Part shown: piece after piece, positions 1-64,000 of the stretch
How the letters are laid out: every line of letters starts with the position of its first letter
Position numbering within the stretch: position 1 is the first letter of the stretch
Translations under genes and position numbers: made by a program
From: Armatimonadota bacterium
Lineage (GTDB): Bacteria > Armatimonadota > SYMT01
Direction: 5' to 3'
Length of the DNA: 64,000 nt
Assembly (NCBI GenBank): GCA_041690135.1
Contig: JAWLHY010000001.1
Location: 1 to 64,000 of the forward strand
Notes under the pieces: model-generated
The model's database searches: none
What the model was told of the DNA's origin: nothing
What the model saw: the letters and a program-made list of their open reading frames with translations, nothing else

Positions 1-185
1 GATCTGCGGTAAGGTTCACCGCCGACCCGCACGGCTCCTTTCTGCCCAGCTTAGTACTTGGACACACAATATGGCTTAGTACTTTCACAGCCCCACGAGC
101 CCCTGTGCTACCTTTCCGCGGCACCGTGTTCAGGTTTTGATCAGGAGGCAGAGGTTTGCGGTGGTGGGTCGCGGCGACCGGAGTC

Positions 186-893
186 CTACCCGACCGCGCC
201 GAAGGCGGCGAAGCAGGAGTTCTTGTGGAGCACCTCGACCTGGGTGAAGCCGACTTCGCGGAGAAGGTCGAGTTGGAACATCAGGGGGCGGGGTGTGTCC
301 TCGTGCTCGATGTAGGCGAAGACGTGGTCGCGGTACTCTTCGCCCTTGAGCTGGACGAGGTACTCGCCGTACCGCTCCCACATCCGGTCCTGGACGGCCG
401 GAACGGAGTGCCGGACCAAGTCGGAGATCCAGAGCGAGCCGCCGGGGCGGAGGCTGCGGTGAAAGGCGGAGAAGACTTCCCGCCACTCCCGGTCCTCGCG
501 GAGGTGGTGCAGGACCGCGGCAGCCACGATCACGTCGAACCGGCCCTCGCCCAGGTCCAGTTCCCGGATGTCGCCCTGGAGGGGAGTGACGCGGCCGGAG
601 GTGTGGGGCGACACCCGCTCGACGGCCCGGTCCAGCATGGGGCGGCTCAGGTCCACCAGCGTAACGTCCATGCCCGGCAGGCGCTGGAGGAGCTTGAGGC
701 TGTAGTTGCCCGCGCCGCAGCCGACGTCGAGCAGGGAAGCGGCGGCCGGGGTCACCGCGGCCGCCGCTCCGGCGATCAGGTCCAGGACGAGGGGCGCGTC
801 AACTGTCGCCGACTGGCCGGTCTCCAGGTTGGAGAACCGCTCCACATCGTGATCAAACCGGTCCCTGATCTCTGCGACCGTTGCCTTCGCCAT
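186..893 (-). CDS. Class I SAM-dependent methyltransferase (CmoA-like)
   Basis: Motif I LLDVGCGAG, VDLSRPML, FDVIV..AVLHHL, LRPGG. Confidence 0.85.
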   Translation of the reverse strand: MAKATVAEIRDRFDHDVERFSNLETGQSATVDAPLVLDLIAGAAAAVTPAAASLLDVGCGAGNYSLKLLQRLPGMDVTLVDLSRPMLDRAVERVSPHTSGRVTPLQGDIRELDLGEGRFDVIVAAAVLHHLREDREWREVFSAFHRSLRPGGSLWISDLVRHSVPAVQDRMWERYGEYLVQLKGEEYRDHVFAYIEHEDTPRPLMFQLDLLREVGFTQVEVLHKNSCFAAFGAVG

Positions 894-915
894 CGATCCA
901 GCCTCCCGAAGAGTG

Positions 916-1187
916 GCCCGCGGAACATCGCCCAGTGGGCACCCGAACTACGCGGAAAGGGGAACCCGAAAGTAAACGGAACGGAGTTGCGGAGAGTGTC
1001 ACACACCTCTCTGCCCCGTCGTGACCCTGTTGAGCCGGAAACTTACGGGCGCACTCCAGAGCACACCGCATGCAGAAACCTCTGCCACTCCGAACTCATG
1101 AGGAAGTCCATCCCGAGCTTCTGATTCGGGTTTCCATCCCCTTTCTGCTACTTTTCCTTTCCGCGCCTTTCCGCGTGTTCCGCGGGC
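916..1187. repeat. MITE-like intergenic element with 12-bp terminal inverted repeats
   Basis: gcccgcggaaca (916-927) is the exact reverse complement of tgttccgcgggc (1176-1187); internal ttccgcg repeats. Confidence 0.55.
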
Positions 1188-1198
1188 AATAAGCGCCC

Positions 1199-1816
1199 CT
1201 AAGCCGCGGGAGCGACTTCGGGGTGGCGGGACTCGTAGGCGTCGATGGCGGAGGCGAACTGCAGGGTGAGCCCGATTTCATCCAGGCCTTTCAGCAGCAT
1301 CTCGCGCGCGCCGTCGGGGACGGGGAAGCTCTCCGTGACGTCGCCTTCCGGCAGGTGGGCCGTGACGGTGCGCGCCTCGAGGTCGATGGTCACCTGGCCG
1401 GGGCTGTGCGCGAAGAGGCGGTTCACGAACTCCTCGCTCACCTCGACCGGCAGCAACCCATTCTTGTAGCTGTTGTTCCGGAAGATGTCCGCGAAGCCGG
1501 GCGTGGCGCCGACCCGCGGGGCAATGACCGCGCGGAAGCCCCACTGGGAGATCGCCCAGACCGCATGCTCGCGGCTGGACCCGCAGCCGAAGTTCTGGCG
1601 GGTCACCAGCACGGAGGCGCCCTCGGCCTCGGGCCGGTTCAGCGGGAAGTCCGGCAGCGGTTCTCCTTTCTTCTGCTTGAGGTCCATGAAGAGCAGCTCG
1701 CCGTAGCCGACGCGCTCGATCTTCTTCAGGTACCGGGCGGGGATGATGGCATCCGTATCCGTGTTAGCCCGGTCAAAGGTGATGTACTTGCCCGTGTGCT
1801 TGACAAAAGGTTCCAT
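1199..1816 (-). CDS. leuD: 3-isopropylmalate dehydratase small subunit
   Basis: NTDTDAIIPARYL, NFGCGSSREHAVWA, FADIFRNN..KNGLLP, GLDEIGLTL; start reset to MEPF at 1816. Confidence 0.97.
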   Translation of the reverse strand: MEPFVKHTGKYITFDRANTDTDAIIPARYLKKIERVGYGELLFMDLKQKKGEPLPDFPLNRPEAEGASVLVTRQNFGCGSSREHAVWAISQWGFRAVIAPRVGATPGFADIFRNNSYKNGLLPVEVSEEFVNRLFAHSPGQVTIDLEARTVTAHLPEGDVTESFPVPDGAREMLLKGLDEIGLTLQFASAIDAYESRHPEVAPAA

Positions 1817-1838
1817 GCTCACAAGTGCTCCTGGAGAG

Positions 1839-2098
1839 AGCACGAAAGCACGAGAAAACGAAGGCACGAAAGGGGAGGGACTGCGCTAACTTCCGTAAAG
1901 ACGCTGTGGGGAACCCAAGCTGAACGCTGAATGGTACGACGGGATCAAACTCGCTAGCAGCGGAATGGAACGGCGTCACATTCCCTACGGCGCGGTCGTC
2001 CGCAGTACCCTCTATTCACCAACAACCTGAAAGCGCGCGCAGTTCCCTCTCCCTTTCACTCCGTGGTCTACTCCGTGTCTCCGTGTCTCCGTGGTGAA
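1839..2098. repeat. Oppositely oriented short tandem repeats in the leuC-leuD spacer
   Basis: gcacgaaagcacgagaaaacgaaggcacgaaa at left; ctccgtggtctactccgtgtctccgtgtctccgtgg at right. Confidence 0.6.
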
Positions 2099-2106
2099 AT
2101 CCGGGT

Positions 2107-3510
2107 CTAGGCGAAGTTGCGGACGTCGACGAAGTGGCCGGCCACGGCGGCGGCGGCGGCCATTTCGGGGCTCACGAGGTGGGTGCGGCCCCCGACGCCC
2201 TGGCGTCCCTCGAAGTTGCGGTTGCTCGTGCTGGCGCTGCGCTGCTGCGGCTTCAACTGGTCCGGGTTCATCCCCAGGCACATGCTGCAGCCGGCCTGGC
2301 GCCACTCCGCGCCGGCCTCGCTGAAGATGCGGTCCAGCCCCTCGGCCTCGGCCTGGGCGCGGATCTGCTGCGAGCCGGGTACCACGAGCACCTGGACGTT
2401 CGGGGCCACCTTGCGGCCCTTCAGGATCTGGGCGGCGGCGCGCAGGTCCTCGATGCGGCTGTTGGTGCAGGAGCCGATGAAGACCACGTCCACTGGGATC
2501 TCCTCGATCGCCGTTCCCGGCTTGAGGCCCATGTAGTTCAGGGCGCGCTCCACGTCCTGCGGGTTCACGAACGGCACCTGGTCCGGCTCCGGCACGCGGG
2601 CGGTGACATCCGTGGTCATCGCCGGGCTGGTGCCCCAGGTCACCTGCGGAACGAGCTCGGCCGCGTCCAGGTGGTAGTAGGTGTCGAACTGGGCATCCTC
2701 GTCCGTAACCAGCGTCTTCCAGCGCTCCAGGGCGGCTTCCAGCGCCTGGCCCTTGGGCGCGAACGGGCGGTCCACCGCGGTGACGAAGTCGAAGGTCTTC
2801 TGGTCCGGCGCAATCAATCCGGCCCGGGCTCCCGCCTCGATCGACATGTTGCAGATGGTCATCCGGCCCGCCATGTCGAGAGCGCGGATCACCTCGCCGC
2901 GGTACTCGACCACGTGCCCCGTGGCACCGCCCGCCCCGATGTCGCGGATCACGCGAAGGATCACATCCTTGGCCGTGACGCCGACCGGGAGCTGCCCGTC
3001 GACCTGCACGGAGTAGGTCTTCGACTTCACGGAGCGCAGGGTCTGGGTCGCCAGCACGTGCTCCACTTCGCTGGTGCCGATCCCGAAGGCCAGGCTGCCG
3101 AAGGCGCCGTGGGTGGAGGTGTGGCTATCGCCGCAGACCATCGTCTGGCCGGGAAGGGTGATCCCGAGCTCCGGACCGATGACGTGGACGATCCCCTGGC
3201 GGTCGCTCTCGAGGCCGTAGTAGGGGACCCCGAACTCGGCCGTGTTCCGTTTCAGCGTCTCGATCTGCGTGCGGGACAGGATATCGGTGACGTTCAGGCG
3301 CGTGTCGTCCGTGGGGATGTTGTGGTCCACGGTCGCGAAGGTGAGGTCGGGCCGCCGCACCGGGCGCCCGGCAAGCCGCAGACCGTCGAACGCCTGCGGG
3401 CTGGTGACCTCATGGATGAGGTGACGGTCGATGTAAAGGAGGGTCTCTCCGCTGGGCAGCACCTCAACGACGTGCGCGTCCCAGATCTTCTCGTAAAGCG
3501 TTTTTCCCAT
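2107..3510 (-). CDS. leuC: 3-isopropylmalate dehydratase large subunit
   Basis: [64 protein letters not shown]. Confidence 0.98.
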
Positions 3511-3582
3511 GGCTGGCATGTCTCCCGGCGTAGTGTAACTTACCGCAACTGATTATTCCAGCACTCCTTTGCTATCATTTGG

Positions 3583-3597
3583 ATAGGCAAAGGCTAT
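3583..3597. promoter_or_regulatory. LysR-type recognition site (T-N11-A dyad)
   Basis: ATAG-gcaaagg-CTAT between divergent leuC and the LysR gene. Confidence 0.65.
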
Positions 3598-3724
3598 AGG
3601 TTGCAGTCCTGACTTCCGCCTGCCCATGTATGACTGGGCGAGTGAACTCGCGGCTACAAACAGCGACTGCCCAGAGGGCGCCCGCCTGCGTCGGCTAGAG
3701 TCGAGGGTGTGTCCGGCGAAGACG

Positions 3725-4597
3725 ATGGAGATCTTCCAACTCAAGTATTTTGTTACGGCGGCGCGTCTGCTCCACTTCAGCCGGGCGGCGGAGGAGCTGT
3801 ATATTTCGCAGCCATCACTCTCGTTGCAGATCGGGAAGCTGGAGGCGGAGCTCGGCGCGCCGCTCTTTCACCGCCAGGGGCGGCGGGTCAGCCTCACGGA
3901 TGCCGGGGAGGCGCTGCTGCCGCTGGCCGAGCGCATCCTTGAGCAGGAGGAGGAGGCGCGGCGGGTGGTGCAGCAGGTCGCCGGTTTGGAGCGCGGCCGG
4001 CTATCGCTCTGCGCGCTGCCGGCCCTGGACCAACATCTCCTCCCGCCGTGGCTGGCCCGCTTCCGCCGGGAGCACCCAGGTGTGGAGATCCGGGTGCGCG
4101 AGCTCCGGCCCGCGCGGGCCGTCGCCCAGGCGGTGCTGGCCGGTCGCGCCGACCTGGGCTTCGTCCACCTTCCGTGCGAGCACGAGGGGCTGGAAGTCCG
4201 CCCGCTGCTCCAGGATCCGTTCGCCCTGGTCGTGCCGGAAGGGCACCCGCTGGCCGGGAGGTCGCAAGCCTCGCTGGAAGAAACCGCGGGCGAGGACTAC
4301 GTGTGGGTCAGCGAGGCCCAGGACTCCGAGCACCCGCTCTATGCCGCCTGCCTCCGGGCCGGGTTCACCCCTCGGATCGTCTGCCAGAGCGGCAGCGCCC
4401 AGGGGGTACTGGCCCTGGTCGCCGCCGGGCTGGGGATTGCGCTGCTGCCCCGCCTGGCGATCGAAGCACGCCCCGGGACGCGGGTCATCTCCCTTACGGA
4501 TCCCGAGCAGTTCCGCACGTTGGCTGTCCTGTGGCAGCCGGACACCTTGAGCCACTCCGCCCGACGTTTCCTGGACCTCTGTGACCCTGACCCCTAA
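3725..4597 (+). CDS. LysR family transcriptional regulator
   Basis: MEIFQLKYF...HFSRAAEELYISQPSLSLQIGKLEAELGAPLFHR HTH; C-terminal substrate-binding domain. Confidence 0.95.
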   Translation: MEIFQLKYFVTAARLLHFSRAAEELYISQPSLSLQIGKLEAELGAPLFHRQGRRVSLTDAGEALLPLAERILEQEEEARRVVQQVAGLERGRLSLCALPALDQHLLPPWLARFRREHPGVEIRVRELRPARAVAQAVLAGRADLGFVHLPCEHEGLEVRPLLQDPFALVVPEGHPLAGRSQASLEETAGEDYVWVSEAQDSEHPLYAACLRAGFTPRIVCQSGSAQGVLALVAAGLGIALLPRLAIEARPGTRVISLTDPEQFRTLAVLWQPDTLSHSARRFLDLCDPDP

Positions 4598-4715
4598 CTA
4601 AGTAACGGGAAGGCAGGAACATGTTTGGCTGGCGGCCAACTGGCCTTCGAGTCGCCATGTAAGCTGCCGAGCCAAATCATTCGATACGTGGAACGGGTGC
4701 GGAGAGGGGATCGGG

Positions 4716-7700
4716 ATGGGACCGCTACGTGAACGGCCGCGCGTCCGGGCCGGGTTCGTACTTGCGCTGCTGCTTTGCCTGGGCTTGTTCTTGCCGCTGC
4801 AGGCGCCCGCGCAGACTTCGTCCGGTCCGGTTTTCAACCCGGCGACCGGCCACTGGTATGAGAGCGTTGGCGTGGTCGGCGGGATCACCTGGGCCGATGC
4901 GAAGGCGGCCGCCGAGAGCCGTTCCTACCAGGGGCGACAGGGCTATCTCGCCACACTGACCACCGCGGAAGAGAACCAGTGGCTAGGCGCCAACCTTCCC
5001 CTCGCCAAGCAGGGGAAGTACCTGCTGGGCGGCTTCCAGCCCGCGGGGAGCCCGGAGCCGGCGGGCGGGTGGCGCTGGGTTACGGACGAGCCCATGAACT
5101 ATATCCACTGGGATCAGGGCGAGCCGAATAACGTCCTGACCGCGGAGGAGGTTCTCGCGCTGGCGACCACCGGGCGCTGGAACGACGCACGCGGTTCCGA
5201 CCTGCACCCGGGCTATGTGGTGGAGTATGGCCTGACTCCCCCCACAGCCCAACTGATCACCTTTGCGCCGCCGGTCGATATCCCGATCTTCTTTCCGGCC
5301 GATCTCTCCGCCATCGATTTGGACCAGGACGGCCACCTGGATATCTGCGCCGCCTCCAACAACGACATTGCGATCCTATACGGCCGCGGGGACGGGACCT
5401 TTCAGAACCCCCTCTACCTGGGCCTGAACGCGTACATTGCCCAGACGATCGCGGCGGACGTGGACGGCGACGGCGACCTGGACATCATCGCGGCGGGCGC
5501 CACGACCGTCCACGTGGTGCGGCGCAACCTGCCGCGCACCTACGCCTTACCGGAGCGCTACGTGGTGGTCCCGAGCCGGGTGTATGGGGTTCACGCCCGC
5601 GACTTCAACGGCGACGGCCGTCCGGAGATCGCCGTGTCGAACCACGACGGTCACCGCCTGGTGATCCTTCCCAACCAGGGTAACGGCACCTACGGGACGC
5701 CCACCAGTTACAACGCCGGAAGCTTCCCCGGACGCATCACCAGCGCCGATTGGAATGGCGACGGGCGCGTGGACCTGGCCATGACGAACATCGTCAGCGG
5801 TACCGTCTCCCTGTATTACGGCAATGCGCAGGGCGGGTTCTCTTCCCAGGTGACGGTCAGCACCAACGGGCAGTACCCCACCCAACTCGTCACCACCGAT
5901 ATGAACGGGGACGGCATCCTCGACCTGGTCACCGGCAATACGTTCGGGCACACGGTGGCGATCCTCCGCGGAAACGGCAACGGCACGTTCCAGGCCGGAG
6001 TCACCTATCCGGGCAACACCTATCCCCACATCCTGGCGGCCGTCGACCTGGACAACGACGGGGACCCCGACATCGCCACACCCAACAACGGGACCAACTA
6101 CTTCACGGTGCTGCGAAACACCGCGGGAGTGCTGGGGGCACCGCTGGGCTTCACTTCCACCGGGAACAACACCCGCACCCTGGCCGCGGGCGACTTCAAC
6201 GAGGACGGGCGGATCGACATCGTCGTCGGCAACGAGTCCAGCTCGAGCCTGTCGCTGTTCCTCAACACCACGGCATTCCCGGCCCCAGTCGCCCCAGTCG
6301 GCCTGGTGAGCTGGTGGAGAGGGGAGGGGAACGCGCAAGACGCCACCGGCCGCAACCCGGGGCAACTGGCCAACGGGACGAACTTCGCCCCCGGCGTGGT
6401 GGGGCAAGCGTTCTCATTCGACGGGATCAACGACGGCATCAACCTGGGAGATCCGGACAGCCTGAAGCTGACCCAGTCGTTCACCTTCGCCGCCTGGATC
6501 TACGTTCAGTCGCTCCCGCCCGCCGGCTTCGGGCGCTTCATCCTGTTCCGCGGCGACAACCGGGGCGGGTTGGACCCGTACCAGTTCGTGGTGCAATCCA
6601 ACGGCAACCTCGCCGTGGGGATCAATTCGCTCTCCGCTTCGCACGGGCTTGCCACGCCGATCCAGACGGGGCGCTGGGTCCACGTGGCCGCCACGCTCGA
6701 TCATGCTTCCAACGCGCTGCGTCTCTATCTGGACGGACAGCAAGTCGCGCAGAGCACCACACCTACCCGTCCGTTCCGCAACCTGGACCCCACCCAGAGC
6801 CCGGGCGTGGGGATCGGCAACGTTCAGTCCGTACCGAACCCGTTCCACAACCACCCCTTCCATGGCCGGATCGACGAGCTCCAGGTGTACGACCGGGCGC
6901 TGACGGCCCCGGAGATCGCCGAGCTCGTGGGACCGGTGCCCTCCGCACCCCCCGCACCGGTCAACCTGCAGGCGACCCCGGTATCCGAGAGCGAGATCGA
7001 GCTTCTCTGGCAGGACAACAGCTCGAACGAAACGTCCTTCGAGGTGGAGCGCCGCACCGAGGCGACACCCTATGCCCCCATCGCGTCGCTGGGGGCCAAC
7101 ACCAACTTCTACAGCAGCGGCGGACTGAGTGCCGAAACGCGCTACTACTTCCGGGTCCGCGCCCGGAACGCATTCGGCGAGTCGGCCTACTCGAACGAAG
7201 CGGATGCCATTACCCTTGCACCGCCCCCGCCCCCGCCGCTTCCCGCCGCCCCGAGCGGGCTGGTTGCCACACCGGTCTCCAGCGCGGAGATCGACCTCAC
7301 CTGGCAGGACAACAGCACGACGGAGACGGCCTTCCTGATCGAGCGGAAGACCGGCTCGGATCCCTTCGCGCAAATCGCCTCCGTGGGCGCCAACCTCCGC
7401 TCATACCGCAGCAGCGGCCTGAACGCCAGTACCGGCTACGTCTACCGGGTGCGGGCGCGGAACGCCACAGGCGACTCCGCCTACTCGAACGAGGCAACCG
7501 GCCTTACATTCCCGCTGCCTCCCCCGGCTTTCGCGGCCGCGGCCGCCTCCGCCTCGCAGATCAACCTCACCTTGACCGACGGCAACAGCACGCCGGTCGG
7601 GCACCGGATCGAGCGCTCGGCCAATGGGGGCGCCACCTACGTGGAGGTCGCCGCGCTCCCGGCGGGCACAACGAGCCATGCCGACACGGGGCTGGATGCC

Positions 7701-9764
7701 GACCGGACGTATCACTACCGCGCGCGGGCCGTCAATGCCTCGGGTTTTTCGGTCTACTCTCCCGTCAGTAGCGCCCGGACCCTACCCACGCCGCCCGGAC
7801 GGCCGGAGAACCTGGCGGCCGCGTATCTCGCCGGCCTGGGAGTTCGCCTCACCTGGACGCCCGGTGCGGGCAGCACCCCGGCGGGGATCAAAGTCGAGCG
7901 CTCGGAAAACGCCGGGGGAACCTTCACCCAGATCGGCGTAACCGCGGGGACAGGGGTCCTCTTCGACGACACGACGGCACAGTTGGACCGTGTGTACCTG
8001 TACCGGGTGCGCGCCTACAACGACGGGGGCCACTCGCTGTTCACGCTGCCCGTTACGCTGACCACCCCGCCCGCGGCCCCGACCCAACTGGCGTTGACGG
8101 AAGTCACAGCGACCCGGATCACGCTGACCTGGCACGACAACAGCGGGACGGAATCGGGCTACCGGATCGAGCGGCGGGTGAACAACAACCCCTTCGGATT
8201 CCTGGTGCAGGTGGGGGCGAACGCCCAGACGTACGCCGACAACTCGGTATCCGGCAACGCCACCTACACTTATCGGGTCCGTGCCCTGGGCCCCGGCGGC
8301 GAATCTCCCTGGTCGAACGAGGCCGGCGCCCTGGCCGCTCCCGCCCCGCCGGTGGCGGTGAGTGCGACCGCCCTCTCCAGCCACACGGTGAAGATCGAGT
8401 GGACGGACAGCAACCCGAGCTTCGTGCAGCATAAGCTGGAACGCTCCACGGATGGGGGAGTCACGTTCAGCCAGGTGACCGTGCTGAACCCGGGCGTTGC
8501 GGAGTACCAGGACACCGGTCGGGGTGCCAACACTCCCTACCACTATCGTTTGCGCGCGTCCAACGCCTCCGGCGATTCCCAATATTCCCCCACCGTTTCC
8601 GCCCTGACCTACCCCGTGGCGGCGGCCAACCTGGTGGTCATGCCGGTCTCCGCGTCGCGGCTCGACCTCCAGTGGACGGACGGCAATCCCCGTTCCTGCG
8701 CGCACCGCATCCAGCGATCGACCGATGGCGGCAACACTTTCACGACACTGGCGACCCGACCCGCGGGAACGACCACCTACGCGGACGAGAGCTGCCAGCC
8801 CAACTCCACTTACCGCTACCGCGTAGCGGCGGAGAACGCCTCGGCCGTTTCGGCCTACACGGCCACAGTCCAGGGCCTTACGCGCCCAGCGGCACCGGCG
8901 GACTTCACGGCGGCCGGCATCTCGCAGACGCGCATCCGCCTGCAGTGGAGCGATACCAACCCCACGCCCGTGGCACATCAGGTCGAGCAGTCCCTGGACG
9001 GGGGCGGCGCCTTCTCCTTGCTGGCAACCGTACCCGCCGGCACTACCACGTACGAAGTGGAAGTCGCCAACCCGGCGATCACCTACGTGTACCAGGTCCG
9101 GGCCATCAACGCCAGTGGCCCCTCACCGTTCGCCGGCCCGGTGAGCGCAGCCGTGCTCCCGGCGCCTCCCGCCGCACCGACCGGATTGATCGCCCGCGCC
9201 ATCACGCCCGACCAGATCGAAGTGCTCTGGGGAGACCAGAGCGCCAACGAGACCGGGTTCGAACTGGAACGGCGCACGCCGACCGGTGCCTTCACACTCC
9301 TGGCCTCGCTCGCCGCCAACACCACCCGGTACCTCGACACCGACCTGGGTGTGGAAACCACCTATATCTACCGCCTGCGCGCCGTCAACGCGGGAGGCGC
9401 TTCCGCGTACACCTCCGAGGTCCTGGTGGAACGTCCGCAGGGTGGGAAGCTGGTGGTTGCCCCGGCAAAGGTGAACTTCGGCACCCACCGCATCCGGAGG
9501 GGCGGGCCCCGGCCGGTCCGCCGCATCGTCACCCTGCGGAACACCGGTCGCGGTAGCCTGGGCGTGAGCATCGGTTCGCTCGGCGCGCCGTTCCAGATCA
9601 CCGCCGGGAGCGGCAGTTACACTCTGGGACCGCGCAAAAGCCTGAAGGTCCGGGTTGAGTTCACGCCGACAACGTCCGGCACCTATTCGGCCGTGCTGAG
9701 CGTGACCTCCACCGACCCGGCGAAGAGCAGCGTGCAGGTGCCGGTGAGCGCTCGCGTAAGGTAA
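4716..9764 (+). CDS. Large secreted adhesin-like protein: C-type lectin, FG-GAP repeats, LamG, nine FN3 repeats, C-terminal Ig-like (choice-of-anchor D/ASH-like) domain
   Basis: Signal peptide; WDQGEPNN..WND lectin motif; repeated D-x-N/D-G-D-G-x-x-D; FHGRIDELQVYDRAL; nine LxW-D...YxYRVRA repeats. Confidence 0.88.
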   Translation: MGPLRERPRVRAGFVLALLLCLGLFLPLQAPAQTSSGPVFNPATGHWYESVGVVGGITWADAKAAAESRSYQGRQGYLATLTTAEENQWLGANLPLAKQGKYLLGGFQPAGSPEPAGGWRWVTDEPMNYIHWDQGEPNNVLTAEEVLALATTGRWNDARGSDLHPGYVVEYGLTPPTAQLITFAPPVDIPIFFPADLSAIDLDQDGHLDICAASNNDIAILYGRGDGTFQNPLYLGLNAYIAQTIAADVDGDGDLDIIAAGATTVHVVRRNLPRTYALPERYVVVPSRVYGVHARDFNGDGRPEIAVSNHDGHRLVILPNQGNGTYGTPTSYNAGSFPGRITSADWNGDGRVDLAMTNIVSGTVSLYYGNAQGGFSSQVTVSTNGQYPTQLVTTDMNGDGILDLVTGNTFGHTVAILRGNGNGTFQAGVTYPGNTYPHILAAVDLDNDGDPDIATPNNGTNYFTVLRNTAGVLGAPLGFTSTGNNTRTLAAGDFNEDGRIDIVVGNESSSSLSLFLNTTAFPAPVAPVGLVSWWRGEGNAQDATGRNPGQLANGTNFAPGVVGQAFSFDGINDGINLGDPDSLKLTQSFTFAAWIYVQSLPPAGFGRFILFRGDNRGGLDPYQFVVQSNGNLAVGINSLSASHGLATPIQTGRWVHVAATLDHASNALRLYLDGQQVAQSTTPTRPFRNLDPTQSPGVGIGNVQSVPNPFHNHPFHGRIDELQVYDRALTAPEIAELVGPVPSAPPAPVNLQATPVSESEIELLWQDNSSNETSFEVERRTEATPYAPIASLGANTNFYSSGGLSAETRYYFRVRARNAFGESAYSNEADAITLAPPPPPPLPAAPSGLVATPVSSAEIDLTWQDNSTTETAFLIERKTGSDPFAQIASVGANLRSYRSSGLNASTGYVYRVRARNATGDSAYSNEATGLTFPLPPPAFAAAAASASQINLTLTDGNSTPVGHRIERSANGGATYVEVAALPAGTTSHADTGLDADRTYHYRARAVNASGFSVYSPVSSARTLPTPPGRPENLAAAYLAGLGVRLTWTPGAGSTPAGIKVERSENAGGTFTQIGVTAGTGVLFDDTTAQLDRVYLYRVRAYNDGGHSLFTLPVTLTTPPAAPTQLALTEVTATRITLTWHDNSGTESGYRIERRVNNNPFGFLVQVGANAQTYADNSVSGNATYTYRVRALGPGGESPWSNEAGALAAPAPPVAVSATALSSHTVKIEWTDSNPSFVQHKLERSTDGGVTFSQVTVLNPGVAEYQDTGRGANTPYHYRLRASNASGDSQYSPTVSALTYPVAAANLVVMPVSASRLDLQWTDGNPRSCAHRIQRSTDGGNTFTTLATRPAGTTTYADESCQPNSTYRYRVAAENASAVSAYTATVQGLTRPAAPADFTAAGISQTRIRLQWSDTNPTPVAHQVEQSLDGGGAFSLLATVPAGTTTYEVEVANPAITYVYQVRAINASGPSPFAGPVSAAVLPAPPAAPTGLIARAITPDQIEVLWGDQSANETGFELERRTPTGAFTLLASLAANTTRYLDTDLGVETTYIYRLRAVNAGGASAYTSEVLVERPQGGKLVVAPAKVNFGTHRIRRGGPRPVRRIVTLRNTGRGSLGVSIGSLGAPFQITAGSGSYTLGPRKSLKVRVEFTPTTSGTYSAVLSVTSTDPAKSSVQVPVSARVR

Positions 9765-9823
9765 GTCCTAGCGGCTCAAGACTGGAACTGGTGCTGGATT
9801 TACCGCGAGAACAGGAGTAAAGG

Positions 9824-10417
9824 TCAGCACCAGACCAGGCGGGCGGGCTCACCCAGGGTGCCGGCGACAATGGCATTCTGGCCGAAACGGCGGGCCAGGT
9901 GGAGCGCATCCTCTTCCCTGATGCCGAGGATCAGCAGGCTGGGCTCGGGTGGCCAGTCGCCCCCGGTGCCCACGCCAGCACCGGGGAGGACCCGAACCGG
10001 TTCGGTGTTCCTCGCGGCGTGTTGCTCTGTCGCCCTTTCAGGGCTTTTCTGTGCGGGCGTCAGGTCCGGGGGTTCGCACCCCCGGCTATTGTCTTTTCGC
10101 CCCTTCCATACGGACGCATGCGCCGGGGCTACGAAAGGGCGTTCACCGAAGTCCGATCCATCCTGCGAGAAAACCGAAGGGCCTTCGCACTGGAGTACAT
10201 ATGCCAGTTGCTCCATGCGCTGGTCGTTCTCGGCGGGGGAGAGGAGTTGGGAATGGGGGTTGCAGGCGGTGATGAAGGCCCACTCTCGCACACCGGCGGC
10301 GGAGAGCAGGGCATCCAGGTCCGGGCTGCGCTCTCCTATCCGGAGCGGGATATAGGCGTGCGGGGCGAAGACCCAGTAGACGGTTTCCTCGTAGGCCCGG
10401 ACCAGTGAAGCATCCAT
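9824..10417 (-). CDS. DUF3293-like protein with a ~60-aa in-frame insertion
   Basis: WAFITACNPHS..EN and DWPPEPSLLILG..RRFGQNAIV; gaggaggt RBS before ATG 10417. Confidence 0.8.
   Translation of the reverse strand: MDASLVRAYEETVYWVFAPHAYIPLRIGERSPDLDALLSAAGVREWAFITACNPHSQLLSPAENDQRMEQLAYVLQCEGPSVFSQDGSDFGERPFVAPAHASVWKGRKDNSRGCEPPDLTPAQKSPERATEQHAARNTEPVRVLPGAGVGTGGDWPPEPSLLILGIREEDALHLARRFGQNAIVAGTLGEPARLVWC
10028..10130. repeat. REP-like palindromic element inside the DUF3293 CDS
   Basis: tgtcgccctttcagggct ... ccggggg-ttcgca-cccccgg ... cgcccctt...ggggct. Confidence 0.6.
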
Positions 10418-10615
10418 CGACCACCTCCTCTCCCACGAACGGTACCGGTTCAACATTCGCCCTGCGTCCGGCTACACCTTGGTGAGACCTCGAACGGATA
10501 GAGAAGCAAGCGACTTCTGCCGAATTCGTAGAAGGGTGGGGCGCCCGTCAGTTGGGTGCGAACCGCTCCGAGCATCGCTTCCCATCTTTCTCGATCCGTT
10601 ATCTCCTACCCGGCA

Positions 10616-12610
10616 ATGTCCAGCCCGAATCTCCCTTCTCCCGGCGGGCTCCCGCCCCGTGACCAGCAGGCCCTCACGGCGTTCTGCCGAATGCTGGCAT
10701 CGGCACTCCCGTGTCATGCCGTGTTCGTGGCGACGGCCCCGGAAGGAGAGACGGGCGTGCCGCTCCTCGTTGCCGCGAGTGAAGGGGATCTCCACTGGGA
10801 AAACGCGCCCTTTCCCGCCTTTGTCGTCGCCACCCTCGACTCCGTACCGCCCCGCGAGGGTGAGTGCCGGGTACATACCGGTACGCTTCCCGTACCAGGT
10901 GCGCCGGAACCTCTCTCGATCTCCGCACTCGGCGCCAGCCTGCGGGAGGAACGCGGTCGACCCTGGGGGGCACTGGTGCTCGCGCGGCGGGGTGGGGGTG
11001 GCTTCACCGACGCCGCGCGCCGGGAGGTGGAGCAGAGCGTTTTGCTCGCCGAATCGCTGCTAGCCGGAAGCACCGCACGGTTGGCACTCGCCACTTCGGA
11101 AGAGCGCTTCCACTCCCTGCTGGATACCGCCGGCGACATCCTCTTTTGCCATGATACCGAGGGCCGGTTCGTCTGGACCAACCGCGCCGCATCGGAAATT
11201 ACCGGCTTTACAGAAGAGGAGTTGCTGGCCATGCGGGTAGACCAGCTCCTGGCGCCGGATTGCCTGGACCTCCTCCGGCAACGCGCGCAGTCTCGCCGTG
11301 CCGGCAACTTCGGCCGGAGCACCTGCGAGTATGTCTTCGTGGCCAAGGACGGGCGGCGAATCCCGGTAGAGGTCTGCACCAGCGCCCTCACGCGGAAGGG
11401 GCAGGTGGTCGCCGTCCACGGCATCGCGCGGGATACCACCGAACGCAAGCAACTCGAGGAGCAGCTCCGGCAGTCGCAGAAGCTGGACGCCATCGGACGG
11501 CTGGCCGGCGGCGTGGCGCACGACTTCAACAACATCCTCGCCGTGATCAACGGCTACGCCTCGATGCTTCTGGGGCAACTACAACCCGAGGCGGACCCGG
11601 TGGCCCTGCGCACCGGATTGGGGGAGATTCTCAAGGCCGGCGAAAGCGCCGCCGACCTCACGCGCCAGCTCCTGGCCTTCAGCCGGAAATCGCTCATCAC
11701 GCCTCGCGTCCTCCAGTTTCAGGAGGTCCTCCATGGGATGGAGGGAATGCTGTGTCGCCTGATTGGCGAGGACATCCACCTCCGAGTCGCCTCGGCACCC
11801 AACCTCTGGCCCGTACGCGCGGACCCCAGCCAGCTTCAGCAAGTGGTCCTCAACCTCGCGATCAACGCGCGCGACGCCATGCCCCGCGGCGGAACGCTCT
11901 CCCTCTCGCTGCGCAACTATCTTCACGAAGTCACCAGCAGCTCGCATCCCTCGCTCCGCCCGGGGCCTTACGTCCTGCTTCAGGTCCGGGATGATGGGGA
12001 GGGGATGGATGCCGAGACGCTGGACCAACTTTTCGAACCTTTCTTCACCACCCGCTCCGGCGGTAAGGGCACCGGGCTCGGCCTGGCGACCGTGTATGGG
12101 ATCGTGCAGCAGAGCGAAGGCGCGATCGAAGTGGAGAGCGCGCCGGGAACCGGTGCGCTATTCCGCGTATTTCTCCCGGCAGTTTGCGAAACGGAGGAAG
12201 CACCCATCCCGGACACAGCGCCGCGCGCTCCGGCCCCGGGGCAGACGATTCTGCTGGTAGAGGATGAGCCGATGCTGCTGCGGCTCGTCCGGATGGTACT
12301 CACCCAGGCCGGATACGAGGTGCTGGACGCGGGGGCTCCCGGCGAAGCGCTGCTCCGTGCCAAAGGACACGAGGGTAAGCTCGATCTGCTGCTCACCGAT
12401 GTGGTGATGCCGGGGATGGGAGGACGGGAGCTGGCCGAGCGCCTGCGGAATAGCTGTCCTACTTTGAAGGTGCTATTTATGTCGGGTTACACCGACGACG
12501 CGGTGCTGCGATACGGCGTCTCTGCCGCGGAAACTGCGTTCATCCAGAAGCCTTTTACCCCGGCCGAGCTCCTGGAGCAGGTTGTCGCCGTGCTCGGGGC
12601 TCCGGGGTAA
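10616..12610 (+). CDS. PAS-domain hybrid sensor histidine kinase/response regulator
   Basis: PAS; LAGGVAHDFNN H-box; NLAINARDAM; FEPFFTT..GKGTGLGLA; receiver LLVEDE/LLTDVVMP. Confidence 0.95.
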   Translation: MSSPNLPSPGGLPPRDQQALTAFCRMLASALPCHAVFVATAPEGETGVPLLVAASEGDLHWENAPFPAFVVATLDSVPPREGECRVHTGTLPVPGAPEPLSISALGASLREERGRPWGALVLARRGGGGFTDAARREVEQSVLLAESLLAGSTARLALATSEERFHSLLDTAGDILFCHDTEGRFVWTNRAASEITGFTEEELLAMRVDQLLAPDCLDLLRQRAQSRRAGNFGRSTCEYVFVAKDGRRIPVEVCTSALTRKGQVVAVHGIARDTTERKQLEEQLRQSQKLDAIGRLAGGVAHDFNNILAVINGYASMLLGQLQPEADPVALRTGLGEILKAGESAADLTRQLLAFSRKSLITPRVLQFQEVLHGMEGMLCRLIGEDIHLRVASAPNLWPVRADPSQLQQVVLNLAINARDAMPRGGTLSLSLRNYLHEVTSSSHPSLRPGPYVLLQVRDDGEGMDAETLDQLFEPFFTTRSGGKGTGLGLATVYGIVQQSEGAIEVESAPGTGALFRVFLPAVCETEEAPIPDTAPRAPAPGQTILLVEDEPMLLRLVRMVLTQAGYEVLDAGAPGEALLRAKGHEGKLDLLLTDVVMPGMGGRELAERLRNSCPTLKVLFMSGYTDDAVLRYGVSAAETAFIQKPFTPAELLEQVVAVLGAPG

Positions 12611-12621
12611 TCACCGCATCC

Positions 12622-14166
12622 TCAGGCCAGGAGGTCCCGCATCACGTCGTGGGTTTCCACGAGGGGAAGGGGGCGCTGCTGCGGGTCCAAGATCATCATG
12701 TGCGGATCGATCCCCAGGAGGTGGTAGATCGTGCAGAGCACTTCCTTCGGCGACACGGGCCGCTCGTCCGGGTAGCCGGCGTGCTCGTCCGTCTTGCCGA
12801 TCACCGCGCCTTCCCGGATGCCGGCGCCGGCGAACAGGTTGCAGTAGGCGTGCGACCAGTGCCCCCGGCCCCCGCCGCCCTGCGGGCCCTGGCCATCGAC
12901 TCCCGCATCCATCTTGGGGGTCCGGCCGTGCTCGCACATCACGCAGACCAGCGTCTCGTCCAGCATGCCGCGGTCGTCAAGGTCCTGCATCAGGGCGGAA
13001 AAAGCGCGGTCGAAGCCGGGGCAAAGCTCCGTCTTCAGGCGCTTCTCCAGGAAAACGTGGGTGTCCCAGGCGGAGTTGCCCAGGTTGTACTCGTCCCAGA
13101 AGACGGTCACCACCCGGGCGCCCGCTTCCAGCAGCCGCCGCCCGGCCAGGGTCGCCTGCCCGAACAGGGTCATCCCGTAGGCCTCGCGAGTCTTCATGGA
13201 TTCCGACTGGATATCCATCGCGCCGCGGAGCTTGTCGGAGGTCAGGAGATTCAACGCCAGCTGGCGCGAGCGGTCCCACGCGCGGACCTCGTCCATCTCG
13301 TCGAGTGCGGCGCGCTGGCTGTCGAACTGGCTGAGAATCGATTGGCGGCGGCTGAGGCGGTCCAGCGTGATGTCTCGCGACTGCCGCCCCGGTGAGAAAG
13401 TGAAGCGGGTTTCGGGAGTAATTCCCCCATAAGGGTTCTCCCGCCCCTGGCCATAGGGATCCTCGCCGGTGGACTTACCTTCCCAACTGGACACCACGGG
13501 CGCCCAGCCGGTACCGAGCCAGTGGGGCTGCGGGCCGGGACGGCGGAAGGTGTGGGGCAGCACCAGGTTCGTGGGAATCGTTTTCTCCGGCAGCCCCGCC
13601 CGGCGCCGGTGCATCGTATCCACGTAGTCCACCACGGAACCGAAGTAAGGCCAGTGCCGCGGGTCCCGGGTGTTCACTTCCCGGGCCAGGTCGGTGGTCC
13701 CCATCCCGGTGAGGGTGAAGGAGACCCCGTGGATCGGGTACTCATGGGTCATGGTCCGCACGGTCGCCACCCGGTGCATCCACTTCGCCATGCGGGGCAG
13801 GTGCTCGCTGATCTCGATGCTGGAGTTGGACGTGCGGATCGGCTTGAAGGGACCGCGAACCTCTTCGGGAGCGTTGGGCTTCATGTCCCACGTCTCGAGC
13901 TGGGACGGAGAACCGTAAAGGAAGAGGATGATGACGTTCTTCGCCTTGCCGAAGGTGGAGCCGCCCCCGGCCGGTTTTCCACCTGGGTTTCCATCCAGCT
14001 TTCCGGCGCCGAGCGGGGCGGCCTGCACCGCCTGGGCGTTTTGCAGGGCGAAGATGTCTCCCAGGGTCAGGCCGAAAAGCGACAGGGCGCCGGCCTGAAT
14101 CAGGTCGCGGCGGGCCACGCCGTCGCACAGCTTCTTGTTGTTCCCCAGGATCCGCAGTACCGACAT
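12622..14166 (-). CDS. DUF1501 domain protein
   Basis: RRDLIQAG leader, PSQLETWDMKP, RRLLEAG, WDTH, EHGRTPK, GRGHW. Confidence 0.9.
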   Translation of the reverse strand: MSVLRILGNNKKLCDGVARRDLIQAGALSLFGLTLGDIFALQNAQAVQAAPLGAGKLDGNPGGKPAGGGSTFGKAKNVIILFLYGSPSQLETWDMKPNAPEEVRGPFKPIRTSNSSIEISEHLPRMAKWMHRVATVRTMTHEYPIHGVSFTLTGMGTTDLAREVNTRDPRHWPYFGSVVDYVDTMHRRRAGLPEKTIPTNLVLPHTFRRPGPQPHWLGTGWAPVVSSWEGKSTGEDPYGQGRENPYGGITPETRFTFSPGRQSRDITLDRLSRRQSILSQFDSQRAALDEMDEVRAWDRSRQLALNLLTSDKLRGAMDIQSESMKTREAYGMTLFGQATLAGRRLLEAGARVVTVFWDEYNLGNSAWDTHVFLEKRLKTELCPGFDRAFSALMQDLDDRGMLDETLVCVMCEHGRTPKMDAGVDGQGPQGGGGRGHWSHAYCNLFAGAGIREGAVIGKTDEHAGYPDERPVSPKEVLCTIYHLLGIDPHMMILDPQQRPLPLVETHDVMRDLLA

Positions 14167-14281
14167 GCTTGCTCCCCGGCACGCAGCTCCGCGCGCCCAC
14201 TTCACTAAGAGTCCATTTATCCCCGTGAGTTACGTCGTGAAAGGCAACGAGGGCACCCTCAACAGTATTCCAACCCGGGCC

Positions 14282-15397
14282 TCACACGTAGTTGTAACCG
14301 TACCACAGAAGGGGCAGGGGGAACACCGTATCCACCGCCTGCCGCACCCGGTCCGGCAGCAGCGGCACGGAGCGGGCTGCGTCCGTATCCCCACCGAAGA
14401 CCAGCGCCGTCAACTGGCCCATGGTCTCCAGCACGAAACTCTGGCCGCCGGCGGTGAGACGGGCGCCCTCTCCCACGGCTTCCAGTTGGAGCGTGTCGCC
14501 GGCGCGCTCCCCCACCAGGGGACGCACCGCCGCCAGGAAACGCTCGGGATCGATGATGCCGACCGTTCCCGGAAACGGCGCCGGGCTCCACTCCCAGCCG
14601 CGGAGAGCGGCATGGGCTCGCCACTCCGCGTCCGAACCCCACACCACCACCTCGGCCGCCTCCGCCCCGTACTGCGCGGCCAGGCCCGGCAACACGGCCG
14701 CCAGGGCGCTGCGGCTCCCCGCGACCTCCCGCACCCGCGCCGCTTCCGCGCCGGACTGGGGGCGCTGGATGCCGGCGTAGCCCACGATGGCGTTGCCGTG
14801 CCGGATCACGCGGATATCGGCCGGCTGGTTCATCAGCATCCCCGCCGCCACCAGCTTATGCCAGTCCGAGGCCGGGCGGAAGAAGCGGACCGGCTCCGAC
14901 TGGTAAAGGGCGATCAGGGCGGGGAGATCGTCGTCCTGGTACTCATCGACCGAATAGCCGGGCTCCGCCGGGCCGGCCGGCACCCGGTACTGCTGGAACA
15001 GCCCCACTTCCACATAGCCCAGCCGGTGATAGAGACCCCGGTCGCCCGAGATGAGCATCAAACTCGCCCCGTGCTCAATCGCCTGGCGGCGGGCATCCGC
15101 CATGAGCCGGCTCGCCAACCCGCGGCCCCGGTGGTCCGGATCCGTGGCCACCGCGCCGATACTGGCTACCCGCACCGGCGCGCCCAGGAGGTGCGCCTCC
15201 CGCAGGCAGATCCCCACGTGAGCCACCAGCCGATCCCCATAACGGGCGACCCGCAGGTTCTCGACATTCTGGCCCTCGAAGACCAGCGGGTATTCGCTGC
15301 CCATGTCGCCCGGCCGCTTCGCGCGGAACACGCGGTTGGCCAGTTCAACCAGTTGAAAGAGCTCCGTCGGCTTACAGGGCCCGAAGGTATAGTCCAT
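14282..15397 (-). CDS. GNAT acetyltransferase (Eis-like)
   Basis: IGAVATDPDHRGRGLAS; LYHRLGY. Confidence 0.85.
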   Translation of the reverse strand: MDYTFGPCKPTELFQLVELANRVFRAKRPGDMGSEYPLVFEGQNVENLRVARYGDRLVAHVGICLREAHLLGAPVRVASIGAVATDPDHRGRGLASRLMADARRQAIEHGASLMLISGDRGLYHRLGYVEVGLFQQYRVPAGPAEPGYSVDEYQDDDLPALIALYQSEPVRFFRPASDWHKLVAAGMLMNQPADIRVIRHGNAIVGYAGIQRPQSGAEAARVREVAGSRSALAAVLPGLAAQYGAEAAEVVVWGSDAEWRAHAALRGWEWSPAPFPGTVGIIDPERFLAAVRPLVGERAGDTLQLEAVGEGARLTAGGQSFVLETMGQLTALVFGGDTDAARSVPLLPDRVRQAVDTVFPLPLLWYGYNYV

Positions 15398-15449
15398 GGT
15401 CGTTTCCCCTTCCTCTTCAGAGCCGGTTCAAGAAGTGGAGGAGCGGCCC

Positions 15450-16565
15450 TTACCTGACTGCCGCCGCCACCTGATTACTTAGAAGCCCGATGAAACGGCC
15501 GATGCCGGGCTGGTTGGAAAAGAACACCATAGAGACACCCGTCTCCGGATCGTTCCAAACGCCTGTCCCGGTAGCGCCGGCATGTCCGTAGGCACCGCGG
15601 CTCACGAGATCTCCCAGGTATTCGCTCTCCCGGCCAGCCGCGGAACGCCAGCCGTAGCCCCACGTCGAGCGGAGGCGCGCCGCGGGGAAGAGATGAGGGA
15701 GGTCGGCGGTCCGGTTACCCGTCATCTCCCGCACCATCGCCGGGCTGAAGTAGCAACGGCCTTCCCACTCGCCGCCCCGCAGCAGCATCTGGAGAAAGCG
15801 CAGGTATTCGGGCGCCGTGGAGTACATCCCGCCCCAGGGGGCGCCGAACTCCCGCCAATAGGGGCTGTTCCAGTCCCAATCACTTGCGGTCTGCTCCGGA
15901 GGCAATCGGCAGGTGGCTGCCCGTTCCGCGAACTCCGGACGCCAGCCGAGCGCGGTGTGGGTCATCCCCAGCAGCAGGAAGAACTCGCGGCGCAGGAACT
16001 CCCGGCAGGATGATCCGGTCACCCGCTCAATAATGGCCCCCAGCAGGGCGATGCCGGTGCTCTGGTAGCTGACGTCGGTCCCCGGAGGGAAGAGGAGCGG
16101 AGTGGTGGCGATGCGGCAGACGAACTCCTCCAGCGAGGCATGTCGGCGGCGCAGTTCGAAGTTCTCCGGCAGCATATCGGGCAGGCCGGAGGTGTGCGTG
16201 AGGAGATGCCGCACCCGCACCTCCGCCCGGTCCTCTCCCGCGAAGTCCGGCAGATAACGCGACACCGGGTCGTCCACCGCCACCTCGCCCCGGTCGATCA
16301 GCAGGCAGACCCCCGCGGCCACCACGGGCTTGGTGACGGAAGCGATCAGCCAGACCGTCTCCGGCGTTGCGGGACGGTCCTCTCCCGCCAGCCCCCACGC
16401 CTCATTGAGGACCACCGCTCCGTGACGGGCTACCGCCAGCGTACAACCCGGGATCTCCCCCCGTTCGGTCGCCTCGCGGCAGAACCGCCGCACCCGCTCC
16501 AGATGCGCGACGTCAAAACCGCGCGAGCCCTCGTAACTCGAGCTCTCCCCGCAGTGAGCATTCAT
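15450..16565 (-). CDS. Serine hydrolase, beta-lactamase class C-like family
   Basis: SxxK (ASVTK), LLTHTSGLP, YQS, YGHAGATG. Confidence 0.9.
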   Translation of the reverse strand: MNAHCGESSSYEGSRGFDVAHLERVRRFCREATERGEIPGCTLAVARHGAVVLNEAWGLAGEDRPATPETVWLIASVTKPVVAAGVCLLIDRGEVAVDDPVSRYLPDFAGEDRAEVRVRHLLTHTSGLPDMLPENFELRRRHASLEEFVCRIATTPLLFPPGTDVSYQSTGIALLGAIIERVTGSSCREFLRREFFLLLGMTHTALGWRPEFAERAATCRLPPEQTASDWDWNSPYWREFGAPWGGMYSTAPEYLRFLQMLLRGGEWEGRCYFSPAMVREMTGNRTADLPHLFPAARLRSTWGYGWRSAAGRESEYLGDLVSRGAYGHAGATGTGVWNDPETGVSMVFFSNQPGIGRFIGLLSNQVAAAVR

Positions 16566-16683
16566 CGGACACCCCTCCCACCCGCCCGAGCGGCCAGGCT
16601 CCCCCACGCTCGTGGACAAATCCAGGGAATGTTGTAATCATACTTCCGGAACGCCTCCATGGGGAGGCGCCGGAGGTGAGACC

Positions 16684-17025
16684 ATGAAAGTACAGGTTAA
16701 AGAGCATATCCGCCGCCAGCACCCCTGGGACGTCGTCCGCTTTGCGGCGCACCTGCCCAACTTCGTGCGCCTGTTCGTGCGCCTCCTGACGGACCGCTGC
16801 GTGAGCGGGTTCGCCAAGGCGCTCCTGCTGGCGGGGGCCGTCTACGCCGTCTCGCCCATGGATTTCCTGCCGGACCTGATGCCGGTGCTGGGGCAGATGG
16901 ATGACCTGACGATCTTCATCATGGCCTGCCGGATGTTCCTGCACCTTTGCCCGCGCGACCGGGTGCGCCTGCACGTCGCCGAGATCGACCGCACCTGGAC
17001 ACCCTTCGTTACGGATAAGGACTGA
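16684..17025 (+). CDS. YkvA/DUF1232 membrane protein
   Basis: YAVSPMDFLPDLMPVLGQMDD; ggaggtg RBS. Confidence 0.9.
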   Translation: MKVQVKEHIRRQHPWDVVRFAAHLPNFVRLFVRLLTDRCVSGFAKALLLAGAVYAVSPMDFLPDLMPVLGQMDDLTIFIMACRMFLHLCPRDRVRLHVAEIDRTWTPFVTDKD

Positions 17026-17305
17026 AGGACTGCAGGACTGAAGGATAAAGATAAGGATAAAGAGGGGGGCGGTGCGTGGCCTTGGCTGCGGCACTTCCCC
17101 CTTTGTTGCGATTAATACGAGGATTACGATTAGGATTAGGAGATCGTGGTCCGTGGGCGCTACCGCTCAACCCACAACCCCATCCTGATCACAACCCTCC
17201 GCTTACCCCCGCATCACTTTGTCGCCAGCATCCGGTACGACCACCCCGCCTTCACCGCAGCTTAAACCCTCTTCTCTCCTTTGCGTCTTTGCGCCTTTGC
17301 GAGAG
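17017..17305. repeat. Cluster of degenerate 6- and 8-mer tandem repeats between convergent genes
   Basis: (aggactga)x3, (gataa[ag])n, gattacgattaggattagg, ctttgcgtctttgcgcctttgcg. Confidence 0.65.
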
Positions 17306-17336
17306 ATTGCCCCTTCGTTTCCACTTCCAGGGAGCT

Positions 17337-18494
17337 TCAGCTCTTTTGCAGCACCAGGAGTTGGGTGCGGAGCTCCAGCACGACGCGGTCGCCGACGGGG
17401 GTGATGTCGGGGATCAGCTTCGGGGAGCGGACTTCCCAGCGCAGGTCGCCAGTCGCTCCGTCCAGGCAGAGGGCCGCCCAGCCGCCCGGTTCGGGGTCGC
17501 GGCTGACGCGGACGTAGACTGCCTTCTCATCCGCCGTGAGGCCGTGCACCTGACCCAGGCGACGCTCCCAACGGAGGGCGCCATCCGCCGGGTCCAGGCA
17601 GAGCAGCCGGCCGGACCAGGTTTCGGCGAAGAGACGCCCGGCACCGGAGCGCACCGAAAAGATCGCGTCATCCGGGTCCTCGAGCACCCGTGTCCAGATC
17701 TCGGCCCCGGTGGCCGCTTCCACGGCATGGAGCTGGCCGTCCGTGAGGAAGACCCGTTCGCCCAGGGCCACGCCCCGGGCCTCGAAAGCCCGCTCCGTCT
17801 CCAGCTGCCAGCGGACCTCCCCGGTCTCGGCATCCACCGCCGCCGCTCCGGCGCCGTGCGCGGAGACGACCAGGACTCCGTTCACCACCGGGCCCGCCGC
17901 CACGGGCTCGTCTTCCGCGCTGAACTCCCAGGCCAGCTCGCCCTCTTCCGTGCGGTAGGTCCGGATCAGCTCCTCGTCCGACTCTTCCACCACCAGGAGA
18001 CCCGCCTCCGGATGCACATGCAGCTCCGGCTCCGCGCTGCAGGGGGCCCGCCAGCGCATCTTCCCGTCCTCCCGGTTCAGGGCGAAGAGGGGACCGTTGG
18101 TCGCGAGGTACGCGTTCCGCTCGTCCACCGCTACCCCGCTGATCGGACCTCCCGGCCGTTGGCGCCATCGCTGGGAACCGTCCACCGGATCCAATTCCCG
18201 TGCGTGCGCCCCCGAGCAGACGACGATGCCACCGCCGTCCGCCGCCAGGTCGTCCGGCATCGTGGTCCCGTCCTGGGTCCAGAGTTCTTTCCCCGTCGAG
18301 ATCCGGCGGCCGACGAGGCGCTCCTTCTCGATGAGGAGCACGGCGTCGCGCTCCGGCACCGCCTGCACCCAGAGGGGCCGCGCCGAGTGCTCCCACAGCA
18401 CCGGCGGCTGTCCGGCGGGGCACTCTCCCCACTCGAAGAGGGGAGGGAGGACTTTCTCTTTCCGGGGCTTCTGACGCTGTTGATGGGGGGGCAT
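17337..18494 (-). CDS. PQQ-like beta-propeller repeat protein (BamB-like fold, no evident signal peptide)
   Basis: About eight A-x-D-x-x-T/D-G-x-x-x-W blades. Confidence 0.85.
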   Translation of the reverse strand: MPPHQQRQKPRKEKVLPPLFEWGECPAGQPPVLWEHSARPLWVQAVPERDAVLLIEKERLVGRRISTGKELWTQDGTTMPDDLAADGGGIVVCSGAHARELDPVDGSQRWRQRPGGPISGVAVDERNAYLATNGPLFALNREDGKMRWRAPCSAEPELHVHPEAGLLVVEESDEELIRTYRTEEGELAWEFSAEDEPVAAGPVVNGVLVVSAHGAGAAAVDAETGEVRWQLETERAFEARGVALGERVFLTDGQLHAVEAATGAEIWTRVLEDPDDAIFSVRSGAGRLFAETWSGRLLCLDPADGALRWERRLGQVHGLTADEKAVYVRVSRDPEPGGWAALCLDGATGDLRWEVRSPKLIPDITPVGDRVVLELRTQLLVLQKS

Positions 18495-18598
18495 AGGACC
18501 GGATCTCCGACCCCGCCCGGTACAGAAATCGGCTGCGGGCAGGGATACTCATGGTTACTCCAGATGCCCCCAAGCGTCAAACACCCCTGCCTGCGGCG

Positions 18599-18811
18599 GA
18601 TTAGGATTCGGATGACGATTAAGATTACGCAAGGCCAGTTTGGAGCCCCATGTGGAGCTCGCATTCCCGTGTGGTCTCATTGACACGGATGTCACGGACA
18701 GCACGGATACTCACGGTAACCGCTCCGGCCGTAAGCCCAACCGTACCCACCGCAGTTTCCGAGGTTCCCAACCTTCAACATTTCAACCTTCCAACCTGCA
18801 ACATTCCAACC
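18599..18811. repeat. Cluster of degenerate 6-, 9- and 8-mer tandem repeats
   Basis: gattaggattcggatgacgattaagattacg; cacggatgtcacggacagcacggatactcacgg; caaccttcaacatttcaaccttccaacctgcaacattccaac. Confidence 0.65.
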
Positions 18812-18846
18812 CTGAACACGTCCCGTCATTTCGCATCCGCCCCGCC

Positions 18847-19062
18847 TCAGTCCAGGTCCTACTTGGCGAAGTAGTTGGCGAAGACGAGTCCGCCCTTGCC
18901 GCCGCCGATCCGCACGGAAGAAGTGCGGCCAAGGGCCCAGATCGCGGGAAGGCTCCAGGCATCCCCGGTATGGACGTTATTGTCCACGACGTAGTCGGCG
19001 GCCAGGGAGAAGTGGGGGCAGGGGGAGTACGCGAGACCGAACGCGGGGATGAAGTCCGATTC
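18847..19062 (-). pseudogene. 3' remnant of a third beta-barrel paralog
   Basis: SDFIPAFGLAYSPCPHFSLAADYVVDNNV...SSVRIGGGKGGLVFANYFAK*DLD* aligns with DDFIAGVGATY..NFSVSADYLINNDV...IFANYLRKWDWR; TAG at the Trp position; 5' part absent. Confidence 0.8.
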
Positions 19063-19461
19063 CCAGCCAGCCACCATTGCACACCGGGCGAGCGAGCGGA
19101 TTCTCAGACTCATCGAAGGTTCCTCATTTCGCGATTGGGGAGCCTCGTCGATACACCGGACGAACGATTATCCGGGGGTTCGCCACTCCACCTTTCGAAG
19201 GTAGTTTGCCGGCCCAGGGAATCCTACCGCTTGCCAGGCAGGATTCCAACCCCGATCAGAGATAAACTGGAAAGCGGGAAGCTGGCGGGCCGTTCGGCAA
19301 TCCGCCGATGCCCCGTTTCCCGCATAGCGAAGATTAACCGGTCGTATTGCGGCCTTGCAGGACGGGATGCAGTCCGGGGTCGTGGGCGGCGGATCGCGGG
19401 AGTTACCGCGATCGATTTCACCGGCCCGGCGCCCCAGGCGGCTCGGCAGAAGGAGAGATGC

Positions 19462-22416
19462 ATGGTGTCCAGACGGCATCGAGCAGGCGCAGGCATGCTG
19501 GCGGTGACTGCGCTCGGTATGCTCGTACCAATGCGGCAGTCACAGGCCCGCTCGGAAGACGTGGGGAAACCCAGCCCGTTCCAGGTGGTCGACTACAACA
19601 ACGGCAATAACGCCTGGGATGACGCGGTCCGCGGGAACCCACAGGCTCGCCCGGCGCACCTCGATAAGGCGGAACGCCTCTTCGAGAAGGCGGCGGCCGG
19701 TCGCAGCCGGTTCCCGGAAGCCCTGCTGGCGCTGGGACTGGTCCGCTTCACCCGCAACAACCTGCGGGGCGCCGAGACGGCCTTCCGTGAGGTCGCCGCG
19801 CTGCAGAAGGGCTACCTGCGCGCGGAAGCGTTGACTTATCTCGGTCTCGTCCATCTTTACAACCACCACTGGTCGGACGCGCAGAATGCCTTCCAGTCCG
19901 CGATGGATGAAAAGAGCGAGGAGTACACGGCCTGGATGGGGCCGAAGGGGCGGGAGAAACTGTCGCAGACCTACCACGACCGCCGGATGGGTCTCGACGC
20001 CCTGGACCGCATGGGCATTGCTATCGCCGGCTTCCAGGCCGCCAAGGCGAAAGCCGGGCCCGGCAGCGACCCCCGGAAGCTGCTGGCGGACACCGAGAAG
20101 CTGCTCCCGCCGGACGAACTCGCCCGGTGCGCCACCTATTTCAACGGCGTCGACGCGGCCCTCTGGAATTTCACGCCGCCCGCCGGTGAATGGCGCTACA
20201 GCCTCCGCGATGGTCTCCCGCCCGATGTCCGCCCCGTCACCCCGTCGGATCTCATCCGGTCGCTGCGGATCTGGGCGGCGGCGGAACTGGCGATCGAGCC
20301 CCCGGCGAACCTGCCGCCAGTGGCGGAGCTGAGTGACACCGACCGCCAGAACCTGGCGGCGGGGCAGGTAAAACGCGCGCTGAAGCTGGAAGCGGCCGGC
20401 AACACCGCCGCCGCGCTGGCGGCCTGGGAACAGGTCGCGAAGCTTCCCGGCTACGAACTGCCCGCCCGGCAGCACCGCATTTATCTCCTGCTCCGTCCGG
20501 CCGCCGGAGGCAAGGCGCCCTCCGCAGCCAGCATCGACCAGGCGCGGCAGTTGATCCGCGGACCGCTGGCGGACAAAGACCCCCTGGTTTATGACCAGCA
20601 GATGGCGCTGGTCAGCGCGATCCTGGCCGGCGCTCCCGCTTCCGGGACGGCCCGCCGGCCAGTGGTGGCGCTCGCCCGCACTGAATGCCGGCTCGTTCTC
20701 AACGGGATTCCCGGCGCCGGCAAGGCCCCGACCTCCGGCCCCGTCCGGGACCGCGCAGAGATGACCGTCGGGCTCCTGGCCGCGGAGGCCGAAAACCCCG
20801 GCGACCTCAACCACTGGCGAACAGCGCTGACCGAGTGCCCCGCCCGGCCCGGACGGGAACGGCTACGCTACTACCTGACCCAACAGCTCGCCCTCGCCGC
20901 CGTAAACGGCCGCCAGCCGGAGCAGGCAGCCGCCGCCCTGAACCAGGCCAACATCATTGCGACCGGGGGAGAAGGGAACGGCACGACCGCCCTCCCCGGG
21001 GCTACCGCCGAGGTCGCGAAGCTGCGCCGGTACATGGTCGCCCGAGTTTTCGAGCTCAAGGATGCGGACCGCTACCGGACCACGCTCCTGAAGGATAGCG
21101 ACTACATTGGTGAGTACCTCGCCTACCTGGCTTCGGAGGAGGCAAAGGCACTCGACGCGGCGCTGAAGGCGAACCCGACGCCCGGCCCCGAGGCCCAGGC
21201 CCGCTGGCAGGCGATCGGCAAAAAGCTGGAAGAGGCACGGGCGCACTCCGGAGCCAACAGCGCGCTCACCGCGAAGCTGGACGCGGACCTCGCCGAGATC
21301 AAGGCCTACAGCACCGCGGTCGACTCCTTCCCGCCCACGATTGCCGTGGCCTGGACCGAGGCCGCCGGAAAGACCAACCAGGCGGCGAAGCCGGCCGACT
21401 GGGATGTGGCCGCCACCTCCTGGCGCGGCGTGCTCGCCATGATGGTGGGGCGCCCCGCAACGGAACGGCGGGAGGTGGCCCTACACGTGGTCCACTCCCA
21501 CCTGCGGAAGGCGGACGTGTTGTATGCCGAAGGCAAAAAGGATGCTGCCCGGACGGCCCTGCGGCAGGCCCGCGCCGAACTCATCACGATGCCCGAGGCC
21601 GTGGGGAGCCACCTGACCCAGGAGGACAAGGAGCGGATCGAGCAGCGCGTTTCCAACAACGGTAAGGCGCTCAATGCCGGGACTTACCTCGCCGGAACCA
21701 AAGGGGAAAAGAACATCCCGGGCTTCCGCGGGTCCACCCTCAAGCCCGTGGCCACCGAGTGCGTGATTATCCGCTACAAGTCGCCGCATACTCCCAATGT
21801 GGACCAGTGGCTGCAGGATCTGCGCACCCATCCGAGTGCTGTGCGACGCCTGGTGGACTGGTTTAATAACGGGCCTGTTGCCCAGAAGACCCCCGGCGCC
21901 AAGCGGGACTTCAGTGCAAACCCGTCCTCACCCAACTACCTGGTCACCTTCCTGGAGAAGCACGCATACCGGAAGCCGGGCGCGCTGCCGGTGGGCACGG
22001 TCCAGTGGTGCGACCACAACGGGAAGGGCCCGTGGCACGGTAGTGTCATCAAGAAGGCCGGAGGCGCTGCCTACTACCTGAAGGACGGCACCCCGATTAT
22101 CCGAACGGTCTGTTCCAACCCCATCGGCGTAATCCGTACCTACACGGTCACCGCCGAGTGGATCCCCCAGGAGGAAAGTGCTTCGCCGCGGGCGGTTCCG
22201 GGCTACCCGAGCATTGCTTACGGCAAGCCCGTGACGCCGGTGGCTCCGGGGGGTTGGACTGAAAGGCCACAGGTCTACGTCCTGACGGCGGCCACGGCGC
22301 CCAAGGTGAACACGGTGGCCCCTACGGCGACCCTGGTGGCTACCACACACGTGCTGCCGCAGCTGGCGCTGCCCCGGTGCCAGGTACCGGAGCCGGTCAA
22401 GCGGGCTTCCCGGTAG
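19462..22416 (+). CDS. Large secreted TPR/helical protein with a C-terminal domain resembling DUF6777
   Basis: aaggag RBS before ATG 19462; signal-like N-terminus; TPRs (EALLALGLVRF, EALTYLGLVHL); C-terminal DGTPIIRTVCSNP. Confidence 0.7.
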   Translation: MVSRRHRAGAGMLAVTALGMLVPMRQSQARSEDVGKPSPFQVVDYNNGNNAWDDAVRGNPQARPAHLDKAERLFEKAAAGRSRFPEALLALGLVRFTRNNLRGAETAFREVAALQKGYLRAEALTYLGLVHLYNHHWSDAQNAFQSAMDEKSEEYTAWMGPKGREKLSQTYHDRRMGLDALDRMGIAIAGFQAAKAKAGPGSDPRKLLADTEKLLPPDELARCATYFNGVDAALWNFTPPAGEWRYSLRDGLPPDVRPVTPSDLIRSLRIWAAAELAIEPPANLPPVAELSDTDRQNLAAGQVKRALKLEAAGNTAAALAAWEQVAKLPGYELPARQHRIYLLLRPAAGGKAPSAASIDQARQLIRGPLADKDPLVYDQQMALVSAILAGAPASGTARRPVVALARTECRLVLNGIPGAGKAPTSGPVRDRAEMTVGLLAAEAENPGDLNHWRTALTECPARPGRERLRYYLTQQLALAAVNGRQPEQAAAALNQANIIATGGEGNGTTALPGATAEVAKLRRYMVARVFELKDADRYRTTLLKDSDYIGEYLAYLASEEAKALDAALKANPTPGPEAQARWQAIGKKLEEARAHSGANSALTAKLDADLAEIKAYSTAVDSFPPTIAVAWTEAAGKTNQAAKPADWDVAATSWRGVLAMMVGRPATERREVALHVVHSHLRKADVLYAEGKKDAARTALRQARAELITMPEAVGSHLTQEDKERIEQRVSNNGKALNAGTYLAGTKGEKNIPGFRGSTLKPVATECVIIRYKSPHTPNVDQWLQDLRTHPSAVRRLVDWFNNGPVAQKTPGAKRDFSANPSSPNYLVTFLEKHAYRKPGALPVGTVQWCDHNGKGPWHGSVIKKAGGAAYYLKDGTPIIRTVCSNPIGVIRTYTVTAEWIPQEESASPRAVPGYPSIAYGKPVTPVAPGGWTERPQVYVLTAATAPKVNTVAPTATLVATTHVLPQLALPRCQVPEPVKRASR

Positions 22417-22516
22417 GTCTACCTGACCGGAGATGCAAGCCGGAAGAGGCAGGAAGAGCGAACGGCTCTCCTGCCTCTTTTGCGTTTCTGGCTGCCGGAC
22501 TGCCATAGCCTTTGCC

Positions 22517-22875
22517 GTCATTGCGAGGCCGGCTTGCACCCCGGTTTGCTCCGAGGGTATCCCACATGGAAGCTGGTAACGCCTGGTTCGTGAGCCGTCG
22601 CCTTGCCGGCCGTGGCAATCCCCCTGGTGAACGGGATCGAGCGCCTGGTCAAAACCGGCTTGTCTCGACCTCTGGCGGCGCACCTGGGTAGGTTCTAAAG
22701 CCCAGCGGCGGTAGCGGATTGGCTCAAGGTTGCCAGCGCCGGATAGAGACAACTTCCCTGACCAGGGGGCCTGCCGCGTCGGGTGACGGGGTGCAGTTAC
22801 AGATCGGCTGTGCTCCGGCAGTGCGACGGTGTTGGTCTGTGAAGTCGGTGGGGCACTACCGCTCCTCGCAGTGAC
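22517..22875. mobile_element. Non-coding MITE/REP-like element with 12-bp imperfect terminal inverted repeats
   Basis: gtcattgcgagg (22517-22528) vs cctcgcagtgac (22864-22875), one mismatch; internal cgtggcaatc. Confidence 0.5.
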
Positions 22876-22897
22876 AGTAACTCTCAGTGCATTTTTA

Positions 22898-22940
22898 ACC
22901 AAAAAGGACCGGGGCGCTACGCGCCCCGGTCCTTTTTGGT
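22898..22940. terminator. Bidirectional intrinsic terminator
   Basis: accaaaaaggaccggggcgc-tac-gcgccccggtcctttttggt, perfect hairpin with A/T tails. Confidence 0.9.
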
Positions 22941-22959
22941 TCCCGTTAACAGGGAGGGA

Positions 22960-23793
22960 TTAGCGCCAGTCCCACTTGCGCAGGTAGTTGGCGAAGATCG
23001 TCCCGTTGTCGCCGACGCCAAGGCGGGCGGCGGAGCTGGCATCGAAGGCGTAAACGCCCGTGACTGTCCAGAGGCTTTCGCCGTCCACGTCGTTGTTGAT
23101 CAGGTAGTCCGCGGAGACGGAGAAGTTCGGGCGGAGCAGGTAGGTGGCGCCCACGCCGGCGATGAAGTCATCCGCGCTCTGGGAGTTGTAGTTAGCCGTA
23201 GCCCAACCCAGGTTGACCGTGCCGTAGAGCTGGTCGGTGATCCGCTGGTCGGCGGCCAGCAGCACGTCGAACCGGTCCCCGTACTCGGTGAAGCGGGCAT
23301 ACTTCCCAACGAGGGAGATGACCGGCAGGTTGACGTTCTGCGGCAGCCACAGCACGTACTTGCCGCTCACGTCCAGCACGTGCGTGTCCTCGGCGTCATC
23401 GAAGTTCGCGTAGGAGTAGCCGAAGTTGATGTTCCAGGGGTTGCGCGGGTTCTTCAGGTTGGCGTAACCCAGGCCAAGACCGTACCAGTCGGACTGGTCC
23501 TGGTGCTGGAAGACCGGGGCCGCGAGGAGGCGCTGGCCCGGCTCTTCCTCTTCCGATCGCTGGCAAAGCAGGGCATCCATCGGGCGCTCGTCCAGGGGGG
23601 AGCAGAGGATACCGCGCGCGCCGGCCAGGCGTCCGTAGGGACCGAGGAACACCGGCGCCACCGAGGCACGGTTCCCTTCCGACGGGCCGAGGAAGCCCGA
23701 GGTGAAGTTGGCACGCGGCGCAGCCTGCGCACCTTGCGCTCCGCCACCCAGGACCAATGCCAGGGCCGCGGCGATCAGCGCTTTCTTTAGCAT
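22960..23793 (-). CDS. Putative outer-membrane beta-barrel protein (paralog 1)
   Basis: Signal peptide MLKKALIAAALAL..AQAA; alternating amphipathic strands; aromatic-rich C-terminus KWDWR. Confidence 0.75.
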   Translation of the reverse strand: MLKKALIAAALALVLGGGAQGAQAAPRANFTSGFLGPSEGNRASVAPVFLGPYGRLAGARGILCSPLDERPMDALLCQRSEEEEPGQRLLAAPVFQHQDQSDWYGLGLGYANLKNPRNPWNINFGYSYANFDDAEDTHVLDVSGKYVLWLPQNVNLPVISLVGKYARFTEYGDRFDVLLAADQRITDQLYGTVNLGWATANYNSQSADDFIAGVGATYLLRPNFSVSADYLINNDVDGESLWTVTGVYAFDASSAARLGVGDNGTIFANYLRKWDWR

Positions 23794-23825
23794 TTCAGTA
23801 ACCCTTTCGGTCGTTGCAGTTGGGA

Positions 23826-23871
23826 CCGCCGGTGGCCTTGTTACCCGGCGCTCCACTCAATTCCGGCCTCC
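23826..23871 (-). promoter_or_regulatory. Conserved upstream motif GGAGG-N20-GGGTAACA.GG.CACCGGCGG (copy 1)
   Basis: 20 of 22 nt identical to 24920-24941; 33 nt from the start codon. Confidence 0.6.
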
Positions 23872-24018
23872 TGAGAAGCCGGAAAATGGTTCATCTCAGG
23901 GTTGAGGGAAAGCGAGCCGGGCCGGGCCGGGTCGCGCCCCCAGGATATTGTCGGTTAGGCGGCGACCAATCTTCGGATTGTTGTAAGGCCTCGCCCGCAC
24001 CGATTGCGCATCCGGCAC

Positions 24019-24056
24019 GAAAAAAGGGACGCTCCTCGCGGAACGCCCCCTCGTTC
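24019..24056 (-). terminator. Intrinsic terminator after beta-barrel paralog 2
   Basis: Minus strand ggggcgttcc-gcga-ggagcgtccc-tttttt. Confidence 0.7.
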
Positions 24057-24090
24057 TATCGCAGGACAACGGTCGAATGACCGCTCCAGC

Positions 24091-24888
24091 TTAGCGGTCG
24101 AACTTCCAAATCCAGTTCACCAGCACGGTGCGGTGCTTGCCGCCCGCCACGCGGATCACGGACTGGGCATCCGGAGCCCACTGAAGGCCGACGCCCCAGA
24201 AGTCCTCACCGTCTACGTCGTTATCGATGACGTAGTCCGCGGAGAGGGAGATATTGCGCCACTGCTTCGGCCGCCAGGTGGCGCCGACGCCGGCCACCAG
24301 GTCGTCGTCATCGCCGCCGCGGTCGGCGTCGAACCGGCCCCAGCCGACGTTGCCGGTCAGGAACAGGTTCTGCCCCAGGTTCTGGTCGATGGCGATGAGG
24401 GCATCCCACCGCTCGGCCAGACCGTTGTAGTCAGCGAAGCGGCCGACGACGGAGACGACCGGACCGCGGCGGTCCGCCCCGAACGCCACCCATTTGAAGG
24501 TGGGCGCGTAGGAGAAGTGGTCGCGGTCTCCGCCGGCGAGGTCGACGTTCGTATTGAAGATGTCGACGTACAGCTGCCACGGATGGCGGGCGTTGGCCGA
24601 GTTGGCGTAGCCCAGGGAGCCACCGTAGAAGGTGATGTCGCCGCCGCGCACATCGGTGGTGCGGAGGAACGGGTTCACGACGAACCGGGTCTTGGGGTTC
24701 TCGACATCCTTGGAAGCGCGGTCCTGGATGTTGTCACCCGGGCGCGCGTCCCCTTCGGCCTGCAGGAAGGTCCGCGCGCCGAAGATGTCGGGATAGGTTT
24801 CGAGGAACAGAGGCGCGGCGGAAGCCGACTGCCCCGTGCCCACCGCCAGCAGCGCCAGTGCTGCCGCGATCAGGGACTTCTTGAACAT
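24091..24888 (-). CDS. Putative outer-membrane beta-barrel protein (paralog 2)
   Basis: Signal peptide MFKKSLIAAALAL..ASAA; shares LGYAN..HPW, SVVGRFA, DDLVAGVGAT, SADY.IDNDVDGE with paralog 1. Confidence 0.75.
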   Translation of the reverse strand: MFKKSLIAAALALLAVGTGQSASAAPLFLETYPDIFGARTFLQAEGDARPGDNIQDRASKDVENPKTRFVVNPFLRTTDVRGGDITFYGGSLGYANSANARHPWQLYVDIFNTNVDLAGGDRDHFSYAPTFKWVAFGADRRGPVVSVVGRFADYNGLAERWDALIAIDQNLGQNLFLTGNVGWGRFDADRGGDDDDLVAGVGATWRPKQWRNISLSADYVIDNDVDGEDFWGVGLQWAPDAQSVIRVAGGKHRTVLVNWIWKFDR

Positions 24889-24919
24889 TTTCGAGCCCTT
24901 TCGATGGGAAACTACCTGG

Positions 24920-24965
24920 CCGCCGGTGACCGTGTTACCCGCCGGCCATTTCCCGGGCGCCCTCC
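24920..24965 (-). promoter_or_regulatory. Conserved upstream motif (copy 2)
   Basis: ccgccggtgaccgtgttacccg with cctcc at the same 20-nt spacing; 32 nt from the start codon. Confidence 0.6.
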
Positions 24966-25152
24966 CATCGAACAGGCTCCCGGAAATTCATATTAAATAT
25001 TGGAGGCTGCTCCTTAAGGAGTCAACCGCTCGGCTGTATAGTATATTCTTTGAGTTCGGGATTTGGCACACGGTAGCCCGCTGAGATTCTCGGCATGGTG
25101 TCGGCAGAACACATAGCCTCTCTTCTGTTGTTACCCAAGCAGGCGTTGCATA

Positions 25153-25330
25153 GGGGCTAGCGGCCAGGGGCTGGGGTTAGGGGGCAGGGGGGCAGGGGGC
25201 AGTAGGCAGGGGGCAGTAGGCAGAAGGCAAGGGGCTGGGGGTCAGGGGGGGCAGAGGGCTGGGGGCTGGGGACGGAGTAAGAGTAGGAGTAGGAGTAGGA
25301 GTAGGAGTAGGAGTAGGAGTAGGAATAGGA
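25153..25330 (+). repeat. G-rich heptamer tract plus about nine GGAGTA hexamer units
   Basis: ggggcag/taggcag units with many G4-G7 runs, then (ggagta)n at 25274-25330. Confidence 0.85.
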
Positions 25331-25432
25331 GAGGCCTGCAGCCGATCAGGATGAGGATTGTGATCAAGATCGGGGGGTCGGATCGGGCGTAGGAAGGTGA
25401 GCTGACAGCCGTTCTGGGGAACTGCCGCATGA

Positions 25433-25481
25433 GAAAAGGGAAGGGGTGCGCCATTAGAGCGGCGCACCCCTTCCCTTTTCT
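25433..25481 (-). terminator. Intrinsic terminator after aspS
   Basis: gaaaagggaaggggtgcgcc-attagagc-ggcgcaccccttcccttttc. Confidence 0.85.
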
Positions 25482-25522
25482 TCATCTCTCCCATTCGCCA
25501 GGGCGTGGGGGGAGAGTTTCGC

Positions 25523-27301
25523 TTACTCGGCTTCTTCCTCTTCCGGGACGATCTCCAGGTGCAGTTCGGTGAGCTGGGCGGGATCGAGCTCGGCGGGGCA
25601 GTCGAGCATCAGGTCAAAGCCGCTGGCGGTCTTGGGGAAGGCCATCACGTCGCGGATGGTCTCTTCGTTGGCCATCAACTGGACCATCCGGTCCACCCCC
25701 GCGGCCATGCCGCCGTGGGGTGGGGCGCCGTAGGAGAGCGCGTTCAGCAGGAAGCCAAAGCGCTCCCACGCCTGCTCGCGAGTGATGCCGATCAGCTCCA
25801 GAATCTTGAGCTGGAGATCCGGGTCGTGGACACGGATGCTTCCGCTCGCCAGCTCAACGCCATTGACCACCAGGTCGTAGACGGAGCCCGCCACTGCCGT
25901 GGGATCCGTGTCCAGCCGGGCGACATCCTCCGGCGTCTTCGGCTGGCTGAAGGGGTGATGGCTGGGCTCCAACCCGCCTTCTTCATTCCGTTCCAGGAGG
26001 GGGAAATCCAGAACCCAGAGGAAGTTCCAGGCGCTGGGGTCCGCCGCCAGGCCCAGGGTTTCGCCCAGGTGGAGCCGCAGGCGGTTCAAGGCTTCCGCGA
26101 CGACCTTCGGCTTGTCCGCCACGATGAGCACCAGGTCCCCGTCCTTCGCTCCCATGCGCTCGCGGATCTGCGCAACCTGCTCGCCCGTGAGATAGCGCTG
26201 GATGCTGGACCGGTACTCGCCGTTCTCCAGGATGATCGAGACCAGGCCACCCGCGCCGAAACGACGCGTGAGGGCGGTCAGGTCGTCGATCTGCTTGCGG
26301 CTGTACCCCCCGCAGCCGGGCGCCACGATCCCTTTGATCTGCCCGCCGCTCTCCAGCGCGTTCTGGAAGACGCGGAGGTCGCTCTGGGCAAGCACGTCGG
26401 CGAGATCGATCAACTCCATGCCGAACCGGGTGTCCGGCTTGTCGCAGCCATAGCGCGCCATGGCCTCTGCATAACTCATCCGTGGGAAGGGGGTCGGCAC
26501 GTCCAGACCCAGGCCCACTTTCCAGAGTTTTGCGATCAGGCGCTCCACCAGGTCGAAGACGTCTTCCTGGGTGACGAACGACATCTCCAGGTCGATCTGG
26601 GTGAACTCGGGCTGGCGGTCCGCGCGGGAGGATTCGTCCCGGAAACAGCGGGCGATCTGGAAATACTTCTCCACGCCGCTCACCTGCAGCATCTGTTTGA
26701 AAAGCTGCGGGCTCTGCGGGAGCGCGTAGAACTTCCCGGCGTAATTGCGGGCGGGGACCACGAAGTCGCGGGCCCCTTCCGGCGTGCTGCGGATCAGGCA
26801 GGGGGTCTCGATCTCCCAGAACCCTTCGGTGTCCAGGAAGTCCCGGCACGCCTTCACCACCCGGTGGCGCAGCTCCAGGTTCTCCTGCATCTTCTGGCGC
26901 CGCAGGTCGAGGTAGCGGTACTGCAGCCGGATCTCCTCGGCGATGCGCTCGTCCGTGATGAGGAACGGAGGGGTCTTCGAGCTGTTGAGAATCTCGACCG
27001 AGGCCCCCCGGACCTCTACCTCGCCCGTGGCCAACTTCGGGTTCTCGGTGCCTTCGGGACGGTGGCGCACGACCCCGGTCACCGAGATCACGAACTCGCC
27101 CCGGCAGCGGTCGGCTACTGCATGCGATTCAGGATGCTCGCTGGAGTCGAAAACGACCTGGACCAGACCGCTGCGGTCCCAGAGGTCGATGAAGATGACG
27201 CCTCCCTGATCGCGGCGGCGCCGGACCCAGCCGGCAAGGGTAACGGTCTGACCGATCTGAGCGGCGCGCAGCGTTCCCGCGCCGTGAGTACGTATAGGCA
27301 T
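25523..27301 (-). CDS. aspS: Aspartate--tRNA ligase
   Basis: GWVRRRRDQGG, RLQYRYLDLR, STPEGARDF, YALPQSPQLFKQ, CFRDE..RADRQPEFTQID, GAPPHGG. Confidence 0.98.
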   Translation of the reverse strand: MPIRTHGAGTLRAAQIGQTVTLAGWVRRRRDQGGVIFIDLWDRSGLVQVVFDSSEHPESHAVADRCRGEFVISVTGVVRHRPEGTENPKLATGEVEVRGASVEILNSSKTPPFLITDERIAEEIRLQYRYLDLRRQKMQENLELRHRVVKACRDFLDTEGFWEIETPCLIRSTPEGARDFVVPARNYAGKFYALPQSPQLFKQMLQVSGVEKYFQIARCFRDESSRADRQPEFTQIDLEMSFVTQEDVFDLVERLIAKLWKVGLGLDVPTPFPRMSYAEAMARYGCDKPDTRFGMELIDLADVLAQSDLRVFQNALESGGQIKGIVAPGCGGYSRKQIDDLTALTRRFGAGGLVSIILENGEYRSSIQRYLTGEQVAQIRERMGAKDGDLVLIVADKPKVVAEALNRLRLHLGETLGLAADPSAWNFLWVLDFPLLERNEEGGLEPSHHPFSQPKTPEDVARLDTDPTAVAGSVYDLVVNGVELASGSIRVHDPDLQLKILELIGITREQAWERFGFLLNALSYGAPPHGGMAAGVDRMVQLMANEETIRDVMAFPKTASGFDLMLDCPAELDPAQLTELHLEIVPEEEEAE

Positions 27302-27688
27302 AAATCGGAATCCTGACGGAATGATCCCCGGCTCCGGTGCGGTTACTCCAGAAGGCGCGCGGGCCTGGGGATGGGGCTGAAATCGGTGCGAGGCCCGGTC
27401 TCGGATGATCGCCCGTACGAGCGCGACCGTAGGCCGGGGAGAGACGACACGCTACGCCCGGCGCCATCTTCTCCCGGAATGGGAAGACCGCGCCGGGCTA
27501 GAGGTTGACGTCCTTGGCCGCTCGGGGGGCGGCTTCGGGACCTCGCGCGCCTCTCGACACACAAAGCCCCAGGGTGGGAAGAAGGGGAGACATCCTCGCG
27601 CCTGATCGGTCACCGCCCGGACACCGAGTCCCGGCGGGCCTGCTGATTCTAACGCAATCGCCTCCAGAAAGAAAGGCGGGCAGACACG

Positions 27689-27722
27689 AAAAAAGAGCGG
27701 TTCCGGATCAGCCGGAACCGCT
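27689..27722 (-). terminator. Intrinsic terminator
   Basis: agcggttccgg-ctgat-ccggaaccgct-ctttttt on minus strand. Confidence 0.85.
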
Positions 27723-27757
27723 GTGCAATGAAAGGAGTGTCAGCAACCGAAACGCAT
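27689..27757 (-). ncRNA. Candidate small RNA with anti-Shine-Dalgarno loop and intrinsic terminator
   Basis: Downstream of a sigma28-type promoter; tgctga-CACTCCTT-tca(tt)gca hairpin; 11-bp terminator stem followed by ctttttt; no credible ORF. Confidence 0.55.
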
Positions 27758-27762
27758 ACCCA

Positions 27763-27788
27763 TTATCGGCAGCCGGCGAAAAACTTTA
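27763..27788 (-). promoter_or_regulatory. Sigma28 (FliA/SigD)-type promoter
   Basis: TAAAGTTT-N10-GCCGATAA; consensus is TAAAGTTT-N11-GCCGATAA. Confidence 0.7.
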
Positions 27789-27853
27789 GGGCGGGTTGCC
27801 CGAATTCCGCCGAACGTGGGACAGGCGACCTACCGGAGTAGGGCAAGCAGGCT

Positions 27854-28678
27854 TCACAACACGTGCATCAGTTTGTGCATCTGCGGGATGAGGCGCACCT
27901 CGCGCACGTACTCGCTGGCCATCGCATGCCAGTAAAGCATCCGATCCATCTCCGGAGCCGAAGTCACGGGGCCGAAGGGGGTAACGGGTTGAAGCGTCAG
28001 GCTGGCCCCCGGCGCCTCTTCGGCCGCCAACCGGAATGCCGCCCGTAACTCCCGCTCGTCCGCCTCGCTCCCCACGATCAACTTGAGAAAGGTGTGCGGA
28101 GCCCCGGGTTGCCCCGGACGAGCCACGCGCAGGAAACGCCGGTGCCGCTCCAGCCAATCCGGGCAAGGATCGCCCGTGCACGACGGCGGTTTGAGGTCCA
28201 TGGCGATCCAGTCGACCTGGTCCACCACGCGCTCCAGGTGGTCCGGCAACAAGCCATTGGTCTCCAGGTAGGCGCGCAGTCCGGAGGCGTGGAGCTCCGG
28301 AAGGAACTGCTCCAGGAAGCGAGCGTGCAAGAGGGGCTCGCCACCCGTGAGGCTGACGGAGTGGTGCGGCACCCGCGCCAGGTGCTGAACGGCATCCAGC
28401 ACCGCTTCCAGGCCGGCGGGATTCGGGAGGGGGCGGAAATCCGCGCGGCCGGGCGTCTGCTCGACCCGGCCGGGGAGCAGCGCGCCGGGGGGAGCTGTGA
28501 GGGTCTCCGGGCTATCGCACCAGGTGCAGCGGAGGTTGCAGCCGAAGAACCGCAGGAAGATCTGCCGCACCCCGATGAGTTCGGCCTCTCCCTGGATACT
28601 ACTGAATACCTCGACTACCCGCGCCCGCGGGGCAGCTCCGGTAGCCCTCGCGAGCGATTCTGTCTCTGCTTCCACCAT
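27854..28678 (-). CDS. queE: 7-carboxy-7-deazaguanine synthase (radical SAM)
   Basis: EVFSSIQGE, FLRFFGCNLRCTWCDS, SLTGGEPL, YLETNG, RLIPQMHK. Confidence 0.88.
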   Translation of the reverse strand: MVEAETESLARATGAAPRARVVEVFSSIQGEAELIGVRQIFLRFFGCNLRCTWCDSPETLTAPPGALLPGRVEQTPGRADFRPLPNPAGLEAVLDAVQHLARVPHHSVSLTGGEPLLHARFLEQFLPELHASGLRAYLETNGLLPDHLERVVDQVDWIAMDLKPPSCTGDPCPDWLERHRRFLRVARPGQPGAPHTFLKLIVGSEADERELRAAFRLAAEEAPGASLTLQPVTPFGPVTSAPEMDRMLYWHAMASEYVREVRLIPQMHKLMHVL

Positions 28679-28751
28679 CTCCGTGTGCCTGTCCTCGACC
28701 TATGCTCTATCACAGACACTTTACCTCCGGGCAGCGCCCACGAAAAGCAGA

Positions 28752-28778
28752 AGCCCTCCGAACCGATGTCCGGAGGGC
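28752..28778 (-). terminator. Probable terminator hairpin after the prepilin gene
   Basis: gccctccg...cggagggc with T-rich tail on the minus strand. Confidence 0.55.
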
Positions 28779-28807
28779 CTGACAGCACAGTCACAGGGGG
28801 CTTTGCA

Positions 28808-29503
28808 TCAAGGGTTGCATCGGCTTACGGGGATGTCGGCCCACTGGACCGGATAACCGCCACATCCCGCCGGGTTGCCGTAGAAGCCGACATGGGTAGG
28901 CCACCACTCCTGGGGCCGCTCACTGCGGCTCTTGCGCGCCTTTACGTGCCCGTCACCGAACAGGAAGTTGCCGGTTTCGCTGTGGCGGTGACAGAGACGG
29001 ATGGCATTCTGACAGGTGTCGTTCCAGATACTTGTCGCGTCCATTGCCAGGAACAGGTCGGCCGGAGCCTGGATATTCGCCAGGGCCTGCCCCGCCAGGA
29101 AAGCACTGAACCCATAGGCATTACTCTGAATCTGGACGTAAGTCTGGCCCGCTGCGGGAGGGGTGCCGGGCGTCAACGCGCCCGGCGGCACGCTGGGGCA
29201 GCGAAACACCTGCGTGTTTTTGACGTAGGGATAGATGTTGTGCGCCATGGTGCGCTGGTGCGCCGGCTGGAAGGGATTGCCGGACGCCCCGTCCCACGGA
29301 TTGAACGGCATCACTTCGTCATAATCCTGGGTGTACATCAGGACGGCATTGCCGACCTGTTTCAGGTTGCTCTGGCAACTCGACTTTCGAGCCGCCTCCC
29401 GAGCCTGGGCGAATACAGGAAAAAGGATCGCTGCGAGGATGGCAATGATCGCTATCACTACGAGCAACTCGATCAGCGTAAATCCCGACCTCATGCGCTT
29501 CAT
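28808..29503 (-). CDS. DUF1559-type prepilin N-terminal cleavage/methylation protein with H-X9-DG motif
   Basis: [43 protein letters not shown]; [15 protein letters not shown]. Confidence 0.92.
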
Positions 29504-29716
29504 TGGGGTGGTACTTTCTGCGATGTTGTTCGAACCGGCGCCAATGCCGGTTGGTTGCTTCTGGGCCGACGCCCAAGTGTAAAAGTTTGCCTCGACATCG
29601 CTACAGACCTTCAACCACTTTCATAGCTCGAGCGCAATTTTTCCTAAAGACAGAATTACACACCTTAATACATGCCATCGCATATCCGCATGGAAACTGG
29701 TTCCCGTAGTACGCAG

Positions 29717-29762
29717 AAAGGGAGTAGCCCACCGGAGGGGTTCCGGTGGGCTACTCCCTTTC
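29717..29762. terminator. Intrinsic terminator between the tandem prepilin genes
   Basis: gaaagggagtagcccaccgga-ggggt-tccggtgggctactccctttc. Confidence 0.85.
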
Positions 29763-29789
29763 TCATTTCCGAGGATTGCTGGTTCCCGA

Positions 29790-30467
29790 TTATCGCGGGT
29801 TGCAGGCGTTCACCGGAATCGCCGCCCACTGCACCGGGTATCCACCACAGCCGGAAGACGTTCCGTAGAAGCCTGTAAGCGTCGGCCACCACTCCTGGGG
29901 TCGCTCGCTGCGGCTCTTCCGTGCCTTCACGTGCCCGTCGGCATAGGCGAAGTTGCCGACCTCACTGTGCCGATGGCACAGGCGAATAGCGTTCTGGCAG
30001 CCGTCGTTCCAGGGGTTCTGCGCGTCGAATGCCATAAACAGATCAGCGGGCGCTTCGACCTGCGCCATGGCCCGGCCCGCGATCCAGTTGCTGAATCCAT
30101 ATGAGCCATAGGGGATCTGTACCCAGGTGGCTCCGGCGGACCCGGGGGTCATCGAAGTTCCGGCCACACTCGGGCAGCGGAAGACCTGTTGGTTCTTCAC
30201 ATACGGATAGATCAGGTGTGCGGCGGTTCTCTGATGGGTCGGCTGAAAGGGACTCGTACCGGAGTCCCAAATATTCATGACCATGACCTCATCGTAGTCC
30301 TGCGCATACATGAGCATCCCGGTGGAGATTTGTTTCAGATTGCTCTGGCAACTGGATTTACGAGCCGCTTCCCGAGCCTTCGCAAAGACCGGAAAGAGGA
30401 TCGCCGCCAGGATGGCGATGATAGCTATGACAACAAGTAGCTCAATGAGAGTGAAAGCACGCTTCAT
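29790..30467 (-). CDS. DUF1559-type prepilin protein (tandem paralog)
   Basis: [30 protein letters not shown]; [15 protein letters not shown]; C-terminus nearly identical to neighbour. Confidence 0.92.
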
Positions 30468-30670
30468 TGCAACTCCTACCCTCTCGGTGGGTGTGTTAGC
30501 AGGGGCTTCGACAGGTGACGGTTCCAGCCCGGTGGTTCCGCCAACCAGCCTTATCCCTTGAATTACACGGGTTGCTAGCTCTCTCACCTAAGCGATGTGC
30601 GTGCTATCACATCAAAAGACTCTTCTTTGAAGCCTTTGGGCGACTCTGCGAATTTCTTAAGTGGTCAATC

Positions 30671-30715
30671 TTAAGATAAGGCGCTGAGGCCGTGAGGCCC
30701 AGCGCCTTATCTTAA
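30671..30715. terminator. Long hairpin, probable terminator
   Basis: ttaagataaggcgctg...cagcgccttatcttaa. Confidence 0.7.
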
Positions 30716-30805
30716 TCGATTAACTGCTAACGGCTTCCCTGCCAGGATGGACTATGGTGGAAGCTTGAGCGGTGCGGGAGGCGCCTCGGTTTGGAACGCC
30801 GCTAC

Positions 30806-31066
30806 TTACTGTCCAGATGCCGCGGGGGCCCCGCTTGAACCAGCATTTCCGCCCCCGTACATGGCATCCACGCTAGAGGCATTGGTTTCTCCCAGTGGCT
30901 TACCCGAGCGGGCGTCTTCCGCGCCGCCAGAAGCGCTGCTCTTCTCCATCATCTGATCCACACTCTGCTGGCTCTGTTCCTGCGCGGGCATCTGCTTTCC
31001 AGCTTCTCCACAACCGCTCAACGCTAGACCTGCAAGCACCGGCATAAGGTACACTAGCTTGTGCAT
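30806..31066 (-). CDS. Small low-complexity lipoprotein
   Basis: MHKLVYLMPVLAGLALSG-C lipobox; ggag RBS. Confidence 0.75.
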   Translation of the reverse strand: MHKLVYLMPVLAGLALSGCGEAGKQMPAQEQSQQSVDQMMEKSSASGGAEDARSGKPLGETNASSVDAMYGGGNAGSSGAPAASGQ

Positions 31067-31214
31067 TTGATGTTCTCCAAACGCGGCACAGCTCGAACTC
31101 GACAAGCACACGGACGCCAGCCACGTAGAGCGCCCGCAACTGCATCTTCGAGACGGTGGGGAATTTGCCCTACCGGCTGCAATAAATACCTCAATATTTA
31201 GACTGGGGACAACC

Positions 31215-31937
31215 TTGCTGGCACCTGACAAATTCTTTGACCTGAACGATTACACCCACGGCGCCCTCTTCACGGGGTTGCCACACGTCTGGCTGGCGCT
31301 ACCACGCCTTACGTCGTACCTCTCCGCTGTCCTGGCATCCCATTCGGGTCCGAAGTCGGCGGGCACCGTTTCGCCGGACGCGATCATCGTCAACCCGGAA
31401 ACGGTGATCCTGGGCGAAGGGACGGTGGTGGAAGGGGGCGCGTACATCGCCGGGCCGACGATCCTCGGGCGGAACTGCGAGGTGAGGCACGGCGCCTACA
31501 TCCGCGGCGGGGTGATCGCGGGGGACGGGTGCGTGATCGGGCACGCCTCCGAGTTGAAGAACGCAGTGTTGTTGAACGGCGCGCACGCTCCGCACTTCGC
31601 CTACGTCGGCGACAGTATCCTCGGGAACCGGGTCAACCTGGGAGCGGGGACCCGGCTCTCCAACCTGCCGCTGCTAAGCGAGAAGGACCGGGCGACCGGC
31701 AACCGCCCGACCCTGAAGCTGGTAATTGAAGGGACCGAGTATGATACGGGCCTGAGCAAGCTCGGGGCGATCCTTGGGGACGACGCGCAGACCGGCTGCA
31801 ACGTGGTGACCAACCCCGGCTGCTTGATTGGACGCCGGACCCTGGTCTACTCCCAGGTGTCGCTGCGCAAGGGGTTCTATCCGCACCACCGCATCGTCAA
31901 GCTGCGGCAGGAGCTCGAGGTCGTGGAGCGGCGGTAG
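31215..31937 (+). CDS. Hexapeptide-repeat (left-handed beta-helix) GlmU-like acyltransferase
   Basis: GAYIRG, HASELKNA, PHFAYVGDSILG, KLGAILGD. Confidence 0.85.
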   Translation: MLAPDKFFDLNDYTHGALFTGLPHVWLALPRLTSYLSAVLASHSGPKSAGTVSPDAIIVNPETVILGEGTVVEGGAYIAGPTILGRNCEVRHGAYIRGGVIAGDGCVIGHASELKNAVLLNGAHAPHFAYVGDSILGNRVNLGAGTRLSNLPLLSEKDRATGNRPTLKLVIEGTEYDTGLSKLGAILGDDAQTGCNVVTNPGCLIGRRTLVYSQVSLRKGFYPHHRIVKLRQELEVVERR

Positions 31938-31941
31938 TTTC

Positions 31942-32598
31942 TCAGGCCTTAGGCGCGGCAACCTGGGCGGACGCTATCTTCGACAGTTCCTTCAGAGCTT
32001 TGTCGGCCGCGCCCCGGGTCCATTCCTTCGGCGTATAAGCCCGGTTGTACAGCGTCTTCCCGTTCCGGAAGATGATCACGGTCACCGCCGCATCGGCAGC
32101 AATCTGGTAGCCGGGAGGCCCCACCGGGTCTCCCAGCACGGAGATGGGGATTGCGGTCGCCTGGTTCGCCTTTGCGAACTGGCGGGCCTGATTTTCCAGC
32201 GCGGTCTCGGAAGCGGTACTGTCCTCTCCCAGGAAGACGAACCAGCCGAACAGCTTCACGGGCACGCTCGCGGCCCCGGCTTTGCCGCCCGCCTGCGCCA
32301 GTTCCCGCTGGTTCTCCCGAACCGCATCGCGCAGGTCCGTCAGCAGCCGGGCCGTCGGCTCGTCCATCTTGCGGGCAAATACCAGCACCGCCAGCTCATC
32401 CTTCATCTCACAGACGTAACAGTGCTGCTTGCCGCTGTGCGGCCCCGTTACGAGGTTGCTGGTGAAAGGGAGGGGCCGCTCACCCAACTGCGGCCCGGAC
32501 TTCAGGTCCGCGGCAAAGGCAGTCGCAGTAGGCATCCCAGCCAGCGCCCATCCCGATAGGGCCAGCAGATTGCGGCGAGACACACAGATATCCTTCAT
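31942..32598 (-). CDS. Putative Tat-exported thioredoxin-like protein
   Basis: SRRNLL signal; LKSGPQLGE..VTGP..CYVC; start overlaps upstream stop (ATGA). Confidence 0.65.
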   Translation of the reverse strand: MKDICVSRRNLLALSGWALAGMPTATAFAADLKSGPQLGERPLPFTSNLVTGPHSGKQHCYVCEMKDELAVLVFARKMDEPTARLLTDLRDAVRENQRELAQAGGKAGAASVPVKLFGWFVFLGEDSTASETALENQARQFAKANQATAIPISVLGDPVGPPGYQIAADAAVTVIIFRNGKTLYNRAYTPKEWTRGAADKALKELSKIASAQVAAPKA

Positions 32599-34649
32599 TT
32601 CGCTACCCCTACATTCGCGGCGACCGAGCCGGACGCCAGCCTTCGCAAACGCTCCAGGTGCAACTCCCGCATGCCGGGGTCCGCACCCTTCCAGATGGCC
32701 GCGGCCCGGGCGGCATAGTGGTCCGCCATCTGCCGGTCGCCACGCCGTTCCCACACCACCTGCATTCCCAGCGCGCCCAGGATGCTGCCGTGTTCGTGCG
32801 CCAGCGCCTCGTGGTAAGCCTCTTCCGCTTCATCCCAGCGGTGCCCGCGCAGGGCCGTTTCGCCCCAGACTTCCAGCACGTAGCTGCCGCCGCCCCAGGC
32901 ATGCAGTCCGGGATCCTTCACCGCTTTCGCCGCCGCCTCGCGCAACAGCTTCAGGCCTTCGTCCACCTGGCCGCTCTGAACGAGGAAGCGCCCTTTCACC
33001 TCGTTGTAGCGATAGACGTTTGAGGGATTCTTTTTCCAGTCTTGCTCCACCCGCTCCAGCAGCGGTTTGGCGGCCTCGAGGTTGCCGCGGTTCAATTCCA
33101 CGATCGCCCCGATATAGAAGGACTCCGGCGTGTTATTCTTCCGGCGCTCTTCAACCCAGGCAGCCAGCGCGTCCATGTCCCCCTTCAACTGGAGGAGGCG
33201 CGCCCAGGGAAGACCATTGCGGTAGGCCTTCGGCTCGCTCTCCGCTTCTTTGAAGCGGCCCTCGTGTGCCAGCGCCCGGATCATCGTGTCGATGTGGTGG
33301 GAGGGGTCCAGTTCCGGAAAGCCTTCCAACGACTTCTTGCGGGAGGTCCGGGTGCAATCGATCGCCTCCTCCCAGCGGCCGACGCGCATGGCCAGGTGGG
33401 CCTGCATGTGGTTGGCATGCGGCATGTTGGGCGCGGAATTGCGATAGCCCCAGGTGTAGGGCCAGCCGAGGGCGGGCCGGTCTACCGACTCGTAGGAGTG
33501 AACCAGCTCGTGGTTGGGCGAAGGGTGCTCCGGCTGGATCTTGTGAGCGGCAAGCTGGTAGGGGATCGCCATCAGGCTGGTCCCGTGCGCCTTGCCGCGC
33601 CATACCCACAGCTCCACGTCCTCCGGATAGGCGGCGATAGCGCCTTCCAACGCATCCAAAAACGCCTCCCGCTTGTCCTTGGTCAACTCCAGCACACGAG
33701 CCGCGGCCATCCGGCGCTCCTTGTCGGTCCCCTTCTTCTGCACCAGCTCCAGCGCCCGGTTGGCGGCATCGAGCGGCTTGATCGGGTCCCCGTTGTTCGC
33801 CGCGAGGCTCAAGCCCCAGTAGGCCATTCCGCACTCCGGGTCGAGGTTGGCGGCGTGCTGGAAGTTGACGAAGGCGCCGTTCTTCACCCGACGAGGGGTG
33901 ACATAGGAATGCCAGCAGCGAAGCCCCTGCTCGTAATAGGCCTGCGCCTGCGGCTGAGCAGTCGTGATCGGATGGGAAAGTTTACCCAGGCCCTCGAAAA
34001 GCTGGGGCGTGTAAGGCGCGGGCTCCACCGGCTTGGTGGGCGCGGGCTTCACGTCCGGCACCGGCGGAGCCACGGGCTTCCACACGGTTCCCAGCGGATG
34101 GTCCGGCTGGAAGCGGAGGGCTCCCAGGTAGAAGGGCGTCGCCCGGAGCGGGTTCGGCATCACATCGCCCTTGAGGATCCAGACCTCCGGGTCCTCGAAG
34201 TGGATGCTGAGAGCGGTATCCAGGTCCCGGCGCACCTGGTCCAGCGACTTCTTCCGCTCCGCTTCCGGCTCGCCCTGGGCTTTGAGGTAACGGTGCCAGG
34301 CCGCAATCAGCTTCTGCTCGCGGTCGTCCGCCCCCGGCGCCAGTTTTTCCGCTTCTGCCGCTTCGAGGAGCGCTTCCGGTGTCTTCCCGGACTTGTGCAG
34401 TGCACGGCTCAGTCCCCAATGTGCCATCGCGCAGGTCTGGTCCCGCTTGAGCGCGGCGCGGAACTGCTTGATCGCCTGCTCCATGCGCCCCAGGTGATAA
34501 TCTTTCAGCGCCTCCTGGTACGTCCGGCTCACCTTCGGAGAAGTACAGGTGATCTGGTGCGGGGGAGGGGGAGCCTCCGGAGCCGCGGCCAACCCGCTTC
34601 CCAGGCTGAGAAGCAGGAGTGATGTGGTCACCACGTGAGAAGCTCGCAT
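32595..34649 (-). CDS. Secreted TPR-repeat protein
   Basis: Signal peptide; CAMAHWG / CGMAYWG TPR units; HPITT..AQAYYEQG; HANHMQAH. Confidence 0.8.
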   Translation of the reverse strand: MRASHVVTTSLLLLSLGSGLAAAPEAPPPPHQITCTSPKVSRTYQEALKDYHLGRMEQAIKQFRAALKRDQTCAMAHWGLSRALHKSGKTPEALLEAAEAEKLAPGADDREQKLIAAWHRYLKAQGEPEAERKKSLDQVRRDLDTALSIHFEDPEVWILKGDVMPNPLRATPFYLGALRFQPDHPLGTVWKPVAPPVPDVKPAPTKPVEPAPYTPQLFEGLGKLSHPITTAQPQAQAYYEQGLRCWHSYVTPRRVKNGAFVNFQHAANLDPECGMAYWGLSLAANNGDPIKPLDAANRALELVQKKGTDKERRMAAARVLELTKDKREAFLDALEGAIAAYPEDVELWVWRGKAHGTSLMAIPYQLAAHKIQPEHPSPNHELVHSYESVDRPALGWPYTWGYRNSAPNMPHANHMQAHLAMRVGRWEEAIDCTRTSRKKSLEGFPELDPSHHIDTMIRALAHEGRFKEAESEPKAYRNGLPWARLLQLKGDMDALAAWVEERRKNNTPESFYIGAIVELNRGNLEAAKPLLERVEQDWKKNPSNVYRYNEVKGRFLVQSGQVDEGLKLLREAAAKAVKDPGLHAWGGGSYVLEVWGETALRGHRWDEAEEAYHEALAHEHGSILGALGMQVVWERRGDRQMADHYAARAAAIWKGADPGMRELHLERLRRLASGSVAANVGVAK

Positions 34650-34910
34650 CCAGGTCCTCCGGAGGGGCGCCGGTTTGTCCCTTGACGGACAGGCGCGCGA
34701 AAATCCTACCTTCTACTACGAACAGACGCGGCCATTCCCCTTCCGGTCATCCGGTTTCGGGAGAACTCTGCGGAATCCCTAACCGCATCCGCGTTCAATC
34801 GGGCCGTGCCCAATTCCGGGACGCCTTGAAACAGGGAATCTGTTGCCCCCGCGCGGAACGTGATCGGGAGCGCGGGCCGTCCAACCGCTCCCTCTTACCG
34901 GAGAGAACCC

Positions 34911-35447
34911 ATGGCAAAACCGTTTCGCGAGTTGACGGACTACCTGGTCGCATTGGGGACCGACCGGGTCGAGCACAGCGGCGGGGCGTTCCTCGCCCAC
35001 CTGATCGGGGTCTACCGCGACCTGAAGGAATGGGGCTGCGACGAGGACCTGGCGCTGGCAGGCCTGTTCCACTCCATCTACGGCACCGAAGTGTTCCAGA
35101 GCTTCAAGGTCCCGCTGGACCGGAGAGAGGAGATTCGGGACCTAATCGGCGAGCGTGCGGAGCGGCTGGCCTACGCCAACTGCGCGCTGACCCGGGAATC
35201 GCTGGATGCTTCCATGGCCTCGGGCGGTCCGCCGCGCCTGTGGGATCGCTTTGAGAACACTCCTCTACCCCTCTCGGAGGAGGAGTTTACCCGCCTGATC
35301 ACGCTACACCTCTGCGACCGCCTGGAACAGGTCGAACGGAGCGGCAACTGGGAGGTGCGGCGCCAGGCATGGGAACAGATGGCTCGCCGCCTCGGAGGCA
35401 TCGCCTTCGAGAACTGGCAGCAGGTGTTCAGCCGTGCACCCCAGTAA
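34911..35447 (+). CDS. DUF6817-like (HD-related) protein
   Basis: HSG..FLAHL.GV..LKEWG..AGLFHSIYGTE, IGERAERL. Confidence 0.75.
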   Translation: MAKPFRELTDYLVALGTDRVEHSGGAFLAHLIGVYRDLKEWGCDEDLALAGLFHSIYGTEVFQSFKVPLDRREEIRDLIGERAERLAYANCALTRESLDASMASGGPPRLWDRFENTPLPLSEEEFTRLITLHLCDRLEQVERSGNWEVRRQAWEQMARRLGGIAFENWQQVFSRAPQ

Positions 35448-35490
35448 AGACTCTTCCGCCATTCGAACGATCGCTCTCAGGAAACCACCC

Positions 35491-36489
35491 ATGCGCCCCG
35501 TAATTCTCCTGACCTCTTTGCTGCTCGTCACGCTCGGCACCGGCGCCCTCCCACTCCCCAAAGTACTGGCCCAGCGCCAAAAGTCGCCGGTGCGCATCCT
35601 CTTCGATACCGACATCGGCCCCGACGTGGACGACGTGGGGACGGCCGCCGTGCTGCACGCCCTGGCGAATCGCGGGGAGGCGCGCATCCTGGGAATGGCC
35701 TGTTGCACCTCCAATGAGTGGGGCGCTCCGTGTCTCGACGCCCTGAACACGTACTTCGGGCGGCCCGATCTTCCGATCGGCACCTTTAAGGGCTCCGGCT
35801 TTCTCCCGGACTCGAAGTACGCCCGCGGCGTCGCGGAGGAGTTTCCCAACGATCTGCGCAGCGGCAAGAACGCTCCCGACGCCACCGAGCTGTACCGGCG
35901 CCTGCTGGCCAGGGCGAAAGACGGAAGCGTGGTATTCTGCGCCACCGGCCCCCTCAACAACCTCGCCCGCCTGCTCGACTCGCCCCCTGATAAGGTGAGC
36001 CGTCACTCCGGGCTGGAGCTGGTGCGCCGGAAGGTGAAGCATCTCTCGGTGATGGGCGGGAGGTACCCGGAAGGGAAGGAGTGGAACTTCGAGCAGGACC
36101 CGGCCGCCGCCGCCCGCGTGGCCTCGGCCTGGCCGACCCCCATCCTCTTCAGCGGCTTCGAGATCGGGGCGCGGGTCAAGACCGGAGCCCGGCAGGAGGC
36201 GGAAGCGCCGCAGGAGAGCCCGGTCCGGCGTGCCTACGCCCTTTACATCGGCGCCGGCAAGGACCGGGAGAGCTGGGACCAGACCGCCCTGCTGGCCGCG
36301 GTGCAGGGTGGGGAAGTCCACTGGTCGGTCCGTTCCGGCGGCACGGTGTCGATCGACCCGAAGACCGGCTACAGCCGCTGGACCCCAGACGCCACAGGGA
36401 AACACAGCTACCTCGTCGAGCGCGACCCCGTGGAGAACGTGAAGAAGGTCATTGATGATCTGATGCTGGCGCTTCCCGTCAAGCGATGA
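35491..36489 (+). CDS. Secreted nucleoside hydrolase family protein
   Basis: FDTDIGPDVDD, TGPLNN, MGG, EWNF, SWD. Confidence 0.85.
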   Translation: MRPVILLTSLLLVTLGTGALPLPKVLAQRQKSPVRILFDTDIGPDVDDVGTAAVLHALANRGEARILGMACCTSNEWGAPCLDALNTYFGRPDLPIGTFKGSGFLPDSKYARGVAEEFPNDLRSGKNAPDATELYRRLLARAKDGSVVFCATGPLNNLARLLDSPPDKVSRHSGLELVRRKVKHLSVMGGRYPEGKEWNFEQDPAAAARVASAWPTPILFSGFEIGARVKTGARQEAEAPQESPVRRAYALYIGAGKDRESWDQTALLAAVQGGEVHWSVRSGGTVSIDPKTGYSRWTPDATGKHSYLVERDPVENVKKVIDDLMLALPVKR

Positions 36490-36509
36490 CCGCAAGGGCG
36501 AGGTGAACG

Positions 36510-37598
36510 ATGGCGGACGATCCACCCAATTCGGGATCCCCACATTCGGGTCGGCCCAGCCGGGAGGTCATCCGGGAGTTCACGGACCGCGGTGTCCTCT
36601 GGCTCCTGGAGGACCCGACCAACACCGGCGAGCTGCTGCGCATCATCGAACCGGAGTTAGCGGCGCATCTGGACTTTCGACGGGCGCAGCGAGTCAATCG
36701 AAGCCTGATCCCCGCGGACTTGCAAAAGCGGGAAAGCGATCTGATCTTTTCCGTGCCCTATCGGGAGCCCTCCCCGAACGGTGAGGAGGTGATCTGGATC
36801 TATTTACTGCTGGAGCACCAGTCCAAGCGGGACCCCGAAATGGCCCTGCGGATCCTGAGCTACATGGTGCAACTCTGGGAGCTTCAGCGCCGAGCCTGGA
36901 CAGACCAGCGGACTCCACGGCGAGAGCGCCGCCTTCATCCCGTAATCCCGCTGGTGTTCTACACGGGCGAACCCGCCTGGAAGGGACCCATTACCCTCGC
37001 GGATCTGATGCGCCTCCCGCCGGAACTCCAGAGGTTCGTCCCTGCCTGGGAGACGCTGGCGCTGAACCTGAAGAGAACGGAACCGGAGGATCTGGTCCGC
37101 TTCGCTTCCGCCGTAGGCTGGGCACTGCGGGTCCTGCAGGAAGAGCGAACTTCTTTCGAGCGCTTCGAGAGCGTGGTCCGCCAATCGCTCGGCCAACTGG
37201 AACGCTTGACAGAGGAGCAGACCGGACAGTGGATTCGGGCGGTGTGGTTTATACTGCTTACGGGTTTCCACCGGCGAGAACACGACGAGTATAATACTCT
37301 TGAATCAGAAATTCGAGCCTGGGCGGCTCAATCCAAGTTCTTCAACCAGGAAGAGGTCGAGGTTATGGCACTTACCATGGCACAGGAAGTTGAGGCTCGT
37401 GGCGAGGCTCGTGGCGAGGCTCGTGGCGAGGCCCGAGCTGTTCAGAGGCTCTTGATCCGCCTGCTTGAAAGTCGTTTCGGAGCATTGCCGTTGCCGGTTC
37501 GAACCGCCATCAGTGATGCGGAGACGGCGGACCTCAATGCTTGGTATGAGCGGGCACTGCAAGCCGCAAGTCTCGAGGAAGTTGGGATCCTGCACTGA
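36510..37598 (+). CDS. Rpn family recombination-promoting nuclease/putative transposase (YhgA-like)
   Basis: RESDLIFSV, IYLLLEHQS, PVIPLVFYTG, (EARG)x3 linker, RLLESRFG.LP C-terminal domain. Confidence 0.9.
   Translation: MADDPPNSGSPHSGRPSREVIREFTDRGVLWLLEDPTNTGELLRIIEPELAAHLDFRRAQRVNRSLIPADLQKRESDLIFSVPYREPSPNGEEVIWIYLLLEHQSKRDPEMALRILSYMVQLWELQRRAWTDQRTPRRERRLHPVIPLVFYTGEPAWKGPITLADLMRLPPELQRFVPAWETLALNLKRTEPEDLVRFASAVGWALRVLQEERTSFERFESVVRQSLGQLERLTEEQTGQWIRAVWFILLTGFHRREHDEYNTLESEIRAWAAQSKFFNQEEVEVMALTMAQEVEARGEARGEARGEARAVQRLLIRLLESRFGALPLPVRTAISDAETADLNAWYERALQAASLEEVGILH
37365..37598 (+). CDS. Possible in-frame internal small protein (RpnS-type antitoxin), 77 aa
   Basis: aagaggtcgagg precedes ATG 37365 (MALTMAQEVEARG...). 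Confidence 0.5.
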   Translation: MALTMAQEVEARGEARGEARGEARAVQRLLIRLLESRFGALPLPVRTAISDAETADLNAWYERALQAASLEEVGILH

Positions 37599-37643
37599 TC
37601 CGGCGGTGCATCCTCGCGAGTTCACCTTTTGAACAGGCAAGAA

Positions 37644-37681
37644 TCGCGAAAGGGCCCGTCGTCCGGCGGGCCCTTTCGCGA
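37644..37681. terminator. Bidirectional terminator hairpin
   Basis: tcgcgaaagggcccgtc-gtcc-ggcgggccctttcgcga between convergent genes. Confidence 0.8.
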
Positions 37682-37702
37682 CTCATCCCCAGCAGGATCC
37701 CA

Positions 37703-38986
37703 TCAGCCGACCAACTCTGGGATCGGCGAGGCGTCGTGGATCAGCGGTATGGGACGGGCCTGCTGATCCATGAAGACCGCCTCCGGATCGATGCCCAGCG
37801 CGTGATAGAGGGTGGCCACTACCTCGCGGACGCGGTATGGCTTGTCCTTTGCCTCGTGCGCGTCCGGGGTGGTGGAACCGATGGCCTGGCCCATCTTCAG
37901 GCCGCCTCCCGCGATCAGCACCGACATCACGGCGGGCCAGTGGTCGCGCCCGGCGGTGCCGTTGACGCGCGGCGTGCGGCCGAACTCACCCCACACCACA
38001 ATCAGCGTATCCTGCTCCCGGCCCCGGTCCTTCAGGTCGTCCATCAGGGCCGTCAGGCTCTGGTCGAGCGGCGGCATGATATTCCGGAGCTGCTTGAAGT
38101 TATCGCTGTGCGTATCCCAACCGCCGACCTCGATGGCGACGCACTGCACCCCGGCCTCGATCAAGCGGCGCGCCCGCAGGAAATGCTCGTAGGGGTAGCG
38201 CTTGCGGGTCTTCTCATCTTCCCTGGAGATGTCGAGCGCCGTGTAGGTCGCGCTGGAGCTGACCAGCTCGAGTGCCCGCTGCGCGAAGACGCTCTGGGCC
38301 TCGACCGCACCACTCTCCACCGTCGCACGAAACCGGTTGACCTTGTCCAGCAGCTTACGCCGGCCGTTCAGGCGGTCCGTGCTCACCTGCAGGCGTAGAT
38401 CCTCGCGGCCCGGCCCCTCGTAGACATACGGCTCGGTCTGCGTGCCCAGGTGTGCCCCTCCCAGGCCGGTTTCGTAGTTGTAGCCCCGCAGGCTGACATA
38501 GGGAGGCACCAGGGACTCCGGTTTTCCCCGCAGCCGCGCCAGCACGGAGCCGATACACGGCTTGTCTCCCTGGGCGCGACGCTCCGTGAAGCCGTAACCG
38601 GTGCACATCAACGAGGAGGCATGCTCCTCCGGCAGCACCCGGTGGACGGAGCGCAGCACGGCCAGGCGGTCCATCCGCTGCGCTTGGAGGGGGAACAGCT
38701 CGCACATCTGTACCCCGGGCACGTTGGTGTCGATCGCCTTGAACTCGCCGCGGATCTCGACCGGCGCTTCCGGTTTGGGGTCGTAAGTATCCACGTGGGA
38801 GGGCCCTCCACCCAGGTGGATCATCACGATCGAAGTGGCCTTACCCCGTGCAGGCGCCGCTTCGGCGCGGAGCTGCAGCAGGTTCGGGAGGGAAAGACCG
38901 GCGATACCGAGTGTGCCGATCCGGAGCGCGTCGCGCCGGGTAACTCCACGGCACAACCGGTAGGACTGCCCTTGAAGGGTGATCAC
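37703..38986 (-). CDS. DUF1501 domain protein
   Basis: TRRDALRIG, GGPSHVDTYDPKP, ARRLIEAGV, GWDTH, GEFGRTP, GRDHW. Confidence 0.92.
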   Translation of the reverse strand: MITLQGQSYRLCRGVTRRDALRIGTLGIAGLSLPNLLQLRAEAAPARGKATSIVMIHLGGGPSHVDTYDPKPEAPVEIRGEFKAIDTNVPGVQMCELFPLQAQRMDRLAVLRSVHRVLPEEHASSLMCTGYGFTERRAQGDKPCIGSVLARLRGKPESLVPPYVSLRGYNYETGLGGAHLGTQTEPYVYEGPGREDLRLQVSTDRLNGRRKLLDKVNRFRATVESGAVEAQSVFAQRALELVSSSATYTALDISREDEKTRKRYPYEHFLRARRLIEAGVQCVAIEVGGWDTHSDNFKQLRNIMPPLDQSLTALMDDLKDRGREQDTLIVVWGEFGRTPRVNGTAGRDHWPAVMSVLIAGGGLKMGQAIGSTTPDAHEAKDKPYRVREVVATLYHALGIDPEAVFMDQQARPIPLIHDASPIPELVG

Positions 38987-39198
38987 GGATGTTGTCCCTC
39001 ATGCGGCGGCTCCCATCCGGCACCTGGCGGGACGCGTGGAACCGCCGCCCACGTACCGCCCTTGCTCCTGATTTCGGGCGCGCGACCACGCGCGGCCCGA
39101 TTTGCAAGGTGCGACACGTTGAGAGACGGGGGGTTACGGGATTCCGACCTCGGATTGCGGAGAAACTCGCAGGATAAGGAGCATCCTGCCGAACGGCT

Positions 39199-39585
39199 TC
39201 ACTCCACGGCCGCGCCGACCGACGCAGGCTGCTGGGCTCGGCAGGCCGCCACTTCCGCCTGCATCCATTCTTCTCCCCAACGGGCGAGACTTTCGATCAC
39301 CTCGTTCAGGGCTCGTCCTTTTTCCGTGAGCTCGTACTCCACCCACGGCGGGATGGTGTGCTTGATTTCCCGGACCACGATCCCCTCTTCCTCCAGGGCG
39401 CGGAGACGGCAGCAGAGGGTTCTAGAACTCACGTTCCCCAGAGCGCGGCTCAACTCGTTGAAACGCTTTCGACCTTCCATCAATTCCCGCAGGATGTGGA
39501 GCGTCCACTTCCCATTGAGCAAATCCATCGTAGCCGCCACGGGGCAGTAAATGCCGTTCTCCGCCTTGGACGTGTCACAGGACAT
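39199..39585 (-). CDS. HxlR family winged-helix regulator
   Basis: YCPVAATMDLLNGKWTLHIL, RFNEL, PPWVEYELTEKG. Confidence 0.92.
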   Translation of the reverse strand: MSCDTSKAENGIYCPVAATMDLLNGKWTLHILRELMEGRKRFNELSRALGNVSSRTLCCRLRALEEEGIVVREIKHTIPPWVEYELTEKGRALNEVIESLARWGEEWMQAEVAACRAQQPASVGAAVE

Positions 39586-39674
39586 ACTTCGAGCACCTCC
39601 ACCGGGTATTCTACCCCGTCTGCACGCACTCTGCCCATACACCAAAAAGGCAACTGGTTGCGCAACGCAGGCAC

Positions 39675-39704
39675 TTTACAAATGATACTGCTTTCCCCTA
39701 TAAT
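39675..39704 (+). promoter_or_regulatory. Sigma70-type promoter for the sigma-factor gene
   Basis: TTTACA-N18-TATAAT. Confidence 0.6.
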
Positions 39705-39795
39705 CTGACTGCCGGGGTGTCTTCCTGGCGGGCACGGTTTTCCGGGATCATCCCGGCCGACGCGCCCCAGGGTAGAGCCGGCAGCGGAGAACTAA

Positions 39796-40392
39796 ATGGC
39801 TGCGCCTTTGCGGAGTGAAGCAGAAGTCCATCGCCTGGTGAACGAGAACCGAAGACTCGTGGAATACATGGTCAACCGCTATCTGAAGCGGTACCACGTG
39901 GGTACGATGGAGCGTGACGACCTGGTGTCGTGGGGGATGATGGGCCTGATCAACGCGGCCCGCGCCTTCGACCCGAGCCGGAACGTTGCCTTCTCCACGC
40001 TGGCGTGTCGCGCCATCGAGCGGATGATCATCCGCGGCGTCAACCGCGAGTGGCATCCCGATCGGGAGCAGGTGACGGTGAGCCTCGACGAACTGATCCA
40101 CGGCGCCAACGGTGAGGGCGGAGACGACCGTTTCATCGACCAGTTGCCGGCGGACGAGAACGTTGAGAAGACGATGCTCCATACGGAGCAGGGGAGCGTC
40201 ATTGACGATGCTCTGAACACCCTCACGCCGGAACAGCGCGAGTTGATCGTCCGGCACTTTTTCGAGGGAGAGAGCGTGCAGGACATCGCGCGCAGCATGG
40301 GCATGAGCCGCCAGGGCGTCTATTCGCGCCAGAAGGCCATCTTCAAGCGGCTGCGGGAGACCCTGGACGACTCGCTGGCAATGGCTGCCTGA
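39796..40392 (+). CDS. Alternative sigma-70 family factor (FliA/SigB-like regions 2 and 4)
   Basis: DDLVSWGMMGLINAARAFDPSRNVAFSTLA; SLD; LTPEQRELI..DIARSMGMSRQGV. Confidence 0.9.
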   Translation: MAAPLRSEAEVHRLVNENRRLVEYMVNRYLKRYHVGTMERDDLVSWGMMGLINAARAFDPSRNVAFSTLACRAIERMIIRGVNREWHPDREQVTVSLDELIHGANGEGGDDRFIDQLPADENVEKTMLHTEQGSVIDDALNTLTPEQRELIVRHFFEGESVQDIARSMGMSRQGVYSRQKAIFKRLRETLDDSLAMAA

Positions 40393-40443
40393 GAACGAGA
40401 AGAACTCCGGAGCCGGCATTGAGGTCGGCCCCGGTTTTATAGA

Positions 40444-40478
40444 ACAACCCCGGGTGAGAAGCTCTCGCCCGGGGTTGT
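40444..40478. terminator. Terminator hairpin 1 between convergent genes
   Basis: acaaccccgggtgaga-agc-tctcgcccggggttgt. Confidence 0.75.
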
Positions 40479-40505
40479 ATGCATTGGCCGTTGCGGGTGA
40501 ACGCA

Positions 40506-40540
40506 AACAGCCCCCGGAGAGAAGTCCTCCGGGGGCTGTT
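40506..40540. terminator. Terminator hairpin 2 between convergent genes
   Basis: aacagcccccggag-agaagtc-ctccgggggctgtt. Confidence 0.75.
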
Positions 40541-40565
40541 CTTCGAGTCAGCTCTTGTGGACGGC

Positions 40566-41027
40566 TCAGTCTCGATACCGACGGCGAGACCAGTCGTCGT
40601 AGCGGTCGTAGTACCAGTAGCGATGGTCCCGATCGTACCGGTCGTACCGATCCCACCGGTCGCGGTTCCGGCGCAGGGCCCGGCGCAGGTCGGACCCCAC
40701 ATCGTTGAGATCGTCCTGGCGGCGCTCGAACTCCCGGCCATCCAGGTGGCGGTCATCCCGCAGGAAGTCGCGCACGTCGTCCAGCTTGCGGTAGAGACGA
40801 TTCGCTTCGCGGGGACCAATGTCCCGTTCCCGCTCCGCCAGGCGGATCCGGTCCGCGAGGTCGAACATTCGCATGCGCAAGAACTCCCGCCGGCGGATGT
40901 CGTCGCGATCGCGACCGCGATAATAGCGGAACTCCCGATATCGATCAGCCGCCTGTGCCGGCTGGACCGCAATCGTCCCTCCGACCCCCACCAGGGAAAG
41001 GGCGAGCCACAGGTGCTTCCATTTCAT
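40566..41027 (-). CDS. Secreted Arg/Asp/Tyr-rich hypothetical protein
   Basis: Signal peptide MKWKHLWLAL..AQA; RYD repeats; ggag RBS. Confidence 0.75.
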   Translation of the reverse strand: MKWKHLWLALSLVGVGGTIAVQPAQAADRYREFRYYRGRDRDDIRRREFLRMRMFDLADRIRLAERERDIGPREANRLYRKLDDVRDFLRDDRHLDGREFERRQDDLNDVGSDLRRALRRNRDRWDRYDRYDRDHRYWYYDRYDDWSRRRYRD

Positions 41028-41161
41028 TGCTGCTACTCCAGGTGCAAACAAACGGCATTTCCGGGTACTCTTGAACGGATCTTACCGGGCCGTTACTCAG
41101 AACGACCCACAAAACGTCTTGAGGTTCCCTGCAAACCGACCACCGAGGAACAGCCGCACCG

Positions 41162-41635
41162 ATGCACGATTTGGAACACTCGTCGCCCGTTCGCTCCGAA
41201 CAGGACCAGGAACAGCGACCGCTACCCCAATACCTTGATCTGAGCTTCATTCACCGCGTTTACCGCACGTCGGCCATCCTGGTGTTGGTCCTGGGTCTCC
41301 TCCTCTGGGAAAGTCTCGGCGGCCCGGCCGCGTTGGGGCTCCTGATCGGCGCGGCAGTGAGCCTGATGATGCTCGCCGCACTGGAGTGGGCGATCCGCCG
41401 CTTCATCTCGCCGGAAACGCGGTCGCCCGGAACGCTCCTGGCGGTTTCCGTACTGAAGCTGGTGGTGGCCGCCGGAATCCTGGTCGGTGCATTTCTGGCG
41501 GCCCAGCGAGGCTGGGTCTCCATCCTGTGGATCCTGGTCGGCTTTGCCATCCCGCACCTGGTCATCGTGTTGAAGCTGATCGGGCAGAAAGTTAATGAGG
41601 CGATCCGCTCCCCGGAATTATCGAGGAGGAACTGA
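41162..41635 (+). CDS. Four-TM membrane protein resembling ATP synthase protein I
   Basis: GLLIGAAVSL, LKL, GF pattern across four hydrophobic segments. Confidence 0.55.
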   Translation: MHDLEHSSPVRSEQDQEQRPLPQYLDLSFIHRVYRTSAILVLVLGLLLWESLGGPAALGLLIGAAVSLMMLAALEWAIRRFISPETRSPGTLLAVSVLKLVVAAGILVGAFLAAQRGWVSILWILVGFAIPHLVIVLKLIGQKVNEAIRSPELSRRN

Positions 41636-41739
41636 CGGTTTGATGAGCAACGTCTTAACCAACAGATAAGGTGCGGTAATCAATCGTGCTCATCCGGCAG
41701 TTTCCCAAGCGGTCGGCGCTTACCGGCAGTGGCGGCGGT

Positions 41740-43551
41740 ATGGTCAACCCAACGCGGGGCGAATCTCCCGGGCTCCTGCCTGCAGGACCGCCGTCGGCCG
41801 GCAAACTGCGCTCGCGGATTTTCAATCTCGGCGCGGCGCTCCTTACGCGCGTGCTGGGAACCGCCGATGGGCGCGCCGTGGGCGACATGGCGCTCCGCGA
41901 GCTGACTCTCACGCTTCGTTCGCGCGCCTGGCATCGCTTCCTGGGAATGTGGCTCCTGGCCGCCACCGCCATCCTCCTCTTGCCGCTGCTCTACCGCCTG
42001 GAGACCGGCCGCTGGTCGCAGCCAAGCGACGCCGAGTGGTTCGCCATCTGCGGCTACGGCCTGCAGTTCAGCGTCGCCTTCGCGATGGCCCAGTGGTGTA
42101 TCCGGCGCCTCCGGCGAGACCTGTACTCGGACCGCCTGGAAGAGTTGATGCTCACCCGCTGCTCGGCGGCCGATATCGCCATGGGCGAGGCTCTGGCCGC
42201 GGCGGTGGCTTCCTTGTGGATCGTGGCGGCAGCCCTGCCTTACTGTCTGTTCTTGAGCGCCATGGCCGGTAAGGGACTGGAAACGGCGCTGCGCCTGATG
42301 CTCTCGCTCGCGCCGGCCGGCAGCCTGGGGGTGTGGTTCGGGATGGGGTGGGGAATGGCCTTCACGCTCCGTAAGCCCGCCGCCATCTTTCCCATGACCG
42401 GCTGGTGGGTGATGGGTCCCTTCGTCCCGCTCTGGATCGCGTGGTCGTTCCTCTGCTTCCTCACCCTGTTGTGGGCGGGAATGGGTCTCTTTCCCGGCAG
42501 CCTGGTGATCATGGAGCGGTGCCTGGCACTGCTCCAGTGGGGCATGCAGCAGATCCTGCGGCACTGGAACCCCTTCCTCACCGTGCCGGCCTCTGCGGAC
42601 CTGTGGCAGAGCACCTGGATCACCGATTGGCTGGTCCTGATGGGCATCACCACCTTCATGATGCGGAAAAGCATGGATGCCATCCAGGTGGCCCTAGTCT
42701 CGCTTCCGGAGCGGGAAACGGTGCGCGGTCAGGTCGACTTCTGGGTCCACCACGACGTCCACCACTTTACCCAGTACGGGGAGGAGAAGCGCCGGGAAGT
42801 GCGCTACCGGGACGGAGGCAACCCGATCGCCGCTTTCGACGTGGCGCTGGGGCACCGCGTTTTCCTGCACCCCTTCCTCTGGGCGGTCGTCATCATGGCG
42901 TACCTGTTCCTGCTGGGGTGGAGCCTGCTGGTGCCAGAGTACGGGCTGGGAACCGGGATCGTGGCGGTTCTGCTCCCGGCCACCGGCGCCCTGCTCCTGA
43001 TGTCGGGCGGGGTGGCGGTCAGTTTCGGCTGGGAACGAGATCAGCACCGCTGGCCGGCCCTCGCCGTGCTGCCGGTAGAGGACTACCGGATTGCCCTCGG
43101 CAAGATCAAGGGAGTGGTGCGCCCAACCCTCTGGGTGGGGCTGATCGCCAGCGTGACGGCACTGGTCCTGGGATGGAGGGGCACCCTGCCGATGCAATCG
43201 GCGCTCTGGATGTCGCTCCACGTGCTCACCTTTCCCGTGGCGCTGGCGTTCGTCTCCGCCACCCTGGCGCTAACGACGCCCACGCTGGGGGAAGCACTTT
43301 ACCGATGGGCCTTCCTGGGAGCCCTACCCACCCTGGCCTCCGTGCTGCCCTATCCGATCGGTGGCGAGGCGGGGTTCGCGCTGCCGTTCACCCCGCCGCT
43401 GCTCGTGCTGCTGGTCGTTCTGGAAGGCCCCACCCCCGACCTGATCCGCTCCTGCTGGGTCAGTTTGATCCTGCAGATCCTCGGCTCCCTCACCGCGCTG
43501 GTCATCCTCTCCCGCGGTCTGCGACACTGGACCGTCGGGGAGAAGGATTAA
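41740..43551 (+). CDS. Polytopic membrane protein with two ABC-2 permease-like halves
   Basis: LEELMLT..S..DI.MG and ERDQHRWPALAVLP..IALGK motifs; start uncertain (41740 or 41887). Confidence 0.65.
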   Translation: MVNPTRGESPGLLPAGPPSAGKLRSRIFNLGAALLTRVLGTADGRAVGDMALRELTLTLRSRAWHRFLGMWLLAATAILLLPLLYRLETGRWSQPSDAEWFAICGYGLQFSVAFAMAQWCIRRLRRDLYSDRLEELMLTRCSAADIAMGEALAAAVASLWIVAAALPYCLFLSAMAGKGLETALRLMLSLAPAGSLGVWFGMGWGMAFTLRKPAAIFPMTGWWVMGPFVPLWIAWSFLCFLTLLWAGMGLFPGSLVIMERCLALLQWGMQQILRHWNPFLTVPASADLWQSTWITDWLVLMGITTFMMRKSMDAIQVALVSLPERETVRGQVDFWVHHDVHHFTQYGEEKRREVRYRDGGNPIAAFDVALGHRVFLHPFLWAVVIMAYLFLLGWSLLVPEYGLGTGIVAVLLPATGALLLMSGGVAVSFGWERDQHRWPALAVLPVEDYRIALGKIKGVVRPTLWVGLIASVTALVLGWRGTLPMQSALWMSLHVLTFPVALAFVSATLALTTPTLGEALYRWAFLGALPTLASVLPYPIGGEAGFALPFTPPLLVLLVVLEGPTPDLIRSCWVSLILQILGSLTALVILSRGLRHWTVGEKD

Positions 43552-43713
43552 CCAGAAGCCGGAACGTTACTCCAGTGGCCCCTCGCTCGGCGACTGGAAG
43601 TCGCAGACAGAAGCAGGACGAAGTCCCCACCCGAAAGGTGCCCCGCGCCAACTCGCCGGTCAGGAATTACCGAAGCGCGTTGGCCGTCTGCTGTCGGAAC
43701 TACGGCGGTAACG

Positions 43714-44577
43714 CTAATCCAGCGGCTCGACGATCAACTGTTCGGATACCCGCTTACGCTGCTGTTCCTGTAGTCGCTCTTCCCGCGTTTTGAACTTCCG
43801 CCACTCCCGCAGAAAAGCTTCTTCGCGAGAGTCAGTAGACCCGACCCAACCTGCGGTGGTTGTGGCTCCCCGCACGACGCGCTCTTCACGCGTGCTGCTC
43901 GCCCGCGTTTCGTTCCTCGCCACGGTCGCCGGGGCGGACTTCCTCACCACCCGCCGCTTCCGGGACGGTTCCACAAACCGGCTGGGCGCACGCCGTACAC
44001 TGTTGGCCTGGGCCAGCCGCACCTTTCGCGTCCGCGTGCTCTTTCTCGGCTGCGTGTCGCGAGACCGCTCGCCGGAAGACCGCTGCACCACCTTCGGCTT
44101 TCGCGGGACGACGCGTTGGGTCGCCTTGCCGGAAGTGCCGGGCGCCGCTTCGGCCGTGGAAGCCTTCCGATTCGCCGCCGCTCCGGACTCCGCAATTCCC
44201 TCAGGCACCACGGGCTTGATCTCGCGGATCGTGACCGGTTCCGCCGTTCCGGGGCTCGCAGGCGCTTCCACCGTCCCACGCGGTTCTGTCGGAAGGGAGG
44301 GCGTCGCAGAGGGTGGCGGTGTCGGCACCGACGACAGGCGCGGATAGAGGGTCCGGGTCACCGAAAGGCGGCTGCTGTCCGGCAGGCTCGGCAGCTTCAC
44401 CTGCGGGATCAATGCTGCCGCCGCGACGACCGTGACCAGACCCGCCGCCGCCAGGGCAAGAGCATGCTGCTCGGCACCCGGACGACCCCGCCGAGAAGGC
44501 GATCTTTCGTCCGGGGCCTCGCGCCAGTCGCGCCGGAGCCCGGTCCCGCGTCGCCGCGCAAAGTTTCCCTGTGCCAT
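43714..44577 (-). CDS. Hypothetical single-TM protein with Pro/Arg-rich disordered region
   Basis: ggaggg RBS; one hydrophobic segment; low complexity. Confidence 0.6.
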   Translation of the reverse strand: MAQGNFARRRGTGLRRDWREAPDERSPSRRGRPGAEQHALALAAAGLVTVVAAAALIPQVKLPSLPDSSRLSVTRTLYPRLSSVPTPPPSATPSLPTEPRGTVEAPASPGTAEPVTIREIKPVVPEGIAESGAAANRKASTAEAAPGTSGKATQRVVPRKPKVVQRSSGERSRDTQPRKSTRTRKVRLAQANSVRRAPSRFVEPSRKRRVVRKSAPATVARNETRASSTREERVVRGATTTAGWVGSTDSREEAFLREWRKFKTREERLQEQQRKRVSEQLIVEPLD

Positions 44578-44767
44578 GGTCCCGTCGCCCTCCCTGTACA
44601 GCTCTATGCCGGGGGCGCAAAGGCCCCTCTCCAGCCCTCAGCATTACCCCAACGGGGCCGATAGCAAACAAACATGTCAGAGATACGACCATTTTCGCCG
44701 CAAGGGTTGCAAGACGCGCTGAATCTACCCCCCGTCCACGAAAGATTGGGAGTATCATAGGGGCACC

Positions 44768-45652
44768 ATGATCGATCTCCACGCGCATACCACCGCCTCC
44801 GACGGCACCTGCACACCGGCCGAACTGGTCCGGCTCGCCCACGCGCGCGGGCTCCGCGCCCTGGGAGTTACTGACCACGACACGGTTGCGGGCCTGGAGG
44901 AGGCCACCGCCACGGCGGCGGAGTTGGGACTGGAGCTGGTGCCCGGCATCGAGATCAGCGTCGATTATCCGCACGGCGAGTTTCACCTGTTGGGCTACTT
45001 CCTCGACTTCCGCCACCCGGAGTTCCTCGCGCGGGTCAACTACCTCCAGGAAAACCGCTTCAACCGGAACGGCGTGATGCTCCGCCGGATGCAGGAGCAA
45101 GGGTTCGACGTCACGCTGGCCGACGTGGAAGCGGAGGCGGGCGGGGGCCAGATCGGGCGGCCGCACTTCGCGCGGGCGCTCGTGAAGAAGGGGTATGCCG
45201 CGAGCGTGCAGGACGCCTTCGAGCGCTACGTCGGCGAAGGCAAGCCGCTCCACGTAGCCAAGGTGAAGCTCGGTCCCGAGGAGGCAATCCGCCTCGTCCA
45301 CCTGGCCGGGGGTGCGGCCGTGCTCGCGCATCCGAAGTACCTGGCATTCAACACCCCGGACCGGCTGGTCGAAGAGCTGGCGCACTTGCGGTCCCTGGGA
45401 CTGGACGGATTGGAGTGCTACTACAGCCAGCACACCGAAGAGGAAACGGCCACCTACCTGCGCATTGCCGCGGACCTGGGCTTCGTCGTCTCCGCCGGAA
45501 GCGACTTCCACGGCACCACCAAGGCAGACGTGCCGCTGGGCGTGGTGTACCGGGGCCGGGGTGGGGAAGACGCCCTCCTGGAACCCCTCCGAGACGCCGC
45601 ACGCTCGCGGGGGAATACTTCCACTTCCGTCTCACCCATGACAGGTCCGTGA
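44768..45652 (+). CDS. PHP domain phosphoesterase (TrpH/YciV-like)
   Basis: IDLHAHTTASDG, TDHDT, GIEIS, HLLGY, GRPH, AHP, GSDFHG. Confidence 0.93.
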   Translation: MIDLHAHTTASDGTCTPAELVRLAHARGLRALGVTDHDTVAGLEEATATAAELGLELVPGIEISVDYPHGEFHLLGYFLDFRHPEFLARVNYLQENRFNRNGVMLRRMQEQGFDVTLADVEAEAGGGQIGRPHFARALVKKGYAASVQDAFERYVGEGKPLHVAKVKLGPEEAIRLVHLAGGAAVLAHPKYLAFNTPDRLVEELAHLRSLGLDGLECYYSQHTEEETATYLRIAADLGFVVSAGSDFHGTTKADVPLGVVYRGRGGEDALLEPLRDAARSRGNTSTSVSPMTGP

Positions 45653-45912
45653 CAGCCACCTGCTTCCTCGGCCTGAGTGCTCCTCTTGAAGCGCTAGCCG
45701 GTCACTGCCACGAACCGGCCGGTCTACTTCCTCGAAAGCCACTGACCCATCGAAAGGCGGGGGCAGGCGGCCCCATGACCGGGAGCTCAGTTTGGTGGCG
45801 AAGCAGGCTCCCGTTCGGCTAAACTTTCACCGAAAGCTGGGTTACCCCGGCACCTTCCGCCTTCACCCGGCGAGCCTTTCGATCTCGCCACTCCCGGAGC
45901 CGAGCACCACCG

Positions 45913-47967
45913 ATGCCATCGCCCGACCCACTCAAGCCGCCTGTTGCTCGCCGCCTGGATCACGTCCACACGATCCACGGCGATCTCCGCGAGGACCCTT
46001 ACTTCTGGCTCCGGGAGAAGGCAAACCCCGACGTGACCGCTTACCTCCAGGCGGAGAACGCGTACGCCGATGCCGTGATGGCGCCGACTGCGGAGCTGCA
46101 GGAGACCCTGTACCAGGAGATGCTCGGCCGGATCCAGGAGACGGACGTTTCCGCCCCCTATCCGGAGAACGGCTACTTCTACTATGAACGCACCGAGGCG
46201 GGGAAACAGTACCGCATCCAGTGCCGGAAGCAGGGAAGCCTCGACGCTCCGGAGCAGGCCTACCTCGATCTAAACGTGCTCGCGGAGGGACACCCGTTCC
46301 TGGCGGTCCACGTCTCCACCGTCACCGACGACGGCCACCTCCTGGCCTACTCCGTGGATACCTCCGGGTTCCGCGAGTACGAGCTGTTCATCCGGAACCT
46401 GCGCACGGGCGAGACCCTGCCGGACCGGCTGGGCAAAGTAGCCGGCGCAGTGTGGGCGAACGACGGCCGCACCCTTTTCTACCTGACCGAGGACGACGCC
46501 AAGCGGTCCTACCGGCTGTACCGCCATGTGCTCGGCACCTCCAAAGAGGACGACGAGCTGATTTACGAGGAGACGGACGCCCTTTTCAGGCTGTCCCTGT
46601 GGCGCTCGGAGAGCCGGGCCTACCTCTTCCTGACTTCTTCCAGCTTCACTTCGTCCGAGGTGCGGTACGTGCCCGCCGACCGCCCCGCGGAGCCGTTCCG
46701 CCTCCTGCTGCCGCGCGAGCCGGACCACGAGTACTATCTCTCCCACCATGGGGACCGGTTCTACATCCGGACCAACGATCGGGGAAGAAACTTCCGGCTG
46801 GTCTCCGCACCCGTCGCCGACCCCGGCAAGCAGAATTGGGAAGAAGTCCTGCCGCACCGGCCCGAGGTGATGCTCTCCTGGGTGATTTTCTTCCAGGACC
46901 ACTGGGTGGCGCTGGAGCGGGAGGATGGCCTGCAGCAGTTCCGCGTCGCCGACCTGCGCACCGGGGACCAGCACCGCGTCGAGTTTCCCGAGCCGATCTA
47001 CTCCGCCTTTGCGGACCACAACGCCGAGTTCGACACCCGGGTGTTCCGTTTCAGCTACCAGTCACTCGTCACGCCGGCCTCCGTTTTCGAGTACGACATG
47101 GAGACCCGCCAGCGGACCCTGGTGAAGCAGACGGAGGTCCGGGGCGGCTACGATGCCTCGCTCTATGCCTCGGAGCGCGTCTTCACCACCGCCTCGGACG
47201 GCACCCGGGTGCCGATTTCCCTGGTTTACCGCAAGGACCTCCGCCGCGACGGCCAGCGTCCGCTCTTCCTGTACGGCTACGGCTCCTACGGCTTCTCGCT
47301 GCCGATCCTCTTCCAGTCCGAGCGCCTCTCCCTGCTCGACCGCGGCGTGATCTACGCCATGGCCCACATCCGGGGTGGGGGAGAAATGGGCAAGCCCTGG
47401 CACGACCACGGGAAGATGCTGGAGAAGCGGAACACCTTCACCGACTTCATCGCCTGCGCCGAACACCTGGTCCGCGAGGGCTACACTTCGCCGGACCGGC
47501 TCGCGATCAGCGGCGGCAGCGCCGGCGGGCTGCTGATGGGCGCGGTGGTCAACATGCGCCCGGACCTCTTCCGGGCCGTGCTCTCCTACGTGCCGTTCGT
47601 GGACGTCCTCAACACCATGCTCGACGCCTCGCTCCCGCTGACGGTAGGGGAGTACCTGGAGTGGGGCAATCCCAACGTCCCGGCGGAGTACGCGTACATG
47701 AAAAGCTACTGCCCCTACACCAACCTGGAGGGGAAAGCTTACCCCGCAATGCTCGTGCGCACCTCCCTGAACGATAGCCAAGTGATGTACTGGGAGCCCG
47801 CCAAGTACGTCGCCCGGCTCCGCACCCTGAAAACGGACGACGCGCCCCTGCTGTTGAAGACGAACATGGGGGCCGGCCACGGGGGCGCCTCCGGCCGCTA
47901 CGACGCCCTCCGAGACCGCGCCTACGACTACGCCTTTCTGCTCCGAGAACTCGGGGCCGACGTCTAG
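45913..47967 (+). CDS. ptrB: Oligopeptidase B (S9A)
   Basis: HGD.REDPYFWLR, YGYGSYG, HIRGGGE, GGSAGG, NDSQV.YWEPAK, GHGGASGR. Confidence 0.93.
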   Translation: MPSPDPLKPPVARRLDHVHTIHGDLREDPYFWLREKANPDVTAYLQAENAYADAVMAPTAELQETLYQEMLGRIQETDVSAPYPENGYFYYERTEAGKQYRIQCRKQGSLDAPEQAYLDLNVLAEGHPFLAVHVSTVTDDGHLLAYSVDTSGFREYELFIRNLRTGETLPDRLGKVAGAVWANDGRTLFYLTEDDAKRSYRLYRHVLGTSKEDDELIYEETDALFRLSLWRSESRAYLFLTSSSFTSSEVRYVPADRPAEPFRLLLPREPDHEYYLSHHGDRFYIRTNDRGRNFRLVSAPVADPGKQNWEEVLPHRPEVMLSWVIFFQDHWVALEREDGLQQFRVADLRTGDQHRVEFPEPIYSAFADHNAEFDTRVFRFSYQSLVTPASVFEYDMETRQRTLVKQTEVRGGYDASLYASERVFTTASDGTRVPISLVYRKDLRRDGQRPLFLYGYGSYGFSLPILFQSERLSLLDRGVIYAMAHIRGGGEMGKPWHDHGKMLEKRNTFTDFIACAEHLVREGYTSPDRLAISGGSAGGLLMGAVVNMRPDLFRAVLSYVPFVDVLNTMLDASLPLTVGEYLEWGNPNVPAEYAYMKSYCPYTNLEGKAYPAMLVRTSLNDSQVMYWEPAKYVARLRTLKTDDAPLLLKTNMGAGHGGASGRYDALRDRAYDYAFLLRELGADV

Positions 47968-48021
47968 TAGGTCACTTGCCACCCAGGTTCTGATGGTCCG
48001 CGCCCGCTCTAGCGCACAGTT

Positions 48022-49269
48022 TCAGACAAGCGTGTCCTGGATGGCCCGCACCAGATCCGGGCTCTCCCAGTAGATCCCGTGCGTGTTCAACCCGTGGGAA
48101 AGGAGGTGTGCCGTCTGGCGGTCGTCCGGTGCCTTGCCGTTGTGGAGCCGGAACACCTTCCCGGCGACGAAGGCCAGGGGGTCCAGCGGATGCCACAGGT
48201 TGGTCCAGCGGTCGATCGACGGGGGTAAGGCAACGGGACTTCCCGGGCTGTATACCCCCAAGGTCCTTTCACGCGGGTCGACCAGGTGGAAGAAGGCGGA
48301 CTGGCTCCCAAAGGTGACCAGGCCGTTGATCCAGAGGGGATCGGGGCTCCTTGTCGCCATGTCCACCGCGATTACCCCACCCAGGCTGTGCGCGACGACG
48401 TGGACCGGCTTCTGCTCCGTGCCGTATCCCGGAGCTTCTTTGGCCAGGGCCGCCGTCAGCGTTGCGTGGATCGCCGCCTGCTGGCGCTGATAGACAAATA
48501 CGTCGCCCAGGAAGCTCCCGACCGGCGCGGCAATGTTCGCGCGGAACTTCTGGTTGAAATTCCCCGCCACGTGCCCGACGGTGGCCCCAACGACCCGGTC
48601 CAGCTCTTTCAAGACCGCTCCCGCCAGTTTCCGGATGCTGTCTTTCACGCCGCGTGTATCGTCCGTGCCCAGGCCACCCATCACGAGATCGCCAGGCCCG
48701 CCGGTTGCGCCGCCCAGGTCCAGACCACCCCCGTCGCGGACCAGCGATCCCCCCGCATCTCCCTCACCCACAACACCGGGGGAAGCACCGTCCCGCACGG
48801 CGGTCCCGATAGCCCGACCGACCGCCTCCAGCACGCCTTCATCTTCCAATAGCTTCAGGTAAGTGGTGTTGGGCCACTCTTCCCGGATCGCTTCGGCCAG
48901 CGCGTCGGTCCCGTCCGGCCCGCGCACGGCCTCGGAAGGAGCATCTCCCTTCGCCGCGGTCGCGGCTCGGACGACAACGTCGGCCTGCTCTTCGCCCCTG
49001 ACCACCGGCGCTGCGCCTCCCTCCAGCATGCCGCGCAGCAGTTCATCCGCAAGGGCTTCGTCCATGCCGCCGCCGGGGCCTCGCACGCCACCCGGCATGA
49101 CGGGCAGGCTGTCTGAGAGGTGCTCCAGCCTGGCCCCCAGGTCTCCCCAATACACGGGGATCATCTTCCAATCCGAGCCGGCTCGCCGGCCCAACGCCTT
49201 GACGCTGGCGATGAAGTCGTCCCGATCACGCGTAGCCACACCGTGGACTACCAGCACCGGTTCCGCCAT
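48022..49269 (-). CDS. Alpha/beta-hydrolase (lipase-like) with a large low-complexity insert
   Basis: VVHGV, YWGD, FLGDVFVY, HVVAHSLGG nucleophile elbow, TFGSQ, DPL, H..YW; ggagg RBS. Confidence 0.8.
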   Translation of the reverse strand: MAEPVLVVHGVATRDRDDFIASVKALGRRAGSDWKMIPVYWGDLGARLEHLSDSLPVMPGGVRGPGGGMDEALADELLRGMLEGGAAPVVRGEEQADVVVRAATAAKGDAPSEAVRGPDGTDALAEAIREEWPNTTYLKLLEDEGVLEAVGRAIGTAVRDGASPGVVGEGDAGGSLVRDGGGLDLGGATGGPGDLVMGGLGTDDTRGVKDSIRKLAGAVLKELDRVVGATVGHVAGNFNQKFRANIAAPVGSFLGDVFVYQRQQAAIHATLTAALAKEAPGYGTEQKPVHVVAHSLGGVIAVDMATRSPDPLWINGLVTFGSQSAFFHLVDPRERTLGVYSPGSPVALPPSIDRWTNLWHPLDPLAFVAGKVFRLHNGKAPDDRQTAHLLSHGLNTHGIYWESPDLVRAIQDTLV

Positions 49270-49296
49270 TGCATGCCTCCTGTTTTCCAAATTGGC

Positions 49297-51396
49297 CTAG
49301 GGTCCAACCAGCGTTGCCGCCGGATCTCCATAGAGCGTGTATGCCAGCCAGGTCGGGTCCCCCGGTTCGGACTGGATCGCCTGCCGGGCCTGGCGCAGCG
49401 CCTCTCCCAGGTTCTCACCGTCGAGCAGGGCCTGGTAAAAGTGCCCCGCAAACTCGGCCGCCGTGGTGTCCCGCACCTCCCAAAGCGAGCCGACGAACGC
49501 GCCGGCTCCCTGCGAGAGGAAGCCGTTCGCCCATCCCGCCAGTCGCGTGTAGTTGGCCGCCTGCCCGTCCGAGCGACAGGCGTTCATGAACACCAGCGGC
49601 ACCTGCTTCCGGAGACTGCGCTGCATGGAGGCCAGCAGCGCCGGTGTAAACGGCGATGGCCCAAAGGCCACGTGGGAAGCGGTGGGGTTCTGCGGCTGAA
49701 AAGTGTTGTGGCAGGCGAAGTGCAGCAGGTCGAAGTCCGCCGCCTCCAGCCGGTCGAGCAACTCGTCCAGGTCGTCCACGGGAGTGGTGGCGGGAACCCC
49801 CAGCAGCTCGCGAAGCGCCTGGATCTCGGCGTCGGCGCTGGCGGGAGACCCGGCCGGTCGGACGAAAACGGGAGCAGCGCGGTGAAGCTCGGCTACCGGC
49901 GGCGTGCGTCCCTGCCAGCGCGCGATGGGAAACTGCTCGACCAGGAAACCTCGGTCCTGCGGCTCGTCCCCCTCGGGTGCGGTGGGGTAGAGGATTTCCC
50001 AGGGGATGGGGTCCCCATCGGCCTGGATGATCAGCCGGCGGATGTCGGCATGGCGCTCCCAGAAGAGGCGCTGGAGATCGGCGGGGAACAACTCCTGCCA
50101 GAGCACAATGCCATGCCCCTTCAGCGCCCGGCGCGTGGTGGAGGCGGAGTACTGGAGGCGGTTGCGCGCCATCAGGTTGAACTGCGCCACCACATCTTCC
50201 ACGCATTTGTCGGGCGTCCGCCGGAGGCGGGCCGACTCCATCGGCTCGTAGAAGCCGATCGTGTCGTCGATGAACTGGTAGCGGTAGACCTGGTCCTCCT
50301 CATCGTACCGGATGAACAGGGTGACCTCCCCGGGCTGGCGCTGGCGCGGCGGCATGCCGGACCGACGGGCGACACTCGGGCCTGTCGCCGCCACCGGGTC
50401 CACGGTGACCTGCATCTGCAGGGCGCCCAGGAACATACCTCCCAGGAAAGCGGAGACCCTTACGTCGCACACACCCTGCTTCTCCGCGCGGAGACGGAAC
50501 AGTGCCGGGTCCGAGTCCTGTCCCGCCGGAACGTGGACGACTCGGGACGTTCCTTCCAGGGGAGCGAAACCCGGGCTCTGGAGCACCAGGCGGACGTCCT
50601 GATCCTCAAGAGAAACGCGGTCCCTCAGGGCAGCGGTGGAAGCCCCGGCGCCCCGCAAGAGGGAAACGGTTATCAACAACTCCGTCTCCTCGCCCAGGCG
50701 CACGCGCTCCGGCATTTCGCCGTTCAGGTAACGCGTCACCGGCGCCTCTGCTGTCCCGGCAGCCGCCGTGGTGTCTCCCGAGCGCACGGCCCGGGGACTA
50801 TCCCCGGCACTGCCATCGAGTTCAAAGGCGGTTTCTTCCCACCCTCCACGCACGGTTGGGGTCGTGGGCGCGCCCCAGCCCCCGGATCCGCTTCCGACTG
50901 CGTCACTCGTGCCCTCGCGAAATCCGAACCGCTCTTCTCCGAAATCATTCCCACCGGGTCGGAAAGACTCTTCCCGGGTCTCATCCATGCGCGGTTCCAT
51001 GCGCGGTACGGGTCGCTCGCCCCCGCCGTTCGCCATCGCCCGGCGATCTTCGCCCGGCCAGGTCGGCCGCGCCGGACCGGTGTCCAGTGTGGCCATCAGC
51101 CACGCCCGCAGGGTCGCCGGTGATACCTCCTCCAGTGGGGTCAGCGGGCCGCCTTCCAGACCGACAACGGCCCCTGCCGGAAAGCCGGTCTCCTTATCCA
51201 GAAGAATCTCGGCCACGGCGTCCGCATCTTGCAATCCCGCGTGGTGACCGCGCCGCAGGGTGAGGAACCATTGCACCCGTTTCACCGAGGGCTCCTCGTC
51301 TTTGCGAAGGTCAACATGCGATGCCAGGCGCTCGGCGAGCGCGGCACTCCGGTCTTTGGAAACCGCCGGGGAAACGAGAACAAGAGCGGCGGACAT
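49297..51396 (-). CDS. CHAT (caspase-like) protease with TCAD7-like beta-sandwich and unknown N-terminal domain
   Basis: IPWEILY, LLHFACH, LVFMNACRS dyad, GAFVGSLWEV.D, DPTWLAYTLYGDP; RYLNGEMPERV central domain. Confidence 0.88.
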   Translation of the reverse strand: MSAALVLVSPAVSKDRSAALAERLASHVDLRKDEEPSVKRVQWFLTLRRGHHAGLQDADAVAEILLDKETGFPAGAVVGLEGGPLTPLEEVSPATLRAWLMATLDTGPARPTWPGEDRRAMANGGGERPVPRMEPRMDETREESFRPGGNDFGEERFGFREGTSDAVGSGSGGWGAPTTPTVRGGWEETAFELDGSAGDSPRAVRSGDTTAAAGTAEAPVTRYLNGEMPERVRLGEETELLITVSLLRGAGASTAALRDRVSLEDQDVRLVLQSPGFAPLEGTSRVVHVPAGQDSDPALFRLRAEKQGVCDVRVSAFLGGMFLGALQMQVTVDPVAATGPSVARRSGMPPRQRQPGEVTLFIRYDEEDQVYRYQFIDDTIGFYEPMESARLRRTPDKCVEDVVAQFNLMARNRLQYSASTTRRALKGHGIVLWQELFPADLQRLFWERHADIRRLIIQADGDPIPWEILYPTAPEGDEPQDRGFLVEQFPIARWQGRTPPVAELHRAAPVFVRPAGSPASADAEIQALRELLGVPATTPVDDLDELLDRLEAADFDLLHFACHNTFQPQNPTASHVAFGPSPFTPALLASMQRSLRKQVPLVFMNACRSDGQAANYTRLAGWANGFLSQGAGAFVGSLWEVRDTTAAEFAGHFYQALLDGENLGEALRQARQAIQSEPGDPTWLAYTLYGDPAATLVGP

Positions 51397-51694
51397 GGGC
51401 TTTCCTCCGATCTCCTGCATGCGGGCAAGAAGGGGGGTGTCTATCGGGTTAACATTCGTAAACCGGGGTCATCCTTCCTTCAATGCGAGGTCCGGAAATC
51501 GCTCCATGGCTCGAGGCGTCCAAAACGCATGCAACTCCGCCCGGCGTACTCGGCTCATGACTTCCGGCCGCCTGCGCGACCTCCCGAAGTTGCCGCCGGA
51601 ACAACGCCGGATAGATAATTGCTCGGGGCCCGGGCCGGCGGTGCGCCGCTCAGTCGGCCGGCGACCGCCTTTCAAGTGGAGTGAGGAAGACCAG

Positions 51695-53026
51695 ATGCTG
51701 ACCATTCAAGGAGACCCCCAGCGCTACTGCGACGGCGTCTCCCGCCGCGAGTTCCTGAAGATCGGCGCCATGACGATGGGTGGCCTCACGCTCACCGACC
51801 TCCTGGCGGCCGAAGCACAGGCGGGCGTCCGCTCCTCGCACAAGTCGGTCATCATCGTCTATCTCCCCGGCGGGCTGGGGCACCAGGATTCGCTCGACCT
51901 CAAGATGGAGGCCCCATCCGAGATCCGCGGCGACTTCAAACCGATCCCCACCAACGTCTCGGGGATCGAGATCTGCGAGTTGATGCCGCGCCTGGCGAAG
52001 GCGATGGATAAGTTCACTATCCTCCGCTCCCTGGTCGGGGCGCGGGACGAGCACGCCAACCCGCTCTGCCTCAGCGGCTTCACGATGGCGGAGACCAACA
52101 AGAACCATCCCTGCCTGGGGGCCTCCATCGCGAAGATTTTCGGGCCCGTCGAGAAGACCGTCCCGCCCCACGTGGACCTGATCCCGAAGACCCAGCACAA
52201 GCCGTACTCCATTCCCGCCGCCAGCGGGTTCCTGGGCCGGGCCTACTCCGCGGCCCGCGTGGACGGGGACGGCGCCGAAGATATGACGCTCAAGGGCATC
52301 ACCCTGCAGCGCCTGCAGGACCGCAAGCGGTTGCTGGCTTCGGTGGATCGTTTCCGCAAGGCGGTCGACGACAGCGACATGGTCCAGGCGCAGGACATCG
52401 CCACTCAGCAGGCGTTCAACATCCTCACCTCGGCAAAGTTCGTGGAGGCGCTGGACGTGTCACGGGAGGACCCGAAGGTCCTGGAGAAGTACGGAAAGGG
52501 ATACGACAAGGTGGTGGGCGACGCCTGCCCCTGTAAGAACGAGCAGTTCCTGGCGGCCCGGCGGCTCGTGGAGGCGGGGGTCCGCTGTGTTTCCCTCGGC
52601 TACGGCTTCTGGGACTTCCACGGCGGCAACACCGGCAATATGAAGAAGTACCTGCCGATGCTGGACCAGGCCATCACCGCCCTGGTGCAGGATCTCCACG
52701 ATCGGGGCCTGGATAAGGACGTGTCCGTGCTGATGTGGGGCGACTTCGGCCGCACGCCCAAGATCAACAAAGACGCCGGGCGGGACCACTGGCCCCACGT
52801 GGCTTCCGCCCTGGTCGCTGGCGGTGGCATGCGCACCGGCCAGGTGATCGGCAGCACCACCAAAGACGGCGGCTACGCCGACGAACGCCCGATCCATTAC
52901 CGCGACGTGATGGCGACCCTCCTCCACCAGATGGGCTTCGACGTCCGCCACCAGCAAACCACCGACCAGCTCGACCGGCCCCAGTTCCTCTACCCCGGCC
53001 ATGAGCCCATAGAGGAGTTGATCTAA
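51695..53026 (+). CDS. DUF1501 domain protein
   Basis: SRREFLKIG, ARRLVEAGV, WDFH, GDFGRTPKIN..GRDHW. Confidence 0.92.
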   Translation: MLTIQGDPQRYCDGVSRREFLKIGAMTMGGLTLTDLLAAEAQAGVRSSHKSVIIVYLPGGLGHQDSLDLKMEAPSEIRGDFKPIPTNVSGIEICELMPRLAKAMDKFTILRSLVGARDEHANPLCLSGFTMAETNKNHPCLGASIAKIFGPVEKTVPPHVDLIPKTQHKPYSIPAASGFLGRAYSAARVDGDGAEDMTLKGITLQRLQDRKRLLASVDRFRKAVDDSDMVQAQDIATQQAFNILTSAKFVEALDVSREDPKVLEKYGKGYDKVVGDACPCKNEQFLAARRLVEAGVRCVSLGYGFWDFHGGNTGNMKKYLPMLDQAITALVQDLHDRGLDKDVSVLMWGDFGRTPKINKDAGRDHWPHVASALVAGGGMRTGQVIGSTTKDGGYADERPIHYRDVMATLLHQMGFDVRHQQTTDQLDRPQFLYPGHEPIEELI

Positions 53027-53303
53027 TTAGGGCACCCAGTAAGTGGCAATCGGATTTCCACGTAAGCGGGATACATCCAGTGGCATGGGCCGGGTCCCGT
53101 AGGACCAACTTTGGCAAGCGGTATCTGTTGGGAAGGTCTCGTACACCCGGCGAAGTTAGGGCCGTATTTTTCCGGCGGATTGGGGCTGATCCCGTTCTGT
53201 CAACTCGTGTCGGCACAGGTTCCGGTCCGGTGCGGTTTGGCGCAACAGGATCAACTTCATCAACAGCGGAATGGAGCGGCGTCGCATTCCCTACGATCCG
53301 GTT

Positions 53304-53340
53304 CCCTTTTCCGCATCCTTCCGCGTCTTTCCGCGGGCAA
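53304..53340. repeat. Partial copy of the (ttccgcg)n..ccgcgggcaa repeat family
   Basis: ttccgcatccttccgcgtctttccgcgggcaa resembles 1159-1189. Confidence 0.6.
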
Positions 53341-53359
53341 GACGGTTCGGTTTTTCTCA

Positions 53360-54241
53360 TCAGGCCCGGCGCCAGCCGGTGGATTCCATGCGGTCCAGCT
53401 CCTTCCGGATCTCCACACCTTCATAGAAGGAGAGCCAGCCGCGGAGGCGACTCGTTTCGCCCGGATTGCAGTCAGGGAACTGCGGATCGGAGTGAAGGCA
53501 GGGGCAGGGCGGGTTGCCCCAGACGCGTTGGACCGGCTCCCACGCCGTGATGACCCAGCGGTTGCCGGCGGCGTTCCGGCAGGCAGCGTAGGGGGAGCGG
53601 AAGAGCTTGTTGTCGTTGGTCAACTGCTCGAACCCGGTGGCGCCCTTCAGCATCACGCAGTTCTGCACGCGCAGGCCCGTCAACGGCTGCGCCGTGCCGT
53701 TCACCAGCCACATCTCCATCCGGACGGCGTCCCGGCCGGGTGTCACTCGCGTGCCGAAGCGGACCTGGTTCGGCAGGATCCGCTCCATCTCGAGGTCCCC
53801 GTCTTCCTTCCGCTGCCACTCCAGCTTCGGGAGCTCGACGCCCTGCTGCGACCAGAGGGTGGGCACATGGGTGTGCGCCAGGTAGAGCAGGCCGAGGTTG
53901 GAGAAGATCGCCTCCGGCACGTCGGCGACCACGTAGCTCGTGGGGTCCCAGGGCGTGAAGATGCTGACCTTCGTCTCCCGCTGGGGGTGGACCGCGCCTT
54001 CCAGGAACTGGATGCGGGGATGCCGGCCGCCGGGGTAAGGGAGGACCAGCAGCTTTGACCCCGCGGGTCGCTCGGGCCGGTTATTGACGGTGATGGGGAA
54101 CCGGCTCCGCGCCCGCATCACCTCTTCCAGGGTCATCCCGAAGGCGGCCCCGATCTCCTCGTCGCTGAAGTGGTGATACCAGATCATCGATTCCAGCCAG
54201 AGCCGGAGCTCTTCGTCATCCTTCGGCGGCCGTCCTTCCAT
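53360..54241 (-). CDS. Hypothetical protein
   Basis: Long ORF with GC-rich codon usage; PYPGGRHPRI.FLEGA, HSDP motifs. Confidence 0.7.
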   Translation of the reverse strand: MEGRPPKDDEELRLWLESMIWYHHFSDEEIGAAFGMTLEEVMRARSRFPITVNNRPERPAGSKLLVLPYPGGRHPRIQFLEGAVHPQRETKVSIFTPWDPTSYVVADVPEAIFSNLGLLYLAHTHVPTLWSQQGVELPKLEWQRKEDGDLEMERILPNQVRFGTRVTPGRDAVRMEMWLVNGTAQPLTGLRVQNCVMLKGATGFEQLTNDNKLFRSPYAACRNAAGNRWVITAWEPVQRVWGNPPCPCLHSDPQFPDCNPGETSRLRGWLSFYEGVEIRKELDRMESTGWRRA

Positions 54242-54274
54242 CCGATCCTCCCACGCGCCCAGAGGTGGCATCCG

Positions 54275-55312
54275 TTACTCCCACCCGCGCTCCGAGAGAT
54301 ACTTCCGGACCGTGGTGGTTTCTACCTGCCACTCCGTATGCGTGTGGTGCGGTCGGAAGCCCAACTCGTGGTTGATCTTGAGCATCGGGACGTTCGAGCT
54401 GGCATTGCCGGTGCGCACCCGCTGGGCTCGCGGCCGTCTTTCCAGGACGCGCTCCAGCATCGTCGCCTTCAACCACCGGCCCATTCCCCGGTTCTGGTAT
54501 TCGGGGAAGACCGCCGTGTCGTCCTGGTCGAGAATCTCCGGGCGGTCGGGGTGCCAGTACACCTCCGTGTACCCCGCAATCATCCCCGTGGAGCGGTCCC
54601 GCAGGAAGAGCGTCCACCGTTCGATCCGCGTCATCTCCAGCCAGCGGTTGTGCTCGCGGAGTTGGTCCGGAGTGAGGTGAACGTCTTCCACTTCCAGGTC
54701 GCCGCGGGGCATCAGGTTCACCGCCGCCTTCATGGCGATGGCGTCTGGAAAGAACTCTTCGGGGTAGGGGCCTTCTAGTGCGCCGACTTCGAACCCCTGG
54801 CCTTCCGGGTCGAACCGTTCTTTCCACCGGGCGAGGAGGCTCCGGTCCAACGTCGCCAGGAGCAGTTGGTTGGAAGTCATCAGCAGCGCCGGCCGCGCCT
54901 CCAGCCGCCGCATGAACTCTTCTCCCGCGGGAATACGATCGGAGCTGCCGCCCAGGAGGAGCCTCCGGCTCCACGCTTCGGCCGTCTCAACCACCGGCGC
55001 CAACAGCCGGGTGCCCAGCCCGCGCCGGCGCCACTCGCGATCGACGTGCACGCCGAACCAGGCGCAGTGGCGGTTCTCTTCCGCCTCCGTGACGTGCAGC
55101 CAGGAGCGGCCCACCACCTGCTCTCCTTGCCACACGGCCCAGCGCCGGATCCGCACGTGTGCCGGGGGGTTGGTCAACGCCTCGCGCGTCTGCTGCTCGG
55201 TCACTGGTGGGTCTTCGGGCATGAACTCCTGCTGCATCCGGTTGGTCAACCGGTTCCAGGCACGGAACTGCTCTGCGGTAGCCGTTGTAGCGGGAAATTC
55301 CTCGGGGGTCAT
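54275..55312 (-). CDS. Tandem GNAT acetyltransferase
   Basis: VDREWRRRGLGT and TAVFPEYQNRGMG..LK..TGNA..N.PML.IN..LGF. Confidence 0.88.
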   Translation of the reverse strand: MTPEEFPATTATAEQFRAWNRLTNRMQQEFMPEDPPVTEQQTREALTNPPAHVRIRRWAVWQGEQVVGRSWLHVTEAEENRHCAWFGVHVDREWRRRGLGTRLLAPVVETAEAWSRRLLLGGSSDRIPAGEEFMRRLEARPALLMTSNQLLLATLDRSLLARWKERFDPEGQGFEVGALEGPYPEEFFPDAIAMKAAVNLMPRGDLEVEDVHLTPDQLREHNRWLEMTRIERWTLFLRDRSTGMIAGYTEVYWHPDRPEILDQDDTAVFPEYQNRGMGRWLKATMLERVLERRPRAQRVRTGNASSNVPMLKINHELGFRPHHTHTEWQVETTTVRKYLSERGWE

Positions 55313-55523
55313 TTCAGTGCTCCACACTGTAACGGTGTCCAGCCGGACTTCTCAGCTAACGGGTTGGGAAGCATCGGAACAGTTTTTGTCCCCTCGGCAC
55401 GAGCCTGTTTCTACTCACAACTTTGCGAGGCTTGCCGGAGTGACGGCGCTTGCGCGGCCAACTCATGTGAGGCGGTACCTTGTCAGATACTTACACGCAC
55501 CCCTTTACTTCCTGTCCGTGGGC

Positions 55524-56393
55524 TCAGCCAGCCGGTCCCAGGATCAGCGCCCGGCCGTCCCAGATGTAGGACAATTCCAATGGATCCGTGATCGGCCACT
55601 TCTCCCGGCCGTAACTGGGGTCCGCCACCTCGATCCATCTCCCTTCCGGATCGCCCGTGAGGACCACGACGGCGTGGAAGACGCCGGGGGTCCAGCCGTA
55701 GCCCTGCATCCGCTTCGCCACCTCGGGCGGCGCACCCCGACGCAGGCCGACCCGGACCACGGCGGGACCATCGAGCCGGCTGAAGTCCGCCGCACCCCGC
55801 AGATGAAGGAGGCGCGGGCGTAGGCGGTGCGAGCCTGCCTTTAAGGCAAGCCCCCGGTAAAGCCCCAGAGTGGGCGTGCCCAGCCGCTCCCGGGTGAGGC
55901 AGAGCCGGGCCATCTCCGCCTCCGTGGCGGGGATACCATGGTGATGGAGCACCATCACGGCCGCGGCGGCGCTGCAACTGTCGTCACTGGTCTGGCGGCA
56001 GAGGCCCGTGGCATCCACCGTCCCCGCCAGTCCCGCCGGTGTGGGAAAAAAGAGCCAGGCGTAGCTCCAGAACGCCGCTCCCAGGGCGCCCGCCCCCAGG
56101 AGGCCTGCACGCACCCGGGCGGAGGTGTCGTTTGCCTGTCGCCAGAGCAGGACCAACAGCGCGCCGACCCCTTCCAGGGAGAGGTTGGTGAAGAAAACCA
56201 GGTCCGGCCAGGAAAGACGCATGGCATCCCAGGCCCACTCCGCCCGCCGCTCCAGTACCATCCCGCCCACTACCGCCAGCAGCAATCCCACGCCGAAGCC
56301 GCGACTCGCCGCCGACCCTGGAGGCAGCCGCGCAGCGAGAGCCACACAGGCCACCGTGAGAACCGCGTGCGCAAGCAAGTACTGGAACGGCAT
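55524..56393 (-). CDS. Membrane-anchored C39 cysteine peptidase
   Basis: Four N-terminal TMs; RQTSDDSCSAAA, HAVV, VADP triad motifs. Confidence 0.8.
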   Translation of the reverse strand: MPFQYLLAHAVLTVACVALAARLPPGSAASRGFGVGLLLAVVGGMVLERRAEWAWDAMRLSWPDLVFFTNLSLEGVGALLVLLWRQANDTSARVRAGLLGAGALGAAFWSYAWLFFPTPAGLAGTVDATGLCRQTSDDSCSAAAAVMVLHHHGIPATEAEMARLCLTRERLGTPTLGLYRGLALKAGSHRLRPRLLHLRGAADFSRLDGPAVVRVGLRRGAPPEVAKRMQGYGWTPGVFHAVVVLTGDPEGRWIEVADPSYGREKWPITDPLELSYIWDGRALILGPAG

Positions 56394-56680
56394 GGAAGGG
56401 GTCCCGACTCCGGTCTTCTTATCGGCGCCGCCACGCAAGTCCCGGCAGGAAGGATCGCCTCATTGGCTGTTGTGGCAAAGGGGTCGGCCAGCCTACACCA
56501 CTCAGTTCCCTGGCTCGTGGGGGACACCCTTCTGGGCTGTGTTCCCCACCCGTTAAGCTGGTGGAGACGGGCCGTGGCCGAATCTGTCGGATATTTGTCC
56601 TTCATGCCGTACCGCGCCGTGCTACTTTACTTCTGACACCGAATCTCTGGCGGATGGGAGATTGAGTTGGGATAGGAGGA

Positions 56681-57721
56681 GTGGCCAACGTGAACGACAA
56701 CGGACGCGCGCAAGCTCCGGCCGGGAAGCCGAGGCGAGTGGTGGTGCTGGCTTACCCCCTGGTGGACCTGCTGGATGTGGCAGGCCCTACCGAGGTGTTC
56801 GGGCTGGCCAATTTCCTGGCCGCCGGAATGGCGGGTGCGTCGGCGCACCACTACCGACTGGAAGTGATCGCGACCGGAGACCAGCTTCAACTCCCCACGG
56901 CCTTCGGACTGGCGTTGACCGCGCAACGCCTGCTTTCCGACCTCTCGGACGAAGAGATCGGTGAAATCGATACGCTACTGATCCCCGCCGGCCCACCGGA
57001 AGCGGGACCGATGCACGACCCGGCGCTCCACCACTGGCTGCGGGAGGCGGCGCCTCGCATCCGACGTGTCGGCTCCGTGTGCGCCGGCGCCCTGGTGCTG
57101 GCGGCTGCCGGCCTCCTGGATGGGCGCCGGGCCACCTCCCACTGGCAGGTCTGCGGGCTGCTCGCCCGGGAGTACCCCCGCGTGACGGTCGAGCCGGATG
57201 CCATCTACGTGAAGGACGGGAACATCTACAGCTCGGCCGGCTCCACGGCGGGTATCGACCTGGCACTCGCGATGCTGGAGGAGGACCTGGGCCGGGAGAC
57301 GACACTGGAGGTCGCCCGGAACCTGATCATGTTCGCCCGGCGGCCCGGCGGGCAAAGCCAGTTCACGCCGCTGCTCCAACTCCAGAACGGCGGACCGACC
57401 CCCTTGCGCAGCCTGCAGGATTGGATCCTCGACCACCTGCGTGAGGACCTCTCCATCCAGCGGCTGGCGGAGCAGGTCCACATGAGCCCCCGGCACTTCT
57501 CGCGAGTCTTCACGCAGGAGGTCGGCTGGACTCCGGCACGCTTCGTGGAGCGCCTGCGGGTCGACGCGGCGCGCAGCCTGCTGGAAGAGACCCATGCGGA
57601 CCTGGAGCGGGTGGCGCGGCACTGCGGGTTCGGCTCGGCCGACTCCATGCGGCGCGCCTTCCTGCGGGTCGTGCGGGTCCCGCCCCAGGACTATCGCAGC
57701 CGCTTCCAACGCCCCGCCTGA
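56681..57721 (+). CDS. GlxA family AraC regulator (DJ-1/PfpI domain)
   Basis: LLDVAGP.EVF, SVCAGA..LAAAGLLDGR.AT.HW, RRPGGQSQF, C-terminal double HTH. Confidence 0.95.
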   Translation: MANVNDNGRAQAPAGKPRRVVVLAYPLVDLLDVAGPTEVFGLANFLAAGMAGASAHHYRLEVIATGDQLQLPTAFGLALTAQRLLSDLSDEEIGEIDTLLIPAGPPEAGPMHDPALHHWLREAAPRIRRVGSVCAGALVLAAAGLLDGRRATSHWQVCGLLAREYPRVTVEPDAIYVKDGNIYSSAGSTAGIDLALAMLEEDLGRETTLEVARNLIMFARRPGGQSQFTPLLQLQNGGPTPLRSLQDWILDHLREDLSIQRLAEQVHMSPRHFSRVFTQEVGWTPARFVERLRVDAARSLLEETHADLERVARHCGFGSADSMRRAFLRVVRVPPQDYRSRFQRPA

Positions 57722-57819
57722 CTTCGAGAGGGTCCACCAAACAAGAACCGCGGAGTTGGGGAGCCAGGTTAACCCGCGAGCCTGCCCGTATGGGAACACA
57801 TGGAAGAACGCGGAAGGAA

Positions 57820-59238
57820 ATGATGCCCTTTTCTCCGTCCGAGAGACACAAGACACCCCCAGTGCGGTCCCGAAGGGAAGCGGCTACGAATACGAGAGCG
57901 CGACGGGTGCTGGCGGGGTTCGGGTGCGCGGGAACCATTCTGACGGTCCTGTTCCTGGTGCTGGCGTTCGCCCGGCATACGGGCATCTGGGATCTCAGCG
58001 AGCATCGCGCGATCCGCTACCGGAGCACTCAACCCTCCGACCCTATCGCGCGGCTGCAGCGACGGATCGACGCGGGAGAGATCGCGCTGTCGCGAGAGCC
58101 GGGCCATGGCTACCTCTCCGCTCTCCTGCGCAATCTGGAGATTCCGGTCCTGTCGCAGGGCCTGGTCTTCTCCAAAACCAGCTTCCATCGCGACCTGATC
58201 TCCCCCAAAACGCCGCGCGCGCTCTACTTCAACGACCACACTTACGTCGGTTGGGTGCCGCACGCGGAGAATCTGGAGATCGCGACCCTGGATCCACAAC
58301 TCGGAACCGTGTTCTATACCCTCGATCAGCGACAGGAGCCGCCGCGGTTCGTACGCCGCACCCACGAGTGCCTGCAGTGCCACAGCGCCGGGCGAACCCA
58401 ACGAGTTCCAGGACTGGTGCTCCGGTCCGTTTTCACCAACGAGCAGGGACGACCGGCGCGGTTCGGGCAAAACATCGTCCTGACCGACGCCACCCCGTTC
58501 GCAGACCGCTGGGGCGGCTGGTACGTGTCCGGCACACACGGTGCCATGCTCCATCGCGGGAACCAGGCGCGCACCGGGACGGGGAACTCGAAACAGCCCG
58601 ACCTGAAAAAGGGGGCGAATGTCACGGACCTGGGGCAGCTTTTCGACCCAACATCCTACCTGGCTCCGCACTCGGACATCGTCGCGCTCATGCTTCTGCA
58701 GCACCAGGCCCACCTGCACAACGTGATGACCCGGGCGAACTTCGACACGCGGGTCGCCCTGGCGGAAACACCCGGCTCCGCCGTGAATCGGACCCTGGAA
58801 GCGGACGAATCCGACTTCGAGGAACTTTCCGAGGAGGCGCGCATGCGGGTCGGCAAGGCCACGGAGGCGCTGGTGCGAGCGCTACTCTTTGCCGGAGAAG
58901 CACCCCTCCGCTCCCAGGTCCGGGGTACCACCTCCTTCGCGCGAGACTTCGCCGCGCGGGGTCCCCACGACCGGAAGGGCCGATCCCTCCGGGAGCTGGA
59001 TCTGCGCCGGCGACTCCTCCGGTATCCCTGCAGCTACCTGATCCATTCCGAGCAGTTCGACGGTCTGCCGCGCCCCACCCGGGAATACGTTTACCGGCGC
59101 CTCTGGCAGGTATTGGATGGAAAGGATAATGAAGTAGGTTTCCGGCACCTGACGGACGAGGACCGCGCGGCCCTGATCGAGATCCTTACCGACACCCGGC
59201 CCGGTTTTGCGGCCGCACAACCAGCAGATTTCCCATAA
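57820..59238 (+). CDS. Exported hypothetical protein with one CxxCH motif
   Basis: N-terminal TM; FSKTS, PRALYFND..YVG, CLQCH, RWGGWYV.G.HG; start uncertain. Confidence 0.7.
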   Translation: MMPFSPSERHKTPPVRSRREAATNTRARRVLAGFGCAGTILTVLFLVLAFARHTGIWDLSEHRAIRYRSTQPSDPIARLQRRIDAGEIALSREPGHGYLSALLRNLEIPVLSQGLVFSKTSFHRDLISPKTPRALYFNDHTYVGWVPHAENLEIATLDPQLGTVFYTLDQRQEPPRFVRRTHECLQCHSAGRTQRVPGLVLRSVFTNEQGRPARFGQNIVLTDATPFADRWGGWYVSGTHGAMLHRGNQARTGTGNSKQPDLKKGANVTDLGQLFDPTSYLAPHSDIVALMLLQHQAHLHNVMTRANFDTRVALAETPGSAVNRTLEADESDFEELSEEARMRVGKATEALVRALLFAGEAPLRSQVRGTTSFARDFAARGPHDRKGRSLRELDLRRRLLRYPCSYLIHSEQFDGLPRPTREYVYRRLWQVLDGKDNEVGFRHLTDEDRAALIEILTDTRPGFAAAQPADFP

Positions 59239-59258
59239 CGAACCCTGGAGACTTCCGG

Positions 59259-59837
59259 ATGCAGCGCTATCTTCCCGCCATCGCTTGTCTGGCCGTGCTG
59301 TTGAGCCCCGTGCTGGCCCAAAACCGGCCGTCACGCGGGAAAGCGAATGCGACCAAAACAAAGCAGGCAACCGCCAGCCTGAAGCCCACCCCGCCGGCGC
59401 CGGCAACCGGGGTGAGCGTGGAGGAGGCCCGCCGGACCGTGGAACTACTGAACGATGTCTACCAGGTGAGCCTGCAGGAGATTCACCGCCGCTTCCCGAT
59501 CGGTGGCGGTCAACCCATCGTGGCCGCCCTGGTCATCCGGGACATCCAGAAGCGGGTCAGTAACCGGCGCGGGGTGCAATCCCGATTTCTGGCGGTCGAT
59601 ACGCGCGCAATGAATCTCGACCACGCGGCGAAAGACGCCTTCGAGCGCCGGGCGGTGGAGAAACTGGCGGCGGGGGCGCGCCGCTGGGAAGTGGTGGAGA
59701 ACGGTCAACTGCGCGTTGCCACCGTGGTGCCCCTGGGTGGCACCTGCTTTCCGTGCCACTCCACGGCAAAGGGAGACATGGGTCGCGCGGCGATCAGTTG
59801 GAAGGTGGCGCTGGGTCCCACGTCGGGACAGGAGTAA
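59259..59837 (+). CDS. DUF3365-like c-type heme protein
   Basis: Signal peptide; D.FE..A; C-terminal CFPCH. Confidence 0.75.
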   Translation: MQRYLPAIACLAVLLSPVLAQNRPSRGKANATKTKQATASLKPTPPAPATGVSVEEARRTVELLNDVYQVSLQEIHRRFPIGGGQPIVAALVIRDIQKRVSNRRGVQSRFLAVDTRAMNLDHAAKDAFERRAVEKLAAGARRWEVVENGQLRVATVVPLGGTCFPCHSTAKGDMGRAAISWKVALGPTSGQE

Positions 59838-59840
59838 GCT

Positions 59841-60170
59841 CTAGCCGAAAGTTCTCTCTGCGGAACCACCCACCCGCCGGCGCCACCACCGCTCCATGGC
59901 CCGGGCTGTGAGAAAAATGGCGAATAACACCGCGGCGAGTGGTGACGCCACCCAACCGAGCATCCATAGGAGACCCAGGGCCCCAGCCATCACCACAGCT
60001 TCTATCCCCGGTCGTCCGCGTAAGAACGCCAGGGCCAATCCGAAGAGGGCCGCGACGGGAGCCAGGAATCCCACGCTGACGAGGCCCGTGAACAGGGCCG
60101 CGGAGACCAGGGCGATGACCGTTCGCCCGATCACGACCTCTTTAGCCGTGTAACTCTGGCTCTGCATCAT
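59841..60170 (-). CDS. Small hypothetical membrane protein
   Basis: gagagg RBS; strongly hydrophobic. Confidence 0.6.
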   Translation of the reverse strand: MMQSQSYTAKEVVIGRTVIALVSAALFTGLVSVGFLAPVAALFGLALAFLRGRPGIEAVVMAGALGLLWMLGWVASPLAAVLFAIFLTARAMERWWRRRVGGSAERTFG

Positions 60171-60190
60171 CCTCTCAAACGCAGCTCTTC

Positions 60191-60520
60191 TCAGACGCAG
60201 TTCTTCGAGAAGCGCAGGAAGGGTGCCTGGCGGGTGCGCGGGTCCGGATCGAACAGTGCGCCGACGATCCCGCGCTGCGCGAACTGCCGCGCCCGAGCGC
60301 CGAACTCCTTCCGATTGCGGGAGAAGACGACCGCCCGCAGCGAAGCCTTCTCGACCTCATCGCACTCGTTGAGGTACTCCTGGGCGGCATCCAGGGAAGT
60401 AAAAACCAGGACGCAATGTCCCAGAGGAATGGCGGCCCGACGCGATGAGCCATCCGCGGCTTCGACCTGCCACAGCACGTGATCAAAAACAGAGCTAGGT
60501 AAACACTTCGTTCCGAGCAT
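60191..60520 (-). CDS. Hypothetical protein
   Basis: gggtggg RBS; globular composition (VLVFTSLDAAQEYL). Confidence 0.55.
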   Translation of the reverse strand: MLGTKCLPSSVFDHVLWQVEAADGSSRRAAIPLGHCVLVFTSLDAAQEYLNECDEVEKASLRAVVFSRNRKEFGARARQFAQRGIVGALFDPDPRTRQAPFLRFSKNCV

Positions 60521-60938
60521 CGTCCCACCCGGCCATCCGGACCCGAAAAACGGGAGGCACCTGTCATTTTCCGCCCTTCGGTGCCGCAATTATATCTTCA
60601 GTCCGGGCCGTGTCGGTCACATCGAATGCGGCATGAATGCGGAATGGAAGGGCTCGTTTGGCGACCCGGACGGTCTGTATCTACCCGGTTTCGGGCGTCG
60701 TACAAACGGGCAAGCCCCGGATGAACCGCACCCTCACCCCTGGCTCCTGCCTTTCGTAGATGCTTGCATACACATCGCCGGACCGATATGTACCTTAGGA
60801 AGCAGCAAGCAGCAGAATTCGCTCGCCCCACTTTGCTCCCGCGTTCCGAAAGCGAGAGTGCTGCGCCACGTACCGGCCGGCCCGCGCTCATCATCCGCTC
60901 CACTACCCGCTCCATCATCCATCGCCGCACCCGCACCC

Positions 60939-63182
60939 ATGTCTTCCAGCCCCAACGAGGTTCTCGAGATCCGCTCCCCCGTCTCACTCGACGAGACGAT
61001 GAACATCCTGCGCCGCCGTAAGGGGGTGTTCCTCCAGGCGTTCATCGCGGTGGTGGCGGTCGGCATCCTGGTGACGGCTTCCACCAAGCCGGTCTATCGC
61101 ACCTGGGCGCGGCTCCTGGTGCCGGCGGGAAGCCGTTCCGTGAGCCTGGTCGACTCCGCCAACCCGATCGCCGCGATGGTGGCGGCGGCCCAGCCGGATA
61201 GCCTCGCCACGCAGCTACAGATCCTGCAAAGCCGCCCCTTTCTCGCCGATGCCCGAAAGGCGGCCGGTCTCGCGGACCGGCCCGACGTCGTCCCGGCGAC
61301 GGTCCGTATCGAAGCGCTCGAGGAATCGAGCGTCATCCAGATCACCGTGGAGGGGGGAGACCGCCAGGGCATCGCGGACCTGGCCAACGCCGTGGTGGAC
61401 CTCCATCTGGAGCGGACGGACCTCCTCGCCACCACGGGTCTCCAGGATACGCTCACGTTTGTCCGCAAGGAGAAGGAGAAGGCGCGGAAGGGATTGGTGG
61501 CGGCCGAGCAGCGCCTGGTCCAGTTCCGTAAGGAGCACCGGATCGTCCAACTGGCGGCAGAGCAGGAGGCCCAGGCCAAGGAGTATGTCGAGCTGGAAGC
61601 GCGGGTCCGGGAGTTGGAGAGCAACATCCTCACCACCCGTGCCCAGGTGCAGGAGCTGCGTACCCGGCTCTCGCGCATGCCCATCGACCTGGTCCAGGAA
61701 TCGACGAAGGAGAACCCCCGCGCAGCGCGCCTGCAGGAGCGACTGGATGAGCTGAGCGCGCAGCGGGAGGAGCTGCTGACCGACTTCAAGCCCACCAGCA
61801 GCCGCGTGCAGGCGCTCGACAGACAGATAGCGGCCCTCCGGCTACAGCGGGAAGGCGAGCCGGAGCAACTCACGGTACGGACGCATTCCCCCAATCCCGA
61901 GCGACCGCCGCTGCAGGCGGAGCTCGCCCGCCTGGAAGCTCAGCTCCGCGGCCACGAAGTCGCCTTCAACGCCGCACGCGCCCGGCTGCAGACGCGAAAG
62001 GCGCTGGTGGATAACCTGGGCCCCTGGGAGGTGGAGCAGACGCGTTTGGTCCGGGAGCGCGACCAGGCCCAAACGGCGGACACACAATTGGCGGAGCGAC
62101 TCCGGAACCTGGAGATCCAGGTCAACGCCCGCGTGCGCACCGCCCGCATCCTCGAGCGAGCCTTCGTTCCGGGAACCCCGGTGCTGCCCCGGAAGGCCGA
62201 CAACCTGGTTATCGCGGTGGCCGCCGCGCTCTGCTTCGGCATCGGTATGGCCTTCCTGGCGGAATACCTGGACGACCGGGTGAACACCCCCACCGATTTC
62301 GATCGCTTCTCTCACCTGCCGCCGCTCGCCACCGTTCCCCAGATCGGCAGCGGCGAGACCGCACTGCTCTCCGCGATGCCGGTCTACTCCCACGTGGCCG
62401 AAGCGTATCGCGCCCTTCGCTCGAGCATCATGTTCGCCGCGCTGGATCACCCGGTGCGGCGGCTCCTGGTGACGAGCGCCAACAAGAGCGAGGGGAAGAC
62501 GCTGACCTCGGTCAACCTCGCTACGGCCATGGCGCTCGACGGCAAGCGCGTAATCCTGGTCGATGCCGACCTCCGGCGACCCCACGTGCACGCCACCCTC
62601 GGACTGCCGGGAGCACCCGGCCTCTCGGAGGTTCTGGTCGGTGTTAAGACGGTAGATGAAGTGCTGCACCCCACCGGGACGGAGAACCTCCAGGCGATCT
62701 GCGGCGGCGCCATTCCGCCGAACCCGGCGGAGCTTCTCGGCTCGCCGGCTTTCGACCGGCTCATGACGGATCTGGAGGCACGCGCGGACGTCGTGGTCTT
62801 CGACAGCCCGCCCTGCGTGCCGGTGACCGACCCCCTGCTGCTCGCGGCCCGCATGGATGGCGTGGTGCTGGTCGTTCAGGTGGGCCAGACCCGCCGGGCC
62901 GCCATCCGTCATGTGGAAGAGCAACTGCGCCGCGCCCGCGCCCGCGTACTGGGGGTCGTCTTCAACCGCTTCGAGCAGCGAAAACACGGCTACTACCAGC
63001 ACTACGGCTACGGCTACTACGGAGATACCGCGCCTGCGAACGGCCAGAGAGTGAAGGTCCCCGGTCTGAACGCCCGGGGGGCTAACGGACATGCGAGCAA
63101 CGGGCACAGCCCGAACGGGAAGGAGCACTCCGAGGACCAACCGGTCCGGGGGCTTCCCGAGAGCACGGGGCGGGAGAACTGA
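60939..63182 (+). CDS. wzc: Polysaccharide co-polymerase/tyrosine autokinase (Wzc-like)
   Basis: TM-coiled coil-TM; AEAYRALR, TSANKSEGKT, DADLRRP, PPNPAELL, DSPP, C-terminal Tyr cluster. Confidence 0.92.
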   Translation: MSSSPNEVLEIRSPVSLDETMNILRRRKGVFLQAFIAVVAVGILVTASTKPVYRTWARLLVPAGSRSVSLVDSANPIAAMVAAAQPDSLATQLQILQSRPFLADARKAAGLADRPDVVPATVRIEALEESSVIQITVEGGDRQGIADLANAVVDLHLERTDLLATTGLQDTLTFVRKEKEKARKGLVAAEQRLVQFRKEHRIVQLAAEQEAQAKEYVELEARVRELESNILTTRAQVQELRTRLSRMPIDLVQESTKENPRAARLQERLDELSAQREELLTDFKPTSSRVQALDRQIAALRLQREGEPEQLTVRTHSPNPERPPLQAELARLEAQLRGHEVAFNAARARLQTRKALVDNLGPWEVEQTRLVRERDQAQTADTQLAERLRNLEIQVNARVRTARILERAFVPGTPVLPRKADNLVIAVAAALCFGIGMAFLAEYLDDRVNTPTDFDRFSHLPPLATVPQIGSGETALLSAMPVYSHVAEAYRALRSSIMFAALDHPVRRLLVTSANKSEGKTLTSVNLATAMALDGKRVILVDADLRRPHVHATLGLPGAPGLSEVLVGVKTVDEVLHPTGTENLQAICGGAIPPNPAELLGSPAFDRLMTDLEARADVVVFDSPPCVPVTDPLLLAARMDGVVLVVQVGQTRRAAIRHVEEQLRRARARVLGVVFNRFEQRKHGYYQHYGYGYYGDTAPANGQRVKVPGLNARGANGHASNGHSPNGKEHSEDQPVRGLPESTGREN

Positions 63183-63183
63183 G

Positions 63184-64000
63184 ATGAAGCGTGTGGGACA
63201 GCCCCTGCGACTCGGCGGCATTTCCTGGGTCCTGGCCGCCCTGGCCCTGCTGGCGACGATTGTTCCGGCCGCGGCGGCGGAAGGGGCACCCGCACAGGAG
63301 GCGCCCCCACCACCCGGCCGGACCACCGAGACCGCCGCCTACCGCTTACAGCCCGGTGATGAGGTGTCGATCGCGGTTCTCCCCCGGAAGGAGTTCGACT
63401 GCGCAGGCCTCATCCTGCCGGATGGGATGCTCTACCTGCCGAACATCGGCGGCTTGAAGGCGGCGGGAATGACGATTCCGGAGCTCGCCGGGGCCGTGCG
63501 GAAGGTGCTGGAGGAGGAACTGGTGGAGCCCCGCGTCACTGTGGCGCTGGCTCGCATGGCCCCGCCACCCGCCGAGAAGCCCGCTAGACCCGGCACCATC
63601 ACCCTGATCGGCGCCGTGCCGCGGACCGGACCGCTCCCCCTCGAAATGGGTCTCCGCGTCCGGCGGGCTCTCGACCTGGCGGGCGGCACGGACCCCGATG
63701 CCGACCTCACCCAGATCGTCATTCTGCACGCCGACCTCACCCGCACCCTGGTGGACCTCTCGACCGACGAGCGGGTCTCCAACCCGGCTCACAACCGCCT
63801 GTTGCAGGACGGCGACTCGATAGAGATCCGCCGGAAGCCGGTGGTGCGGAAAGAGGCCTCGCGCGTGCGGATCAGCGGAGAGGTGCAGACCCCCGGCCCG
63901 TACGATTTGCGGGACGGGATGACGCTGGAAGACCTCATCATCGCCGCGGGCAAGCTGCGACCCCTGGCGGACGTGGAGCGCGTCGAGTTGCATCGCCCCG
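63184..64000 (+). CDS. Polysaccharide export protein with SLBB domains (Wza-like), truncated at window end
   Basis: Translated by hand from ATG 63184: YRLQPGDEVSI..PDGMLYLP.IG.LKAAGMT..EL; ISGEVQTPG.Y. Confidence 0.88.
   Translation, partial: MKRVGQPLRLGGISWVLAALALLATIVPAAAAEGAPAQEAPPPPGRTTETAAYRLQPGDEVSIAVLPRKEFDCAGLILPDGMLYLPNIGGLKAAGMTIPELAGAVRKVLEEELVEPRVTVALARMAPPPAEKPARPGTITLIGAVPRTGPLPLEMGLRVRRALDLAGGTDPDADLTQIVILHADLTRTLVDLSTDERVSNPAHNRLLQDGDSIEIRRKPVVRKEASRVRISGEVQTPGPYDLRDGMTLEDLIIAAGKLRPLADVERVELHRP

Follow-up and report, generated by a model that had tools for sequence, protein, structure and literature searches.

RsaE/RoxS-type small RNAs (sRNAs) carry C- or CU-rich seeds that mask Shine–Dalgarno (SD) sequences. 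sRNA regulation that depends on sigma-28, the flagellar sigma factor, has so far been shown in Escherichia coli and in Campylobacter (PMC10578931, PMC11187230, PMC4626219). The E. coli sRNA UhpU, a short base-pairing RNA with a processed form of ~60 nt, has its own sigma-28 promoter, runs into the 3′ untranslated region (3′ UTR) of the metabolic, non-flagellar gene uhpT and can also arise from the uhpT mRNA (PMC10578931, PMC4183435). MotR, FliX and FlgO of E. coli and the FliA-dependent sRNAs of Campylobacter jejuni are timed by the flagellar sigma factor (PMC10578931, PMC11187230, PMC4626219). Consensus-grade FliA promoters that lie away from flagellar genes and are non-productive or lineage-specific have been described in E. 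coli and Salmonella (PMC4183435, 10.1101/188474).

We analyzed an element on the minus strand of a 64-kb stretch of Armatimonadota DNA (hereafter the window), for which a first-pass annotation had proposed a sigma-28-driven sRNA that blocks ribosome-binding sites. The observation underlying this proposal was confirmed, in that the promoter, the terminator, the arms of a hairpin and the missing open reading frame (ORF) are all present in the sequence. The sRNA interpretation itself held in part: the promoter, the terminator, the non-coding stretch and an accessible tract stood up to analysis, but a stable display hairpin and the consensus promoter spacing did not.

The element resembles UhpU in having a sigma-28-type promoter of its own at the 3′ end of a metabolic gene that is not flagellar. 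The promoter of UhpU is placed inside the uhpT coding sequence, whereas that of the element lies past the stop codon of a QueE-like gene, and the primary UhpU RNA is ~260 nt, compared with a predicted 65–69 nt here. The two belong to different phyla, and the likeness is one of layout. MotR, FliX, FlgO and the C. jejuni sRNAs differ from the element, since they derive from flagellar-gene UTRs or from separate loci and several pair in coding regions; homology with them is not expected. With the RsaE/RoxS type the element would share a predicted single-stranded pyrimidine-rich tract complementary to a purine-rich ribosome-binding site, but it has one such tract, no stable loop and no Rfam family match. 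Finally, the non-productive or lineage-specific FliA promoters are mostly inside genes and have no dedicated terminator at sRNA distance, whereas the element is intergenic and has a strong terminator ~40 nt beyond its proposed seed tract.

The promoter is composed of the −35 octamer TAAAGTTT (27781–27788, minus strand) and the −10 octamer GCCGATAA (27763–27770, minus strand), each of which matches the sigma-28 (FliA/SigD/WhiG-type) consensus at 8 of 8 positions; the two boxes that had been called perfect are exact in 16 of 16 positions. The complete arrangement TAAAGTTT-N10-GCCGATAA runs from 27788 to 27763 and is present as a single exact copy in the window. Its spacer, TTCGCCGGCT, measures 10 nt, which is 1 nt short of the 11 nt in the E. 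coli consensus TAAAGTTT-n11-GCCGATAA as printed in PMC2859248, and the first-pass annotation had described the spacer in the same way. Rewritten in the TNAAG-N-GCC notation the spacing becomes N13, and chlamydial promoters with N14 and N15 spacing have been described (PMC3333780).

AT-rich octamers of the promoter type are rare in the window, the GC content of which is 65.8%. A composite pattern with spacers of 9–13 nt occurred once in the window and in none of 100 dinucleotide shuffles, and the number expected by chance from the base and dinucleotide composition of the window was 1e-6 to 9e-6 per 64 kb, or 1e-4 to 1.4e-3 per genome of 6–10 Mb with the five spacer lengths allowed. Because the site is single in the window, was never recovered from the shuffles and has such a small expected number, the match to a sigma-28-type promoter is far beyond chance. 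Relaxed scans of the window (N14, N15 and N16 spacing, up to two mismatches) yielded no additional site. The sole other copy of GCCGATAA in the window (56419–56426) has no TAAA or other −35 box upstream and was rejected as a second promoter for that reason. As indirect evidence, the exact match would point to a FliA-type sigma factor of classical specificity in this organism.

The intrinsic terminator is a stem-loop at 27696–27722 on the minus strand with 11 bp, 8 of them G-C pairs, a 5-nt loop and arms that are 100% complementary. The stem is directly followed by CTTTTTTCGT, which gives the combination of a GC-rich stem and a U-run (CTTTTTT); the 11-bp GC stem and U-tract of the first-pass annotation were recovered with their T6. 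The U-tract CTTTTTTC (27688–27695, minus strand), located by sequence reading and by a terminator scan, marks the predicted RNA end, and the T6 run within it (27689–27694) is one of only three in the window. Among 28 terminator-like sites in the 60 kb scanned, the site at 27722–27696 was the best formed, with its long perfect stem and the sole uninterrupted T6 tail. The three scans of these 60 kb returned 7, 9 and 12 terminator-like sites, compared with 10.6, 14.1 and 11.0 expected from shuffles. The terminator lies ~65–69 nt downstream of the promoter. No second terminator was found after the QueE-like stop codon, and transcripts of the QueE-like gene would end at the terminator of the element. 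Two other strong hairpins, at 29718–29760 (plus strand, 20 bp) and 28751–28780 (minus strand, 13 bp), flank tandem DUF1559 prepilin-like genes. Apart from these two and the terminator of the element, the scanned 60 kb contain no site with a long stem, and terminator-like sites there otherwise do not exceed the number in shuffles.

At the usual distance past the −10 element, the predicted transcription start zone falls at 27753–27757 on the minus strand, and an RNA from 27757–27753 to its end at 27689 would be 65–69 nt long. At 51.5% GC, the 99-nt element ranks among the 1.4% of equally long windows that are poorest in GC. Within the predicted transcript, no start codon has more than 6 codons behind it in frame. 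Four ORFs overlap the element, 27505–27789 and 27728–27841 on the plus strand and 27763–27846 and 27786–28181 on the minus strand; where tested they had no Pfam match at E ≤ 0.1, and GC3 in overlapping ORFs was 0.52–0.72, with 0.52–0.58 in the two of these four for which it was measured, versus 0.74–0.87 in the three real genes measured. A coding gene on either strand was rejected on these grounds, with the frames closed or without starts, no coding GC3 signature and no Pfam match, and the absence of a credible ORF, as first noted, was thereby upheld. A start at A27757 would create a leaderless frame of five codons (27740–27757, minus strand; AUG CGU UUC GGU UGC UGA), which is probably meaningless.

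The Infernal/Rfam search that had been suggested as a check was run with the covariance models of Rfam 15 on the whole window and gave no match at the gathering score. At E ≤ 10, five chance-level matches were obtained in the region 27200–27950, none of them on 27688–27788, and none of the RNA families described by these models matches the element. BLAST of the 106-nt element against phages returned no match, and against plasmids it returned only two chance matches of 35 nt, which fall on the terminator hairpin and come from Klebsiella plasmids.

The proposed seed is the CU-rich tract CACTCCTTTCA (27729–27739, minus strand), which is complementary to the SD-like sequence UGAAAGGAGUG and, with up to one mismatch allowed, occurs nowhere else in the window. 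Folding from three assumed start sites predicted a probability of being unpaired of 0.53–1.0 per base for CACUCCUUUCA, and the CACUCCUU tract was mostly unpaired by prediction and formed the sole extended single-stranded segment. The fold of the element had an energy of −23.8 kcal/mol (z = −2.42), with minimum-energy and centroid structures that consisted of the terminator and little or nothing more. The first-pass annotation had described a hairpin displaying the tract in its loop. The arms of this hairpin (6 bp, 2-nt bulge) exist and the tract is predicted to be accessible, but the hairpin is marginal, with only −0.9 kcal/mol alone and a contribution of 1.6 kcal/mol in context; a 5′ alternative hairpin has about the same energy in context, and the display hairpin is missing from the minimum-energy and centroid folds. 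On the predicted structures, the tract is accurately described as CU-rich, single-stranded and accessible, and not as a loop on display. On the plus strand the corresponding SD-like sequence is AAGGAGTG (27732–27739), and it had been stated to lack a properly spaced start codon. This was also found here, where no ATG, GTG or TTG lies 4–12 nt downstream of AAGGAGTG and the sole nearby ATG (27728) is upstream of it.

Possible targets were sought within the window. Three copies of AAGGAGTG were present versus 1.41 expected, which is chance level, and no perfect complement of the tract in the window was located at a start codon. AAAGGAGTG (3562–3570, minus strand), which complements the CU tract perfectly over 9 nt and is also at chance frequency, was found 42–50 nt upstream of the ATG of an aconitase-family (LeuC-like) gene, away from its ribosome-binding site and in the divergent region common to this gene and a LysR regulator; one of the three AAGGAGTG copies lies 43–50 nt upstream of this ATG. 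The energies calculated by RNAduplex for 45 predicted start regions, the start codons of which are uncurated, were dominated by long loop-rich duplexes. As a rough figure with these uncurated starts, GGAG, GAGG or AGGA occurred at positions −22 to −3 in 20 of the 45 genes.

Both neighboring genes are on the minus strand. The upstream gene (27854–28678) encodes a radical SAM protein with a match to Pfam Radical_SAM, stays below the cutoffs of the NCBIfam QueE models (best score 74 bits vs cutoff 206) and also resembles radical-SAM activases, whereas the downstream gene aspS (aspartate–tRNA ligase, 25523–27301) scored 806 bits vs a cutoff of 443. The gene names used in the first-pass annotation were consequently retained for aspS and weakened to QueE-like for queE. 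Between the terminator and aspS lies an unusually long GC-rich spacer of 386 nt (27302–27687, minus strand), and the fold of 27302–27689 is moderately structured (z = −2.48). No Rfam family was found in 27302–27687, and the T-box and aminoacyl-tRNA-synthetase leader models were unmatched there; the spacer may be an undescribed aspS leader. It contains a 16-nt inverted repeat (27456–27498), and a hairpin pairs GGAGG with CCUUU just past the terminator.

The 64-kb window contains no fliA and no flagellar gene. The only sigma factor encoded in it (39796–40392) is ECF-like and scored 56 bits, where the cutoff for FliA_WhiG is 189.6. Complete flagellar pathways are present in some Armatimonadetes, and Fimbriimonas ginsengisoli is contrasted with these flagellated members as not motile (PMC5629041, PMC7509429). 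For AspS, ~40 relatives were found at 73–83% identity, and all three of the named ones were Armatimonadota MAG proteins. Searching genome contigs with the QueE-like protein as the query retrieved two loci, neither of which carries GCCGATAA or CACTCCTT. In the first, L001 (JANPLG010000050.1, a 3.3-kb contig), the QueE-like gene at 1409–2281 encodes a protein 77% identical to that of the window, and the gene order differs, with a convergent gene following downstream after a 234-nt spacer. The QueE-like protein of the second locus is 39% identical and too distant to be informative. The contig of L001 is labeled as an ‘Actinomycetes bacterium’ MAG despite the 77% identity, which suggests a binning or labeling problem, or a transfer event.

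The best reading of these results, which we put forward tentatively and at somewhat less than an even chance, is a sigma-28-driven sRNA embedded in the 3′ region of the QueE-like gene in a UhpU-like layout. The element would then be a short transcription unit of its own within this region, where RNA polymerase with a sigma-28-type factor (FliA/SigD/WhiG family) would start ~7 nt past GCCGATAA and make an RNA of 65–69 nt ending at the terminator with its 11-bp stem and U6, at which the upstream mRNA would end too. The 5′ half of such an RNA would be weakly structured and would carry the CU-rich tract CACUCCUUUCA in accessible form, and the terminator hairpin would make up its 3′ part. It would most likely act in trans by pairing with AAGGAG-type ribosome-binding sites in a subset of mRNAs, and translation of the paired mRNAs would be lowered during activity of the flagellar or developmental sigma factor. 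Pairing in trans through the CU tract would be the most economical mechanism. From the sequence we infer that the promoter is used in vivo, where exactly the RNA begins, that it acts in trans, which mRNAs it targets and in which direction it regulates them. The sRNA reading is favored by the exact and unique promoter, the well-formed terminator, the low GC content and lack of coding potential of the element, the predicted unpaired tract, the documented parallel in E. coli and the existence of flagellated Armatimonadetes. It is weakened by the 10-nt spacer, by the absence of fliA from the window and of the element from L001, by the marginal hairpin and by the chance-level complements.

The main rival of this reading is an orphan promoter without function. 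According to it, a sigma-28-type promoter lies in the 3′ UTR of the QueE-like gene and is either silent or gives an unstable by-product, and the terminator serves the QueE-like gene, which needs one anyway because no other follows its stop codon. We consider this unlikely but deserving of serious weight. In E. coli, 30 of the 52 FliA sites are intragenic, and a link to RNA changes exists for only 5 of these 30 (PMC4183435). Non-canonical FliA promoters there mostly yield no stable or conserved RNA (PMC4183435, 10.1101/188474), and the promoters themselves generally lack conservation (10.1101/188474). The spacer that is 1 nt short and the absence of the element from the one useful relative retrieved, L001, agree with this view. 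Against it, a match at 16 of 16 positions is not expected by drift at 66% GC (at most 1.4e-3 per 10 Mb), and the promoter is in non-coding DNA, so that no overlapping codons hold the octamers in place. The promoter–terminator distance suits an sRNA, as does the lack of structure in the CU tract, and a sigma-28 promoter that is not conserved can still make a functional RNA, as is probably the case for UhpU (10.1101/188474).

Other accounts accept a transcript and assign it a different role. A real RNA that works otherwise than by blocking ribosome-binding sites, through pairing in coding regions, as a sponge or decoy, or by binding a protein, has a parallel in E. coli MotR and FliX, which pair within coding sequences (PMC10578931), and would agree with complements that are at chance level and a CU tract outside any stable loop. 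Nothing specific speaks against such a mode, but no extended segment other than the CU tract is single-stranded, and we judge this account improbable. Marginally less likely still is an additional aspS promoter timed by sigma-28, in which the 65-nt segment and terminator would form an attenuator and read-through would feed the long aspS leader. The position of aspS on the same strand, 386 nt past the terminator and behind the moderately structured leader, is compatible with this idea, as is a scan for sigma-70-like promoters that found no site in the 552-nt gap between the QueE-like gene and aspS; however, promoters of this phylum may simply escape a scan based on the hexamers of E. coli. Moreover, the terminator is strong (11 bp, U6) and present in every minimum-energy and centroid structure, the predicted folds contain no competing antiterminator, no T-box, aspS-leader or other cis-regulatory Rfam family matched at E ≤ 10, and none of the five codons in the 5′-terminal frame encodes Asp. 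A leader-peptide or T-box attenuator for aspS was rejected for want of a family match and of Asp codons.

The sRNA reading also has a global variant. The tract CACUCCUUUCA presumably resembles the pyrimidine-rich 3′ tail of 16S rRNA, and a sigma-28-timed RNA in which it is single-stranded could imitate this tail and compete with ribosomes for strong AAGGAG-type SD sites across many mRNAs during flagella building or differentiation. Translation would then be reallocated rather than repressed at a single target, and Armatimonadota would have their first described small regulatory RNA. We regard this variant as a long shot.

If the sRNA reading is real, sigma-28-dependent riboregulation extends past Proteobacteria and Campylobacterota, in a host from a barely studied and mostly uncultured phylum, and another flagellar sigma promoter is located behind a metabolic gene. 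Sigma-28-dependent sRNAs embedded in 3′ regions are already known as a kind, and an orphan promoter would be ordinary. A full-text literature search combining Armatimonadota and sRNA retrieved one paper, in which each word appears a single time.

Several other genes of the window were recorded alongside the element. DUF1559/N-methyl prepilin-like proteins and two DUF1501 proteins are encoded on the minus strand at 28808–29614, 29790–30587, 12622–14205 and 37703–38986, a gene content usually tied to Planctomycetes. An origin in that phylum was nevertheless rejected, given that the three named AspS matches at 73% identity or more all belong to Armatimonadota. A gene at 4716–9764 (plus strand) encodes a surface-type protein of 1682 aa with FG-GAP, fn3 and LamG domains, a CHAT-domain protein is encoded at 49297–51420 (minus strand) beside ORFs without a family, and a YhgA-like (Transposase_31) gene was found at 36510–37598 (plus strand).

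Follow-up and report, generated by a model that had tools for sequence, protein, structure and literature searches.

Two co-oriented genes on the minus strand make up the locus described here, which lies in a 64-kb stretch of DNA (the whole stretch that was analysed, hereafter the window). The first (49297..51396) encodes a 699-aa protein predicted from its translation, Pfam matches, an AlphaFold model and Foldseek searches to be a CHAT (clan CD, caspase-like) cysteine protease, and the second (48022..49269) encodes a 415-aa protein that, judging by its translation, alignments and a structure model, is a lipase-like minimal alpha/beta hydrolase and a candidate zymogen. ORF listing and translation place the start of the CHAT gene at an in-frame ATG at 51396 (ORF 49297-51420) and that of the hydrolase gene at an ATG at 49269 (ORF 48022-49290); since the stop codon of the CHAT gene ends at 49297, the gap between the two genes is 27 nt. 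Both start codons are preceded by a GGAGG ribosome binding site on the minus strand, located at 51404..51408 (7 nt before the ATG) for the CHAT gene and at 49276..49280 (6 nt before the ATG) for the hydrolase gene. The pair is flanked by a ptrB-like Peptidase_S9 gene (45913-47967) and a DUF1501 gene (ORF 51260-53026, of which Pfam matches the part from residue 195 onward), both on the plus strand and hence opposite in orientation to the pair. Coordinates and translations agree with this layout as it had been given in an initial annotation of the DNA, and every motif quoted there is present, with HFACH and MNAC in the CHAT protein and HSLGG, DP and H..YW in the hydrolase. The window has a GC content of 66% and three DUF1501 genes, features that would suit Planctomycetota or a similar group. 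Scans of its 64 kb revealed neither an Rfam family nor a tRNA, and a promoter and terminator scan was uninformative.

The CHAT protease and its orphan N-terminal region

The Pfam CHAT model (PF12770) matches residues 432-691 of the first protein (49324..50103, minus strand) with an E-value of 2.8e-30, scoring 106.2 bits (cut-off 24). Within this domain the HFACH motif contains His559 and His563 (codon 49708-49710) and the MNAC motif contains Cys607 (codon 49576-49578), all three of them invariant across an alignment of 52 CHAT sequences. The AlphaFold model reaches a pLDDT of ~90 over residues 222-699, and its best Foldseek matches are Csx29/TPR-CHAT, separase, SAVED-CHAT and the Arg-specific gingipain R, with E-values of 1e-12 to 1e-9 for Csx29 and separase and the best one for Csx29/TPR-CHAT (4.5e-12). 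Judged by its profile score, His/Cys dyad and modelled caspase-like fold, the product of the first gene is thus a CHAT-domain protein. The conserved protease core begins with a DUF7363-like beta-sandwich domain at residues 222-345 (50362..50733, minus strand), which is modelled as all-beta and scores 26.2 bits with the Pfam DUF7363 model, under its cut-off of 28.3; tblastn matches to CHAT homologues often start near residue 222. A literature search found no paper on "DUF7363".

The preceding 220 residues (50737..51396, minus strand) differ from this core in several respects. Their codons have a GC3 of 0.68-0.75 compared to ~0.85 in the CHAT part, pLDDT is <50 across most of residues 1-212, and confidence in the model is low for residues 110-220, where Gly, Arg, Glu and Ala abound. 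Residues 1-125 have no homologue but themselves among 1.84 billion representative proteins and no match in the Atlas, and no sensor domain of the window CHAT protein was recognisable in Pfam, the Atlas or these 1.84 billion representatives. Residues 1-220 are a possible sensor or adaptor.

The hydrolase, its insert and its genomic partners

The catalytic residues of the hydrolase lie in the motifs HSLGG (Ser295, codon 48385-48387), PLDP (Asp363, codon 48181-48183) and THGIYW (His397, codon 48079-48081), all encoded on the minus strand, and the oxyanion motif is His9-Gly10; all five residues are invariant in alignments of 22 and 74 hydrolase sequences. Read by eye, MAEPVLVVHGV at the N-terminus is not a leader but the opening strand of the core. 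Pfam alpha/beta-hydrolase models match around the nucleophile elbow, all of them below threshold, so that no curated Pfam family includes the protein. Its model (pLDDT 83) weakly matches Nir2 DDHD domains and Bacillus LipA (best E 1.2e-3, TM 0.26-0.48), and both single-sequence and profile searches for related solved structures gave nothing useful. With its triad, nucleophile elbow, oxyanion His-Gly and core, the modelled protein has an alpha/beta-hydrolase fold of a lipase-like minimal type.

We analysed 80 genomic loci encoding relatives of this hydrolase, which occur in Acidobacteriota, Actinomycetota, Bacteroidota, Pseudomonadota and Lindowbacteria and are commonest in Streptomyces. A homologue of CHAT residues ~222-696 is encoded at 59 of the 80 loci; it lies directly upstream of the hydrolase gene at 55 (within <400 nt on the same strand and often with a 4-nt overlap) and just downstream at another three, so that the pair is kept at 58. 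Pairwise distances of the hydrolases and the CHAT cores are strongly correlated (r = 0.948 over 53 pairs, with 0 of 999 permutations as high), a correlation that is partly expected from common species history. All-against-all clustering of 4166 locus ORFs revealed no third conserved gene at CHAT-linked loci; the next clusters consist of ORFs antisense to the CHAT gene or reflect Phycisphaerae synteny. Co-folding of CHAT residues 222-699 with the hydrolase (score 0.00, mark 0.32) speaks neither for nor against binding.

What lies in front of the CHAT core is far from uniform. The CHAT domain was found in all 52 CHAT ORFs that were scanned, and in 24 of them it is preceded by another Pfam domain, comprising VWA_3, NACHT/NNH1, Pkinase, Cpn60_TCP1, CbiA/ParA, Sigma70_r2, DUF6232, DUF7144+SHOCT, TCAD7, fvmX2/3, NIT+HATPase_c and Abhydrolase_1; further fusions involve EAD-type, dynamin, response-regulator and LCAT/PGAP1 domains. 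Diverse front ends are a feature of the family, and the N-terminal 220 residues of the window copy match nothing. The protease partner can vary as well: one hydrolase gene is followed by a gene for a Trypsin_2-NB-ARC-TPR protein (locus L071) and another by one for an MBL and C25-like protein (L030), and at two loci a Trypsin_2-NACHT gene follows the CHAT/hydrolase pair (L062 and L063). For three full-length hydrolases (L023, L039 and L065) the flanks examined contain no protease gene, and the first of these still has four Arg motifs despite this.

These motifs are found in a segment of the hydrolase, residues 64-206 (48652..49080, minus strand), that we predict to be excised based on the Arg motifs, the loops of the model and its absence from unpaired paralogues. 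The window hydrolase has eight motif matches, including V-R-G at R63, R91 and R116, V-R-D at R159 and R178, and T-R-G at R206. Four Arg sites are conserved in the family, namely R63 (67 of 74 sequences), R91 (47/74), R116 (66/74) and R178 (67/74), and these columns have V or L at P2 and G, D, A or S at P1', with the rest of the insert being variable. The model has low-confidence loops at residues 61-68, ~108-119 and 166-201, and R63, R116 and R178 fall into such poorly modelled, mostly non-helical stretches, whereas R91 directly precedes a confidently modelled helix (residues 92-107). The insert of ~140 residues is present in CHAT-paired hydrolases and absent from unpaired, Phycisphaerae-type paralogues, of which we found 12 (from Phycisphaerae, other Planctomycetota and one Longimicrobiaceae). 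In these short forms the spacing from Trp to Ser is 137 residues in 11 cases and 88 in the remaining one (L077), compared to 206-274 in CHAT-paired hydrolases, and they carry only zero to two Arg motifs. Taken together, these alignments suggest an excisable inhibitory segment bordered by conserved Arg sites, each with a small residue after it. The neighbours of the Phycisphaerae paralogues (ScpB, an amidase, an ArsC-like protein and a peptide ABC transporter) give no hint of a substrate.

A probable protease-activated hydrolase and competing readings

We consider it likely that the two genes form a cassette in which the CHAT protease activates a dormant hydrolase by cleaving out an inhibitory segment, with damage to the cell as the outcome. 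The protease, relying on its His563/Cys607 dyad, would be inactive until the N-terminal region or some other partner registers a signal. It would then cut the hydrolase after Arg in the [V/L/T]-Arg-[Gly/Asp] motifs of the insert, whose ~140 helical or disordered residues would be removed or nicked. A strand-helix-strand piece from the N-terminus, which holds the His-Gly oxyanion motif, and a C-terminal one with the lid helix and Ser295, Asp363 and His397 could assemble into an active lipase-like serine hydrolase that, once freed, would damage the cell and cause death of an abortive-infection or stress type. This latent-effector reading is supported by the conserved synteny, the co-variation, an insert with conserved Arg motifs that is missing from unpaired paralogues, and the pairing of the hydrolase with other protease classes, and it also agrees with published biochemistry on a like module (PMC12642450). 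That the window pair behaves like that module is inferred, as are the choice of cut sites, a substrate of lipid or ester type, a trigger and an anti-phage role.

The initial annotation had described a two-gene system of a sensor-protease and a membrane-damaging lipase, possibly for defence, and had made the co-location of homologues a touchstone. The 80 loci bear out the two genes as a conserved functional pair, and a latent hydrolase is the most plausible reading of the second gene, while its other components fared less well. The fold is lipase-like, but the structural matches on which the lipase label rests are weak; the region that should contain the sensor matches nothing; and PADLOC has no model that matches the hydrolase and, at an E-value of 1e-5 or below, detected nothing in 18 genes that neighbour the pair in the window. 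Given housekeeping-like flanks and no PADLOC matches in these neighbours, the window locus lends no defence-island support. The idea of a protease-activated effector is well supported, yet it has already been described: the pair had not been recognised as a named system, and pairs of a caspase and an alpha/beta hydrolase appear in Kaur et al. 2020 and Evans et al. 2025.

A doubtful but possible extension is that the family represents a distinct branch in which a C-terminal CHAT module cuts a ladder of at least four Arg sites in the ~140-residue insert, setting a graded threshold instead of operating a two-cut switch, in which the window copy carries an unseen N-terminal sensor or adaptor, and in which the insert-less housekeeping paralogues of Phycisphaerae are "already-open" forms. 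Such paralogues may in any case be a means to find the substrate, and under this extension they would offer a direct route to that of the whole effector class.

It is unlikely, in our view, that the same logic of a CHAT protease activating a hydrolase serves not antiviral defence but regulated self-destruction or stress signalling, for instance cell death during development or a reaction to envelope stress or misfolded proteins. The housekeeping-like surroundings of the window locus, free of PADLOC matches, and the prevalence of the hydrolase family in Streptomyces would suit such a role, and fusions to Cpn60, sigma-70 region 2, kinase or ParA-like ATPase domains are not classic phage sensors. 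Stress responses were also raised by Evans et al. for chaperone-fused modules (PMC12642450), and Kaur et al. tie such systems to multicellular bacteria (PMC7159879). However, NACHT/STAND fusions are typical of antiviral sensors, and some relatives have neighbours that indicate a mobile or defence setting, including a methyltransferase and a helicase on a Hymenobacter plasmid, McrBC and a UvrD-type helicase upstream (L008), transposases besides the Trypsin-NACHT genes (L062 and L063), and MBL/LmuA-like and mad3-like genes (L030).

It seems quite improbable that the hydrolase is a partner enzyme rather than a substrate of the CHAT protease, with both acting on a third target, such as an esterase or deacylase and a peptidase working on one protein or lipoprotein, and with the Arg-rich insert as a docking or regulatory element. 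The Arg motifs are indeed short and might play a structural role or serve in binding, and other alpha/beta hydrolases occur as fusions with certain CHAT homologues (P0125, L027 and L060). Nevertheless, the insert is dispensable in unpaired paralogues, the motifs combine a hydrophobic P2 with Arg at P1 and a small P1' and lie in poorly modelled loops in three of four cases, the hydrolase pairs with unrelated protease classes too, and the published like module is cut at Arg-Gly sites (PMC12642450). That the two genes are meaningless chance neighbours deserves virtually no credence, since the pair is retained at 58 of the 80 loci, in several phyla, and the distances co-vary (r = 0.95).

On the preferred reading of a protease-activated hydrolase, the locus is most likely a fresh instance of a described caspase-like protease/hydrolase module for cell death or defence, and its window copy is unusual only in the orphan N-terminal 220 residues and in its position outside a recognised defence island. 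Protease-gated death effectors are an emerging common logic of bacterial immunity that parallels caspase-gasdermin signalling in animals. The hydrolase class ranks among the abundant effectors of this kind. One CHAT and hydrolase cassette has been recombined with more than 12 different front-end domains, and the window locus adds a Planctomycete-like chromosomal example without a recognisable sensor. The overall picture is unchanged because the principle has already been published.

Comparison with known systems

The closest parallel is the LcCaspase/LcHydrolase module of Lysobacter capsici AZ78, reported in a 2025 bioRxiv preprint by Evans et al., in which LcCaspase cleaves LcHydrolase after Arg73 and Arg117, each followed by Gly, and the N-terminal and C-terminal fragments of LcHydrolase together kill E. 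coli; phage defence was not demonstrated, and the authors did not find the substrate (PMC12642450). Compared by published description, both modules place a caspase-superfamily protease next to an alpha/beta hydrolase that is lipase-like and uncharacterised, and both hydrolases have conserved Arg sites with a small residue after them in the stretch that links the core strands of the N-terminus to the catalytic part (R63 and R116 here, R73 and R117 in LcHydrolase). Proteases of both families can be fused to diverse candidate sensors, although the window copy has no recognisable one, and the modules are common in Actinobacteria and Pseudomonadota. Unlike LcHydrolase, with ~300 aa as inferred from published fragment masses, the window hydrolase has 415 aa, and it has four family-conserved Arg sites and a predicted excisable segment of ~140 residues instead of 44. 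The protease domain is C-terminal here, with Cys607 behind the beta-sandwich, whereas the catalytic Cys of LcCaspase is at position 129. Among the 120 matches listed for each search with the window hydrolase and a Paracidovorax hydrolase as queries, few of which are named, there was no Lysobacter protein. Look-alikes in the Atlas include Lipase_3/PGAP1 clusters of ~290-300 aa from Pseudomonadota, which we regard as a lead only.

Kaur, Burroughs, Iyer and Aravind had noted computationally in 2020 that a caspase-superfamily domain "always" has an alpha/beta-hydrolase gene as its neighbour, as in the vWA-MoxR (VMAP) and GAP1 conflict systems (PMC7159879), and the window pair resembles these in having both. 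It also shows the adjacency and co-orientation of a protease-activated alpha/beta-hydrolase module. Some CHAT relatives are fused to families of that framework, namely vWA (L010, L018, L020 and L021), fvmX2/3 (L042), TCAD7 (L005) and NACHT, all of which the window CHAT protein lacks. No MoxR or VMAP gene was found in the scanned flanks of three of the four vWA-fused loci (L010, L020 and L021) or of the fvmX2/3-fused one.

Like the Craspase of type III-E CRISPR systems, in which Csx29 (TPR-CHAT) cleaves Csx30, a regulator of a sigma factor, the window CHAT protease is proposed to cut the product of a neighbouring gene, and Csx29 is its top structural match. Unlike Csx29, it has no TPR, and its proposed substrate is an enzyme zymogen and not a sigma-factor regulator; identity with Csx29 was rejected based on 12.4 bits with NCBIfam NF041237 against a cut-off of 300. 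Borvo is a single-gene CHAT defence system that shares this domain with the window protease, whereas the window system is an obligate pair. A PADLOC match to its BovA was discarded as weak and partial (E 0.0014, 15.7 bits, residues 519-676 only).

No Pfam match to gasdermin, Pepco or EACC1 was found in the CHAT/hydrolase pair. The arrangement of a latent death effector beside an activating protease, combined with variable sensors, nonetheless recalls bacterial gasdermin-protease operons and MBL/Pepco/EACC1 modules, from which the window pair would differ in that its effector is a serine hydrolase and not a pore former or nuclease.

The gene pair and its conservation

The locus is a real, conserved cassette of a CHAT protease and an alpha/beta hydrolase. 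Translation of the two minus-strand ORFs gives a CHAT protein of 699 aa (gene 1, 51396 to 49297) and a hydrolase of 415 aa (gene 2, 49269 to 48022), separated by 27 nt and each carrying a GGAGG ribosome-binding site ahead of its ATG (51404-51408 and 49276-49280, minus strand). This confirms the co-oriented pair described in the initial annotation, and the catalytic motifs quoted there were all found in the two proteins. Pfam places a Peptidase_S9 (ptrB-like) gene (45913-47967, plus strand) on one flank and a DUF1501 gene (within 51260-53026, plus strand) on the other. The rest of the window is core-chromosome-like, with aconitase-family subunits, an aspartyl-tRNA synthetase and three DUF1501 paralogues (12622-14205, 37703-38986 and 51260-53026), one of which is transcribed divergently from the CHAT gene. 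We also note a 1258-aa ORF (18640-22416, plus strand) whose GC3 looks coding and which matched no Pfam family at E of 1e-5 or better. A 1682-aa protein (4716-9764, plus strand) combines FG-GAP repeats, a LamG-like domain and multiple fibronectin type III domains and is probably surface-exposed or secreted.

Scanning genomes with the hydrolase alignment yielded 113 relatives, of which the best 80 loci were kept. The window CHAT protein matches 59 of these best 80 by tblastn, nearly always over query residues of about 222-696. At 55 of the 80 loci, a CHAT gene lies upstream on the same strand and ends no more than 400 nt from the hydrolase start, often with a gap of -4 to +36 nt, and at three others (L024, L027 and L060) it lies directly downstream. 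Twelve of the remaining 22 loci (L066-L068 and L072-L080) encode short hydrolase forms without the insert discussed below, while the hydrolase sits at a contig end in L003 and L014, is only partially matched in L050 and L059 (the latter with a CHAT gene ca. 675 nt off), and follows the family's reading frame for only its first residues in L064. The hydrolase is followed by a metallo-beta-lactamase (MBL) and Peptidase_C25-like protein in L030 and by a Trypsin_2-NB-ARC-TPR protein in L071; no protease gene was found in the examined flanks of L023, L039 and L065. Pairwise distances of hydrolase and CHAT core correlate with r = 0.948 over 53 pairs (52 loci plus the window), a value that none of 999 permutations reached and to which shared species history contributes. 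Adjacency and correlation together uphold the proposed pairing; no third gene family common to the CHAT-linked loci was found.

Two loci have unusual layouts. On Hymenobacter plasmid NZ_CP095052.1 (L081, 6446-12886), a TerB-family gene, a 348-aa CHAT gene, the hydrolase and an 857-aa CHAT gene follow each other; the first two overlap by 40 nt and may be one split gene, and a recombinase, a DNA methyltransferase and a helicase are encoded near the hydrolase. In the Abditibacteriota locus L030 (5972-11786), an SMC-like ATPase (PADLOC mad3 match) precedes the hydrolase, and the 864-aa protein after it joins an MBL domain, matching the PADLOC models for LmuA, RT-associated MBL and Avs1a, to the Peptidase_C25-like C-terminus, so that this single locus may hold two protease-linked effector types.

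The CHAT protease and its variable front ends

The CHAT domain spans gene 1 residues 432-691 (Pfam, E 2.8e-30, 106 bits against a cut-off of 24), with a DUF7363 match below threshold at residues 227-316; no NCBIfam model scored above cut-off for either gene. Across 52 aligned CHAT homologues, His559, His563 and Cys607 are invariant, as are Glu467, Arg493 and Glu524. AlphaFold models residues 222-699 confidently as two beta-rich domains, a helical segment and the CHAT domain, and residues 1-212 without confidence. Foldseek matches of this model include Csx29/TPR-CHAT (E 4.5e-12), separases, SAVED-CHAT, DdvA and the Arg-specific gingipain R. Homologues align to the C-terminal two thirds only, and residues 1-125 have neither a relative among 1.84 billion representative proteins nor a match in the Atlas. 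Codon-position GC is weaker over the N-terminal region yet coding-looking, and this orphan region is a candidate sensor, adaptor or merely fast-evolving tail.

All 52 CHAT ORFs scanned next to the hydrolase contain the CHAT domain, and 24 have a Pfam domain N-terminal to it (each ORF was opened at the earliest start codon following a stop, so its length is an upper bound). These front ends are VWA_3 with VWA_3_C and NACHT with or without NNH1 (four loci each), CbiA/ParA (three), DUF6232, Sigma70_r2 and Abhydrolase_1 (two each), and, at one locus each, NNH1 plus a ParA-like (CbiA) domain, Pkinase, Cpn60_TCP1, DUF7144 plus SHOCT, TCAD7, fvmX2/fvmX3 and NIT plus HATPase_c. Precomputed Pfam accessions of metagenomic relatives add fusions to an EAD-type domain, dynamin, a response regulator and an LCAT/PGAP1 lipase. 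L011, L032 and L036 carry a second CHAT gene, and a Trypsin_2-NACHT gene follows the pair in L062 and L063, with transposases alongside. With these varied front ends and flanks, the pattern is one of an effector cassette that stays constant while recombination joins it to many sensors or adaptors.

The hydrolase and its arginine-studded insert

A word-indexed search with the hydrolase gave 236 relatives at E of 0.001 or better; among the 120 matches listed, proteins are ca. 370-430 aa long, nearly all annotated as hypothetical, and mostly from Streptomyces, with others from Terriglobia, Chloroflexota and Hymenobacter. Pfam gives sub-threshold alpha/beta-hydrolase matches only, around the HSLGG elbow, and alignments (n = 22 and n = 74) show invariant His9-Gly10 (oxyanion), Ser295 in HSLGG, Asp363 and His397. 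The AlphaFold model built from 74 sequences (mean pLDDT 83) is a minimal alpha/beta core interrupted by a large helical insert (residues ~50-280), with low-confidence loops at 61-68, about 108-119 and 166-201. Foldseek matches to the PDB are all weak, led by the Nir2/Nir1 DDHD domains (E 1.2e-3, TM 0.26-0.34) and then Bacillus subtilis lipase A (TM up to 0.48 on target), and neither sequence nor profile searches found a solved structure of a relative. "Lipase-like" is therefore a fair name for the modelled fold rather than for a demonstrated activity; the earlier designation as a lipase went further than such fold matches support.

Four Arg columns are conserved inside the otherwise variable insert (R63 in 67, R91 in 47, R116 in 66 and R178 in 67 of 74 sequences), each preceded by Val/Leu and succeeded by Gly/Asp/Ala/Ser. 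The window hydrolase has VRG at 63, 91 and 116, VRD at 159 and 178, and TRG at 206. R63, R116 and R178 lie where the model is poor and mostly non-helical, and R91 directly precedes a helix (92-107) of high model confidence. CHAT-paired hydrolases carry two to eight such motifs in the insert, trypsin-paired L071 and unpaired L065 none, and the short forms, which lack roughly window residues 57-150, zero to two. Trp-to-Ser spacing is 206-274 residues in CHAT-paired hydrolases, 137 in 11 of 12 short forms and 88 in L077. An insert that occurs with a protease partner and bears conserved Arg sites has the features to be expected of a protease-removable inhibitory segment, and we consider it most likely that the cassette acts as a protease-gated zymogen. 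Like the orphan N-terminal region, this multi-site Arg ladder is a point of interest of the locus.

Most short forms (L066-L068, L072-L076 and L078-L080; ~8001-8940 in most) are hydrolases of ca. 305-330 aa from Phycisphaerae and other Planctomycetota, with no adjoining protease gene and a conserved, housekeeping-like synteny of ScpB, an N-acetylmuramoyl-alanine amidase, an ArsC-family protein and a peptide ABC transporter. In L077 (566-2374, Longimicrobiaceae contig), a long run of HEAT repeats is fused C-terminally to the short-form core, for a total of 602 aa. The insert-less paralogues are a further point of interest, as they could help to pinpoint the hydrolase substrate.

Defence context and similar published modules

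The suggestion of a defence module found no support at the window locus, where PADLOC matched neither the hydrolase nor any of 18 neighbouring genes in these core-chromosome-like surroundings, and gave the CHAT protein only BovA at 15.7 bits. Contexts of the relatives are mixed, some mobile or defence-like and many not. A lipid target, a trigger and an antiviral role are what we infer for the cassette.

The idea of a protease-activated effector is sound but not new in kind, since protease and alpha/beta hydrolase modules are already in print. Kaur et al. 2020 describe vWA-MoxR systems in which a caspase-superfamily domain always comes with a neighbouring alpha/beta-hydrolase gene (PMC7159879), and Kaur et al. 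2021 give an alpha/beta hydrolase as a membrane-lipid effector (PMC8195603). Evans et al. 2025 call their alpha/beta hydrolase "widespread in Actinobacteria and Pseudomonadota" and report that its partner proteases carry diverse sensors (PMC12642450). In their Lysobacter capsici pair, a caspase-like protease cuts the hydrolase after Arg73 and Arg117 (Arg then Gly), its N-terminal and C-terminal fragments together kill E. coli, and its closest homology is to lipases and oligopeptidases, with no substrate identified there (PMC12642450). No Lysobacter protein is among the matches listed in searches with the window or Paracidovorax hydrolase; Atlas look-alikes include Pseudomonadota clusters of ca. 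290-300 aa of Lipase_3/PGAP1 type, a lead only for a link to the L. capsici hydrolase. At the Nocardia locus L034 (4921-7986), a Cpn60/TCP-1 chaperonin domain is fused N-terminal to the CHAT core, which recalls the DnaK-fused protease-effector modules mentioned by Evans et al. (PMC12642450).
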